52,462 bases of DNA from Candidatus Levyibacteriota bacterium (lineage in GTDB: Bacteria > Patescibacteriota > Microgenomatia > Levybacterales > UBA12049): positions 1-52,462 of the forward strand of contig DAIDHK010000009.1 of the NCBI GenBank assembly GCA_027459725.1, read 5' to 3'. A program made the position numbers and the translations under genes. The notes below the pieces were generated by a model, which did not search any database, was not told the origin of the DNA, and saw only the letters and a list, made by a program, of their open reading frames with translations. Shown piece after piece: positions 1 to 52,462 of the stretch (position 1 is the stretch's first letter; each line of letters begins with the position of its first letter).

Positions 1-80
1 TCAAGGCAAAAAAGATGCAGGGCAAACTATGTTTGAAATAGACTAAAACCCCGACCGTAAGGTCGTGGGAAGTTTATCAT
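1..80 (+). mobile_element. Probable 3' end of an IS200/IS605-family element (TnpA C-terminus plus subterminal hairpin), truncated by the window edge
   Basis: Frame from nt 2 reads QGKKDAGQTMFEID* (stop 44-46), resembling IS200 TnpA C-termini as recalled; followed at once by the GC-rich hairpin CCCCGACC-GTAA-GGTCGTGGGG (~49-69). Only 14 codons are visible. Confidence 0.45.
45..71 (-). terminator. Hairpin that can serve as intrinsic terminator for gyrA
   Basis: Minus strand CCCCACGACC-UUAC-GGUCGGGG followed by UUUU, ~30 nt after the gyrA stop; same hairpin as the putative IS end. Confidence 0.4.
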
Positions 81-99
81 CAATATGTCGTTAGGCTAT

Positions 100-2631
100 T
101 TAGACGGATTTTTCAATACAGGTAGCTGAAGCCACTTTTTCAGATTTATCTGAAAAACGCATCAAGATAACACCTTGTGTGTCGCGACCTAGACGTGGAA
201 TAGAATTTAATGCCAATTTTACTACCTGTCCTTTCTTTGAAGTCATGATAATTTCTTCTGTATTCTGAGGAATAATCTGTGCCATCACGACTTTACCAGT
301 TTTATCGGTTACATTTGCTACTTTTACACCCTGTCCTCCCCTACTCTGCCCCCGGAACAAAGCAGCATCAGTTCTTTTACCCAAACCATTTTCCATAATC
401 GTCAACAGCTCTCGTTTTTGTCCAGTTTGGATAATATCCATGCCAACTACTTGATCATTCGTTGCAATCTTAATGCCTCGTACTCCCATAGTTGCACGTC
501 CCATTGGTCGGACTGAACTTTCAGAAAATCTTATAGCTTTTCCTTCACGTGTAACCAACATTACATCATTCTTACCATCAGTTAAATCGCTCCAGGCTAA
601 TTCATCTCCAGCATCTAGTTTGATGGCAATCATTCCTCCCTTGCGGATATTTTCGAATTCTGCAATTTGGGATTTCTTTACCGTACCATGCTTGGTGGTC
701 AGAAAAACATATGTACTACGGTCAGTCTTTCCATAAGTTAAGAATGATTCGACTTTTTCATCAGCAGCAATGTTCAATAAGTTGATAATAGCGGTACCTT
801 TACTTACTCGACTGCTTTCTGTGATTTCATATGCTTTAAGCTGATAGGCTTTGCCTTTATTAGTAAAGAACAAAATATTATCATGGGTTTGAGCATATCT
901 GATATGTGCAATACCATCTTCCTCTTTTGTGGTCATACCTTTTATGCCCTTACCACCTCTTTGCTGAGTTTGAAAACTGTTTAGTGATTGACGTTTAATA
1001 TATCCGGTGTCTGTAATGGTAATTACAGTTGATTCATTGGGAATCAAGTCTTCTTCTGAAAATTCTCCTACTTTGCCTTTATATACCTTTGTGCGTCGCG
1101 GATCGGCAAATTTTTGTTTGAGATTAAGCAACTCATCTTCAATAACATGCAGTATTTTCTTGGAATGAGCCAATAAGTCTTCTAGATAAGCAATAGTTTC
1201 CCTGACTAGTTGCAATTCGTCTTCAATTTTCTGTCGTTCGAGTGCTGCTAGACGTCGCAACTGCATATCTAAAATTGCCGTTGCTTGGATTTCTGTTAAT
1301 TTAAATTTGCTTATTAGATTTTTCTTTGCATCTTCCTGAGTGGCCGATTCGCGGATAGTTTTTATTACGGCATCGATGTTGTCAACAGCGATTTTCAAAC
1401 CTTCTAGAATATGCTCACGAGCTCGGGCTTGTTTTAATTCAAATTCAGAACGACGTCGGATTACTATATAACGATGTTTGAGATATTCTTCGAGAATAGT
1501 CTTTAAATTTAAAGTTTGTGGAGTTCCATTAACTAACGCGACCATATTTACTGGGAAACTTGTTTGTAATGAAGTATGTTTAAATAGATTATTCAACACT
1601 TTTTTTGCAATGGCATCACGTTTTAACTCAATATAAATACGCAACCCACGTCGATCTGACTCATCTCTTAAATCAGAAATACCTTCAATTTTTTTCTCTT
1701 TAGCTAAATCAGCAATTCTGGCAACGAGTTGGGCTTTATTAACCTGGTAAGGGAGTTCAGTGATGATTATGGCTGATTTTCCGTTGCCTATTTCTTCAAT
1801 TTCAGCTTTACCTCGGATCATAATTTTGCCTCGTCCTGTTACATAGGCATTGCGAATTTCATTAATGTCATATATATTACCAGCAGTTGGAAAGTCAGGA
1901 CCTTTAATGAATTGTAAAAGCTCATCAACAGTTACATCTGAAGATAGAGGTACTTTAGACGTATCAGAGGTATCAAATGTCTCAGAATTTTTATTGGATG
2001 TTTCTTCTCCTTCTATCTCGTTTGCAAGATTACTCTTGCCGATAATGTAAACAATTGCATCGATTATTTCACCCAGATTGTGAGGAGGAATTTTTGTTGC
2101 CATACCAACAGCAATACCTTCGGCACCCATTAACAATAAGTTGGGAAGTTTGGCTGGCAAAACAATAGGCTCGTTCAAGCTGGCATCAAAGTTAGGGAGA
2201 AAATCTACTGTCTCTTTATCAATGTCTGTTAATAATTCAGAAGCAATACCAGCCATGCGACATTCTGTATAACGCATAGCAGCGGGCGGATCGCCATCAA
2301 TGGAACCAAAATTTCCTTGACCATCTACAAGTGTATAACGCATGGCAAAATTTTGAGCTAAACGTACTAATGCATCATAGACAGGGATATCTCCATGAGG
2401 ATGATATTTACCCAAAACTTCTCCAACCACAGTGGCACTCTTCTTATATTTTGAACTATGTGTTAAGCCGATTTCATGCATCGCATATAAAATTCTGCGG
2501 TGGACTGGTTTGAGTCCATCGTGTACATCGGGCAATGCGCGTTGTACAATCACAGACATGGCGTAATTCAAATACGCCTTTTTCATCTCTGATGAAATAT
2601 CAATAAGTTTTAGTTTTCCTATGTCAGCCAT
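100..2631 (-). CDS. gyrA: DNA gyrase subunit A
   Basis: [31 protein letters not shown] catalytic Tyr, GyrA box QQRGGKG, C-terminal pinwheel repeats. Confidence 0.98.
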
Positions 2632-2683
2632 ATGTTTAGTTTAAGTTTTATAAATCAAGAAACTTCATCATGTTAGCTCTTTC

Positions 2684-3226
2684 TTATTTGGAGAAACCTT
2701 CTTTTTTGAAGCGTTCAATACATTCGTGGATGATTTTTTTTGCTTCTTTAACATCCCCCCATCCTAATACCTTAGTTGTTCCTGGTTTTTTTAGGTCTTT
2801 ATAATGAGCAAAATGGAATTCTATTTTTTGTTTCCATCTTGTGCCAAGATCATCTAATGTTTTTATTTGATCACCTGTGTTGCGGTCGTCATCAGGTACA
2901 CAGACGATTTTATAATCCATTTCTCCATCGTCTTCAAAATTAAAAATACCAATGATTTTAGATTTTACTAAGACGCCAGTAGGAATTGGTTCATGACAAA
3001 CAATAAGTACATCTAGTTCATCTCCATCTGTATCTTTCGTAGCAGGTATAAAGCCATAATTTACTGGTTTGGGGAAAACATTTGGTTCTACTCTATCTAA
3101 TATAAATATTCCATGTTCACGTAAATATTCTATTTTAAGCGAAGACCCTTCCGGGATATCAACAATTGCGTTGACCCATCCTTCATCAATATTTCCCGGT
3201 GTAAGTAACTTATTAAAATCTGGCAT
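2684..3226 (-). CDS. ppa: Family I inorganic pyrophosphatase
   Basis: NYGFIPAT, DGDELDVL, DDGEMDYKI and HYKDL motifs. Confidence 0.95.
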   Translation of the reverse strand: MPDFNKLLTPGNIDEGWVNAIVDIPEGSSLKIEYLREHGIFILDRVEPNVFPKPVNYGFIPATKDTDGDELDVLIVCHEPIPTGVLVKSKIIGIFNFEDDGEMDYKIVCVPDDDRNTGDQIKTLDDLGTRWKQKIEFHFAHYKDLKKPGTTKVLGWGDVKEAKKIIHECIERFKKEGFSK

Positions 3227-3282
3227 AGTTTTTCACTTTTTTATTATAGCACAGTAATTTTTAATCTAAAATTACTAAAACA

Positions 3283-5247
<1,965 letters not shown>

Positions 5248-5348
5248 CTAGAGAACCATTATAGCGAGTAATTTTCGCATTTACAAGCCGTTATAGAAGT
5301 TACGAAACTTGATATTATTATAGGTTTACGTTAAAATTACAAATTGAT

Positions 5349-5753
5349 ATGTCAAAAGAAAACGAAATTATTGAAAAAGATGTTGCAGATGATTCTCCCT
5401 TAGGCAGAAGAACATGGAAACATGATTTCTATGCTAGTATTGTTCTACGTGTGCATAATGCGGGTCCATTAGACGAAGGAGTTTCGGAATTTATTCAAAT
5501 AATTGGTGATGAAGGACATCCTAATGACCGATATGTCGCGGCAGACAGATTTAGATTTTTAATATCGCCTGTTGAAGGTGATCCCTATAGGCCTAACAGT
5601 CGTAGGCAAGTAGCTGAGAGTCTAGGTATGAGCATTGGGGCTGTTAGAAGAGCTGAGAGTAGAGTAGTCCGCCTGGCTGCCAATTTATGTGAAGATATGG
5701 ATATTCCTCCTATTCCCCCGCTTCCTCGTACAACAAGACGTGTTCGAGAGTAA
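5349..5753 (+). CDS. Hypothetical protein with sigma-70 region 4-like HTH
   Basis: RFRF...SRRQVAESLGMSIGAVRRAESRVVRL resembles region 4.2; no sigma region 2 seen. Confidence 0.55.
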   Translation: MSKENEIIEKDVADDSPLGRRTWKHDFYASIVLRVHNAGPLDEGVSEFIQIIGDEGHPNDRYVAADRFRFLISPVEGDPYRPNSRRQVAESLGMSIGAVRRAESRVVRLAANLCEDMDIPPIPPLPRTTRRVRE

Positions 5754-6366
5754 GACGAGTGTTGACGTTCGTAGTTTGTAAAAGCTTTAAGCATTTATCT
5801 ATTTTTCTAATCTTCTCAATAAGTTGGAATGGATTATTTTCCTCATGAAGTTTTTGGTGATATGACATTAGTAATTCTTGCAAAAAAGTTATTGCGGTTG
5901 ATTTTTGCCTACTGTACTTCTCGGCGACAACCAGTTTATCACCTATGGATTTAGGAACTTGAATTGAAGTGTTATTAAAATTAGATAGTTCATTCTCTAG
6001 GTATATAATTGAACAGCGGGATTGAAGTGTTGGCAAGATCGAATACAGGTTATTGGACAAGAAGTATATATATGTATTGACTGGGGGTTCTTCTATGACT
6101 TTCAGCAGGGCATTCTGCGCTTCAGGAGTAAGTGCTTGGGCATCTTTAATTATTATTGCCTTATTAGGACTTTGTAAAGGTTTTAAATAAATTTTTTGTA
6201 ATAGTTTTTTTATTTCTGCAATTCCAATTGATGTCGCTGGTTTATCACTCAATTCCAATTCTAAGTTTACCTGATCCAGTCTAGATATTTGTAATTGTTC
6301 TGTTATCTTATTTATTTCTTCTAATGCTTTTTGTCTGTTTGTGCCAACAAATATGTAACTGACCAT
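5710..6366 (-). CDS. holB: DNA polymerase III delta' subunit-like (short form)
   Basis: AQNALLKVIEEPP and ILPTLQSRC clamp-loader motifs; lacks recognisable P-loop/Zn cluster. Confidence 0.85.
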   Translation of the reverse strand: MVSYIFVGTNRQKALEEINKITEQLQISRLDQVNLELELSDKPATSIGIAEIKKLLQKIYLKPLQSPNKAIIIKDAQALTPEAQNALLKVIEEPPVNTYIYFLSNNLYSILPTLQSRCSIIYLENELSNFNNTSIQVPKSIGDKLVVAEKYSRQKSTAITFLQELLMSYHQKLHEENNPFQLIEKIRKIDKCLKLLQTTNVNTRLTLEHVLLYEEAGE

Positions 6367-6493
6367 AAGCGAACTTTATTATACTCCTGTTTAGATATAT
6401 TTGCGGTTGAATGGTTCTATGTCTGTAAAGTTTATTGGTGATATAGTAAGATACTATTGACACTAATTTACAAGCTGATCTAATATTAAGTAT

Positions 6494-7420
6494 ATGGCTA
6501 GAACAAAAGCACATGGGCCGTTAATTTCTCTTTCATTAATGTTAGTATTGGCACTAGTAATAGGGGTTTCAGGTATTGCATATGTTTTTAGTACTAATAT
6601 GCAGATCACAGGTCAAACTCATGCTTCTACTCAAGCGGATTATAAAAATATCACCATTAATTATGCTGTAAAAAAAGGTTGGAATATGTATTCATTCCCT
6701 TTTGCCCTGCCAGCCGGTATTGCTGCTAAAATTGGTAAACCTGTTAATATAATGGCATATGATATCCTTGCCTCAAATCATGTTAACAACAACAGTGGAT
6801 ACAGTGAAATTGAAGGACTAATAGGGAGTCAATGGACTCCTTCGGCTTTACTTGATAATGTAGATCAGATTGGTTATTCGGGTAAAAATTTTCCGTTGGT
6901 TCCAGGTTATGGTTATGCATTTAAATCTGATGTAACAGGTACAATTCAAGTATCAGGTATTTTGGATGAAGCGCCAATAGTAGAAAATTTGGTTGCTGGA
7001 TATAATTTAATTGGAGTTCCGGTAGTGCAACGAGGTACAAGAGCTAGCGACATTATGTATAGTCTCTATCAATCTGGTTTTGATGTTAAGTCTGTCGAAA
7101 TTGATGAGCTTACTGATGGAGCCGGTAATAGTCCTGTTTATACTAAATATACTTTACAAAAGCCCTACTTGAATGATTTTGCTATTTCTAACTCTCAAGG
7201 ATATAGTATATATGTAACAAGTTCGGGCAATTGGAATCAGAATGTAGTTCCTCAACCATGGATTGTTAAGTTGAAGATGTTGCGTGGAATCCCACCAGTC
7301 TCACTTACACCAATTCCATCATATAGATATTTACCAAGACCAACTTGTCAGCCGCTACGAGTTAGGATGAGTAACGGGAATTGGATGATGAGACCCTGCG
7401 AAGGACTTCTAAGTAAATAG
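6494..7420 (+). CDS. Exported/membrane-anchored hypothetical protein with two internal G[WY]N repeats
   Basis: N-terminal hydrophobic helix; units VKKGWNMYSFP...PGYGYAF and LVAGYNLIGVP...SQGYSIY; Pro-rich tail. Confidence 0.75.
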   Translation: MARTKAHGPLISLSLMLVLALVIGVSGIAYVFSTNMQITGQTHASTQADYKNITINYAVKKGWNMYSFPFALPAGIAAKIGKPVNIMAYDILASNHVNNNSGYSEIEGLIGSQWTPSALLDNVDQIGYSGKNFPLVPGYGYAFKSDVTGTIQVSGILDEAPIVENLVAGYNLIGVPVVQRGTRASDIMYSLYQSGFDVKSVEIDELTDGAGNSPVYTKYTLQKPYLNDFAISNSQGYSIYVTSSGNWNQNVVPQPWIVKLKMLRGIPPVSLTPIPSYRYLPRPTCQPLRVRMSNGNWMMRPCEGLLSK

Positions 7421-7462
7421 CGAATTATAGATAACTCTCTCAATTTTTTTTGACAATTTTCA

Positions 7463-7491
7463 TTGACACTAAACTCGAACTCAAGTATCAT
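7463..7491 (+). promoter_or_regulatory. Sigma70-type promoter of pilB-pilT-pilC
   Basis: TTGACA (7463-7468), 17 nt, TATCAT (7486-7491), 7 nt, ATG 7499. Confidence 0.7.
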
Positions 7492-7498
7492 AAATATA

Positions 7499-9292
7499 AT
7501 GCCCGACGTAGTAGCTAATTTTACAAATATAAATCAGGATCAGCCTGTAACAGGGAATCAAGTTAAAGCAATTAATTCCCAATTAAATAGTGACTCGTCA
7601 GATCTACTAAATGTCTTATTGCAAGATGGAGTCATCAATCCTCAGCAGGCTGAGGAAGTCCGAATTAAAAGTCTGTCTACTAATACTCCTGCTGACATAG
7701 TGTTACTTGACAGTCACTTAGCGACCGAAGAAAAAATTTCCGAGGCAAAAGCGAAGTTGTTAGGTATCCCTTTCATTTCTTTGACCAGCACCTCATTTTC
7801 ACCACAGGCTATAAGTTTTTTATCCAGAGCCGTGGTAGAAAAGTTCCACTTAATTCCTTTTTTGTACGAGGAGAAAACTAAAACATTATCTGTGGCGATG
7901 GCCAATCCTATTGATCTGGACGCTGTTTCTTTTATTCGACAAAAAACGGGTTTAAATATAAAAACCTTTGCTTCAGTTCCCTCTGAGGTTGATGGTGCAA
8001 TTGAAGAGCAATACAGACAACAGCTTGTGGGTGAAGTGGGAGAAGCAATTAAAGAATCCGAGCAATATTCTAACAAAAAGACAGTTGATTCCAGTCAAAT
8101 TGCACAGATTATTAAAGAGGCACCGATTGCAAAAATTGTTTCCACTATTCTAGAGTATGCGGTTACAAGCCGTGCTTCTGATGTTCATATAGAACCGTTA
8201 GAAGATCGTTTACGAGTGCGTTACAGAATTGATGGAATTTTATACGACAAGCTTTCTTTACCAAAGAATGTACAGGAATCGTTGATATCACGCATAAAGA
8301 TTCTTTCGGAAATGAAAATTGATGAACATCGTACTCCTCAGGATGGAAGATTTAATTTCAAGACAGGTTCTCAAGAGGTTGATTTGCGTATAAGTACTGT
8401 TCCGACAGTTTGGGGGGAGAAGATTGTTATGCGTCTATTGCGGAAATCTGGAGGTATTCCTACATTACCTGAACTTGGCTTAAGTGGAAGTTCGCTGCGT
8501 AATCTTGAATCAGCTATGATGAAGCCTCATGGTATCGTTTTAGTTTGCGGTCCCACAGGTTCTGGTAAAACTACTACACTTTACTCGGTTTTGGCTAGAT
8601 TGAACAGCACGAGAGTCAATATTATGTCTTTAGAGGATCCGGTCGAGTATCAAATCCCCGGGGTTAATCAGGTACAAATAAATTCTGCTGCGGGTTTAAC
8701 GTTTTCATCAGGTTTGCGTGCATTTTTACGTCAGGATCCCAATATTATTCTTGTCGGTGAAATCCGCGATCAGGAGACAACGGATTTGGCTATGCAGGCT
8801 GCTCTAACGGGTCATTTAGTATTCTCAACTTTACATACTTCCAATGCCGCGGGGGCTTTGCCGCGTTTGACAGATTTAGGGGCTGAGACTTTTCTTTTGG
8901 GGTCAACGATCAATGCGATTATAGGTCAACGTATTGTGCGTAAGATTTGTAATACCTGTAAAGAACAATATACTCCGCCAGTTCAGTTAGTAGAAGAAAT
9001 TAAATCTGTACTGGGAAAATTATATGTGCAGAAAAATAATGAAGTTAAACTCTCCAAAGGTAAAGGATGTGTTCAATGTGGGATGTCAGGATATCTGGGA
9101 AGAATTGGAATATATGAAGTATTGATAGCTACAGATGCGATTATTCGTTTAGTTATGCAAAAGGCTGTAACTTCAGAGGTCGAAGAGCAAGCAATAAAGG
9201 ATGGTATGATTACTATGAAGCAAGACGGATATTTGAAGGTTTTGTCAGGTCTGACAACTATAGAAGAAGTACTTCGTGTTGCGCAAGAGTAG
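7499..9292 (+). CDS. pilB: Type IV pilus assembly ATPase (PilB/GspE family)
   Basis: RASDVHIEP, Walker A GPTGSGKTT, LRQDPNIILVGEIRD, GHLVFSTLH, tetra-Cys motif. Start set to ATG 7499 because the TTG at 7463 is the -35 box. Confidence 0.95.
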   Translation: MPDVVANFTNINQDQPVTGNQVKAINSQLNSDSSDLLNVLLQDGVINPQQAEEVRIKSLSTNTPADIVLLDSHLATEEKISEAKAKLLGIPFISLTSTSFSPQAISFLSRAVVEKFHLIPFLYEEKTKTLSVAMANPIDLDAVSFIRQKTGLNIKTFASVPSEVDGAIEEQYRQQLVGEVGEAIKESEQYSNKKTVDSSQIAQIIKEAPIAKIVSTILEYAVTSRASDVHIEPLEDRLRVRYRIDGILYDKLSLPKNVQESLISRIKILSEMKIDEHRTPQDGRFNFKTGSQEVDLRISTVPTVWGEKIVMRLLRKSGGIPTLPELGLSGSSLRNLESAMMKPHGIVLVCGPTGSGKTTTLYSVLARLNSTRVNIMSLEDPVEYQIPGVNQVQINSAAGLTFSSGLRAFLRQDPNIILVGEIRDQETTDLAMQAALTGHLVFSTLHTSNAAGALPRLTDLGAETFLLGSTINAIIGQRIVRKICNTCKEQYTPPVQLVEEIKSVLGKLYVQKNNEVKLSKGKGCVQCGMSGYLGRIGIYEVLIATDAIIRLVMQKAVTSEVEEQAIKDGMITMKQDGYLKVLSGLTTIEEVLRVAQE

Positions 9293-9315
9293 TATTTATG
9301 GAATAAATAATAAAT

Positions 9316-10383
9316 ATGGAATTAAAAGAATTACTCGAAATTGTTATCAAAGCTAATGCTTCTGATCTACATCTTTTGGTGGATGTGCCTCCTGTTATTC
9401 GTATCGATGGTACATTGAGACATTTAACTAACTACCCTGCCCTTACCTATTCTGATATTGAAACTATGGTGTACTCTGTTTTAACACCCGAGCAAAAGGA
9501 ATTGTTGAATACTAACAAAGAATTAGATTTCTCTTTTGGTTTTGGTGGAGGAGCCTATGGATTATTGGGAAGATTTCGTATCAATGCCTACTTTCAAAGG
9601 GGATATCTATCAGCTGCGTTTAGATTTTTGCCCCCGATGATTAAATCTTTGAAAGATTTAAATCTTCCAAACTCTCTGGAAACTTTTACCAAAATGCGTC
9701 AAGGTTTTGTTTTAGTTGTAGGTCCGACAGGTCAAGGTAAATCAACTACTTTAGCATCATTAATAAACATGATTAATATGCAAAGAGCTTGTCATATCTT
9801 GACAATTGAAGATCCAATTGAATATGTTTATCCCAAAGGTGCAAGTTTGATTTCTCAACGTGAAATTGCTATTGATACTCATTCATGGGCTATGGCTTTG
9901 CGTGCAGCTCTGCGTGAAGATCCGGATGTTGTGTTAATAGGAGAAATGCGTGATCCTGAAACAATGCAGGCAGCTATGACTGTAGCTGAGACTGGTCATT
10001 TAGTATTCGCGACCTTGCATACCAATTCTGCTTCGCAGACTATTGATCGTATTGTAGATTCTTTTTCAGAATATCAACGTACTCAAGTTCGGACTCAATT
10101 AGCTGCAACATTACAGGGTATAGTCTCGCAAAGATTAGTTCCTAGAATTAATAGTGGGCGTGTACCAGCTATTGAGATATTATTCAACACTGATGCAATT
10201 GCGAGTAATATTCGGGAAGGGAAAGCGCATTTAATTGACTCCGTTATTCAGACATCCAGGGATAAGGGTATGGTGACAATGGAAGATTCTCTTGCCAAGT
10301 TAGTCCTGTCGGGAATTGTTACACTGGATGTCGCGAGAGGTTTTGCTCTTCGTCAGGAAGAGCTGGTTAGAATGGTAGGATAA
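9316..10383 (+). CDS. pilT: Type IV pilus retraction ATPase
   Basis: ASDLHL, GPTGQGKSTT, ALREDPDVVLIGEMRD, AIASNIREGK (AIRNLIRE-like). Confidence 0.95.
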   Translation: MELKELLEIVIKANASDLHLLVDVPPVIRIDGTLRHLTNYPALTYSDIETMVYSVLTPEQKELLNTNKELDFSFGFGGGAYGLLGRFRINAYFQRGYLSAAFRFLPPMIKSLKDLNLPNSLETFTKMRQGFVLVVGPTGQGKSTTLASLINMINMQRACHILTIEDPIEYVYPKGASLISQREIAIDTHSWAMALRAALREDPDVVLIGEMRDPETMQAAMTVAETGHLVFATLHTNSASQTIDRIVDSFSEYQRTQVRTQLAATLQGIVSQRLVPRINSGRVPAIEILFNTDAIASNIREGKAHLIDSVIQTSRDKGMVTMEDSLAKLVLSGIVTLDVARGFALRQEELVRMVG

Positions 10384-10387
10384 GTAT

Positions 10388-11593
10388 ATGGAACTCTATT
10401 ATAAGGCGATAAATATAAGAGGAGATGTTGTACATGGCCGTGTGGTAGCCAACGATAAATCAGAAGCTGCAAGATATTTACGCATTCATGATATTTATCC
10501 GATTAAAATTGAAGAAGAAGGGAGAAACCAATTTTCTACTTTCTTGCCTTTTTTCAGTCGAAGCTCTGCGGGAGATTTAATTTTTTTTACGACTCAAATG
10601 TCTTCCATGCTGCAGTCGGGATTATCTCTTATGCAAGCCTTGCAGGTTATGCGGAATCAAACCAGAAATCAGTATATGTCTGAGGTTATACAGGGAATTG
10701 TTAGTGAGGTTCAGGATGGACATTCGTTTGCTCAGGCTCTATCTAATTATCCCAAAATGTTTTCTCCTATCTATGTGTCTATGGTTAGGGCCGGCGAGAA
10801 ATCAGGGCTTCTGGATAAAGTTCTAACTCGTTTGGCAAGCAATTTAGAAAAATCAAAAGAAATCAAAGATGATATTCGTGCAGCGTTAATTTATCCAATT
10901 ATAATTATAATCTTGATGATAGTAGTTATTGGTGTCATGCTTGTTTTTGTTGTTCCACAACTATCTTCTCTTTATACAAGTATGAACTTACAGTTACCAA
11001 TAATGACCCAATTCGTTATTGCCCTATCCAACGGCTTTGTTACGGGGTTACCTGTAATTATTTTAGGTTTCATCTTTGGTGTTTTTTTGTATAGACGCTG
11101 GTATCATACTTCAAGAGGTAGATTGTTAATCGATCAGAATATTATAAAAATTCCTTTGGTTGGAAAACTCATCTCAGAGTCAGTGCTGATTGAGTTTTCA
11201 AGAACATTTGGGTTGTTGGTCGGTACAGGTGGATTAGTTATTGATTCTTTAAAACAGTGTGCTGATACGGTAGGAAATGCATATTATAAAGAGGCTGTAT
11301 TAGATGTATCCAGTAGAGTCGAAAAAGGAGTTAGAATTGGGGACGCTATGGATGCAAATGAAGTTTTCCCCTCTATGCTGGTTGAAATGACTAAAATCGG
11401 TGAGCAGTCGGGTAAATTGGAGGAATCTTTATTGCGCGTATCTGAATATTATGAACGAGAAGTAAGTCATTCGGTTAAGGCTTTGACTTCGGCTATTGAA
11501 CCCATTATTTTAGTGGTATTAGGCGTATCAGTTGGTTTTTTGATTATTTCAATTATTACTCCTATTTACGGGTTGTTGTCCTCTATTCATTAA
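10388..11593 (+). CDS. pilC: Type IV pilus platform protein (PilC/GspF family)
   Basis: Two T2SSF repeats (GEKSGLL / GEQSGKL), ALIYP, IEP, three TM segments. Confidence 0.93.
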   Translation: MELYYKAINIRGDVVHGRVVANDKSEAARYLRIHDIYPIKIEEEGRNQFSTFLPFFSRSSAGDLIFFTTQMSSMLQSGLSLMQALQVMRNQTRNQYMSEVIQGIVSEVQDGHSFAQALSNYPKMFSPIYVSMVRAGEKSGLLDKVLTRLASNLEKSKEIKDDIRAALIYPIIIIILMIVVIGVMLVFVVPQLSSLYTSMNLQLPIMTQFVIALSNGFVTGLPVIILGFIFGVFLYRRWYHTSRGRLLIDQNIIKIPLVGKLISESVLIEFSRTFGLLVGTGGLVIDSLKQCADTVGNAYYKEAVLDVSSRVEKGVRIGDAMDANEVFPSMLVEMTKIGEQSGKLEESLLRVSEYYEREVSHSVKALTSAIEPIILVVLGVSVGFLIISIITPIYGLLSSIH

Positions 11594-11610
11594 TCTTATC
11601 TTATCTTAGT

Positions 11611-12207
11611 TTAAATAAGAGAGTAGTTGGTTATTTTTTTAGCGGATTGACAATAGTATAGAACATAAGGGATCAGACCAATGGTAGCGGAACTTTTGAG
11701 TCTGTCTAGTATATTCACGGAGAGTAAATTATTTATATCTACAAATTTTTCACGTAATTTATATCCTGTTGATTTTCTGTTGGCAAAATCCGCATTTGTA
11801 ATATCGGCAATAAAAATATGATATGGGTTGCGGGAGGTATTAGCATTTTCGTAGGTAGAAGTTAGATAGACGAGGTTTTTACTTTTAATGCCAATTTTAT
11901 TTAGTGAAATACGCTGAGCAGAATCATAAATGTTCTCGTTTTTATTCATAAATCCAGAAATAAATGTATAAACTTGCGATCTTACTCCCATGGCATACCT
12001 CTCGCGGAACATTATTTTTTTTCTATCCAGAATTGGGATAACTACCACATAAGGAGTGACATAAGACATAATTGTATCCACCTCTTCCCCATTCGGCAGA
12101 AGAAAGCTTTCCAGAACTAATTTTTCTTTTTTGTCACTAAAGATTTCAATTTGACGGAATGTTTTTGGCTCCCAGATGGAGTTATTATCCGTCTTTATAG
12201 TCTGCAT
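11611..12207 (-). CDS. Nudix-fold protein (ADP-ribose pyrophosphatase-like) with degenerate Nudix box
   Basis: LPNGEE..., VVVIP, RERY; box reads GFMNKNENIYDSAQRISLNKIGI versus consensus GX5EX7REUXEEXGU. Confidence 0.7.
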   Translation of the reverse strand: MQTIKTDNNSIWEPKTFRQIEIFSDKKEKLVLESFLLPNGEEVDTIMSYVTPYVVVIPILDRKKIMFRERYAMGVRSQVYTFISGFMNKNENIYDSAQRISLNKIGIKSKNLVYLTSTYENANTSRNPYHIFIADITNADFANRKSTGYKLREKFVDINNLLSVNILDRLKSSATIGLIPYVLYYCQSAKKITNYSLI

Positions 12208-12320
12208 GTTATGACTATATTAATTTCAGTACCCTTCGTAAATGACAAAGTTGTCAAGAAAATTGACAAATTTAGCTTAGTTATTAAGTTATTATTGAAA
12301 ACAAATTTTATAACAATTGC

Positions 12321-12336
12321 TATCAAACATTTGATA
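12321..12336. promoter_or_regulatory. Palindromic operator candidate, copy 1
   Basis: TATCAAACATTTGATA just upstream of an extended -10 (TGATATAAT, 12341-12349) for the 12371 regulator; near-identical copy at 14058. Confidence 0.55.
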
Positions 12337-12370
12337 GTGATGATATAATAATCGCAGTTTAATCCAAATT

Positions 12371-13126
12371 ATGATCAGTACGATTGGTGGTTTAATAAAA
12401 GATTACAGAATTAGAAAACGCTTATCACAAATAGAATTATCCTTAAAGATTGGATGGAATGACTCTACACGTTTATCACGTATCGAACAAGAAAGAGCAG
12501 GCACCCCCGAGCGTGAAACAGTCGATAAGATCATATCAGCATTAGGATTAAATACCCAAGAACGAGGAGAATTTTTACTTGCTGGTGGGTATCTGCCTAC
12601 TGAAGAAGAGGTAGAATTGATGGTAGCACAATACAAACAGCGTATTCTAGATTGGAGATATCCTGCTTATTTAATGGATTTTAGCTGGCGGATATTGTTT
12701 CTTAACAAGTCTACAATAGATGTGTTTCATTTTTCTCGGGATTTATTAACAGGAAAACCTCTTTTTCAACTTAACTTGTTAGATAATATAATTATGCCTT
12801 TAGAGGTTGAGGTTTTTAAAGGTGATGATAAAGATTCTCTTCTACCTTTAAATCGAGTTTTAGTCTCACAATTTAAAGCGGAACACTTGGGACAGGAGAA
12901 TGATAAGTGGTATAAGCAGCTTGTATCGAACTACTTAAAAAATAAGAATTTTTATTACTTGTGGGAAAAATATACTGCCGAAGTTTATCATAAGAAGTTA
13001 AGGGAGTACGAATATAAATTAGTTAAAGAAAAAAATGGAAGCACGTCTATCTTTCACATTTTTGACTCATCTCTAATCAATGACCGTCGCTTTACTCTGG
13101 TTCTTTATCTGCCGGCTAATGATTGA
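12371..13126 (+). CDS. XRE-family HTH regulator with MmyB-like (PAS-like) ligand-binding domain
   Basis: IGGLIKDYRIRKRLSQIELS...LSRIEQ HTH; YPAYLMDFSWRILFLN start of MmyB-type domain. Confidence 0.85.
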   Translation: MISTIGGLIKDYRIRKRLSQIELSLKIGWNDSTRLSRIEQERAGTPERETVDKIISALGLNTQERGEFLLAGGYLPTEEEVELMVAQYKQRILDWRYPAYLMDFSWRILFLNKSTIDVFHFSRDLLTGKPLFQLNLLDNIIMPLEVEVFKGDDKDSLLPLNRVLVSQFKAEHLGQENDKWYKQLVSNYLKNKNFYYLWEKYTAEVYHKKLREYEYKLVKEKNGSTSIFHIFDSSLINDRRFTLVLYLPAND

Positions 13127-13926
13127 TTTCTTTTATCGTAATAGGATGCAGTGAAAGAATCTGCCGGTACAAAAAGTTCAGTTTGAAATCGAGTATCTTT
13201 GAGAATGGGCATGATAAAAAAATTAAATGCTAAATTCTGTCTTGCATCCTCCGGACAAGAAATTATTTTAATACCTGTATTACCGACTATTCCGTTATAT
13301 GCATCTTTATTCTCAGTTTCTTTCCAAATATTACGAAATTCGTCAATTGTCATAAGTCTTTTTATATGATCTATGTACCATCTTTCTTTAGTATGATATC
13401 TTTGATCATATTTGAAAGTTAATATGGCTATATAAAATAAGTGGTACCACTGCTTGGCAAATTGTTTATCTTTAACATAAAGTTTCATGATCTCTGGGTT
13501 GAAAACTACCTCTAAAATTCTTGTATGGTTTTTATAGATGTAATCAACCATGCTTCTCTTTTGTTGATATAAGTGGACATTATGTGGGTTTTGGTCTATA
13601 ACTCTCCAACTAAAGTCCATAAGTATAGCCGGATATTTCCAATTTATTAAAAAATTTTGTGTTTCGTTTCTAATTTGTTCAATCTCTATCTCAGTTGGTA
13701 AGTAACCACCAGCCAGTAATACTGAGTTCTTCTCCTCATCTTTTAAAATAAGTGTACTAATTATTTTATCGATGGTTTCTCTACTGGGCTTTTCAGTAAC
13801 TCCTTGTTCAATTCGACTCAAACGGGATGTTTCTTTCCAACCAAGTGCAAATGCAATTTCTAATTGAGAAATCCCCTTTTGTAAACGGTAATCTTTTATT
13901 AATCCTCCTAAGGTTGCATTAATCAT
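13105..13926 (-). CDS. XRE-family HTH regulator with MmyB-like domain (paralog of 12371..13126)
   Basis: LGGLIKDYRLQKGISQLEIA...LSRIEQG, LLAGGYLPTE, YPAILMDFSWRVI. Confidence 0.85.
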   Translation of the reverse strand: MINATLGGLIKDYRLQKGISQLEIAFALGWKETSRLSRIEQGVTEKPSRETIDKIISTLILKDEEKNSVLLAGGYLPTEIEIEQIRNETQNFLINWKYPAILMDFSWRVIDQNPHNVHLYQQKRSMVDYIYKNHTRILEVVFNPEIMKLYVKDKQFAKQWYHLFYIAILTFKYDQRYHTKERWYIDHIKRLMTIDEFRNIWKETENKDAYNGIVGNTGIKIISCPEDARQNLAFNFFIMPILKDTRFQTELFVPADSFTASYYDKRNQSLAGR

Positions 13927-14027
13927 ATATTTATTTTATCACAAGTAGTATAATCAAATGAAATACGCAAGTAATTGACATAAATAATTGATTATATATA
14001 ATAAGTATTGTACCTGCCTTAAACTTA

Positions 14028-14073
14028 TTGACAAATTTAAAAAAAACAAATATTATATATCAAATATTTGATA
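14028..14073 (+). promoter_or_regulatory. Sigma70-type promoter with palindromic operator candidate (copy 2) over the predicted start site
   Basis: TTGACA (14028-14033), 17 nt, TATTAT (14051-14056), then the perfect palindrome TATCAAATATTTGATA (14058-14073). Confidence 0.6.
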
Positions 14074-14092
14074 ACACAAATTAGGTAAATTT

Positions 14093-14224
14093 ATGTCTTT
14101 AATACTACATTATTTATTTTTTGGATTAATATTTATCATTTTTTCTTGTATGGTCCTCGCCGTCATTCTTTGTTCTCTAAGTTTAATAATAATGTTATTT
14201 AATAAGTTAGAAAAAATAATATAA
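14093..14224 (+). CDS. Possible 43-aa hydrophobic small protein
   Basis: Hand translation MSLILHYLFFGLIFIIFSCMVLAVILCSLSLIIMLFNKLEKII*; sits directly behind the promoter/operator. T-rich DNA can yield such ORFs by chance. Confidence 0.3.
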   Translation: MSLILHYLFFGLIFIIFSCMVLAVILCSLSLIIMLFNKLEKII

Positions 14225-14345
14225 CTGTTTAAAACATCTTTTGCCATTCTTTTGTAAGAAGAAAGGTTATTGGGGAAGTTGATGAATATTTATTAACTTC
14301 CCATCACGCATATATGACAAAGAGTATGTTAGAATTAGCTCAGAT

Positions 14346-16403
14346 ATGACAGCAGAGAGAAAAGATTTTGCTGCTCTCTTTAAAAGATACAGACTCAAAT
14401 CTGAGTTTGAAACACTGTCTGAATTTGGTTCTGCCTTGACAGAGAAAGGTTTTCTCTATGAAGATAGTATATTCTCTCACTGGCAAAAAGGTACTCGTGT
14501 TCCCCAGCAAAGAGTTATACTTCTCAAACTTCTCGAAATATTTATAGATCATAAGGCAATTACTACAATTGATCAAGCAAATAGTTTTCTTGCGGCAGCA
14601 AATCAAGGTTATCTATCTGAAAAAGAATTATCACAGTTCGATGTCTCATTAAGAGAACCTATTTTTCAAGTTCCAAATGAGAATGATCATTTTAGTAATC
14701 GTGATGAGCTTATTAGAAAAATTATTCATCAGAAGATATCAGGGCAAATAATTTGTATTCATGGTACTGGTGGAGTTGGCAAGACTTCTTTAGCAATTAG
14801 GTTAGGGCATATATTGAAAGAGAAATATACAGATGGGGTCTTATGGTATAAAGTAGAAAAAGATAATACAGCAGATATTTTATTATCTATTGCACGTACC
14901 TTTGGAGAAGATATTAGTAATATCCGCGACTTAAATGTACGTTCTACCATAGTTCGCTCCCTTTTGTCTTCACGGAGTGTTCTGTTAATTTTAGATAGTG
15001 CAGAATTGTCACCCACAATCCAACTATTAATTCCCAATTCAAGGTTTTGTACCACTATCATTACATCTCAAGATGAAAATTTAAAAATTAAAGAAAAATA
15101 CATAGATATACCTATAAACGCATTCAATGATAGAGAAGCTTTGAATCTATTTAAGGAAGTGTTAAAAGGTAAATATCCCACCAAACAAAAAAAGACTTTG
15201 TTAAGGATTGCAAGACGTGTAGGTAATTTACCATTGGCATTGGACCTTATTGCTAAACAGTTAGAACATTCAGATAATTATTTGAATCAACTAAGCGATT
15301 TACTAAGTGAAGAAAATATTTTCTTTAAACAATTATACAAGGAAGACAAAAACTTATATTTAGCAATAAATTTAAGTTACTCTAACTTAGATACTAACTA
15401 TAAAACTATCCTTAAATCCGTGGCTATATTTAAAGGCAAGGATTTTGCTGTTAATTCTATTGCATATATTAATGGACTTTCGTTACAAGAAACGAAAAGT
15501 ATTCTAGAAAAACTGAAAGATTTATCGTTATTAGAAACTTCAACGAGAAGTCGCTATAGAATTCATCCTATGATTCAGAATTATGTACAGGAGAGAATTA
15601 ATTATCCAAGATCTATAGATCTTATCTTTATTGCATCAGGTATTTTTACCTTCTTTACGTTATGGTGGATATACCGTGAATTTTTTGAGGCACATAGAGA
15701 TTCTTACAGAATCTGGGAGTTTTATAATTTGTATTTTATAATTGCATTATACGGAGGACTATTAGGTGTTCATACATCATTGAGATGGGGTGGGATTAAA
15801 AGTCTATTAGGAAGGTCAATCTTGGCTTTCTCTCTTGGTCTTTTTACACAATGTTTTGGACAAATTGCATATTCCTACTACGGTATTGCTCTTCACAATC
15901 CTAATGTTTATCCTTCTATAGGTGACTTTGGTTTTTTTGCCACAATTCCTTTTTATATTTACGGCATTTTGTTGTTGGCAAAAGCATCTGGTATAAATCT
16001 TAGTTTTCGGTTATTTAGAGAGAGGCCAATGGCATTACTAGTTCCAATAACGATTTTAGTTTCAGGATACTTTATGTTTTTAAGAAATTATATATTTGAT
16101 TGGGCTAATCCTATTAAGATTTTTCTAGACTTTGGTTATCCTTTGGGAGATGCGATATATGTTTCTATTGCTATCTTAGTTTTTATATTTTCAAGAAGTA
16201 TATTAGATGGAATAATGCGGACTAAAGCATCTTTAATATTAGTAGCTCTGATAGTACAGTTTATAGCAGACTATATCTTCGCTGAAACATCGAGTACTTA
16301 TTACGCAGGTAATTATATAGATTTCTTAGAATTGCTATCTTATTATTTAATGACTGTTGCCTTGTTAAGTCTAAAATCTATTCGTGTAAAAACAAGTTCA
16401 TAA
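14346..16403 (+). CDS. STAND (NB-ARC) NTPase with N-terminal XRE-like HTH and C-terminal ~8-TM domain
   Basis: Walker A GTGGVGKT, Walker B LLILDSAE, GNLPLAL, RYRIHP (MHD-like); N-terminal helical domain with SHWQKGTRVP; C-terminal ~260 aa multi-TM region paralogous to 21407..22222. Confidence 0.85.
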   Translation: MTAERKDFAALFKRYRLKSEFETLSEFGSALTEKGFLYEDSIFSHWQKGTRVPQQRVILLKLLEIFIDHKAITTIDQANSFLAAANQGYLSEKELSQFDVSLREPIFQVPNENDHFSNRDELIRKIIHQKISGQIICIHGTGGVGKTSLAIRLGHILKEKYTDGVLWYKVEKDNTADILLSIARTFGEDISNIRDLNVRSTIVRSLLSSRSVLLILDSAELSPTIQLLIPNSRFCTTIITSQDENLKIKEKYIDIPINAFNDREALNLFKEVLKGKYPTKQKKTLLRIARRVGNLPLALDLIAKQLEHSDNYLNQLSDLLSEENIFFKQLYKEDKNLYLAINLSYSNLDTNYKTILKSVAIFKGKDFAVNSIAYINGLSLQETKSILEKLKDLSLLETSTRSRYRIHPMIQNYVQERINYPRSIDLIFIASGIFTFFTLWWIYREFFEAHRDSYRIWEFYNLYFIIALYGGLLGVHTSLRWGGIKSLLGRSILAFSLGLFTQCFGQIAYSYYGIALHNPNVYPSIGDFGFFATIPFYIYGILLLAKASGINLSFRLFRERPMALLVPITILVSGYFMFLRNYIFDWANPIKIFLDFGYPLGDAIYVSIAILVFIFSRSILDGIMRTKASLILVALIVQFIADYIFAETSSTYYAGNYIDFLELLSYYLMTVALLSLKSIRVKTSS

Positions 16404-16407
16404 AAGC

Positions 16408-17425
16408 GAGTCTGGTACAAAACTCGTTTTAGTCTATCCCTGCAATGTAAAAGAGCTTTAACATATAACAAATTAAGGTCAAATAACAGTTTTTTGCAAA
16501 ATTAAGTATCCCTCTTGTTTCCTCATGTCCTAGATGGTAAGTTCTTTTAAGAACTGAAAACACACGCTCTATTGACGATCTTTTGTTGTATATACTTTTC
16601 TTCAAAGTTCTCCCTTTAGCTTAAAGTATCTGGCGCTAGCTTCCCAATCCCATGTTTTACTCCTTGTTATTTTCTTAATAGGAATTCCTGCTTTTGCATT
16701 AAGTTTTTTAACAATCCAATTTACTAAATCTCCCCAGTCATATCCTTTATCAGCTAGTACATATCCACAGTTTCTCAACCAGTGTCTTGCTTTCTTAAGT
16801 AAGGCTATTGCCAGTGTGCAATCAGCAGCTAACCTATTGGTAATACAAAGAGCCAGTGGAAATTTAGTCTGTGTATCGATTAAAAGATGTAGTTTAAAAC
16901 CATACCCTTCTTTAAATTCATTCCAACCTTCTGATTCTAGTTCTCCTCGTTTACTAAATGTATGTACAAAGGAAGAGTCCATGGCTACATATTTTCCTGT
17001 AATTAAACCTTTTTTGTAGGCAGACTTTACAAGGGATACTAAAACCTTTTCATAGACATGTTTTTCTAAAAAGAGATTATTTGCTCTAATTAAAGTTGGA
17101 TGAGAAACTCCTGCCATGGAGGCAATAGTTCTGTAATCCCAATTAGTTACCTTCTTAATTAAAAGCCAGCCAAACAATGTTTCTTGATCGTATCCTTTTC
17201 TTCCACCAATAAATCTCTCAGACAGTGTTTTTTCACAGAGTTTTATGACTAATGGAAAAGAATAGTTAAGCAGATATTGCACCTTTTCAGGCATTTGTGG
17301 TACAAGTGTCATAGAAGCAGTTAACACCTCCGATCTTCGGACTAGATTGTCTCGATAACATATCTAGTGTGTCAGCTGCTTTTTTTATTGTCAAATCAAC
17401 CTTTTACGAGTTTTGTACCAGACTC
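16408..17425 (-). mobile_element. Insertion sequence, IS5/IS4-type DDE, 1018 bp
   Basis: Perfect 20-bp terminal inverted repeats GAGTCTGGTACAAAACTCGT (16408-16427 / 17406-17425) and 6-bp direct repeat AAAAGC (16402-16407, 17426-17431). Confidence 0.95.
16429..17312 (-). pseudogene. DDE transposase split by a -1 frameshift (inactivated or programmed)
   Basis: Main ORF has VAMDSS, GFKLHL, LADKGYD and stops at 16602; the -1 frame continues RTLKKSIYNKRSSIERVFSVLK (YREK-type motif with catalytic Glu) to a stop at 16429-16431. Confidence 0.85.
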
Positions 17426-17437
17426 AAAAGCCTCTAT

Positions 17438-17466
17438 TTGACATTGTACATTACCCAGTATATACT
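17438..17466 (+). promoter_or_regulatory. Sigma70-type promoter of the arginine decarboxylase gene pair
   Basis: TTGACA, 17 nt, TATACT. Confidence 0.65.
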
Positions 17467-17531
17467 ATAAGACTTATATCTGTAATTATTTGAAGCTTGT
17501 GTTTATTTAATTGATAAGTAATAATAAAATT

Positions 17532-18023
17532 ATGAAAATAACTTTAACTAAAGGAACAGGAACCGGTAATACATTGCTTTCAGCATATGACAATGCTTTA
17601 CAAGAGTGTGGAGTAAGTAATTATAACATTATTCCTCTTTCGTCTATTATTCCTCCTGGATCCACAATTATAAAAGAAAAGTATATTACTCCTGAGGAAG
17701 ATTATGGCAAACGCCTTTATGTAGTTTGGGCAAGAATTGAAAGCGATAAAAAAGGAGAATTTATAGGAGGAGGAATAGGTTGGTATCAGTTACCAGATGG
17801 CCGTGGGATTTTTGTTGAACATCATGAGAATGGTACAACTAAGGATGAGGTGGAAAAAAAACTTAAGAATGATATTATGACTTCACTTAATGATCTTTGT
17901 AAATTTAGACAATATAATTTTAAAGCAGAAGATTTAAATATAGAACTAGAAGTATCTCAGGTTAACGATCTACCAACTGGAGTTCTTGTTATGGCAATAT
18001 ATCAGGAAGATCCCTGGCGATAA
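17532..18023 (+). CDS. pdaD: Pyruvoyl-dependent arginine decarboxylase
   Basis: LSAYDNALQECGVSNYNIIPLSSIIPP with the Ser-Ser self-cleavage site; GGGIGW, GIFVE. ATG 17532 preferred over TTG 17511. Confidence 0.88.
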   Translation: MKITLTKGTGTGNTLLSAYDNALQECGVSNYNIIPLSSIIPPGSTIIKEKYITPEEDYGKRLYVVWARIESDKKGEFIGGGIGWYQLPDGRGIFVEHHENGTTKDEVEKKLKNDIMTSLNDLCKFRQYNFKAEDLNIELEVSQVNDLPTGVLVMAIYQEDPWR

Positions 18024-18025
18024 AA

Positions 18026-19381
18026 ATGGAGAGACAATCTACCATCGATAGATCAAAACTGCCAATTCCACTTCCCTTGCGATGCAGAGGAGAAACAATG
18101 CGTCAAACTCCAGAACATTTATCTAATACAGAAAAGATAATACCCTTAATTGAGGAAGCAGCTCTTAATTACGTAGATTTTATTTCAATGGGACAAAAGC
18201 TTACACCACAAGAAAGGTTAAGGTTGACGAGTAGTGCAATGGGAAATCTAATCGAGCTAGATAATATTAGGAATAGCCCTCGTAGATCAGGAGTAAATTT
18301 AATCAATTTTCGTAACCTTCATGGTACAGTTACAGCTAATTGGTTTGAAGAAATGTATCATGATATAACTGAGATGACACAAGAGAAACAAGAACTAGCA
18401 AATGTAAATGCATACTTTGGGATAGTTGATCTTTTTGCTCGTGAAACTGCCAAAAATGCTAGTCGTAAGAATCTAAAATCTGAAAGGAGTGTTTTACATG
18501 GATCCAGTACAGAAGAGGATTTTGTCACTGCTGTTGGACTAGAACAAGTATATTTTGCTCTAAAAAACCCCTCAAAAATTGTAAATCCTGATGCAGATTC
18601 TAAATTTCAGATTACTGCTATGGAGCAAGCTCGTTTGGAGTATGGAGACAGATTAGCTGAATATAGAAGTATTTTGTATGATTTAGAACCTGAAATTAGA
18701 GATATAGAGGAACGATCTATAAAAGAATTACGCTTTAGTAGCTCAGCAGAAAGACGAGAAATTGGAAAAAACATTCAACATACCATAAAAGGATTACGTG
18801 ATGATCAACAAGTACGAGTTCTAACTTTGCAAGGTTTACCGGAAGAGAAGGCAGGAGAATTAAAGAAGAGATTACTTGAATCTGGTAAGAACTTTGCTAA
18901 AATCGTGGTTGCCATCGAAAGTTTAGGATATGCAGGTGCAGCAGCAGGAGCAGCTGCGCCTTTCTTAGGTAATATTACACAAGGTTCTGCAGAGGCCTTC
19001 CTCGGGTTATCTTATGGATTGTACTATGCAATCATGGGTCTAGTGGGATTACAAAACGCACGTATGTCAGAATATGACATATCAAGTCTTAATCCCGCTA
19101 CTCAAGCATCAGTAGAGTCAATGAAACAAAGTCCTTATACAACTAAATGGATGAGATATATGGCAGGTATAATCTCTAATTATGGTTCAGAAGGGTTACT
19201 TGATTTCATGTGGGCTGGATTTGCCGCAGCTAATCCAACTTCCACATTCAACGGAAATAGCGTAGGTGTTCTGGGCGGAATTGCACAAGCGGTTTATGCT
19301 GAGAGCAAAATTAGAGAGAAAAAAAGAAAACTTAAACAACAAGAGCCTCAATTATCAGAACTAGAAAAGGATGTTTTATAA
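18026..19381 (+). CDS. Hypothetical protein: charged helical/coiled-coil body with Gly/Ala-rich hydrophobic C-terminal segments
   Basis: 451-aa ORF starting 2 nt after the pdaD stop; no family recognised. Confidence 0.75.
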   Translation: MERQSTIDRSKLPIPLPLRCRGETMRQTPEHLSNTEKIIPLIEEAALNYVDFISMGQKLTPQERLRLTSSAMGNLIELDNIRNSPRRSGVNLINFRNLHGTVTANWFEEMYHDITEMTQEKQELANVNAYFGIVDLFARETAKNASRKNLKSERSVLHGSSTEEDFVTAVGLEQVYFALKNPSKIVNPDADSKFQITAMEQARLEYGDRLAEYRSILYDLEPEIRDIEERSIKELRFSSSAERREIGKNIQHTIKGLRDDQQVRVLTLQGLPEEKAGELKKRLLESGKNFAKIVVAIESLGYAGAAAGAAAPFLGNITQGSAEAFLGLSYGLYYAIMGLVGLQNARMSEYDISSLNPATQASVESMKQSPYTTKWMRYMAGIISNYGSEGLLDFMWAGFAAANPTSTFNGNSVGVLGGIAQAVYAESKIREKKRKLKQQEPQLSELEKDVL

Positions 19382-19386
19382 TCTTG

Positions 19387-20370
19387 TTAAGGTCTATTTG
19401 AAGTAACAACATATTTTTCGTCTAGACAGATAGGATTCATTTGCATTTTTGATCTTCTTAAACCTTCTATTCCCATATCTTGTTCATTGTTGAGATATCT
19501 TACACCTTTAGCTTGTAAAACAATAGCTAGCTCGTTATAAAGAGCTTGATATACACCATTATATTCTTTACTAGCTGCTTTAGCAAAGTGTGCATAAGCA
19601 TATCCTGCTTCGGCTAAATTTTGTGAAGTATCTGCAATATCTGCTATGATAAAGGCAATCAGTCTATTAGAATCAGCTGGGTCTGATAGGCCGAGAGTTA
19701 CTATGCCTTTAAAATATTCTGAATCCCTTATTGTTCTTAATAAGGCTGTTCTCTCATGTTGAAGGTCTTCTGGTTTTCTTCCTTGGCCCCATTGGTCAAA
19801 CAATGCGACCATTTGATCAGTATCTGAGCTATTATTGAGTGAAAGTATTCTAGACTCTACTTGTGGATGTTCTCTTTTAAATCGATTGACGTGATTTTTT
19901 AGGCCGTGAAACTCTCTTCCTTCTAGTGCAGCTTGTTGATTTACGTCATAAATGTAATCGAAGTTATCTCTGTCGGTTGATATATTAAAATTAGGGTCAT
20001 TGGTTAACATTAATGCAATATCCTTAGTAATAAGCCTTAACTCAGGGGCAATTCCTTTTTTAGGTGCTAAATCTAGTAAGTATCTTGCTGTAGCTGCTAC
20101 GTCGCCTTGACCTACGAACGTATAAAAGGGTTGATCGGTTATATAATCATGTATTTCTAATGCGATGTTTCTATCAATTAAAGCGATTTTATCATTATTT
20201 GATGTATTATAACTCCATAGACCTAGAGGATTAATGTCTGAAGAGACTTGTCTAGTTCCAGCAACATCATTAATCATGTGAAGATTGTGTAGAGTTAAAG
20301 GTTTGAAGACAGCCCGTGTTCTTCTTTCCTGAGGATTACCTCTATCTCCCATGTCTATTACTTCTATCAT
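19387..20370 (-). CDS. DUF2156 / MprF C-terminal-like GNAT-fold (aminoacyl-tRNA-dependent transferase-like) protein
   Basis: RDNFDYIY, LEGREFHGLKNHVNRF, HFAKA...YNGVYQ, YLNNEQDMGIEGLRRSKMQMNP. Confidence 0.85.
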   Translation of the reverse strand: MIEVIDMGDRGNPQERRTRAVFKPLTLHNLHMINDVAGTRQVSSDINPLGLWSYNTSNNDKIALIDRNIALEIHDYITDQPFYTFVGQGDVAATARYLLDLAPKKGIAPELRLITKDIALMLTNDPNFNISTDRDNFDYIYDVNQQAALEGREFHGLKNHVNRFKREHPQVESRILSLNNSSDTDQMVALFDQWGQGRKPEDLQHERTALLRTIRDSEYFKGIVTLGLSDPADSNRLIAFIIADIADTSQNLAEAGYAYAHFAKAASKEYNGVYQALYNELAIVLQAKGVRYLNNEQDMGIEGLRRSKMQMNPICLDEKYVVTSNRP

Positions 20371-20460
20371 GTATTAATTATAGGGATATCTTTAAATATT
20401 GTAAAGCAAAGATATTGCATTGACATATTTGTTAAATATCTATTACTATATTACAGTAAT

Positions 20461-21333
20461 ATGGATTTTATTTGGTCAAACACTGATTATCCCTATCTAT
20501 GCCTTAAAGACAGAAAAAGGACACTAGCCTTTAGAAAAGCAATAGAGAAGGTTGTAAAACCGGGAGATGTTGTAATTGATGCGGGATCTGGCTCAGGGAT
20601 TCTAGCCTTTTTTGCCGCAGCAGCTGGAGCAAAAAAAGTATATGCTGTTGAGATTGAACATATTTTGGCAGAGCAAATAAGAAAAAGTTCTATAGCTAAT
20701 AATTTTTCAGATGTAGTTGAGGTAGTTGAAGGTGATATAACCAAAGTATCCCTACCTCAAAATGTTAATGTAGTCATAGCAGAACTAATAGATACCGGCT
20801 TGATTGATGAAATGCAATGTCCTGCTTTAAATAGTCTGAGAAGTAGAGGAATAATAGGTCAATCTACAGTAGTAATTCCAGGTAGGTATCAAACGTATAT
20901 AGATTTAATATATACAGATCATAAGTATTATGGATTCGATATTTTTGCTCCAAAACATGAATGGCCATATTACTCAGGAAACTCAAATGTCTTTATGAAT
21001 TTTTTTAATTCTGCTTCTGAATGGGAACAATCAAAAATCATTCCCGCTACTGATAAAATTGAGATAATAAATGCTGACTTTAACTCCAAATTTGTTGATG
21101 AGAATGTAGATAAGATTTTAGAGTTTCATTTAAATAAAAACAAAAAGTTCAATGGTATTAGAATTTCTGGTATTATTTCGTTAGTTGAAGGTTGTACAGT
21201 TGGCGCAATGAATTCGCTAAACGGCGATAAGATTATATATATACCCCCCATAGTGAATAAACCTATAGTTAGAATGAGAATTCAATATAAAATGGGTATG
21301 GGTATGCGAAGTTTCAGTATAGAGATGTTATAG
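20461..21333 (+). CDS. SAM-dependent methyltransferase, protein-arginine methyltransferase (PRMT)-like
   Basis: LKDRKRTLAFRKAI, motif I VIDAGSGSGIL, AGAKKVYAVE, double-E-like loop VIAELIDTGLIDE. Confidence 0.85.
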   Translation: MDFIWSNTDYPYLCLKDRKRTLAFRKAIEKVVKPGDVVIDAGSGSGILAFFAAAAGAKKVYAVEIEHILAEQIRKSSIANNFSDVVEVVEGDITKVSLPQNVNVVIAELIDTGLIDEMQCPALNSLRSRGIIGQSTVVIPGRYQTYIDLIYTDHKYYGFDIFAPKHEWPYYSGNSNVFMNFFNSASEWEQSKIIPATDKIEIINADFNSKFVDENVDKILEFHLNKNKKFNGIRISGIISLVEGCTVGAMNSLNGDKIIYIPPIVNKPIVRMRIQYKMGMGMRSFSIEML

Positions 21334-21406
21334 TTGTATGTCTTAGATCTTGTGATATGTGTACCTATTGACACAGCCATTTAAATATGATTACCTTAAT
21401 TTAGTG

Positions 21407-22222
21407 ATGAAAGATATATTTAGATATAATTCTGTAAAGTTAGTAGTTCCTGTTTTTATATTTTTTACTGTATGGTGGTTGAGTATACAATTCTATTTTC
21501 ATACGGGAAGCATAAACGCACAGATCTTCGGTGCTTTGTATGGTGTAGTAGCATTAATTGGTGGGTTGACTGGTATAAAGTATTCTTATAAGTGGGGAGG
21601 TTTTAGTAGTGCATTAGGAAGATCTACTTTGTTTTTTTCATTTGGATTACTCTCTCAAGAATTGGGTCAATTAATTTCTTCGTACTATAATTATGTACTT
21701 AAACAGAACCCCATACCTTATCCTTCTTGGGGGGATTTGGGTTTTTTTGGGACAATTCCCTTATATATTCTAGGTATCTTATTTCTAGGTAAAGTAATTG
21801 GAGCTAAAAATAGCCTTTTGTCAAAGAAAAATTTGCTATTTGCTATTTTTATTCCTTTACTATTATTAGTTATTTCTTATTTTGTATTTTTGAAGGGATA
21901 CCAGTTCGATTGGTCAAATCCAATAAAAGTCTTTCTTGATTTTGGTTATCCTTTAGGTGATAGTTTATATATTGGTTTGACCGTAGTTGTTTATTTTTTA
22001 TCGAGAGGTGTTTTGGGAGGTACTATGAAAAATAAAGTACTTTTCATTCTATTTTCGTTATGTATACAATTTTTAGCAGATTATTCGTTCCTATATCAAA
22101 GTTATTATGGTTCTTGGAGTGTGGGTGGTATAAATGATTATTTATATCTTTTGGCATACTTTGTAATGACTTTAGCTTTAATAAGAGTTTATGCACAGTT
22201 TATGAAGTTAAGAGAGTCATAA
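21407..22222 (+). CDS. ~8-TM integral membrane protein (putative sensor), paralog of the STAND C-terminal domain
   Basis: Eight hydrophobic segments by eye; WGG..S.LGRS, YPS.GD.GFF and FDW.NPIK.FLDFGYPLGD shared with 14346..16403. ATG 21407 preferred. Confidence 0.85.
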   Translation: MKDIFRYNSVKLVVPVFIFFTVWWLSIQFYFHTGSINAQIFGALYGVVALIGGLTGIKYSYKWGGFSSALGRSTLFFSFGLLSQELGQLISSYYNYVLKQNPIPYPSWGDLGFFGTIPLYILGILFLGKVIGAKNSLLSKKNLLFAIFIPLLLLVISYFVFLKGYQFDWSNPIKVFLDFGYPLGDSLYIGLTVVVYFLSRGVLGGTMKNKVLFILFSLCIQFLADYSFLYQSYYGSWSVGGINDYLYLLAYFVMTLALIRVYAQFMKLRES

Positions 22223-22226
22223 ATAT

Positions 22227-22508
22227 ATGGATATATTTGCACAGTTAGCTCAAAGAATTATTTCTGAGCAAGAAACTATAATTGGACCTATAGCGCTTGA
22301 GCAAGCAAAAAAAGTTCAAGGTCTTAGCATAGACTGGGCAAAAAAAGAAATTAAGATTGATGGAAATGAATCTCAGGTAATAGAGAAACTTGTTGAACAA
22401 TATAAAGATTTTTTTGGTAATGCCTCTGTTGATGTCTGTAAAGAAGCTGTTAAAAACCTTATCAAAAGTGTTCCACAAAATGATATTCCTCCTTTACTGT
22501 CTAAATAA
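22227..22508 (+). CDS. Small hypothetical protein (93 aa), coupled to the 8-TM gene
   Basis: 4-nt gap to the upstream gene; helical, IIGPIALEQAKKV and QYKDFFG...VCKEAV motifs. Confidence 0.8.
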   Translation: MDIFAQLAQRIISEQETIIGPIALEQAKKVQGLSIDWAKKEIKIDGNESQVIEKLVEQYKDFFGNASVDVCKEAVKNLIKSVPQNDIPPLLSK

Positions 22509-22593
22509 GTATAGTCGTTTGTGTGTTTAAAATTTAATTACATTATTGAATATCTAGTTGTTGTAGATTAATTTTTTTTTGTATACTGAGTAT

Positions 22594-24063
22594 ATGAAGT
22601 TTAATTTATTCTTTAATAAGCCTAATAATACTGATTCCTCTAATGAACTCACACATATTACACAGGAAATGTACAAAAAAAATTTCGAGCTTGCAGAGAA
22701 GAATAAAACACTATCTGTCCTACAAAAGATAGATGATATTATTATGAGTTCAGTTAACGATAGTGCAGAAATTGCAAGAGCAGTTACAAAAATACTTATA
22801 GAGGATGCAAAGTTTAAGGCAGCAAGTATTTTTACTGTTGTTGATGGAGTTACGATAAAAAACTTAGCTATATATATTGTTCCAACAATATACGATATTC
22901 ATGCTGCAGCTATAAAGACAATATATTCGCTCCCAGATTTATCTATATCTCAGACTGACAATATTCTTGTTCAATCTGTATTGACCAAACAAGTAAAAGA
23001 GTGTTCCTCTCTGTCGGAGCTGTTTAAATGTATTGCATTGAAGGATATTTCTCCTGACGAAATAAATAAAATTCAGATAGATGCTGAAATAAAAACTTCT
23101 TTTATATACCCTTTGGTCGTAAGAGGTCAGACAATTGGAGGGTTGATTATTTGCTTAAGTGAAGTGGAATCTGAGCTGTCAGACTATCAAAGAGATTTAT
23201 TAAATCGTCTACATACGATTATAGGTATAGCAATTGATAATGCACTTCTTTATACACAAGTTCAAGATGCTAATGAGAGATTAAAGCAAGTTGATAAGAT
23301 GAAAGATGAGTTCGTTTCCCTGGCATCACATGAGTTGAGAACTCCCATGACTGCAATCAAATCATATATCTGGATGGCTCTGGATGGTCGGGGGGGAGAA
23401 TTGAGTGAGAAATTGAAGTATTATTTGACTAGGTCATATATGTCAACTAATCGTTTGATTAATTTAGTCAATGATATGTTGAACATTTCACGTATAGAAT
23501 CTGGTCGTTTGACTGTCATTATGAAATCTGTAGACATCCTAAAGCTGGCACAGGAAGTTTTGGAAGAAGTAAAGCCAAAAGCAGAAGAGCTTGGTGTTAA
23601 TGTTTCGATAATACCTCCAGCTATTACCCTACCACCGGTTCTAGCTGATGCTGACAAGATCAAAGAGGTTTTAATTAACCTAGTTGGAAATTCTATGAAA
23701 TTTACTCAGAAAGGTGGATTTGTGAAAATTGAATTGCTTCAAAAAGACAATATGATTGATGTGAAAGTAGTGGATAATGGAAATGGAATTGAACCTACCG
23801 ATCTTCCTAAATTATTCCAAAAATTTGCCATGTTGGAAGGTTCATATACTGCCAATCAGCCAATTCAGGGTACCGGACTAGGTTTGTATATCTGTAAGTC
23901 TTTAATAGAGTTACATCAAGGTACAATCACTGCCTTTTCTGAAGGTCATGGTAAAGGTGCAACATTTACTTTCACGCTGAAATTATTTAATGAAACCGAT
24001 GCACAAAAGTACAGCAAGATTGGTAATGGATCTGCAGTTGGTTTGGTACATTCACAAGTCTAA
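22594..24063 (+). CDS. Soluble GAF-HisKA-HATPase sensor histidine kinase
   Basis: GAF end (YPLVVRGQTIGG...IAIDNALLY), H box ASHELRTP, N box NLVGNSMKF, DNGNGI, GTGLGL; no TM. TATACT lies 6 nt before ATG 22594. Confidence 0.93.
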   Translation: MKFNLFFNKPNNTDSSNELTHITQEMYKKNFELAEKNKTLSVLQKIDDIIMSSVNDSAEIARAVTKILIEDAKFKAASIFTVVDGVTIKNLAIYIVPTIYDIHAAAIKTIYSLPDLSISQTDNILVQSVLTKQVKECSSLSELFKCIALKDISPDEINKIQIDAEIKTSFIYPLVVRGQTIGGLIICLSEVESELSDYQRDLLNRLHTIIGIAIDNALLYTQVQDANERLKQVDKMKDEFVSLASHELRTPMTAIKSYIWMALDGRGGELSEKLKYYLTRSYMSTNRLINLVNDMLNISRIESGRLTVIMKSVDILKLAQEVLEEVKPKAEELGVNVSIIPPAITLPPVLADADKIKEVLINLVGNSMKFTQKGGFVKIELLQKDNMIDVKVVDNGNGIEPTDLPKLFQKFAMLEGSYTANQPIQGTGLGLYICKSLIELHQGTITAFSEGHGKGATFTFTLKLFNETDAQKYSKIGNGSAVGLVHSQV

Positions 24064-24166
24064 GCTCTACAAAATTGGTCTATTTTGATGTATTGACAGC
24101 TTTGAAAATATTTGCATTAATATATATAGATCAATAATTAAATAAGTTCTTGATCAAATTAAAGAT

Positions 24167-24730
24167 ATGACATCTGCCCTATTAAACATAAAAAAAGCTT
24201 CTTTTAAAGGATTTACTCTTATAGAACTTCTTATAGTGATAGCTATACTTGGAATTTTAGCTGCTGTAGTATTAGTTGCCATAAATCCAGCTGAACAATT
24301 GGCAAGAGCACGAGATGCTGGCAGGCAGAGTGGTATTTCTCAACTTGGACATGCATTACAGTCATACTATACTACTCAACAGAGCTTACCAACATCAACA
24401 GGATCGGCAACATGGGATTTTCAAGCAACGTTAATTAGTACTCAAGATATACAAAATAATATTACTGCCCCTACAAGTGGAGTGACTGCTTGTAGTCCTA
24501 CTGCTAGTACAACAGTTTCTATATCACATGGATATTGTTATTCAGAAAGTGCTGGTACTAGTTTTGTTGTTTGGACTCCTCTAGAATCACAAAACAGTAC
24601 TAATTTGGCAAAGTGTACTTCTGGTAATACATATGTGGTTGAAGTATACAGTTCAACACAAGGTGCTGCAGGAATAGATTGTATTACATCTTCGACTTCC
24701 GTTCCTGGAACTGGTGACGTTCTACATTAA
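24167..24730 (+). CDS. Type IV pilin (candidate major pilin)
   Basis: KG|FTLIELLIVIAILGILAAVVLVAINP class III signal; Cys pairs. Confidence 0.92.
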   Translation: MTSALLNIKKASFKGFTLIELLIVIAILGILAAVVLVAINPAEQLARARDAGRQSGISQLGHALQSYYTTQQSLPTSTGSATWDFQATLISTQDIQNNITAPTSGVTACSPTASTTVSISHGYCYSESAGTSFVVWTPLESQNSTNLAKCTSGNTYVVEVYSSTQGAAGIDCITSSTSVPGTGDVLH

Positions 24731-25508
24731 CATATTTCTCATATTTATTTTAGGTACAATTATAGGAAGTTTTTTGTTGGTCGTCGTCTACCGCTTACCT
24801 AAAAAACAAAATATTGTAACAGGACGTTCAAAGTGTGATTTTTGTAAACATAAATTAGCCTGGACTGATCTATTTCCTATTTTATCTTACATTTTAACTA
24901 AAGGTAAGTGTAAATACTGTCATAGGAAAATCTCAATTTTATATCCGGCCTTTGAATTACTTACAGCTGCAGTTTTTTCATTAACTTATTATTTCTTCCC
25001 ATCAAGTTCTATCGTTAGTTTAACATTTTACCTTGTTATTGTTAGTGCTTTGTTGGCTATATTTTTTATTGATTTATTTAATCAGATTATTCCTTTCATA
25101 ATATTGCTTCCCGCTATTGCTATAGTTTGGTTGTATAATATGATTTACTCCCATAGTTTAGTATTAAATTATACATTCGCAGCCTTTGGGGCAGGAATAT
25201 TTATTTTCTTTTTATTCGCAATCACAAAAGGTAGAGGTATGGGATTTGGAGATGTAGTATTTGCTTTTTTTATGGGTAGTCTAGTTGGTTTTCCTAGAAT
25301 AATAATTGCGTTATATATCTCTTTTGTAATTGGAGCAATAACTGGGGTTATCTATATAATTGCTAGAAAAAAACATTTCCGTGGTACAGCTATACCATTT
25401 GGACCATTTTTAGTGTTAGGCACTTACATGGTTATGATTATGCCTTTGTGGATGATAAATACTATCTTAAATTATTTCCATTTGAATTACTTGCTCAGCA
25501 TGCTATAG
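24714..25508 (+). CDS. pilD: Prepilin peptidase
   Basis: RSKCDFC...GKCKYC Zn motif, FFID and GMGFGD catalytic Asp motifs, IPFGPFL. Confidence 0.93.
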   Translation: MTFYINIFLIFILGTIIGSFLLVVVYRLPKKQNIVTGRSKCDFCKHKLAWTDLFPILSYILTKGKCKYCHRKISILYPAFELLTAAVFSLTYYFFPSSSIVSLTFYLVIVSALLAIFFIDLFNQIIPFIILLPAIAIVWLYNMIYSHSLVLNYTFAAFGAGIFIFFLFAITKGRGMGFGDVVFAFFMGSLVGFPRIIIALYISFVIGAITGVIYIIARKKHFRGTAIPFGPFLVLGTYMVMIMPLWMINTILNYFHLNYLLSML

Positions 25509-25515
25509 TAGAATT

Positions 25516-26121
25516 ATGTTGAATAAGTTTAGGGGTGGTTTTACCCTCGTTGAACTATTAGTAGTTATAGCTATGCTGGGGATACTTTCTGCTGTTTTAG
25601 TAATGGCTATTAACCCTTTAGCGCAAATACAAAGAGGGAGAGATACGCAGCGTAAATCAAATCTGGCCAGCATCCAATCAGCTTTAGAGCTGTATAGACA
25701 TGATTTTGGGAATTATCCGTATAATTCCACGACTCCACCTGGGCTTTATCCTGTTTCCATGTCAAACTGTACTTCTGATACATTTCAGGGGACGATTAAT
25801 GGTGGAACTGTTACCTACTTACAGTCTATTCCTTGTGACCCTTTGGGTTTTTCCGCAACTTCCTCTACCTTTAATAAAGGTCAATATTTATATATTCCAT
25901 ATAATTCTTCTAACTCGCCTACATATATATGTAATAACTCATCAACTCCTTGTCTTAGTTATGTCTTAGTGGCCTGTCTGGAGAACGCATCTGATACTGG
26001 CGAAAATACATATAACGCTTCCCAGATTAGTACTGATTTTCCTTCATATGTTAGTCAAACATTATCAGGAACATCTCCAAGTTGTAGTTCAAAGGTATAT
26101 TATATTGTACAAAATCCTTAA
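25516..26121 (+). CDS. Type IV pilin (GspG-like)
   Basis: GG|FTLVELLVV, ALELYRHDFGNYP, IPCDP. Confidence 0.9.
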   Translation: MLNKFRGGFTLVELLVVIAMLGILSAVLVMAINPLAQIQRGRDTQRKSNLASIQSALELYRHDFGNYPYNSTTPPGLYPVSMSNCTSDTFQGTINGGTVTYLQSIPCDPLGFSATSSTFNKGQYLYIPYNSSNSPTYICNNSSTPCLSYVLVACLENASDTGENTYNASQISTDFPSYVSQTLSGTSPSCSSKVYYIVQNP

Positions 26122-26128
26122 TTCTTCA

Positions 26129-26689
26129 ATGAATATGCGCGGATTTACGCTTATTGAGCTTTTGATTGTCATAGTAATTATTGGAATGGTGTTTGGTATT
26201 GCTGTGCCCTCATTTCAAAGTTATCGTTCTTCGCAAACCTTTAATCAGGCTGCTATGGATGTTGAGGAAACTTTGAGTGTAGCTCGCAACTACGCTGCGT
26301 CAAATGTCTATCCTTCAAGTACTGATGCCCAAAATGAACTTAATTCGGGTGGTTGTCTATCTCAAACAGCTGATTTTGTGGGATATGGTGTTTCTATTCC
26401 TGACTCGCTAAATAATACTGGTAATACAACATATTCCTTAGATATTGTTTTCACCTGTCCAAATGGTGGTGGAGTTTATGAGTACTATCCTGCAGACAAA
26501 ATTAAATGGGTCAAATCATTGCCAATTAGTCAAAATATCAGCTTTACTGCTGGTTCGTCTAACCATATTGTATTCCCTTTTTTAAACAAACCAATACTTT
26601 CAGGTTCAGTTACCTTACAGAACAATTTCACTCCGCCTTTAACAAAGACTATTAGCGTATCGCCGTCTGGAGTTATAAGCATGAATTAA
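26129..26689 (+). CDS. Minor pilin (FimU/GspH-like)
   Basis: MRG|FTLIELLIV, IAVPSF; start likely 26129 or 26135 rather than 26048. Confidence 0.88.
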   Translation: MNMRGFTLIELLIVIVIIGMVFGIAVPSFQSYRSSQTFNQAAMDVEETLSVARNYAASNVYPSSTDAQNELNSGGCLSQTADFVGYGVSIPDSLNNTGNTTYSLDIVFTCPNGGGVYEYYPADKIKWVKSLPISQNISFTAGSSNHIVFPFLNKPILSGSVTLQNNFTPPLTKTISVSPSGVISMN

Positions 26690-26692
26690 GGT

Positions 26693-27277
26693 ATGAAATT
26701 TCAAAAAGGTCAGACATTAATTGAAATGTTACTTGCGATAGTAGTAGCCTCATTCTTGTTGGTTGCGCTCACAGCAATTATCCTGACAACATTTACAAAT
26801 ATTAACAACAATCAAAATGATTCAACTGCATTACAATTTGCTCAGTCAGGTATGGAATATATGAAAAGTCAGGCACAACAAAATCCAGTATTTTTAAGTA
26901 ATCTTTCAAATCAAGGTGCAAATTTTTGTTTAGGTTCTACTTCAATTACGGAAAGTGCGCAAGGTCCCACACCGACTCCTGATACAAATGGTAATATAAA
27001 TCCTTTACAACAGTGTTCATCCGGCACCATACCCCCCGCATATTTATTAGTGGATTCGATTGGACAGTTATACTTAAGGCAAGTTGGTATTACACCTAAT
27101 GGATCTCCTTGTACCTCAGGAGGACCATATACAAATTATTTAGTCGAAGTAAGTGTGGGTTGGCATGACAATAAATGTTCTCCTTCTTCACCCTTAGATT
27201 CCAATTACTATTGCCGCATTACAACATTAGATACATGTATCTCAAACACAAATGCATTACCAACTTCAGGATTTTAG
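26693..27277 (+). CDS. Minor pilin (PilV-like)
   Basis: KG|QTLIEMLLA, AQSGMEYMK, VEVSVGW. Confidence 0.85.
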   Translation: MKFQKGQTLIEMLLAIVVASFLLVALTAIILTTFTNINNNQNDSTALQFAQSGMEYMKSQAQQNPVFLSNLSNQGANFCLGSTSITESAQGPTPTPDTNGNINPLQQCSSGTIPPAYLLVDSIGQLYLRQVGITPNGSPCTSGGPYTNYLVEVSVGWHDNKCSPSSPLDSNYYCRITTLDTCISNTNALPTSGF

Positions 27278-27286
27278 AACTAAAAT

Positions 27287-27922
27287 ATGAATAATATTAA
27301 ATTTTCCAAGGGATTTACACTAGTTGAGCTATTAATAGTATTGGTATTAATAGGATTGGTAAGCGGAGTGGCTGGTAATATAATCAGTATTGTTTTACGT
27401 GCAGATAATAAATCATCTATGTCTGCGCAAATACAAAAAACAGGAGACTATATTATTAGTCAGTTTTCTAATTCGGTCAGGAATGCGCAGAGTTTTATTG
27501 CGGTTTCTACTAACCCAACCAGCGACTGTCGGGAAACATTGGGTAATGTAAAAGTTTCTGGCTGTATATATTCGGATGGTGATGCAAACGGTAATTTATG
27601 TGGCAGTACCACGAGTTATTCTATGGTTGAATATACTGATACTAATGGAAATGTATCGGCAATATCTTGTTCAGGGACTCCTCCTACTCCTTATTTTTTG
27701 ACGTTTGATAGTAGTCCCATACCTGCAACCCCAACTATTCAGCCATGGGTGAGCTCTTCTATTGCAGTAAAAAGTTGTGAAATAACTTGTTCGCAAGCAG
27801 CTGCTAACCAAGCTCCGGTTATTGGTATATCGTTTACTCTTGGCTCAGCTAATGTAAGTGGTGCAGGAGAGACAAATCAGCCTGATCAAACTTTTCAGAC
27901 TAGTGTCTTGATGCGTAACTAA
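27287..27922 (+). CDS. Minor pilin (PilW-like)
   Basis: KG|FTLVELLIV, SVRNA, C-terminal FQTSVLMRN. Confidence 0.85.
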   Translation: MNNIKFSKGFTLVELLIVLVLIGLVSGVAGNIISIVLRADNKSSMSAQIQKTGDYIISQFSNSVRNAQSFIAVSTNPTSDCRETLGNVKVSGCIYSDGDANGNLCGSTTSYSMVEYTDTNGNVSAISCSGTPPTPYFLTFDSSPIPATPTIQPWVSSSIAVKSCEITCSQAAANQAPVIGISFTLGSANVSGAGETNQPDQTFQTSVLMRN

Positions 27923-27930
27923 AGGTTCCA

Positions 27931-27959
27931 TTGACAGATTATGAACCCCTTGCTACGAT
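27931..27959 (+). promoter_or_regulatory. Internal sigma70-type promoter for pilX-pilMNO
   Basis: TTGACA, 17 nt, TACGAT, 9 nt, ATG 27969. Confidence 0.65.
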
Positions 27960-27968
27960 AAAATAGCG

Positions 27969-28895
27969 ATGATATATATAAGTAAATCTAGAATTGAACA
28001 AGGGCAAATTTCTTTACTGATAATTCTTGTTGGTGTTATAGCTCTGTCAGTTGGTCTAGCTTTTGTTTCCCGTAGTATCACAGATTCCAGGGCTGCAGTT
28101 GCACAACAAAATTCCCAACAGGCTTTAGCAGCAGCAGAGGCAGGAGTACAACGTGCTATTAATAAAGACACTAATTTGTCTGGTGTTTCTGTAGGATCTG
28201 GTTCAATATCTAGAGTTATTGTAGCTAGTGTTGGAGGAACATTAACTATTCCACCCACCAATCCCGAGTTTTTTATAAATGGAGGAAGTCCTGTGCCGGC
28301 TGACGGAGGGGTTGATTTATGGATGGTAGACCACACCAATGGTGTTCCTGATTTTACACAAACCCCATATGCAGGTAATCTAACTATCTACTGGGCACCA
28401 AAAAATGACCTAACCGGGAATCCAACCAATTATGGTTGTAGCTCAGGTGCTATAGTACCTGCTTTGGAAGTCATAACCTATATGGGAGGTACAAAAGATG
28501 GTAAAAACAAAATAACAACCGCTATATCGCATAGGTATGTTTTCGATTACTGTGCTAGGATTCCAGGCACTTCTGCAAGTTCTGTCACGGATGCAAGTAA
28601 TGTTAATTTCAACGACAGTTATCTAGCCCCTCAATATCAAAATTTTAAATTTGATTATAGTGTTACTATTTCAACAATAGATAGTTTAAATCCTAGTTAT
28701 AGTACCTATCTAATTGAGCTGATACCTCTATATAACTCTTCGATTATGGGTATCGAGAGCTATTCATCAACTACGTTGCCTTCTCAAGGTAATTTATATA
28801 TCTCCACAGGAACTTCAGGTGATACACAACGGACAATTAGTTATTTTAATGGTTATCCTCAGTTGCCAATGGTTTATTCATTATATTCTAGATAA
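27969..28895 (+). CDS. Minor pilin (PilX-like)
   Basis: QG|QISLLIILV lacking Glu5; QALAAAEAGVQRA. Confidence 0.82.
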   Translation: MIYISKSRIEQGQISLLIILVGVIALSVGLAFVSRSITDSRAAVAQQNSQQALAAAEAGVQRAINKDTNLSGVSVGSGSISRVIVASVGGTLTIPPTNPEFFINGGSPVPADGGVDLWMVDHTNGVPDFTQTPYAGNLTIYWAPKNDLTGNPTNYGCSSGAIVPALEVITYMGGTKDGKNKITTAISHRYVFDYCARIPGTSASSVTDASNVNFNDSYLAPQYQNFKFDYSVTISTIDSLNPSYSTYLIELIPLYNSSIMGIESYSSTTLPSQGNLYISTGTSGDTQRTISYFNGYPQLPMVYSLYSR

Positions 28896-28910
28896 TCCAA
28901 TATTTTAAAT

Positions 28911-29942
28911 ATGGCTAGCTCATTTGGAATAGATATAGGTACAAAGAAAATTAAAGTTGTTATGCTGCAAGGTGATCAAAATCGGCAGTCTCTCAAAGCT
29001 TGTATGTCTGCAGATATGCCAGGTCCAGGTATGTTATCCGAATCATCTTTCGATTTGGAAGAGATTTCTGAGACGATTAGACAGCTAGTCAAAGATGCCA
29101 ACATTCCCACCAGTTTGGTTAATGCGGCGTTACCCGATAGTGCAGTATATAGTAAAGTAGTCTTTATTCCGGAAATGTCGGCTAAAGACTTAAATAATGC
29201 TATTTACTGGGAAGCTGAACAGAATATCCCTGCCCCTCTTGCTACTCTAAATCTATCTTATCAACAATTAAGAAAACGAGAAGTAAATGGAGATACTATG
29301 CTTGAGGTTTTAATTGTCGGAGCACAATCTGCTATGGTTAAAAAGTACCGTAATGTACTGGAAATGGCAGGTTTGAAACCTCAGTGCTTAGAAACAGAAA
29401 TAATTTCGGTCATAAGAGCTATAAATTTAACCCAAAAATCTCCTACTACTATATTAATGAACGTGGGTAGATTTAATACAAGTATCGTGGTCATTGAGCA
29501 AGGAGTAATTAGTTTTATATATTCAATTCCCTTGGGTAGCGTGGCAATATCAAGAGCTGTGATGACACAATTTAACCTGGCTGAAGATCAGGCCGACCAA
29601 TATATAAAAGTATATGGCGTTTCAAATCAACCAACAGGTGAAAAGATAGCAAATGTTATTCAACCAATTTTACAATCTTTATTGACTGAAGTCAGAAAAG
29701 CGCTCGCCTATTACTCAGAGAAAAATAAGCAGTCTTCTACAGTTAGTCAGATTATTTTGTCTGGGCAGTTAAGTACACTTTCGGGTATAGATGTTTTTTT
29801 TGTTAAAAATTTAGGTATTGAGACAGTCATCGCCAATCCCTGGAAAATGCATTCGATTGAAAGAGTTCCTAAGCAGATTCTAGATACAGAAACAGATTAC
29901 GCAACTGCGGTCGGGCTGGCTCTGGTTGACTATGAAAAATGA
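28911..29942 (+). CDS. pilM: Type IV pilus assembly protein PilM
   Basis: FGIDIG actin-like motif, WEAEQNIP, IILSG, ATAVGLAL. Confidence 0.93.
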   Translation: MASSFGIDIGTKKIKVVMLQGDQNRQSLKACMSADMPGPGMLSESSFDLEEISETIRQLVKDANIPTSLVNAALPDSAVYSKVVFIPEMSAKDLNNAIYWEAEQNIPAPLATLNLSYQQLRKREVNGDTMLEVLIVGAQSAMVKKYRNVLEMAGLKPQCLETEIISVIRAINLTQKSPTTILMNVGRFNTSIVVIEQGVISFIYSIPLGSVAISRAVMTQFNLAEDQADQYIKVYGVSNQPTGEKIANVIQPILQSLLTEVRKALAYYSEKNKQSSTVSQIILSGQLSTLSGIDVFFVKNLGIETVIANPWKMHSIERVPKQILDTETDYATAVGLALVDYEK

Positions 29943-30462
29943 AATTAATTTTCTTCCCAAACAATTAGTTAGACAGGATAGCTTATCTAAAAGTGTTAAA
30001 TGGTTAAGAGTTGTAGCTCTGTTATTCGTGTTTGTTGTCCCGGTAGTTTCTATAGTTATCTTTCTGCTTACCTTTTTCTCTCCGTTAACTCAGTATCAGA
30101 TTACTGAAAAAAACCTAATTGCATCCTCGCAGGGTTTGTCAAATAAAATTGCCAAAATGCAATTTATCATTGATAGAACAAGAAATGCTACTAAATTTAT
30201 TGCATCTAGGAATTTATATGATCAGGTAATTCAAAGTATATATGCTCAAACAGGTTCTGATGTTAGTATTATTAGTTTATATATTAAAGATAATAAAATC
30301 TCTATTTTTGCTTCTAGCTCCTCACTTTTGTCTCTAAAAACCTTTGAAACAAACCTCAAAAACATCACATTGGTACATTTAACAGATTTTCAAACTACTT
30401 CTTTAGCAAACTCGGGTGGCGAAGGTAACTATACTCTTAACATTATGGCAAAAATACAATGA
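29932..30462 (+). CDS. pilN: PilN-like protein
   Basis: EINFLP (INLLP-like) motif, single TM, position after pilM. Confidence 0.75.
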   Translation: MKNEINFLPKQLVRQDSLSKSVKWLRVVALLFVFVVPVVSIVIFLLTFFSPLTQYQITEKNLIASSQGLSNKIAKMQFIIDRTRNATKFIASRNLYDQVIQSIYAQTGSDVSIISLYIKDNKISIFASSSSLLSLKTFETNLKNITLVHLTDFQTTSLANSGGEGNYTLNIMAKIQ

Positions 30463-31181
30463 AACTAAGACATCCTTATAAATATTATCTATTTCTGTTC
30501 AGAGATTCCAAATATTATTTACCTACTATTTATTCAACGATTATTTTAGCCTGTATTTTGCTAATCGTTTTTGTTATATATCCCCAAATACAGAATTTCC
30601 TTAATATAAATGCACAGGTGAATCAGTTAACTTCACAAATAGCAACATTAAAGAATAATATTAATAACATTAGTGGAGTAAATGACAGCGATTTACAAAG
30701 TAATTTTGACTTAGTAAGTAGGGCAGTTCCGGCGAATAAAGATTTTTCAGGTGCAATTCAAGATGTTTCATCTGTGGCAATTCAGTCCAATGTAATACTC
30801 AATAATTTTACGGTGGTGGTTGGAGATTATTCTTCTACTTCGGGTATAGCCGGTGCCTCCTCCGATCAGAACTTTACGTTAAATATAAATATTCGAGGTA
30901 GTTCATCAGGTATTATAAATTTTCTATCTAAACTCAAAAATAGTCTTCCACTTATGAGCGTACAAAGTATTACTATCTCCCAATCACAAGCTATAATTGC
31001 ATTACAAGTATATTATGTACCCTATCATCAGAAGAATGTAGATTTAATTAGTACTAACTTGTCATTAAATCCAACAGATCAGTCTACATTAAATCAAATA
31101 GCAAATTGGAATACTAATAATATAGTTCCAGTTGTGAGTACAAATAGTAAAGGTAACTTGCCTACTTTTTCATCGAATTAA
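30459..31181 (+). CDS. pilO: PilO-like protein
   Basis: Single TM, coiled coil, position after pilN. Confidence 0.7.
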   Translation: MKLRHPYKYYLFLFRDSKYYLPTIYSTIILACILLIVFVIYPQIQNFLNINAQVNQLTSQIATLKNNINNISGVNDSDLQSNFDLVSRAVPANKDFSGAIQDVSSVAIQSNVILNNFTVVVGDYSSTSGIAGASSDQNFTLNINIRGSSSGIINFLSKLKNSLPLMSVQSITISQSQAIIALQVYYVPYHQKNVDLISTNLSLNPTDQSTLNQIANWNTNNIVPVVSTNSKGNLPTFSSN

Positions 31182-31190
31182 TCAATATTT

Positions 31191-31871
31191 TTAAGATTTG
31201 TGTTTAGATGAATTTAACTTGGCTTGTGTCATTCTCCAGCTCTTAATTTTTTTATGATTTCCTTCCATGAGAATCTTAGGTACTTCCAGACCTTCATAAT
31301 TAGCAGGTCTAGTATAGTGTGGATATTCTAAAAGCATTTGATCTGAGTTCTTTTCGCATAAGGAAAAAGATTCCAGATCGGTCGCATCTTTCTTTAATAC
31401 ACCATCCAATAATCTTGTAACACTGTCAGCTATCAACATAGCTGGAATCTCTCCTCCGGTCACTATAAATTCGCCAATAGAAACTTCTTCGTCAATAAAA
31501 TTTAGTATACGTTCGTCTATTCCCTCATAGTGACCACAAATTATAATTAAATGATCGAGTGCAGAATATTTACGAGCATTCTCTTGTTTGTATACCTTGC
31601 CTTTGGCACTAGTTAAGATTATCTTGCGCTTTGGTAAATCAGGCCTTATTGTATCTTGTAAAGCAGCATTTACCACATCCACTTTCATTACCATACCTAT
31701 TCCCCCTCCATAAGGAGTATCGTCAACTTGATTGTGTTTCCCCACGCCAAATTTTCTGATATTAACAAATTCAATTTCCACAAGTTTTTTAATCTGGGCT
31801 TGTTTGATAATCGAATGGTCAAAAGGACCTTGGAACATTTCAGGAAAAAGAGTAAGTATAGAGATAATCAT
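31191..31871 (-). CDS. trmD: tRNA (guanine37-N1)-methyltransferase
   Basis: LTLFPEMF, VDDTPYGGG, ICGHYEGIDER, TGGEIPA, LEYPHYTRP. Confidence 0.97.
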   Translation of the reverse strand: MIISILTLFPEMFQGPFDHSIIKQAQIKKLVEIEFVNIRKFGVGKHNQVDDTPYGGGIGMVMKVDVVNAALQDTIRPDLPKRKIILTSAKGKVYKQENARKYSALDHLIIICGHYEGIDERILNFIDEEVSIGEFIVTGGEIPAMLIADSVTRLLDGVLKKDATDLESFSLCEKNSDQMLLEYPHYTRPANYEGLEVPKILMEGNHKKIKSWRMTQAKLNSSKHKS

Positions 31872-31938
31872 ATGCTAATTATAGACAGGATAATAGACAG
31901 TATAAACTTAGGGATTTCTTGGACTTAGTTTTAATAAA

Positions 31939-32175
31939 CTATTTATTGTCAGCGATCATGACATTAATGCGGCGGTTATTTTTTATCGCGACGATTTTCA
32001 TGATATTACGTATTGCACGAATAATTTTTCCTTCTTTACCAATAATTTTACCCATATCGTCTTTATGGACATGAATTGTGAAATTGTCAATTCCTTCAGC
32101 TTCTTGTTCTTCGATTACTACCTCCTGAGGATTGTCTACGATAGCAGCAACAACGAATTCGAGTGTATTTTTCAT
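31939..32175 (-). CDS. khpA: KH-domain RNA-binding protein
   Basis: DMGKIIGKEGKIIRAIR; position after rpsP. Confidence 0.9.
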   Translation of the reverse strand: MKNTLEFVVAAIVDNPQEVVIEEQEAEGIDNFTIHVHKDDMGKIIGKEGKIIRAIRNIMKIVAIKNNRRINVMIADNK

Positions 32176-32177
32176 GT

Positions 32178-32402
32178 TTATTTAGCAATTTGAGATACAG
32201 TCAAGCTAGGTCGGGCACCTTTACTGACCCAGTATTTAAAACGTTCTAAATTTAGTTGTTTCTGTCCTTCTTTACCTTTTTGATACCAGCCTAAAACTTC
32301 CACGCTGTCCCCATCGCGTCGACTGCGCTTTTCTTTAACAACAATACGGAATTTTCTTTCTCCCTTTTTGCCTGTTCTTGATAATCTGATTACTAAAGAC
32401 AT
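32178..32402 (-). CDS. rpsP: 30S ribosomal protein S16
   Basis: IRLSRTGKK, FRIVV, RDG, YWVSKGARPS. Confidence 0.96.
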   Translation of the reverse strand: MSLVIRLSRTGKKGERKFRIVVKEKRSRRDGDSVEVLGWYQKGKEGQKQLNLERFKYWVSKGARPSLTVSQIAK

Positions 32403-32475
32403 ATGTTTTACTTATGAGAAATAGGTCGCAGTCCATATATATCTCTGCAAGGCCTATTTAGCTCATATGATTTTA

Positions 32476-33150
32476 TCATTTCTGTTGTATTTTCTCAAGA
32501 GCAGCTTTGGCTGCTTCTTCTTCAGCTTCCTGTTTAGATTTTCCAGTTCCTTCAGATAACAATTCCTCGTTTACAAATACCCCGATTGTGAAGATCTTGG
32601 CATGAGGAGGGCCTTCATCATGTAGTACTTTGTAAACAGGGGAATTATATTTCTGTGCTTGGACATGCTCTTGTAGGAGGCTTTTGGGGTCTTTAAAGGC
32701 CCTTCTGGAAACATAGTAAGCTATTTTAGGATATAATTGTTCTCCAATGAAACTTTTCACTACCTCAATTCCTTGATCCAAAAAAAGACCGCCGATATAT
32801 GCCTCAAAACAATTGGCTAAGAGAGAATCATTTTCTCTGCCTCCAGATTCCTCTTCACCATGTGAAAGTTTTAAAAGTCCGCCAAAATTAAGGTTTTTAG
32901 CCTGTTGAGCCAGGCTTTTGGTGTTAACAACTAGCGATCTTAGATTTGTTAAAATTCCTTCATTATATTCAGAATAATTCTGGTATAAATAATCTGAAAT
33001 GACAAATGATAGGATACTGTCACCTAAAAATTCCAGTCTTTCGTTTGATTCAATCTTTTTTTTCGATTCATTTAAAAATGAGCGGTGAGTGAATGCCTGA
33101 TTAAATAATTCTTGATTTTTATATTGTGGATACGTGTCTTTATTGTTCAT
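32476..33150 (-). CDS. rnc: Ribonuclease III
   Basis: NERLEFLGDSIL signature; C-terminal dsRBD (DPKSLLQE, GPPH, SKQEAE). Confidence 0.97.
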   Translation of the reverse strand: MNNKDTYPQYKNQELFNQAFTHRSFLNESKKKIESNERLEFLGDSILSFVISDYLYQNYSEYNEGILTNLRSLVVNTKSLAQQAKNLNFGGLLKLSHGEEESGGRENDSLLANCFEAYIGGLFLDQGIEVVKSFIGEQLYPKIAYYVSRRAFKDPKSLLQEHVQAQKYNSPVYKVLHDEGPPHAKIFTIGVFVNEELLSEGTGKSKQEAEEEAAKAALEKIQQK

Positions 33151-33502
33151 GGTGGTCTTTTTTAAGGATGTTTCCCAATACTCCGTTAATAAATCCGGGA
33201 CTCGTAGAGCCTGAAAATTCTTTAGCTAACTCTATAGCTTCATCTATAATAACATTTGTTGGTTCCTTTTTCACGAAATCCAGTTCATAAATAGCCAGGC
33301 GTAAGATAGCCAAGTCTACTTTATTAATCTTTTCAGTTGGAAACTCTTTGGCAGCATCCTGGATTTTCAAGTCCAACTCTGCTTGGTGGTTCATAATTTC
33401 CTGAGCTTCTGAATTAATCTTTTGTTCATGAAATTCAATCTTAAATAGTTCTTTTATAAGATCCTGTCGTTTTTTATGTCTAGGATCGTATGCTGTTCTC
33501 AT
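33140..33502 (-). CDS. nusB: Transcription antitermination factor NusB
   Basis: VDLAILRLAIYEL, IDEAIELAKEF, FINGVLG. Confidence 0.95.
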   Translation of the reverse strand: MRTAYDPRHKKRQDLIKELFKIEFHEQKINSEAQEIMNHQAELDLKIQDAAKEFPTEKINKVDLAILRLAIYELDFVKKEPTNVIIDEAIELAKEFSGSTSPGFINGVLGNILKKDHHEQ

Positions 33503-33705
33503 GCAGTTTGCGCTAAAGAGGTTTTATTTTTCTTAACTACTACTTGATTACCTTTATAATATCCACATTCAGGACAAACTATATGTTCCGCATGTTTAGC
33601 TTGGCAATTTGGACAAACAACAAACTTAGCTAAACTAAGTCTAATACTGGCTCTCCTTTTACCTTGTCGCTGCCTAGAATGACGTTTCTTTGGTTCGTGT
33701 GACAT
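33499..33705 (-). CDS. rpmF: 50S ribosomal protein L32
   Basis: MSHEPKKRHS, CPNC...HIVCPECGYYKG; ATG 33705 preferred. Confidence 0.95.
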   Translation of the reverse strand: MSHEPKKRHSRQRQGKRRASIRLSLAKFVVCPNCQAKHAEHIVCPECGYYKGNQVVVKKNKTSLAQTA

Positions 33706-33830
33706 ATTAGCTTGTATTTTACTTGATTTAGCCTTTTTCTGCAACTACCCTCTATTGTTTTGCCCCTTTGATCAGCTTGACAGCACTCGCTTACAATATG
33801 TAAGCTTTTAGTAAGATCAATGTAAGAGAT

Positions 33831-34331
33831 ATGAGAACTATGAAAAATGTAGCATTATTATATCAGCATGTAAATTCGGTCAACCCTTATTTTAGTCTGG
33901 CAATGGTGCCTTCTGAAAAGACGATAGATCTGACTATGAGCATGTCGGTAAAGGTACTGCATACTTCCTATTTGCCACATACTTCAGGTATATTACAAAA
34001 ACTATTGCCGTCTATCTTTTCATCTGTCTGTTTTAACGATAATAATAATTCTTTTATAGAAGAAGTTAAAAACACAGAGATTGGACATTTATTTGAGCAT
34101 ATTCTGTTGGAGTATTTATGTATAGAAAAGTTAAATAAAGGATATTCAGATGCCAGCTTTAAAGGAGTTACTAACTGGAATTGGAAGGAAGAACCTCTGG
34201 GAACGTTCCATATAATCGTAGATATAGCTTGGGAAGAACGCAATTTTATCGAACCTGCTTTAGAGAAAAGCATTAAGCTAATCAATTTTATACTTAGTTC
34301 AAATGGATTAAAGGAGGTGATTTATGATTAG
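33831..34331 (+). CDS. Stand-alone cyanophycin synthetase N-terminal domain-like protein
   Basis: LP.I...C-x18-HLFEHILLE followed by F.G.T; resembles the CphA N-domain C...GHxxEH motif. Confidence 0.65.
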   Translation: MRTMKNVALLYQHVNSVNPYFSLAMVPSEKTIDLTMSMSVKVLHTSYLPHTSGILQKLLPSIFSSVCFNDNNNSFIEEVKNTEIGHLFEHILLEYLCIEKLNKGYSDASFKGVTNWNWKEEPLGTFHIIVDIAWEERNFIEPALEKSIKLINFILSSNGLKEVIYD

Positions 34332-34348
34332 ATTATTAATTTGGATTT

Positions 34349-36418
34349 TTAGTCCTGGGAGATCTTCTGTTCGTTTAGCTCCAGCAGTTGTTCGATAAGT
34401 AAAGGATAATCATTTATTTTAGAATAAATTGTTTTTGCCGCAGTTCGGGCTTTTGTAAGCAAATCTTTATCCGAAAAGGAAGCGATTTTTAACAGTTTAT
34501 ATCCACTTTGCATTGTTCCGTATAAGTCTCCTGAACCACGTATTTGCAGATCTAATTCTGCTAACTTAGCTCCCGAATTAGTCGTCTCCATTGCTTTGAG
34601 GCGGGTAAAAGTTTGGTCATTTTTTGTCTCTGCAAAAAGCAAACAATAAGACTGTTTGTCTCCTCTGCCTACTCTTCCTCGCAATTGATGTAATTGACTC
34701 AAACCAAATCGTTCGCTTGCTTCTATGACAATTATGGTAGCGTTAGGTATATCAATTCCTACTTCAACTACAGGGGTAGCTACCAGGATATCAAATAGTC
34801 GATTTTTAAATTGCATGAGAATATCATCTTTTTCTTTGGCTTTCATTTTACCGTGTAATATTCCAAGTTTTAACTGTGGAAAAACTTCTTTTCTAAGGCG
34901 TTCAAATTCAACGCTGGCTGCTTTAACTGTTTGCATATTTTCTGATTCTTCTATAAATGGACAGATTATAAACGCTTGAGAAGCTGTTTCTCCGATCTGT
35001 TTTGCTATCCATTCATATGCTCCCTGCCTCTTCTCAGATGGTACAAGCCAAGTTTTAATAGGTTTTCTGCCAAAAGGCATTTCATCTAGATACGACACAT
35101 CCAAATCAGCGTACACCGTTAGAGCCATTGTACGAGGAATAGGCGTGGCGGTCATAGTCAATACATGAGGATTATTCCCTTTTTCACGCATCAATGCTCT
35201 TTGTTCGACACCAAAACGATGTTGCTCATCAATTACAACTACTCCAGCGTTGGGAAAATCAGCTTTATTATAAAGTAACGCATGAGTTCCGACGAGAATA
35301 TTCGGTCCAGTTTTGTTATTCTTATCTTCATTATTTGCTTTGCTTAATGTTTTGTTTTTGATTTTCTTTGTAGACCCTGTAATGATGTCCACGTTTATAC
35401 CTAGGGGAGTAAAAAGTTTGCTTAATGATTTGTAATGTTGTTCGGCGAGAATTTCTGTAGGAGCCATGATTACGGCTTGTTTGTCGTTCAAAATTGCCAT
35501 GTACATAGTTAAGGCTGCCACAATGGTTTTTCCACTACCTACATCACCTTGCAAAAGACGGTTCATTGGTTGATCACTCGTCAGATCTGCAAATATACTA
35601 TTTAATTCCCTCTTTTGTGCATTAGTTAGAGGGAAAGGTAATGAGCGTATCATTGTGTCAATTTGTGTTTTATAATTATCTATTTTAAATGCTGTGGTAA
35701 GTTTTCTTTGTTTCCACATCTGTTTGCGATGTAAGGCTTTAAGTTGAAGATAAAATAATTCGTCAAAAGCTAACCTTTGTTTAGCTTGTTCCACCTCAGT
35801 ATAGCTTTGGGGAAAATGTATCTGTTGGAGAGCGTCATATAGTTGTGGGAAATTATATTGTTGCTTAATCTCAGCGGGTAAACTATCAGTTAATGTAAAT
35901 TTATTTTCTTTTAGTAACTTAAATATTTGTCGACGGAGCCACTTAGAAGACACTCCTCTTGTCTCAGGATAAACTGGCACTAATCTTCCAGTGTGAATGG
36001 TATCAGGGTTATGCGTACTTATTATCTCGTATTCAGGAGAGGTCATGCTTATTTTATTTCCCGTTACCTGAATTTGGCCAGAGAGAACTATTTCATCGTT
36101 AGTTTTAATGTTTTTGGTTAAAAATGGTTGATTGAACCACATGATTTCTATCGTTCCAGTGCCATCAGTGATCATCGCTTTTTGCAACGTTTTATGAAAT
36201 CGAGTGTAGGAATTTTTTATACTGAGAACAGTTCCTCTAACCGTTACAGTTTCACCGTTTTCCAGAGCCGAAATTATTTTAATTTGTGAGAAGTCCTCAT
36301 ATCGGTGTGGAAAATGATAGAGAAAATCTTGAAATGTGGTTATACCTAACTTCTCTAATAATGATGAGTATCTTTTGTAAATTCCACCAGCTGAAAAAAT
36401 TGGTTGTTGAAGCTGCAT
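34349..36418 (-). CDS. recG: ATP-dependent DNA helicase RecG
   Basis: RLLQGDVGSGKT, DEQHRFGV, MTATPIPRT, QLHQLRGRVGR, wedge domain. Confidence 0.97.
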   Translation of the reverse strand: MQLQQPIFSAGGIYKRYSSLLEKLGITTFQDFLYHFPHRYEDFSQIKIISALENGETVTVRGTVLSIKNSYTRFHKTLQKAMITDGTGTIEIMWFNQPFLTKNIKTNDEIVLSGQIQVTGNKISMTSPEYEIISTHNPDTIHTGRLVPVYPETRGVSSKWLRRQIFKLLKENKFTLTDSLPAEIKQQYNFPQLYDALQQIHFPQSYTEVEQAKQRLAFDELFYLQLKALHRKQMWKQRKLTTAFKIDNYKTQIDTMIRSLPFPLTNAQKRELNSIFADLTSDQPMNRLLQGDVGSGKTIVAALTMYMAILNDKQAVIMAPTEILAEQHYKSLSKLFTPLGINVDIITGSTKKIKNKTLSKANNEDKNNKTGPNILVGTHALLYNKADFPNAGVVVIDEQHRFGVEQRALMREKGNNPHVLTMTATPIPRTMALTVYADLDVSYLDEMPFGRKPIKTWLVPSEKRQGAYEWIAKQIGETASQAFIICPFIEESENMQTVKAASVEFERLRKEVFPQLKLGILHGKMKAKEKDDILMQFKNRLFDILVATPVVEVGIDIPNATIIVIEASERFGLSQLHQLRGRVGRGDKQSYCLLFAETKNDQTFTRLKAMETTNSGAKLAELDLQIRGSGDLYGTMQSGYKLLKIASFSDKDLLTKARTAAKTIYSKINDYPLLIEQLLELNEQKISQD

Positions 36419-36503
36419 GTTGTAGTGATTCTACAATGGTCACCGACTGATGTCCAGCCCATGGTTTAGATGAAAGTAAATTTCCTTATTTCCTACTCCT
36501 GAT

Positions 36504-36608
36504 CTAAAGTAAAGAAATGTAAGGTAAGAAAGACATCATAATTAATGCTAACGAAGCAATGATTACAATAATTGTCCAAAATTTTTTATGTTTCTCAATA
36601 AAATTCAT
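36504..36608 (-). CDS. Small single-TM protein (34 aa)
   Basis: Hand translation MNFIEKHKKFWTIIVIIASLALIMMSFLPYISLL*: basic N-terminus plus one TM helix, filling the tyrS-recG gap. Confidence 0.6.
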   Translation of the reverse strand: MNFIEKHKKFWTIIVIIASLALIMMSFLPYISLL

Positions 36609-36676
36609 AATTTAGTCCTTAAGTATTAAGTATAGTATATAGTGTAAAATCTAAAACTCAAAATGTAAAGTGAATA

Positions 36677-37870
36677 TTAGCTACTCTTAACTTTATAAAT
36701 TCTTTGTTTTCCTATTCTAATTGTTCCCCCTAAGATATCTATTGAAGGTATCTGTGGATTGTAAATTATAGGATTACCATTTGAACTGAAAAAATGAATT
36801 CCATTTTGTTCAATTAATTGTTTAAATTGTGACTTGCTTTGTACTAATCCCTGCTCAATAAAGTTTTCCGTCACATCTTTTTGTAAATTCCAATTAATAT
36901 TGGGTATCTCATTAGGAGTTTGTTTGTTTTGTACTTTACTAATGAAAGAGAGTTCAGCTGATTCAGCAGTTGATAGATCAAATAACTCTATCACTATTTG
37001 TCTGGCTAAGTTTTTTTTGATATTCATAGGATGAGTACCCCGTTGTAACTCATTTTCAATAGCCTGTATCTCAGTTAAACTAATGTTAGTCGCCAAACGG
37101 TAGTATTGTGAAATCAAATCATCGTTTATAGCCATGACTTTAGCATATATATCTTCTGGTGTATCATCCAGCCATATAGCATTACCCCAGGATTTACTCA
37201 TTTTGCGTCCATCCGTACCGAGTAGATAGTCTAATGATAATACGAATGAATCTTTCTTTCTGAGAACTTTTTGTAACGACCTTCCTGCTTGCATGTTAAA
37301 TGTTTGGTCGGCTCCTCCGATTTGCAAATCTGTATTCATATAGTAACTATCATAGCCCTGCATCACAGGATATAACAGTTCATGAAGTCCGATTCTTTTA
37401 CCTTCTTTTAATCGTTTTGCTATCAATTCACGCGAAAGAAAATCATTGGCAGAAAAACTCTGGGCAAGTTTAACTATCTCTTCAAATGATAGGTTTTTTA
37501 ACCATTCTGAATTATGGCGAACATGGATTTTAGAAAAATCCAATACTTTTTGAGCCTGTTGCTTGTAAGTTTTAAAGTTGTTCTCAATTTCTTCTGTGGT
37601 TAAGATAGGTCTTTCACTTTCCTTATCAGAGGTATCTCCGATTAGAGCAGTAAAATCTCCTATTAAAAATGTGACATTGTGACCAAGTTGAGCAAATTGC
37701 TCTAGTTTCCGCAAAGGAAAGGCATGCCCCAGGTGGATATGAGTTGCAGTGGGATCTATACCGAGATAAATATTGAGCTTTTCTTTTTTTGCTAGCTTTT
37801 GAGATAATAGATCTCTATTTGGTATAATATTGACAACACCACGTGTTAATATATCTTCGAGGTTTTCCAT
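36677..37870 (-). CDS. tyrS: Tyrosine--tRNA ligase
   Basis: YLGIDPT, HLGH, YPVMQGYD, GGADQ, KMSKS. Confidence 0.97.
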   Translation of the reverse strand: MENLEDILTRGVVNIIPNRDLLSQKLAKKEKLNIYLGIDPTATHIHLGHAFPLRKLEQFAQLGHNVTFLIGDFTALIGDTSDKESERPILTTEEIENNFKTYKQQAQKVLDFSKIHVRHNSEWLKNLSFEEIVKLAQSFSANDFLSRELIAKRLKEGKRIGLHELLYPVMQGYDSYYMNTDLQIGGADQTFNMQAGRSLQKVLRKKDSFVLSLDYLLGTDGRKMSKSWGNAIWLDDTPEDIYAKVMAINDDLISQYYRLATNISLTEIQAIENELQRGTHPMNIKKNLARQIVIELFDLSTAESAELSFISKVQNKQTPNEIPNINWNLQKDVTENFIEQGLVQSKSQFKQLIEQNGIHFFSSNGNPIIYNPQIPSIDILGGTIRIGKQRIYKVKSS

Positions 37871-37944
37871 ATGCTGAGTATATAATAGATATGAAGCAAG
37901 AGCAATAAGTTGAGGTAGAATAAATATATATAAATTGTCTATTT

Positions 37945-40488
37945 ATGGAAAGTAATTTTCAATCAACTGGTTTTAATAAAGAAGAAAGAAACAGTATTTT
38001 AAAAAAACTAAATTTAAGCTTAAAACATTTGAGAGAATACATTATAAGTGAGCTCAAAATAGGCAAAATTGCTGAAAAATTTTCAGCAAAAAGTAGGTCA
38101 AAATGGTATAATACACCCAACATGGTCGATTTTGCTCCCCGCCGGCATCGACGGGTTAAACACTTATTTCATATTCCCAGTTTTCTTTCACTTTCTAATC
38201 TTAATTTTTGGAGTGTGGTGGTTAGACTTATCTTCATAGGGCTAATGTTAATGATTATTGTAGTCCCCCTTACTTTCTGGTATTTTAGCCGTGATTTACC
38301 ATCACCAGGTACATTAGTAAATGCAAAATATGGAGATGCTACTAGAATTTATGACAGGAATGGAGTATTGCTATATTCGGTTTACCAAAACGAAAATCGT
38401 ACATATGTAAGTTTGCCTGAAATCTCGAAATATATAAAAGAAGGAACAATTGCTATCGAAGATAAAAATTTCTACACCAACGGTGGATTTTCTCCAATTG
38501 GTTATGTTCGTGCTTTATATCATTATATTAAGGGTGATGGATTAGGTGGTGCTTCTACAATCACTCAGCAGTTAGTTAAAAATGTCCTCCTAAATAATCA
38601 GAGAACAATAACACGTAAGATCAGAGAGCTTATTCTGTCCATTCAAGTCAATCAAATGTATTCCAAAGATCAAATATTGGAGATGTATTTGAATAATATT
38701 CCTTATGGTGGTACGGCTATTGGTGTTGAGGCAGCTGCGCAACAATATTTTGGAAAAGATGCAAATGAACTGGATATCGCACAGAGTGCATTTATATCTG
38801 GTTTGCCGCAAAGTCCTTCTACTTATTCACCATTCAGTGGTAATAAATATTACATTCCACGTACCAACGCAGTATTATCTCAGATGTACGCTGACGGTTA
38901 TATTACTCAAAGCCAGCAGGTGGCGGCGGAGAAAGAGATTGCTAACTATCAATTTACTCAACATGTGGGAGGTATAAAAGCACCGCATTTTGTAATGTAT
39001 GTTAAACAACTGTTAGCTAGTCAATTTGGTGAACAAGCAGTGGAGACTGGTGGATTACAAGTCACTACCACACTGGATTATAACATTGAAAAAGAGGTTG
39101 AAGATGATATATCTACAGAATTAGATAAGCTTAAAGGTTATCACGTTACAAATGGGGCTGCTATTGTTACTGATCCCAAAACTGGGGCAATTCTGGCGAT
39201 GGATGGAAGCAAAGATTATTTTGATAACGCTAATGACGGGAATTTCAATGCTGCATTGGCATATCGTCAACCAGGATCATCTTTAAAACCCATTATGTAT
39301 TCTGTTGCTTTCGAGCATGGTTATACTCCTGCTACTCTAGTTATGGATGTTGCGACAGATTTTAAACAGAATGATTCAGAACCAGACTATATTCCTGTTA
39401 ATTATGACAGTAAATATCGAGGACCTATTCAGTTACGTTTTGCATTGGGTAATTCCATTAATGTCCCAGCAGTAAAAATGTTAGCCAGAGTTGGTATTAA
39501 ACCCGTAATGCAGCAAGCTTACAATATGGGTATAACAAATTGGCAACCAACTCAAGCCAATTTGAATAGTGTTGGATATTCATTAGTATTGGGAGGGCGT
39601 GAAACAACCTTATTGCAGGAAGTTACAGCTTATGGAGTATTCGCTAATGCAGGTATTCGTATAGACCCATATGCTATTGAAAAGGTAACTGATGATAAGG
39701 GGAATGTTTTATATCAACATCAGACTACGAGTGGAGAACGTGTATTACCTACTGACGTATGTTTCTTGATCTCTCATATTTTGCTTGATAATAATGCTAG
39801 AATTATGGAGTTCGGACCTTACTCTAAGCTAGTTGTTCCAGGTCATACTGTTTCTGTCAAAACTGGCACTACTGATAATAAAAGGGATAATTGGACCATA
39901 GGTTATACTCCTTCGTATGTAGTGGGAGTTTGGGTTGGTAATAACGATAACTCCCCAATGAATCAGGCAATTGCGTCAGGTATTACAGGTGCAGCTCCAA
40001 TCTGGAATGATATTATGAGTCAGATCTTAAAAGGAAAACCAGATCAACCACCACAAAAACCGTCTGATGTTATTGCCGTCACAATTGATGCATTTGCTGG
40101 CGGTCTACCCCATCCAGGACAACCTACAAGAGTGGAATACTTTATAAAAGGAACAGAGCCGAAAGCACAATCTCCTGTCTATGAAACAAAAGATGGGAAA
40201 AATTATGTCGTTTTTAAAGAATCAGATCCAATTTCTACGGATGGCAAGAATCGTTGGCAGGATGGTATTAATGCTTGGATACAACAGAATCATAAAAATG
40301 ATCAGTTGTGGAATCCTCCCGCAGATTTAGTAAACTCGACAGCAGATACTACTACATGGGCTCCTGCAAGTCAGACACCGAATCAAGTAACTTCTAGTCC
40401 ACAAACACCTACACCCACGCCATCGTCTAATAATCCAACTCCTACACCAGAGCCTACGGATACTCCTGTACCAACGCCAACACCTTAG
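37945..40488 (+). CDS. Class A penicillin-binding protein (PBP1A family)
   Basis: TM; transglycosylase EDKNF, GASTITQQLVKN, RKIRE; transpeptidase SSLK, SIN, KTG; Pro/Thr-rich tail. Confidence 0.95.
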   Translation: MESNFQSTGFNKEERNSILKKLNLSLKHLREYIISELKIGKIAEKFSAKSRSKWYNTPNMVDFAPRRHRRVKHLFHIPSFLSLSNLNFWSVVVRLIFIGLMLMIIVVPLTFWYFSRDLPSPGTLVNAKYGDATRIYDRNGVLLYSVYQNENRTYVSLPEISKYIKEGTIAIEDKNFYTNGGFSPIGYVRALYHYIKGDGLGGASTITQQLVKNVLLNNQRTITRKIRELILSIQVNQMYSKDQILEMYLNNIPYGGTAIGVEAAAQQYFGKDANELDIAQSAFISGLPQSPSTYSPFSGNKYYIPRTNAVLSQMYADGYITQSQQVAAEKEIANYQFTQHVGGIKAPHFVMYVKQLLASQFGEQAVETGGLQVTTTLDYNIEKEVEDDISTELDKLKGYHVTNGAAIVTDPKTGAILAMDGSKDYFDNANDGNFNAALAYRQPGSSLKPIMYSVAFEHGYTPATLVMDVATDFKQNDSEPDYIPVNYDSKYRGPIQLRFALGNSINVPAVKMLARVGIKPVMQQAYNMGITNWQPTQANLNSVGYSLVLGGRETTLLQEVTAYGVFANAGIRIDPYAIEKVTDDKGNVLYQHQTTSGERVLPTDVCFLISHILLDNNARIMEFGPYSKLVVPGHTVSVKTGTTDNKRDNWTIGYTPSYVVGVWVGNNDNSPMNQAIASGITGAAPIWNDIMSQILKGKPDQPPQKPSDVIAVTIDAFAGGLPHPGQPTRVEYFIKGTEPKAQSPVYETKDGKNYVVFKESDPISTDGKNRWQDGINAWIQQNHKNDQLWNPPADLVNSTADTTTWAPASQTPNQVTSSPQTPTPTPSSNNPTPTPEPTDTPVPTPTP

Positions 40489-40614
40489 TAGTTAGTTAGG
40501 TAATTATTTGTCTTATAGATATTTAGAAGAATAGTCAGGAATTGTTGATTTCGTTGAGTCAATTATTTCATTCTAATGTTGAGTATGGTTGTTTATGGAA
40601 GTATTATTGCGATA

Positions 40615-42576
40615 TTATTTTTCGTGAATCTGCCACTTTCTTTTGAGGACAGATATTATCTTTTCATGTACTGTTTTGACATCTTCCTGAGTTAAATTCT
40701 TTTCAATGTTTTGATATATAACATGAAAAGTTCTAGTACTCTCAAAGCGGTCGATAAGTTCTACACTAGTTACTAAAGAACTTTGTTTCTTGATCAGATC
40801 AATAACTTCCTGAGTAAGTATATCTCCAGAAATGACTAATGAGATATCTTCTAGCACTGGAGGGAACTTGCTGGGTGAATTATAGGTTTTTCTCAAGCTA
40901 GCTGTGGCGATTAACTGTTCGAAGTTTACTTCAAAATCTAAAAGATTTTCATCTAGAATTTCTATGACACCATTTTGCTTTCCTGCTATATAAATCATTG
41001 CCCCATCTCCTCCTTGGTCGGAAGGTTTAAATTCATAATTCTTAATACCCATGTCGTTAAATAATTGTTGTAAGTATCCCTTTATAGTGTAGAATGAAAT
41101 ATTTGATTGCTTTATAACCACAGCTAATACTCGTATTTCTTCCGGTAGACTATTCTCTCTCTTGTGATATACGTTGGAAATCTCAAAAATCTTTATTTGA
41201 TCATAACTCTTATTTTCACTTACTACTCTGAGTAAGCTGGGTACCAAAGAATTACGCATATAGACAAATTCCTCATTAAGAGGGTTATCAATGGTGACAG
41301 CTTCATCCAATGGGCCTTCATACAGATTTTCCGGTACCATAGAATAAGTATATGTTTCAGTGAATCCCCAGTATTTGAAGGCATTTTTAACTCTTTGTTC
41401 CCAATAAAATGGATTTTTTTCTTCTTGTACTATTTGTTTAGCGTTCAATAAAGGAAGTTTTACGGGTAGATTATGATAACCATAAACTCGTGCTATTTCT
41501 TCTATAATATCTTCTGGTAATGTAACATCATAAGCTCTTATAGTGGGTACAGTGACATGTAAATTATTATCTTCTTTACGTACATGAAAACCCAATCTAG
41601 TCAAAATATCAATTGATTTATACTCAGGAATATCGACACCAATTATGCTATTAATCTTTTGCAGACTTACTGTGATATGTTTCTCCTCTGACTTGTGGGG
41701 GTAAAGATCGATAACTTGACTGACGACTTTTCCGTCGGCTAATTTTTGATACAGATGAATTCCATATTGTACCGCTATCTCGCATAGATTGGGATCAAGA
41801 TGCTTCTCGTTTAATTGTGCTGCTTCAGTTCTGATTCCTAAGTTCATAGATGTTTTTCGCACTTTGTTTGAATCAATATTGTTTACGAAAAAAACTATGC
41901 GTTTCGTTTGATCTGTCACTACGCTATTTTTAAGTCCCATGATTGCCAAAAGATCGATTATTTCTCCCTTTTTATTCTCGGCTACAATTTCACCCCCGTT
42001 AAGTTTGTATGTTTTATTATCCAAAGTGGTGATTTTTTCACCTAATTTGGCTTCTCTTATGATTAATTCATTGCCACCTAATCTGTCATAATCAAACACA
42101 TGAGTAGGTTGTCCTGTGACCCGCATAACATAATTGGTAATGTCAATTAAATTATTTAAACTGCGAATTTCACTGCTCTCTAGTCTTTCTGAGATATACT
42201 GAGGTGATTTTCCAATTTGTACTTCCATTACTACAGCACATACCCGGTTGACAGCAGGACTTTTGATAGTGATGCTAAGATCAGCTGTATCACTATCTGT
42301 GGATTTCTTGATTTCGGAGGGAATGATTAGAGGCTTATATGTAGCCTCTAATCCATTTTGAGGCAAAACAGCCCCTGCCTCGCGTGCTAATCCATCTACA
42401 CAGGCCAAATCGGGACGATTAGTAGTAACTTCAATATCATAAATAAAATCATCATTTTGTTTCTCCACTCTTTCTATTGAAACACTCGTTAATGAGATCT
42501 GTTTAGCTATTTCCTGTGCTGATGCAGGAGTATGTAAGTATTCTTTTAACCAGGAATCAAGTATTTTAATATTCAT
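40615..42576 (-). CDS. pheT: Phenylalanine--tRNA ligase beta subunit (lacking the OB-fold insert)
   Basis: TTNRPDL, DITNYVM...GQPTHVFD, DIIEEIARVYGY, C-terminal anticodon-binding domain. Confidence 0.96.
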   Translation of the reverse strand: MNIKILDSWLKEYLHTPASAQEIAKQISLTSVSIERVEKQNDDFIYDIEVTTNRPDLACVDGLAREAGAVLPQNGLEATYKPLIIPSEIKKSTDSDTADLSITIKSPAVNRVCAVVMEVQIGKSPQYISERLESSEIRSLNNLIDITNYVMRVTGQPTHVFDYDRLGGNELIIREAKLGEKITTLDNKTYKLNGGEIVAENKKGEIIDLLAIMGLKNSVVTDQTKRIVFFVNNIDSNKVRKTSMNLGIRTEAAQLNEKHLDPNLCEIAVQYGIHLYQKLADGKVVSQVIDLYPHKSEEKHITVSLQKINSIIGVDIPEYKSIDILTRLGFHVRKEDNNLHVTVPTIRAYDVTLPEDIIEEIARVYGYHNLPVKLPLLNAKQIVQEEKNPFYWEQRVKNAFKYWGFTETYTYSMVPENLYEGPLDEAVTIDNPLNEEFVYMRNSLVPSLLRVVSENKSYDQIKIFEISNVYHKRENSLPEEIRVLAVVIKQSNISFYTIKGYLQQLFNDMGIKNYEFKPSDQGGDGAMIYIAGKQNGVIEILDENLLDFEVNFEQLIATASLRKTYNSPSKFPPVLEDISLVISGDILTQEVIDLIKKQSSLVTSVELIDRFESTRTFHVIYQNIEKNLTQEDVKTVHEKIISVLKRKWQIHEK

Positions 42577-42580
42577 ATTA

Positions 42581-43615
42581 TTAGAACTGCTCCAGAAAAT
42601 TTAGGTTATTACTATATAATGTACGTAAATCGTCGAGTTGCAGACCTTCGCTCATCATTAATACTCTCTCAACACCAAAACCAGATGCAAAACCTGAATA
42701 TTCATCGGGATCAATATTACATGTTCGTAGAACATTAGGATGTACCATACCGGCACCTCCTAATTCCAACCATCCAGATTTACAAAGTTTACATCCTCGT
42801 CCCTCACAAACACCACAAGAAATATCAACCTCAAATGAAGGTTCTGTAAACTGAAAGTGATATGGTCTAATACGTGTAGTACGGTTTACCCCGAAATAGG
42901 ATTTAACAAAGTAATCGAGAGTTCCTCTTAAGTGTACTATAGATATATTCTTGCCAACCACCAGGGTCTCAAATTGATGAAACATCGCAGAATGTGAAAC
43001 ATCGGACTGGCGACGGTAATTTTTTGCAATATTAATCATCTTAATAGGCAATTGTTTGTTCAACATTTCTCTAATTTGTCCATTCGAAGTGTGTGGAGTT
43101 AAAACCACAGGACCATGTTTTGGATCTGGTTTTTGTCTGATGAAAAATGTTTCCCAGTCATCCCGTGCTGGATGATCTTTAGGAAAATTTAATGCTTCAA
43201 AAGCAAACCAGTCAAAGTCAATTTCCGGATAGCGTTCACGAGTAAAACCAATGCTCTCAAAAATATTAGTTATTTCTTCAATGACCTGGGTTACAGGATG
43301 TAGATGTCCGAGTGGTGGAAGTAAAGCTGGGTCTGTGACATCGATATTGTGAGTGACTCTTTGTCGGACTTTCTCACTTAATTTCGCCTCAGTTTCATCG
43401 ATCAGATTTTCAACGATTTGTTTTGTCTCATTGATCTTCTTACCAAATTCTGCTTTTTTTTCTGGAGACAGTTTAGTAATCTCTTTAAATATTTTGGTTA
43501 GTTCTCCACTTCGACCGATAAACTGGAGTTTAATATCGTTTAATTCACTTTTAGTTTTGGCCTCTAAAATTAATGAGATAGCGTTATTTTTAATGCGTAA
43601 TAATTCCTCTTCCAT
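42581..43615 (-). CDS. pheS: Phenylalanine--tRNA ligase alpha subunit
   Basis: GHLHP, HPARD, FHQFE, FQFTEPS, GAGMVHPNV, GFGVER. Confidence 0.97.
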   Translation of the reverse strand: MEEELLRIKNNAISLILEAKTKSELNDIKLQFIGRSGELTKIFKEITKLSPEKKAEFGKKINETKQIVENLIDETEAKLSEKVRQRVTHNIDVTDPALLPPLGHLHPVTQVIEEITNIFESIGFTRERYPEIDFDWFAFEALNFPKDHPARDDWETFFIRQKPDPKHGPVVLTPHTSNGQIREMLNKQLPIKMINIAKNYRRQSDVSHSAMFHQFETLVVGKNISIVHLRGTLDYFVKSYFGVNRTTRIRPYHFQFTEPSFEVDISCGVCEGRGCKLCKSGWLELGGAGMVHPNVLRTCNIDPDEYSGFASGFGVERVLMMSEGLQLDDLRTLYSNNLNFLEQF

Positions 43616-43661
43616 ATTGGTTTATTATAGCTCTATCGGGTTGAGTTAACAATCTATGATT

Positions 43662-44807
43662 CTAAAAATACTTATCAATTTGATTGATACTTACACAATA
43701 ACTTACACGAACATATCTTTCCCCATTTGATCCAAATGCTGTGCCGGGGGTAAGCAAAATATTTTTTTCATGCAAAATATGCATAGAATATTCCTCTGAG
43801 TTTTTAAATTCATCTGGAATTTTTGCCCAGATATATAACGCACCTTGTGGCATGTCAAAAGTTAATCCAAGTTTACTTAGTTTTTCCGCAATAATATCTC
43901 TTCTCTGTTGATAGCTTTCAAGCATTTGTTTTTGCCAGATTAAATCAGTTTGAGTTAATGCATAAGCTCCCAGTTTTTGTAGTGGTAACCACATCCCAGA
44001 ATCCATTTGTGATTTTACTTTCGCCAGACCATCAATAATTTGTTTATTTCCCACACACCAGCCCATACGAAAGCCTGCAAATGAATAAGTCTTGGAGAAA
44101 GAACCAATCTCAATTGCTATCCCTTTTGCACCTTTAACTTGTAAGATACTGGGAGCTTTTTCACTTGAAAATGTAATTTCTGAGTAAGCATTGTCATATA
44201 AGACAAGAAGCTTATGTTTGCGTGCAAAGGTGACTAAATCTTCTAATCCGGTAAGAGTAATTACTTTACCAGTTGGATTAGAAGGGAAATTGACCCACAT
44301 ACATTTAGTTTTGGGTGAAATTAATTTTTCTATCGATTTTAAATCAATTGGAAGATTTTTATCATTTGATAAGTCATAATAGACGACCCTTGCCCCCACC
44401 ATTAATGCTGGATCAGTATAGGCAGGGTAACCTGGATTGGGAACTAGAATTTCATCACCTTCATTAAGTAAGGCCAGGGGTAAATGAGAAATACCCTCTT
44501 TGGCCCCAAGTAAAGGTAACAGCTCATCTGCATTTAATTCAACTTCAAATCGCTTTTGATACCAGTTAATTAAGGCATCTGAGAATTCTTTACATGCCCT
44601 AAAGCCTGGATATAAATGCATTTTACTCTCGTGTAAATATTCTTCCAGCTTATCTAGGTATATTTCACTTGTAGGTACATCAGGAGAGCCAATTCCAAAA
44701 CTAAGTACTTTGCGCCCCGTTTCCTTTTCAACTTTAACTACCTCCCTGGCTATTTTGGCAAAAACGTACTCTGAGAATAAGTTTAATCTGTTTGCAGTAT
44801 TAACCAT
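43662..44807 (-). CDS. PLP-dependent class I/II aminotransferase (probable aromatic/prephenate aminotransferase by context)
   Basis: NFPSNPTG, DNAY, SFSKTYSFAGFRMG, PGTAFG. Confidence 0.88.
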   Translation of the reverse strand: MVNTANRLNLFSEYVFAKIAREVVKVEKETGRKVLSFGIGSPDVPTSEIYLDKLEEYLHESKMHLYPGFRACKEFSDALINWYQKRFEVELNADELLPLLGAKEGISHLPLALLNEGDEILVPNPGYPAYTDPALMVGARVVYYDLSNDKNLPIDLKSIEKLISPKTKCMWVNFPSNPTGKVITLTGLEDLVTFARKHKLLVLYDNAYSEITFSSEKAPSILQVKGAKGIAIEIGSFSKTYSFAGFRMGWCVGNKQIIDGLAKVKSQMDSGMWLPLQKLGAYALTQTDLIWQKQMLESYQQRRDIIAEKLSKLGLTFDMPQGALYIWAKIPDEFKNSEEYSMHILHEKNILLTPGTAFGSNGERYVRVSYCVSINQIDKYF

Positions 44808-44825
44808 TTTGTCTATTATATACTA

Positions 44826-46175
44826 TTAGTGATTTCGTCTTTTGATGAGCATGAAACTTGTAAAATTCTCTGATAAGTCCTGCAGGTTTTCTTCGATTAT
44901 ATTTAAATCATAAAGATCAGCTAACATTTTGCTACCCATTACGGCAATATTTTTATCCAGTTTCTTTTCAGATAGTAGTTTTGCCACCTTAGCATGATCA
45001 ACTAGTTCACCTTTACCAGACACTATTTTCAGATTGGAAAATTTAATCTGTAAATTAGATTTACATTGTGCAAATACCTGAGGATGAGTCATGATGGTTG
45101 TAATTTCTTTTATTTTTGTATCACTACGAATCATTAATGCATGACTAATCTTTATGGCAAATTCTTCAACAATTTGAAAATTGTATTTGGACATCGCATT
45201 TACGCTTTCTCCGACTATCCCGCCAATTGAATTATGAATGGCAAATAATCCAGCATCTATTTCGCCTTTATGCAAAGCTTTTAAGACATTCTCAGATGTA
45301 AATAAATATTTGGTCTTAAATTTATTTATCTGATGACGATTCAGATAATCATGCAAGGCTTCTTCATTAAAACTGCCTTTGCCGCCTTGAATACCCACGG
45401 TTAGCCAACCCCTTTTAACTTGTCTGGGTAGTAATTGGTTATACAGCTTATCATAACTTTTGCCTAGTTTAATTCTCATTTGCCGTGTGTATGGGTTAAA
45501 TTGCTGGAGGTTAAGAAATAACTGTTTGGTATCATGACAAGTTTGGTCTTTTACTTCAAGCAACTTTTGGGTGCCTAGAGAGTCAATTAAAGTAGGCATC
45601 AGTTTGTATTGCTCAAGCAATCTGCCAACAAAATGAGTTAATCCCTGTGAATTTGCCGCTAATTTATCATGTTTTTTTGCTGTCATCTCAACAACCCTCA
45701 AACCTTTAGATTGAAAAAAATCTTTCCATAGGTGGTAGTTTTTATCATCCATACGGAACTTGTCAATAACAATAGGCAAGTTTGTAAATCCGTTTTTGCT
45801 GCTATCTGGCCCAAACATAGGGTGAGTCAACAAAATTTGCTGGCTAGAAGTCTTCAGATGTTTGTTAAATACTTCTTTGGGATGTACTTTCACCGAAAGA
45901 ACATCAATCATGGTTTGGTTGGGTCGAATATGTTTGAGGTGTGACTTAATTACTGCTTCGAATTGATCGATGGGAACAGCATAGAAGATTATATCACTTA
46001 AATATGCCTGCTCAACGGTATTAGCTATAACAGTAGTCTGTTCTAACCCCAGTTTCATACGATCCAACCTAGAACGGTTAAAAATTACGATTTTAAAATC
46101 ATCTTTTAGCAATCTATAAAGTGTTTGTCCAAAACGACCGAAGCCAACAATGGTAATTTCTGTTTTAGTTTTCAT
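44826..46175 (-). CDS. Prephenate/arogenate dehydrogenase - prephenate dehydratase fusion
   Basis: N-terminal TyrA (IVGFGRFG, DVLSVK, HPMFGP, HDKLAANSQGLTH); C-terminal PDT (GIQGGKGSFNEEA, HNSIGG, THPQVFAQC, IQD-like LQDLSENFTSF); no ACT domain. Confidence 0.9.
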   Translation of the reverse strand: MKTKTEITIVGFGRFGQTLYRLLKDDFKIVIFNRSRLDRMKLGLEQTTVIANTVEQAYLSDIIFYAVPIDQFEAVIKSHLKHIRPNQTMIDVLSVKVHPKEVFNKHLKTSSQQILLTHPMFGPDSSKNGFTNLPIVIDKFRMDDKNYHLWKDFFQSKGLRVVEMTAKKHDKLAANSQGLTHFVGRLLEQYKLMPTLIDSLGTQKLLEVKDQTCHDTKQLFLNLQQFNPYTRQMRIKLGKSYDKLYNQLLPRQVKRGWLTVGIQGGKGSFNEEALHDYLNRHQINKFKTKYLFTSENVLKALHKGEIDAGLFAIHNSIGGIVGESVNAMSKYNFQIVEEFAIKISHALMIRSDTKIKEITTIMTHPQVFAQCKSNLQIKFSNLKIVSGKGELVDHAKVAKLLSEKKLDKNIAVMGSKMLADLYDLNIIEENLQDLSENFTSFMLIKRRNH

Positions 46176-46176
46176 G

Positions 46177-46437
46177 CTACCTTTCCTTTTCAACAGCTAT
46201 GTCATGTAATAAATTGTAAACTTTAGTAACAACATTTGATGTAAGGCCAAACTTTAAACCAATATTTAATCGGTGTTTCAATGCTTGCTGTTTACGCGTG
46301 GTATCTATGACAGGAGTGCCTGTTTGTTTTTTTATTTTACCAATTTTTTCAACAATAGATAATCGCTTGGCGACAAGCTTGAGTATTTCTACATCGATAG
46401 TATCAATTTCTTGACGTAATTGAATCAGAGTTTTCAT
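46177..46437 (-). CDS. Chorismate mutase (AroQ type)
   Basis: LRQEIDTIDVEILKLVAKR...IGKIK...DTTR. Confidence 0.88.
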   Translation of the reverse strand: MKTLIQLRQEIDTIDVEILKLVAKRLSIVEKIGKIKKQTGTPVIDTTRKQQALKHRLNIGLKFGLTSNVVTKVYNLLHDIAVEKER

Positions 46438-46493
46438 AATTTATATTACCTTTTGTCCCCTAGCTGATAGTTAGGGGAGAAAAAACAACACAG

Positions 46494-46688
46494 TTATCGT
46501 CTTATAACTACGTAGTCGCTTGATGGTTGTATATTATCCATATTTCTAACAGGTCTACCTGACCGTAAAGATAAAGGTCTAATTGCTGTTGCAGGCCCGA
46601 AGTCCATTCCGGCATCATTTGTTGCTACTCCAATTTGTTTTCCATCTTTAAATATTGGATTAATTACAGTTAATTCTATTCTTGACAT
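46494..46688 (-). CDS. Hypothetical 64-aa protein
   Basis: Co-oriented within the operon, preceded by strong SD GGAGGTGA. Confidence 0.6.
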   Translation of the reverse strand: MSRIELTVINPIFKDGKQIGVATNDAGMDFGPATAIRPLSLRSGRPVRNMDNIQPSSDYVVIRR

Positions 46689-46731
46689 ATAAACTCACCT
46701 CCCTTCATATCCCCTCATATAGGGTCTTACT

Positions 46732-47670
46732 TTATGCACTCATGTAAAAATCATGAGTTTGTCTATCTCTTGCGTTTAAGTTACGGAATGCAGAGAGTTC
46801 ATTGACTAAATCTCTTAATTCATCAAGTGTAATATGTTGTTTGGTATCGGTTTGTGAGTCACCAGCTTCAATCAAAATACCATCATATAAGAAACCCGAG
46901 CCTTCTCGCATTTTCATAGCCTCGACGGTGGTTTTAATGATATCATCTCGCAAGTCAGGTCCCAGACTATGACTAGGGTCAAAGAACAATCTATGTTGAG
47001 TTTTTTGTTTGACCCTGCGTGCGATTTCATGAACTAATGCACTACGGAATCTCCCTTTTTCAGGTACTTCCACTCCACGATGTATTAGTGCAACTCTGTT
47101 TTCCATTAGAGGAGCAAAGGTAGTCAAGCCTTTCCAAGTTTTTTCCAAAGGTGTTTGTGTTCCCGTAGGATTATTAGCATTATCTAAAGACGTTCCTAAA
47201 GTTTTGCCATTTTTAATACCTAGGTACCAGCCATACTTGTGTGCAACTCTTGACATTTGTCCAATTTGAAAACCTAATTGCATGACTGCCGGATTCCAGA
47301 ATAATCCTTTTCCATCAGGGAGTATACCTGCATACCAGTTCATCTGTATCTCTGGTAACATAACCTCACAAGCTACGACTAATCCCGTTTTTTTTACTAC
47401 GTCTCTGGCAAAAGCCACACTAGGAGGTAAATAGTCCAAACTTCCTTCTTGGGCTTTAATTAAGGCGGGGTAGTCTATACCCATCCCTTCACCAGTTTCA
47501 CTGTTTTCAGTGCGCGACTTGACACCCACTACCCTAGTCCCCCAGATGGCTGGACGGCCGTCAGGCGAGAGAATATCTCCTATTTGATGTATCTGGTGGA
47601 TATTTTGTGTATCCACTGAACACGGGCCAGCGATAATTGTTAGTTTGTTTGATGGTAATTCTTTGTTCAT
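46732..47670 (-). CDS. Divergent class I (I-beta-like) DAHP synthase family protein
   Basis: IIAGPCSVD, KSRT (KPRT-like), IKNG, IHRG, FDPSHSLG, GILIE, D..Q; no regulatory domain. Start ATG 47670. Confidence 0.8.
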   Translation of the reverse strand: MNKELPSNKLTIIAGPCSVDTQNIHQIHQIGDILSPDGRPAIWGTRVVGVKSRTENSETGEGMGIDYPALIKAQEGSLDYLPPSVAFARDVVKKTGLVVACEVMLPEIQMNWYAGILPDGKGLFWNPAVMQLGFQIGQMSRVAHKYGWYLGIKNGKTLGTSLDNANNPTGTQTPLEKTWKGLTTFAPLMENRVALIHRGVEVPEKGRFRSALVHEIARRVKQKTQHRLFFDPSHSLGPDLRDDIIKTTVEAMKMREGSGFLYDGILIEAGDSQTDTKQHITLDELRDLVNELSAFRNLNARDRQTHDFYMSA

Positions 47671-47683
47671 ATGTTCATCCCAC

Positions 47684-47708
47684 AAAAAAACCTCCCTTTT
47701 GGGAGGCT
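47684..47708 (-). terminator. Attenuator terminator hairpin
   Basis: mRNA AGCCUCCC-AAAA-GGGAGGUU with a U7 tract ending 13 nt before the DAHP synthase ATG. Confidence 0.88.
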
Positions 47709-47745
47709 AGTAAAGCTTTTAGCTTCTGGTCTTTAATTTAGACCA

Positions 47746-47811
47746 CTACTTTGCCTCCCGGGTTGGGAAGTAAAAGTAAAACCAAAAAACATTTTGAATT
47801 CTTGAGTTCAT
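47746..47811 (-). CDS. Aromatic amino acid attenuator leader peptide (21 aa)
   Basis: Hand translation MNSRIQNVFWFYFYFPTREAK*: seven consecutive Phe/Trp/Tyr codons upstream of antiterminator/terminator and aromatic biosynthesis genes. Confidence 0.88.
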   Translation of the reverse strand: MNSRIQNVFWFYFYFPTREAK

Positions 47812-47817
47812 ATAAGT

Positions 47818-47846
47818 AATATATTACTTTGTCTTGACATTGTCAA
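47818..47846 (-). promoter_or_regulatory. Sigma70-type promoter for the leader, embedded in the 3' end of rplT
   Basis: Minus strand TTGACA (47846-47841), 17 nt, TATATT (47823-47818), 6 nt, ATG 47811. Confidence 0.7.
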
Positions 47847-48174
47847 CAATTTGCTTGAAGGCGGCTGGGTCATTGACAACTAAATCACTCAAAATCTTGC
47901 GATCAAGCACAATATTTGCCTTTTGTAATTTATTCATGAAAACACTGTAGGAGAGACCTTGCTGTTTGACTGCTCCACTAATACGAGTAATCCAAAGAGA
48001 ACGGAAATCTCTTTTGCGAAGTTTTCGACCGTGAAATGCATAAGCACCAGCATGCAAAACAGCCTGCTTAGCCGTTCTGACCAGCCTGCGTTTGGTACCT
48101 GTGTAACCTTTAGCTAACTTTAGTAATTTATTATGTTTTCTTCGGGAAACCATCCCGCGTTTTACTCTTGCCAT
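47824..48174 (-). CDS. rplT: 50S ribosomal protein L20
   Basis: MARVKRG, KRDFRSLWITRI, LDRKILSDL. Confidence 0.98.
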   Translation of the reverse strand: MARVKRGMVSRRKHNKLLKLAKGYTGTKRRLVRTAKQAVLHAGAYAFHGRKLRKRDFRSLWITRISGAVKQQGLSYSVFMNKLQKANIVLDRKILSDLVVNDPAAFKQIVDNVKTK

Positions 48175-48175
48175 A

Positions 48176-48373
48176 TTATGCTGCTCCTAAAATCTTTTTT
48201 ATCTTGAATGCGAATCTTCCGTTTAATTGGGCTGGCTCTTTTTGGCGGCGAATTCTGCGTTTAGACTTACTTAATTTTTTGTGACTACCGTATTGATGGC
48301 CAAACATGACCTTACCAGTCTTGGTAATCTTAAATCGTCTGGCCGCTGCTTTGCTTATTTTCTTCTTTATCAT
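48176..48373 (-). CDS. rpmI: 50S ribosomal protein L35
   Basis: KAAARRFKITKTGKV; position between infC and rplT. Confidence 0.93.
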   Translation of the reverse strand: MIKKKISKAAARRFKITKTGKVMFGHQYGSHKKLSKSKRRIRRQKEPAQLNGRFAFKIKKILGAA

Positions 48374-48920
48374 TTTTTTTGTTCCTTTCTACGGATAATA
48401 ATCCGACCATTTGGTGACCTTCTAAATGAGGCTCACGATCCACTTTTGAGATATCACTTAAGCCCTCAATCATCTTACCCATCATATTATATCCGAATTC
48501 TGGATGAGTGATCTGACGGCCTCGAAATCTCAGCACCATTCTTACCTTATTACCATTATTTAGAAACTCTCTTGCTCGTCTCATCATGACTTGTAAGTCA
48601 TTATCAGACATGAAAGGTCCTAATCTAACTTCTTTTGTCTCAGTTGTCTTAGCCTTTCGCTTTTCCTCTTGTTTCTTCTTTTGTTCTTGATACAAAAATT
48701 TCTGGAAATCAATCAGCTTAGCTACGGGCGGATTAGCATTAGGAACAATTTCTACTACATCTATATTTCGTTCAGATGCAAGTCTCAATGCTTCATGTTT
48801 AGCCATGATACCGATCTGCTTCCCTTCGGCATCAAGTACCCTCAATGTTGCCGAATAAATACGGTCATTGATACGGTATTGCTTTCTTTGATCTTGATTT
48901 CTATTAAATCTTTTTATCAA
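48330..48920 (-). CDS. infC: Translation initiation factor IF-3
   Basis: INDRI, LRVLDAEGKQIG, PPVAKLID, KEVRL, RFRGRQ; non-AUG start. Confidence 0.96.
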   Translation of the reverse strand: MIKRFNRNQDQRKQYRINDRIYSATLRVLDAEGKQIGIMAKHEALRLASERNIDVVEIVPNANPPVAKLIDFQKFLYQEQKKKQEEKRKAKTTETKEVRLGPFMSDNDLQVMMRRAREFLNNGNKVRMVLRFRGRQITHPEFGYNMMGKMIEGLSDISKVDREPHLEGHQMVGLLSVERNKKNDKEENKQSSGQTI

Positions 48921-50661
48921 TGTCTTGTTTAACTTTCTGCAAAAAGTCGTCGAAAGATTGGCTTCCCAAGTTTTCTCCGGCTCTTGAACGTACAGAAACA
49001 GCTTCTGCAGCTATTTCCTTATCCCCTATTATACCCATAAATGGTACTTTTTGTAAAGTAGCGTTGCGTATTTTAGATTGCAGCGTCTCTGACGAATTAT
49101 CTACTTCGACCCTAATCCCTTGCTGTTTAAGTTTTTTGGCCACTTTTTGAGCGTACTGGGCATGCCTGTCAGCAATGGGTAAGAGGCTGACTTGTACAGG
49201 TGCTAACCAGAGTGGAAAAGCTCCCGCATAATGTTCAATTAGAATTCCCAGAAAGCGTTCAAAAGAGCCTACAATAGCTCTATGGAATACGAATGGCATT
49301 TTTTCAATGCCCTCACTATCGATATAATGAAGGTCAAATCTCTTGGGTTGTTGGATATCCAGTTGAATAGTGCCTGTCTGCCATTCTCTACCGAGTGAGT
49401 CTTTCATTAAAATATCGACTTTAGGACCATAGAATGCTCCTTCTCCAGCAACTTCAAAGTATTCTTTACCTGATGTATTAAGTACTTTACGTAAGACATT
49501 TTCTGCTAAATCCCAATCGGTTGCTTCTCCCAGATGCTTTTCTGGTCTTGTTCCAAATCTGAAACGATAGGTAAGATTGAAAGGTGAATACATTTCCTCA
49601 ATCATTTTTAAAAGACTTTCAAATTCTTGTTTAGCTTGTTCTGGGTAGATAAAAATATGAGCGTCATCTTGGCGGAATTGTCTGATTCTAAATAAACCGT
49701 TTAGTGTCCCTGACAGCTCGAAACGATGCAGGCTTGTAGTTTCAGCTAATCTTAAAGGTAATTCGTGATATGAGCGCGTTTTGTGCGCAAATATACGCAT
49801 ATGATTCGGGCAATTCATAGGTTTAAGACCAAAAACCTCACTTCCTTCCATAGGATTGTTTGATTCTGAGCGCAGATAGCTCATAGGTGATACAAACATA
49901 TCATCTCGATAATGTGCCCAGTGACCTGATGTTTCATATAATTCTTTTTTATTTAATTGAGGTGTTGCTACCTCTTGATAATCATATTTTTTATACATCT
50001 CTCTTGCGAAAGCATATAGAGTATTGTATAGAATTAAACCTTTAGGCAGCCAGTACGCCATACCTGGTGCAGTGTCATCAAAGAAAAACAATTCTAATTG
50101 AGAAGCAAGTTTTTTATGATCTCGTTTTTTGGTTTCTTCTAACATTAGCAGATATTCGTCTAATTTGGCTTGAGTTGAAAAGGATATACCATAAATTCTA
50201 GTCAACATTTTGTTTTTTTCACTTCCTCGCCAGTACGCACCAGCTAGGGATAAAAGTTTTACTGCTCCAATCTCTTTAGCAGGGTTGTCAGTATGACCAC
50301 CTTTACATAAATCTTCATAGTTACCGTTTTTATAAACAGTCAGCTTTTTCCCTTCTTTGGCTAATTCTTCGATTAACTCAATCTTGTAGGGCTCATGTGC
50401 AAAACGTTTCTTAGCTTCCTGTAAAGAAATTTCTTCATGAGAAGTAGAACTCCAAGTTTTAAGAATTTTTTTCATCTCCTCTTCTATTTTGGGCAAATCT
50501 TCTTCGTGCAAAGGTTTGCTAAATTCAAAATCATAATAAAAACCATTCTCTATAGCTGGACCAATTGCGCGTTTAGTATCAGGATAAAGTTTTTGTACAG
50601 CTGCAGCGAGTAAGTGTGCACTGGTGTGTCTTAAGTTTTGTAAATTTTCTTCTTGCTTCAT
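48904..50661 (-). CDS. thrS: Threonine--tRNA ligase (no N-terminal TGS domain)
   Basis: RHTSAHLLA, DLCKGGH, KPMNCP, GAFYGPK, HRAIVGSFERF. Confidence 0.98.
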   Translation of the reverse strand: MKQEENLQNLRHTSAHLLAAAVQKLYPDTKRAIGPAIENGFYYDFEFSKPLHEEDLPKIEEEMKKILKTWSSTSHEEISLQEAKKRFAHEPYKIELIEELAKEGKKLTVYKNGNYEDLCKGGHTDNPAKEIGAVKLLSLAGAYWRGSEKNKMLTRIYGISFSTQAKLDEYLLMLEETKKRDHKKLASQLELFFFDDTAPGMAYWLPKGLILYNTLYAFAREMYKKYDYQEVATPQLNKKELYETSGHWAHYRDDMFVSPMSYLRSESNNPMEGSEVFGLKPMNCPNHMRIFAHKTRSYHELPLRLAETTSLHRFELSGTLNGLFRIRQFRQDDAHIFIYPEQAKQEFESLLKMIEEMYSPFNLTYRFRFGTRPEKHLGEATDWDLAENVLRKVLNTSGKEYFEVAGEGAFYGPKVDILMKDSLGREWQTGTIQLDIQQPKRFDLHYIDSEGIEKMPFVFHRAIVGSFERFLGILIEHYAGAFPLWLAPVQVSLLPIADRHAQYAQKVAKKLKQQGIRVEVDNSSETLQSKIRNATLQKVPFMGIIGDKEIAAEAVSVRSRAGENLGSQSFDDFLQKVKQDIDKKI

Positions 50662-50824
50662 GCTTGTAATATAGCAAAAACTCGAGCTTTTATAAAGCAG
50701 ATAATAGCAGCTAGCGTCCGCTATCTTCTGCTTTAGACATTATTATCTCGTAATATTTTTTAACTGAGCTCTCAGACAATTAGTTCTTTGTATATCCTCA
50801 TAGAACGTGCGGGGGGCAATTATT

Positions 50825-50977
50825 CTATCTTTGTGCTTCAAAATAATTACGTCTATCAGGATTTACGCTTAGATTAGATTCACTAATATATATCATGTCA
50901 TCTAAATTAGATGTAATTCTTTTGTATATATCTGGTGAGTGAAAGTGATATTCATCAAGTTTTATTTCACTAGCCAT
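50825..50977 (-). CDS. Possible 50-aa hypothetical protein or gene remnant
   Basis: Hand translation MASEIKLDEYHFHSPDIYKRITSNLDDMIYISESNLSVNPDRRNYFEAQR*, preceded by GAGGAG. Confidence 0.35.
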   Translation of the reverse strand: MASEIKLDEYHFHSPDIYKRITSNLDDMIYISESNLSVNPDRRNYFEAQR

Positions 50978-51212
50978 GTTTTTTCTCCTCTCTTTAAATT
51001 ATCAAACCACAAAAAAAACTCGCATTGCAGAATCATCTATTTCACAATAATACAACCCCGCTAAACAGAGGTAGAACCAGTCATAACAATAATATGTAAT
51101 TTGCTCATGTTTTGTTACGTTATAAATCATTCATATGATGTCAAGAGCACCGTCAAAAAAAAGAGACTCATACTTTATTGACAAGTTTAAGTTAGAGATG
51201 AATACTGTATTC

Positions 51213-51695
51213 ATGAGAATAAATGCAAAATTAATATGGGCAATTGTTACCTGTGAACTGGTAGGTTTAGCTGGGACTCCCTTTACCATTGCCGGTATAC
51301 ATACGTGGTATTCTGGATTGCATAAACCAATGCTAAATCCACCTTCCTGGGTTTTTGGTCCTGTATGGACTGTCTTATACCTTTTGATGGGAATTTCTTT
51401 GTTTCTTGTTTGGAATAAGAAAACAAGTGGGAGTATAAAAATAACACAACTTCTTGGAATACAAATGTTTATATTGCAGTTATGTCTAAACTTTTTTTGG
51501 TCCTTAATATTTTTTACTTGGCATCAGTCATTCTTTGCTCTTTGGGAGCTGGCTGTTTTATGGATGACGATTATGGTATGTATAATAGTATTTTTTAAAA
51601 TTTCAAAAGCCTCAGCGTATATCTTAATACCGTATTTATTATGGGTAACCTTTGCAGGTTATCTAAATTATAATGTTTGGATCTTAAACCGATGA
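51213..51695 (+). CDS. tspO: TspO/MBR family tryptophan-rich sensory protein
   Basis: WYSGLHKP..NPPSWVFGPVWTVLY, QLCLNFFWS, PYLLWVTFA. ATG 51213 preferred (TTGACA-17-AATACT-6-ATG). Confidence 0.93.
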   Translation: MRINAKLIWAIVTCELVGLAGTPFTIAGIHTWYSGLHKPMLNPPSWVFGPVWTVLYLLMGISLFLVWNKKTSGSIKITQLLGIQMFILQLCLNFFWSLIFFTWHQSFFALWELAVLWMTIMVCIIVFFKISKASAYILIPYLLWVTFAGYLNYNVWILNR

Positions 51696-52195
51696 GAAAA
51701 GTGTTAGTTAATGATCTCATGCAGAAAAACTATACCTACTTTCTGACTGAGCCTGAGGGGAAAAATTTTGTTCCTGATTTTAAGCCAGAGTTAACTCCCA
51801 AACAAATGTTAAGGATGGGTGTTTTCGGTGGAAAGTATATGACTGATTGTAAGGATGAATTCCCTACAGATTGGTTTGAATACGCTAAACTAAATCATGG
51901 ATTTCATGATCCTGACTTAAATTATTTTAAAGTTAATGCAAGTCAACCATTAAGAATTTGGCAGAACAAAGGCTGGATATATAAAGATGACCCACGAGGT
52001 TGGTTTCAATGGTATTGCCGATATTTTATGGGTAGGAGAATTCCCCAAGAAGATATAAGACAAATTAAGCGATGGAAAAATATGAAAAGGCATATAGCAC
52101 AGATTAAGAAGAATTGTAGTATGGGGGATTTGTTATGTCGTCCAGTGCAAAGACAAGCTTTATTACACTGGGCCTATGATAGTAGAAAGATTTAG
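51692..52195 (+). CDS. Hypothetical protein (FGGKY / DPRGWFQWYCRY motifs)
   Basis: ATGA overlap with tspO; motif-rich (TPKQMLRMGVFGGKY, RQIKRW, RQALLHWAYD); function not recognised. Confidence 0.8.
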   Translation: MRKVLVNDLMQKNYTYFLTEPEGKNFVPDFKPELTPKQMLRMGVFGGKYMTDCKDEFPTDWFEYAKLNHGFHDPDLNYFKVNASQPLRIWQNKGWIYKDDPRGWFQWYCRYFMGRRIPQEDIRQIKRWKNMKRHIAQIKKNCSMGDLLCRPVQRQALLHWAYDSRKI

Positions 52196-52204
52196 TAAAA
52201 AGTC

Positions 52205-52462
52205 CCGTATTCTAGTAACGAATGCAACCCCTTAAGGCCTATTGAGGTACTCAGTAAATACTTCCTGAGGTGTTCTAAATTTAAGACGTTTTCTGGGTCT
52301 GTTATTTAATTCCCATTCAACATCTTTTAATTCTTCATCACTGGTTGTACTAAAGTCAGTCTTTTTAGGAAAGTAGTATCTAATGCATAAATTACAGTTT
52401 TCATTTCCTCCTCGTTGCCATGAAGAGTAGGGATCTGCAAAATATGCTTGTATTCCAAATGC
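52205..52462 (-). mobile_element. IS30-family element, 3' end (truncated by window edge)
   Basis: 52232..52462 (-) reads AYFADPYSSWQRGGNENCNLCIRYYFPKKTDF...LNNRPRKRLKFRTP, the IS30 transposase C-terminus; IR-like CCGTATTCTAGTAACGAATGCAAC at ~52205-52228. Confidence 0.9.

What the first reader, a model, noticed from the sequence alone, without database searches (positions are those of the whole stretch)
47684..47846. Unannotated leaderless Phe/Trp/Tyr attenuator (FWFYFYF leader) at the pheM position
Seen: the minus strand has TTGACA-17-TATATT inside the end of rplT, then ATG 6 nt later, encoding MNSRIQNVFWFYFYFPTREAK* with seven consecutive aromatic codons of all three types. The RNA offers mutually exclusive pairings. 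GGGAGGC in the late leader can pair upstream with UACUUUUACUUCCC (the control codons) or downstream with GCCUCCC (antiterminator). GCCUCCC is also the 5' arm of the terminator CCUCCC-AAAA-GGGAGG-U7 just before the DAHP synthase gene. Established: this is the layout of ribosome-mediated attenuation (E. coli trpL, pheL), and E. coli pheM lies between rplT and pheS. Inference: one leaderless uORF integrates charging of three tRNAs at the common entry step of aromatic biosynthesis, in a CPR-like genome where I would not expect such control.
Basis: partly seen in the sequence, partly recalled or inferred. Interest (0 to 1): 0.85.

Follow-up and report, generated by a model that had tools for sequence, protein, structure and literature searches.

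The report
Aromatic leader-peptide attenuator after rplT
A 21-codon mini-gene packed with Phe, Tyr and Trp codons, followed by a terminator that can be switched off, sits between a ribosomal-protein gene and a Phe/Tyr-synthesis plus Phe-tRNA-synthetase operon of a small-genome (CPR-type) bacterium; it looks like a classic amino-acid-sensing attenuator and is widespread in that little-studied lineage.

Summary
On the minus strand, TTGACA-17-TATATT ends 6 nt before an ATG. The ATG opens MNSRIQNVFWFYFYFPTREAK*, and CCUCCC-AAAA-GGGAGG-U7 follows.

It is not chance. 14 of 15 relatives carrying the DAHP-synthase-like gene have an equivalent aromatic-rich short ORF plus terminator. A covariance model built from 12 of them hits 38 of 61 genomes of the family and 23 of 151 of the class (both counts include this genome). 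It hits none of 150 other genomes in the phylum sample.

The terminator, the 1:2 hairpin and the antiterminator all covary. In constraint folding, a ribosome stalled on F9-F13 drops terminator probability from about 0.9 to 0.01-0.17.

A promoter ending 6-7 nt before the start codon recurs in 19 of 41 leaders, against 0.76% of background ATGs. Only 1 of 41 has an SD-like motif.

Relatives place the whole shikimate pathway between this leader and pheST. This genome lacks steps 2-7. The model picks out E. coli pheL and pheM.

Verdict: a real attenuator of a known mechanism, in a new lineage and layout. No expression data exist.

The parts
47841..47846 (-). -35 hexamer TTGACA, inside the last codons of rplT
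   Evidence: 11 of 12 match with the -10. The same geometry occurs in 24 of 41 related leaders.
47818..47823 (-). -10 hexamer TATATT, ending 6 nt before the ATG. The predicted TSS is at or next to the A of AUG (leaderless).
   Evidence: No SD-like motif lies upstream. The TSS has not been measured.
47746..47811 (-). Leader ORF, 21 codons plus UAG: MNSRIQNVFWFYFYFPTREAK*
   Evidence: Covariance model R1 scores 89.3 bits here.
47767..47787 (-). Control codons F9 W10 F11 Y12 F13 Y14 F15 (UUU UGG UUU UAC UUU UAC UUC)
   Evidence: 40 of 41 related leaders have at least 5 aromatic residues in a 7-residue window.
47765..47778 (-). Region 1 (UACUUUUACUUCCC), overlapping the last control codons. It pairs with region 2.
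   Evidence: MFE structures. The P1 helix is 86.8% paired, with compensatory changes at 4 of 5 pairs.
47747..47759 (-). Region 2 (GGGAGGCAAAGUA). It pairs with region 1 or with region 3. It ends at the leader's stop codon, so a terminating ribosome covers it.
47712..47745 (-). Two small hairpins (UGGUCU..AGACCA and GAAGCU..AGCUUU) that become the enclosed branches of the antiterminator
   Evidence: This part varies in relatives.
47701..47707 (-). Region 3 (GCCUCCC). It is the 5' arm of the terminator and the partner of region 2 in the antiterminator.
   Evidence: The antiterminator is 83% paired, against 50-67% for slid controls.
47684..47708 (-). Intrinsic terminator AGCCUCCC-AAAA-GGGAGGUU plus a U7 tract. 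The 3' arm GGGAGG (47696-47691) is also SD-like.
   Evidence: The terminator helix is 98.2% paired, with compensatory changes at 7 of 7 pairs.
47675..47683 (-). Mini-ORF GUG-GGA-UGA straight after the U tract, 7 nt from GGGAGG. It may be a ribosome entry site that is exposed only in read-through RNA (inference).
   Evidence: An RUG lies within 0-2 nt of the U run in 30 of 49 leaders, where about 9% is expected.
46732..47670 (-). First structural gene: a divergent DAHP-synthase-I-like protein of 312 aa (an in-frame TTG at 47685 is also possible)
   Evidence: weak family matches; the alignment shows AGPCS and DPSH. 581 homologues were found, and the named ones are Patescibacteria.
46494..46688 (-). 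orf64, with a strong SD (GGGAGGTG) and no family match
46177..46437 (-). Chorismate mutase (CM_2)
44826..46193 (-). Fused prephenate dehydrogenase and prephenate dehydratase
43662..44807 (-). Class I/II aminotransferase
40615..43615 (-). pheS (43615-42581) and pheT (42576-40615), the last genes of the same-strand string. A promoter-like TTGTTA-17-TATAAT ends 8 nt before the pheS ATG.
47824..50661 (-). Upstream thrS-infC-rpmI-rplT. There is no terminator between rplT and the leader.

Best explanation
This is a ribosome-mediated (leader-peptide) transcription attenuator of the pheM/pheL type.

Proposed mechanism:
1. RNA polymerase starts at a promoter buried in the end of rplT, or reads through from rplT.
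2. The first thing transcribed is a 21-codon ORF that has no Shine-Dalgarno sequence. A 70S ribosome probably starts directly on the 5' AUG.
3. When Phe-, Tyr- and Trp-tRNA are charged, the ribosome runs to the UAG and covers region 2 (GGGAGGC). Region 3 then pairs with region 4, the CCUCCC/GGGAGG-U7 terminator forms, and transcription stops before the operon.
4. When one of these tRNAs is scarce, the ribosome stalls on F9-F13. It masks region 1 and leaves region 2 free to pair with region 3. The terminator cannot form, and polymerase reads into DAHPS-like, orf64, CM, PDH/PDT, aminotransferase and probably pheS-pheT.
5. The freed 3' arm GGGAGG, with U7 and GUG, may then act as a ribosome entry site.

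Shown here: the sequence elements, their conservation, the covariation of all three helices, and the position-dependent switch in silico.

Inferred: the TSS, translation of the ORF, the response to tRNA charging, the extent of read-through into pheST, and the ribosome-entry role of the 3' arm.
For: 1. Anatomy at the stated coordinates.

2. Conservation.
- 14 of 15 relatives' loci with the DAHPS-like gene carry an aromatic-rich short ORF plus a hairpin and U tract. It lies directly upstream in 11 and upstream of a preceding pfkB kinase gene in 3.
- Model R1, built from 12 leaders, hits 38 of 61 family genomes at E<=0.01 and 23 of 151 class genomes at E<=1e-4. Both counts include this genome.
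- In a phylum-wide sample it hits 1 of 151, and that one is this genome.
- All 10 class-level loci inspected hold aromatic-rich ORFs.

3. Peptide content. 40 of 41 leaders have at least 5 aromatic residues in a 7-residue window, and 19 of 41 contain W.

4. Covariation on 49 aligned leaders.
- Terminator: 98.2% of cells paired, 7 of 7 pairs with changes on both sides.
- P1: 86.8% paired, 4 of 5 pairs.
- Antiterminator, which was not part of the model: 83.0% paired against 50-67% for slid controls. 21 cells have double changes against 8.6 in shuffles, and 0 of 500 shuffles reach this.
- In 36 of 47 leaders, zone 2 can pair fully with that leader's own terminator-arm core. With arms swapped between leaders the figure is 338 of 1390.

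5. The switch in constraint folding.
- This leader: P(terminator) is 0.91 for free RNA and 0.95 with the ribosome at the stop codon. It is 0.01-0.17 with the A site on F9-F13.
- Shuffling the spacer gives a mean minimum of 0.83. 3% of 200 shuffles go as low as the real sequence.
- Across 37 leaders, 21 switch strictly and 28 fall to 0.5 or below. The mean minimum is 0.28 for real leaders and 0.90 for shuffled ones.

6. Cognate cargo.
- Here: CM, PDH/PDT, aminotransferase and PheRS.
- In G004: aroB-aroA-aroK-aroE-aroD-aroC-CM-PDH/PDT-pheS-pheT behind the same leader.

7. Leaderless geometry.
- A -35/-10 pair ends 4-10 nt before the start codon in 24 of 41 leaders (6-7 nt in 19). The background is 2.6% (0.76%) of 4496 other ATGs.
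- An SD-like motif precedes 1 of 41.

8. The same genome has further leaders.
- An Ile/Val-rich leader before ilvB.
- A Leu/Val-rich leader.
- A WW leader before the trp operon.

9. Likeness to known Phe attenuators.
- Rfam Phe_leader scores 37.1 bits, E = 0.0011.
- R1's two best hits in the whole E. coli K-12 chromosome are pheL (48.3 bits) and pheM (42.2 bits). The next hit scores 23.6 bits.
Against: - There are no expression data of any kind. No RNA run holds the stretch, so the TSS, the 3' ends, translation of the ORF and the starvation response are all untested.
- The folding test is at equilibrium and is not kinetic. In the model, a stall at the last control codon (F15) leaves the terminator intact (0.95) and Y14 gives only 0.33.
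- 9 of 37 related leaders never fall below 0.5.
- In 11 of 47 leaders the strict 6-nt complementarity test fails. Five of these are of the GC-type terminator group, whose register is shifted.
- The -35 hexamer lies in conserved rplT codons (..V-D-N/T..). Its recurrence in rplT-linked loci may partly reflect the protein.
- The A2 alignment was fitted to P1 and the terminator, and the sequences are related. The shuffle counts therefore overstate independence.
- This genome lacks shikimate steps 2-7. What the first gene contributes here is unclear.
- pheS has its own promoter-like site. Control of pheST by the attenuator may be only partial.
Confidence: 0.85

Rival explanations
1. The attenuator is the same, but the leader ORF is not translated from a leaderless mRNA. 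Ribosomes finishing rplT on read-through transcripts from thrS-infC-rpmI-rplT re-initiate at the AUG 12 nt downstream. This is termination-reinitiation coupling, and the 'promoter' is incidental. The rival concerns only how initiation happens, and it may co-exist with leaderless starts.
For: - The rplT stop (47826-47824) is 12 nt before the ATG, and no terminator separates them.
- The -35 lies in conserved rplT codons.
- 17 of 41 leaders show no promoter by my rule. In some of these (for example L034) the rplT stop sits a few nt before the ATG.
- The trp leader on C22 overlaps the stop codon of the upstream gene.
- Promoter-like sites are not enriched in the region as a class.
Against: - Leaders that do not follow rplT (family f12: L008, L010-L013, L017) have TTGACA/GTGACA-16/17-TACAAT-like promoters ending 6-7 nt before the ATG.
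- So do this genome's ilvB and Leu-type leaders.
- 19 of 41 leaders at 6-7 nt, against a 0.76% background, is hard to get by chance.
Confidence: 0.25
2. The hairpin and U7 tract are simply the terminator of the thrS-infC-rpmI-rplT operon. The aromatic short ORF is a chance product of T-rich sequence.
For: - There is no other terminator after rplT.
- Runs of 5 aromatic codons are common in this AT-rich genome (140 runs of exactly 5).
Against: - Only 6 runs of 7 or more exist genome-wide.
- The ORF, its aromatic run and the region 2 complement of the terminator arm recur in 14 of 15 cassette loci and in 38 of 61 family genomes. The antiterminator covaries.
- Many copies do not follow rplT at all.
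Confidence: 0.02
3. The short ORF encodes a functional aromatic-rich micropeptide (for example a membrane peptide or a trans-acting peptide). Regulation in cis is secondary.
For: The core ..FWFYFTS.. is conserved at the peptide level. A trans role for a leader peptide has a precedent in peTrpL of Sinorhizobium (seen only as a listing and abstract).
Against: - The C-terminal halves vary in sequence and in length. Total lengths run from 14 to 28 residues, and several stop right after FTS.
- The conserved Thr/Ser codons coincide with RNA region 1, which covaries with region 2.
- The aromatic content changes with the cargo: Ile-, Leu/Val- and Trp-rich versions sit on the same scaffold before ilv and trp genes.
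Confidence: 0.04
4. The element is a relic. The attenuator is intact, but in this genome its biosynthetic cargo is decaying (steps 2-7 are lost). Its present role is therefore at most to modulate pheST, or nothing.
For: - aroB, aroK, aroE, aroD and aroC were not found, and the only EPSP-family hit is MurA.
- The same-genus genome G003 keeps the leader but has only two unknown ORFs, the aminotransferase and pheST behind it.
- pheS has its own promoter-like site.
Against: - All parts of the leader are intact and score 89.3 bits, among the best in the family.
- The five cargo ORFs are open and closely spaced.
- The genome also keeps a trp operon with its own leader, so aromatic metabolism is not abandoned.
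Confidence: 0.15

Closest known systems
E. coli pheM, the pheST-ihfA operon leader peptide (b1715)
   Same: - Same place in the same conserved gene string: rplT, leader, pheS-pheT.
- A short ORF with an F/Y run followed by Ser/Thr codons: [14 protein letters not shown], read.
- A GGAGGC segment after the run and a GCCUCC..GGAGGC-U7 terminator.
- The CPR-derived model R1 spans it exactly from the ATG to the U tract, at 42.2 bits.
   Different: - E. coli has a separate hairpin and U tract right after rplT, and about 120 nt between rplT and pheM. Here the promoter overlaps the end of rplT and there is no SD.
- Here five genes (in relatives up to ten, including the whole shikimate pathway) lie between the leader and pheS.
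- This leader contains a Trp codon.
- Homology versus convergence is not settled.
E. coli pheL / Rfam RF01859 Phe_leader (the pheA attenuator)
   Same: - A Phe-codon run, alternative hairpins and a GCCUCCC/GGGAGGC-type terminator.
- It controls chorismate mutase / prephenate dehydratase.
- Rfam's model matches the window over its full length (1-125 of 125).
- R1's best E. coli hit is pheL, at 48.3 bits.
   Different: - The score is 37.1 bits, under the curated 55. None of 20 relatives' loci reaches 55 (11 match, at 35.3-47 bits).
- Many pairs of the Rfam consensus helix are non-canonical here.
- The genomic place, the mixed F/Y/W codons and the leaderless layout all differ.
Corynebacterium glutamicum aroR leader upstream of aroF (DAHP synthase)
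   Same: A leader peptide with a Phe-Tyr-Phe motif in front of an operon that starts with a DAHP synthase gene. It is reported to respond to Phe limitation (passages of the review PMC11802643, which cites Neshat et al. 2014).
   Different: - A different phylum, and no link to rplT or pheST.
- Three aromatic residues there, seven here.
- I saw only the review's passages, not the primary paper.
Leaderless leader-peptide attenuators of Actinobacteria (Streptomyces lividans leuL, trpL1 and ilvL; mycobacterial poly-Cys short ORFs)
   Same: The leader peptide is the first ORF of a leaderless transcript and is followed by a hairpin and U-rich terminator (passages of PMC8079986; abstract of bioRxiv 10.1101/834739 in the listing).
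   Different: There the leaderless starts were mapped by TSS sequencing. Here they are only inferred from promoter geometry. The lineage and sequence family differ.
E. coli trpL (the classical 1:2 / 2:3 / 3:4 attenuator)
   Same: The same four-region logic. The stop codon is placed so that a terminating ribosome covers region 2. This genome also has a WW leader of this kind before its trp operon.
   Different: The amino-acid specificity and the sequence differ. The trpL comparison rests on textbook knowledge and was not tested here.

Membership tests
Leader-peptide (ribosome-mediated) transcription attenuators | A short ORF enriched in codons of the amino acid(s) made or used by the downstream genes | tested here: met
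   7 consecutive F/W/Y codons in 21. The cargo is CM, PDH/PDT, aminotransferase and PheRS.
Leader-peptide (ribosome-mediated) transcription attenuators | An intrinsic terminator between the leader ORF and the first structural gene | tested here: met
   An 8-bp stem plus U7 at 47708-47684. It is 98.2% paired across 49 leaders.
Leader-peptide (ribosome-mediated) transcription attenuators | An antiterminator that excludes the terminator and whose formation depends on where the ribosome sits | tested here: met
   In silico only. P(terminator) is 0.95 with the ribosome at the stop and 0.01-0.17 at F9-F13. Shuffle control; covariation.
Leader-peptide (ribosome-mediated) transcription attenuators | Read-through rises when the cognate tRNA is uncharged, and this requires translation of the leader | not testable with these tools
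   No RNA data exist. It needs a reporter or an in vitro coupled system.
Rfam RF01859 Phe_leader | A score at or above the curated gathering threshold (55 bits) | tested here: not met
   37.1 bits. Of 20 relatives' loci, 11 match at 35.3-47 bits and 0 reach 55.
pheM-type pheST leader (E. coli) | It lies downstream of rplT and upstream of pheS-pheT in one transcription direction | tested here: met
   but with five genes inserted here. In relatives such as L075 and L068, pheS follows about 40-280 nt after the leader.
pheM-type pheST leader (E. coli) | Common descent with enterobacterial pheM | tested here: inconclusive
   R1 hits pheM at 42.2 bits and pheL at 48.3 bits. R1 found nothing in the 150 other genomes of the phylum-wide sample. 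Shared constraints (a pyrimidine-rich codon run needs a purine-rich partner) could produce the likeness.
Leaderless leader-peptide attenuators | The transcript starts at, or within a few nt of, the start codon, with no SD | tested here: inconclusive
   The geometry fits: the -10 ends 6 nt before the ATG, 19 of 41 leaders sit at 6-7 nt against a 0.76% background, and an SD-like motif precedes 1 of 41. No TSS was measured.
T-box leader (the usual control of pheST in Firmicutes) | A match to the T-box covariance model | tested here: not met
   No T-box match at E<=10 in 46500-51000.
DAHP synthase type I-beta (the first gene) | Family-model scores over the curated cut-offs | tested here: not met
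   Pfam PF00793 gives 24.8 bits against 25.5. NCBIfam gives 32.4 against 335 and 26.3 against 267.75. The best PDB match has E = 0.012. The whole-genome PF00793 search finds nothing at E<=0.001. The AGPCS and DPSH stretches align with solved DAHP synthases, so a related aldolase chemistry is plausible.

The most novel reading that the evidence does not exclude
The rplT-linked aromatic leader is an ancient pheM-type element that shares descent with the enterobacterial pheM and pheL attenuators. In one CPR class it became the master switch of an 'aro-pheST supraoperon'.

In the fullest form, one leaderless leader peptide gates the whole shikimate pathway, the Phe/Tyr branch and Phe-tRNA synthetase. 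The terminator's 3' arm doubles as the Shine-Dalgarno sequence of a start-stop mini-ORF. That mini-ORF hands ribosomes to the first gene only on read-through RNA.

Along with the Ile/Val, Leu and Trp leaders on the same scaffold, this would make ribosome-mediated attenuation the main amino-acid sensor of these reduced genomes. It would also imply tight transcription-translation coupling in them.
Probability: 0.15. Interest if true: 0.75.

Novelty: new variant of a known kind. Interest (0 to 1): 0.6.

Why it matters
CPR/Patescibacteria are mostly uncultured and are usually described as having little biosynthesis. Almost nothing is known about how they regulate genes.

This element gives a concrete, sequence-defined regulatory mechanism for them:
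- Classical sensing of tRNA charging by a translating ribosome.
- It is found in 38 of 61 sampled genomes of one family and in 23 of 151 of its class (both counts include this genome).
- It comes in versions for aromatic, branched-chain and Trp pathways.

It also implies several things:
- These organisms couple transcription and translation closely enough for attenuation.
- They probably translate leaderless mRNAs.
- Some of them keep full aromatic pathways wired to pheST.

Practical points:
- The family falls under Rfam's Phe_leader threshold, so standard pipelines would leave it unannotated. A dedicated model would annotate hundreds of loci.
- The leader-to-pheST interval marks where aromatic-pathway genes are gained and lost. 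Within this one genus, the genome here keeps five cargo genes. G003 keeps only the aminotransferase and two unknown ORFs.
- The mechanism itself is textbook, so the gain is in breadth and layout, not in principle.

Tried and rejected
- Expression evidence. The look-up of sequencing runs listed one DNA-type run with 0.05 of the words and no RNA holder.
- Naming the organism.
  - The search for related loci with ThrS in genome contigs returned only Clostridia and other unrelated records, through low-complexity patterns. It was useless, and the scan is spent.
  - ThrS homologues carry few names: one 'Saccharimonadales', one 'Acidoferrales'. The DAHPS-like homologues are named Gottesman-, Levy-, Roizman-, Woese- and Dojkabacteria and 'Patescibacteria group'.
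  - 'CPR/Patescibacteria' is therefore supported, but the exact lineage is not known to me.
- Small ORFs (58-144 aa) between the leader and pheS in relatives, and orf64 here. An all-against-all BLASTP found no likeness among them, and the six of them I scanned have no Pfam family. I do not treat them as a conserved gene.
- The weak R1 hit at C4:11716-11846 lies inside a long ORF and has no leader-like ORF. I rejected it as chance.
- L015, one DAHPS-like locus, has a hairpin and U tract but no aromatic short ORF. It is unexplained and I did not follow it.
- T-box or other curated RNA families: none beside the sub-threshold Phe_leader.
- A first version of the folding script took the terminator from the full-length MFE. 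It crashed on leaders whose MFE is the antiterminator. I replaced it with a tail-defined terminator.
- A first version of the statistics script failed on a GTG-started leader and was corrected.
- Literature.
  - 'leader peptide' + 'attenuation' + 'Patescibacteria' gave 0 papers.
  - 'candidate phyla radiation' + 'leader peptide' gave 6 papers. By title and abstract none concerns attenuators. I opened one, PMC7143001, where the term refers to bacteriocin leaders.
  - 'Not in print' rests on these two searches of the held library only.
Full report
WHAT IS THERE

- TTGACA lies at 47846-47841, followed by a 17-nt spacer and TATATT at 47823-47818.
- Six nt later comes ATG at 47811. The ORF 47811-47746 encodes MNSRIQNVFWFYFYFPTREAK*.
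- The terminator is AGCCUCCC-AAAA-GGGAGGUU with U7, at 47708-47684.
- The rplT stop codon lies inside the promoter spacer, and no SD-like motif precedes the ATG.
- The 156-nt stretch folds far better than shuffles (z = -3.99; 0 of 200 as good).
- The MFE shows region 1 (UACUUUUACUUCCC) paired with region 2 (GGGAGGCAAAGUA), two small hairpins, and the terminator.
- Genome-wide there are only 6 runs of 7 or more aromatic codons across six frames of 1.495 Mb. This is the only one of them with F, Y and W.
- Promoter-like sites as such are not enriched in the region (38 found, 38.6 expected). The promoter has to be judged by comparison with relatives.

CONTEXT

The minus-strand gene string is as follows.
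- thrS, infC, rpmI and rplT lie upstream of the leader.
- After the leader comes a 312-aa DAHP-synthase-like gene.
- Next are orf64, chorismate mutase, and a fused prephenate dehydrogenase/dehydratase.
- Then an aminotransferase, pheS and pheT.

So the element sits where E. coli has pheM, but five genes have been slipped in before pheST.

The 'DAHP synthase' label is weak.
- Pfam gives 24.8 bits, under the 25.5 cut-off. NCBIfam models score far below their cut-offs, and the best PDB match has E = 0.012.
- A whole-genome PF00793 search finds nothing at E<=0.001.
- The AGPCS and DPSH stretches do align with solved DAHP synthases.
- The protein has 581 homologues at E<=0.001. The named ones among the best 120 are Patescibacteria.

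CONSERVATION

I collected 15 loci from relatives that carry this gene.
- Eleven have an aromatic-rich short ORF and a hairpin with U tract directly upstream.
- Three have it upstream of a pfkB kinase gene that precedes the DAHPS-like gene.
- One (L015) has none.

The 12 leaders align from the ATG to the U tract (A1). RNAalifold finds the 1:2 hairpin and the terminator, with compensatory changes at 5 of 11 pairs.

Covariance model R1 was built from A1. Its reach is as follows.
- 38 of 61 genomes of the family at E<=0.01.
- 23 of 151 genomes sampled from the class at E<=1e-4.
- 1 of 151 in a phylum-wide sample, and that one is this genome.

The family and class counts also include this genome. 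These are samples, scored with Infernal's stricter filters, so 'not found in those searched' is all that can be said for the rest.

Of the 30 best family loci:
- 19 have rplT ending within 100 nt upstream of the leader.
- The genes behind the leader are DAHPS-type (12 loci), aroB (2), or pheS within the locus (8).

All 10 class-level loci inspected hold aromatic-rich ORFs. One of them, MQNKRQLFFFFFFTSRQRS, lies about 40 nt before pheS.

Across 41 leaders, 40 have at least 5 aromatic residues in 7 and 19 contain Trp. The exception is an Ile-rich leader.

STRUCTURE AND SWITCH

On 49 leaders aligned to R1 (A2):
- The terminator is paired in 98.2% of cells, with changes on both sides at 7 of 7 pairs.
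- P1 is paired in 86.8% of cells, with such changes at 4 of 5 pairs.
- The antiterminator (columns 93-99 with 165-171) was not in the model. It is paired in 83.0% of cells, against 50-67% when slid by 1-3 columns.
- It has 21 double-change cells against 8.6 in shuffles, and 0 of 500 shuffles reach this.

A swap test points the same way. In 36 of 47 leaders the zone after the control codons can pair with all six bases of the leader's own terminator-arm core. With arms taken from leaders of a different core the figure is 338 of 1390. Five of the eleven failures are GC-type leaders whose register is shifted, and two of these still switch in folding.

Constraint folding covered everything up to 13 nt past the A-site codon.
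- For this leader, P(terminator) is 0.91 for free RNA and 0.95 with the ribosome at the stop codon.
- Stalls give 0.07 (F9), 0.03 (W10), 0.17 (F11), 0.01 (Y12), 0.02 (F13), 0.33 (Y14) and 0.95 (F15).
- Shuffling the spacer gives a mean minimum of 0.83, and 3% of 200 shuffles go as low as the real sequence.
- Over 37 aromatic leaders, 21 switch strictly (0.8 or more at the stop, 0.2 or less stalled) and 28 fall to 0.5 or below. Nine do not.
- The mean minimum is 0.28 for real leaders and 0.90 for shuffled ones.
- I dropped L044 and L047 (their hits do not start at ATG), L059 (the Ile leader) and L018 (a near-copy of L017).

These are equilibrium calculations on related sequences. They show capacity, not behaviour.

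LEADERLESS OR COUPLED

- A -35/-10 pair (at least 4 of 6 matches in each hexamer) ends 4-10 nt before the start codon in 24 of 41 leaders, and 6-7 nt before it in 19. At 4496 other ATGs of the same loci the rates are 2.6% and 0.76%.
- An SD-like motif precedes 1 of 41 leaders.
- Leaders that do not follow rplT have the same geometry. That removes the worry that the -35 is only conserved L20 codons.
- Even so, 17 of 41 fail my rule, and in some the rplT stop is a few nt before the ATG. Re-initiation after rplT is therefore a live second route.
- No TSS data exist.

WHAT THE LEADER CONTROLS, AND THE HOLLOW PATHWAY

In relatives:
- G004 has rplT, the leader, then aroB-aroA-aroK-aroE-aroD-aroC-CM-PDH/PDT-pheS-pheT.
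- G434 has the same shikimate genes, then a second leader, pfkB, the DAHPS-like gene, PDH/PDT and pheST.
- The same-genus genome G003 keeps the leader (74.3 bits) but has only two unknown ORFs, the aminotransferase and pheST behind it.

In this genome (98.67% complete):
- Searches for chorismate synthase, DHQ synthase and shikimate dehydrogenase families find nothing. The controls ring in 14, 11 and 14 of 14 reference genomes respectively.
- The only EPSP-synthase-family gene is MurA.
- The shikimate-kinase model gives three marginal 22-bit P-loop hits.
- tblastn with G004's AroB, AroK, AroE, AroD and AroC finds nothing, and AroA finds only the MurA locus.
- TrpA is present.

The 'common entry step' reading therefore does not hold for this genome as assembled. 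The leader fits best as the switch of a variable aro-pheST operon, of which a reduced form survives here.

pheS also has a promoter-like TTGTTA-17-TATAAT ending 8 nt before its ATG, with no SD. This would give the essential synthetase a basal supply. That is inference.

MORE ATTENUATORS IN THE SAME GENOME

- C8:5144-5040 (-) has TATAAT, 6 nt, then an ATG opening MLRNQNIIVALIITR*, and a terminator. It lies before a biosynthetic acetolactate synthase large subunit (651 bits, cut-off 538).
- C8:1430-1323 (-) has TTGACA-17-TAAAAT, 7 nt, then an ATG opening MTNLNQVLVALLLIRF*, and a terminator. It lies before a 213-aa ORF with no family.
- C22:7960-8063 (+) encodes MYKSNKNIAAWWNLSKRG*, with duplicated AACCUCUC/GAGAGGUU arms and U6. 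It lies 15 nt before the first long ORF of a same-strand gene run whose last ORF matches TrpA. It overlaps the stop codon of a small helix-turn-helix-like gene.
- C3:107177-107306 (+) is a weaker, SD-led, Ser-rich candidate before a SerB-like phosphatase.
- ILV-rich leaders also precede ilvE-like genes in G316 and G384.

- In 30 of 49 leaders an ATG or GTG lies within 0-2 nt after the U run, where about 9% is expected from the local rate.
- It opens the long downstream gene in 6 leaders, an ORF of 15 codons or fewer in 19, and a mid-size ORF in 5.
- The terminator's 3' arm (GGGAGG) is then 7-8 nt upstream of a start codon, which is SD geometry.
- Here the arrangement is GGGAGG-U7-GUG-GGA-UGA, then 4 nt, then the ATG of the first gene, which has no good SD of its own.
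- I read this, as inference only, as a ribosome entry site that is hidden in the terminator and exposed in read-through RNA.

COMPARISON WITH WHAT IS KNOWN

- Rfam's Phe_leader (pheL-pheA) matches at 37.1 bits, below its 55-bit threshold.
- In 20 relatives' loci, 11 match at 35.3-47 bits and none reaches 55. By the curated test these are not members.
- Conversely, R1 run over the whole E. coli K-12 chromosome puts pheL first (48.3 bits) and pheM second (42.2 bits, spanning exactly from the ATG to the U tract). The next hit scores 23.6 bits.
- E. coli pheM encodes [14 protein letters not shown]. It has a GGAGGC segment and a GCCUCC..GGAGGC-U7 terminator.
- Unlike the window, E. coli has a separate hairpin after rplT and about 120 nt between rplT and pheM.
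- Whether the likeness is descent or convergence is open. A pyrimidine-rich codon run forces a purine-rich partner, and so a CCUCC-like terminator arm.

From papers:
- An F-Y-F leader (aroR) before the DAHP synthase gene aroF in C. glutamicum, and attenuation of pheST and pheA in E. coli (passages of PMC11802643).
- Leaderless leader peptides in Streptomyces lividans (passages of PMC8079986).
- Attenuators before trpS and leuS in Streptomyces, likened to pheST (passages of PMC1262725).
- A 2010 statement that leader peptides were then known only from Proteobacteria and Actinobacteria, with Firmicutes added (passages of PMC2965389).
- Two searches found no paper on attenuators in Patescibacteria or CPR.

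VERDICT

The attenuator reading is well supported by comparative and folding evidence, but it is untested at the bench.

The mechanism is textbook. The new points are:
- The lineage.
- The size of the family.
- The leaderless layout with a promoter inside rplT.
- The nesting of aromatic biosynthesis between a pheM-type leader and pheST.
- The start codon set directly behind the terminator.

I rate it a new variant of a known kind, with interest 0.6.

Noticed in passing
G000 contig C8:5040-5144 (-), gene from C8:5028 downward: A leader of the same scaffold type: TATAAT, 6 nt, then an ATG opening MLRNQNIIVALIITR* and a terminator. It lies in front of a biosynthetic acetolactate synthase large subunit.
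   Followed up: partly
G000 contig C8:1323-1430 (-): TTGACA-17-TAAAAT, 7 nt, then an ATG opening the Leu/Val-rich MTNLNQVLVALLLIRF* and a terminator. The 213-aa ORF behind it has no Pfam or NCBIfam family.
   Followed up: partly
G000 contig C22:7960-8063 (+): A Trp leader, MYKSNKNIAAWWNLSKRG*, with duplicated AACCUCUC/GAGAGGUU arms and U6. It lies 15 nt before a 450-aa ORF that heads a same-strand run whose last ORF matches TrpA. Its ATG overlaps the stop of a small upstream gene (MQNLLEG...). I did not run family scans on the genes.
   Followed up: partly
G000 contig C3:107177-107306 (+): A weak R1 hit (36.6 bits). It is an SD-led ORF with the stretch SPSSCS and a terminator, before a SerB-like HAD phosphatase. 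It may be a Ser/Cys leader.
   Followed up: partly
whole genome G000; window 43662-47670: A hollow aromatic pathway. The DAHPS-like gene, CM, PDH/PDT, an aminotransferase and TrpA are present. aroB, aroK, aroE, aroD and aroC were not found, and the only EPSP-family gene is MurA, in an assembly rated 98.67% complete. Where chorismate comes from is unexplained.
   Followed up: yes
window 47675-47696 (-), and 49 related leaders: An ATG or GTG lies within 0-2 nt after the terminator's U run in 30 of 49 leaders (about 9% expected). This places the GGGAGG arm at SD distance. Here it opens GUG-GGA-UGA, 4 nt before the first gene's ATG.
   Followed up: partly
window 43616-43652 (-): A promoter-like TTGTTA-17-TATAAT ends 8 nt before the pheS ATG, with no SD between them. 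pheS may have its own near-leaderless start.
   Followed up: no
window 46732-47670 (-); L002, L003, L020, L035, L055, L157: The 312-aa DAHPS-like family falls below the Pfam and NCBIfam cut-offs. In several genomes it directly follows a pfkB-family sugar kinase under the same leader. Its substrate may differ from that of classical DAHP synthase.
   Followed up: partly
window 44826-46193 (-): Prephenate dehydrogenase and prephenate dehydratase are fused in one 455-aa protein. G434 and G004 also have it, at 58-59% identity.
   Followed up: no
L157 (G434:C16), L059 (G272:C38): G434 carries two aromatic leaders in one rplT-to-pheT gene string (80.5 and 77.5 bits). G272 has three R1 hits within 1.9 kb, one of them the Ile-rich leader MKLKTLSIISIIITSPKGGYFA.
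   Followed up: partly
L015 (G201:C42): This is the one DAHPS-like locus without an aromatic short ORF. It still has a promoter-like site and a hairpin with U7 just upstream. Its control may be of another kind.
   Followed up: no
window 46494-46688 (-): orf64 has a strong SD (GGGAGGTG, 7 nt before the ATG) but no family match. It shows no likeness to the small ORFs at the same place in relatives.
   Followed up: partly
window 24167-29942 (+): A cluster of type IV pilus genes: two N-methyl prepilin-like proteins, a prepilin peptidase and PilM.
   Followed up: no
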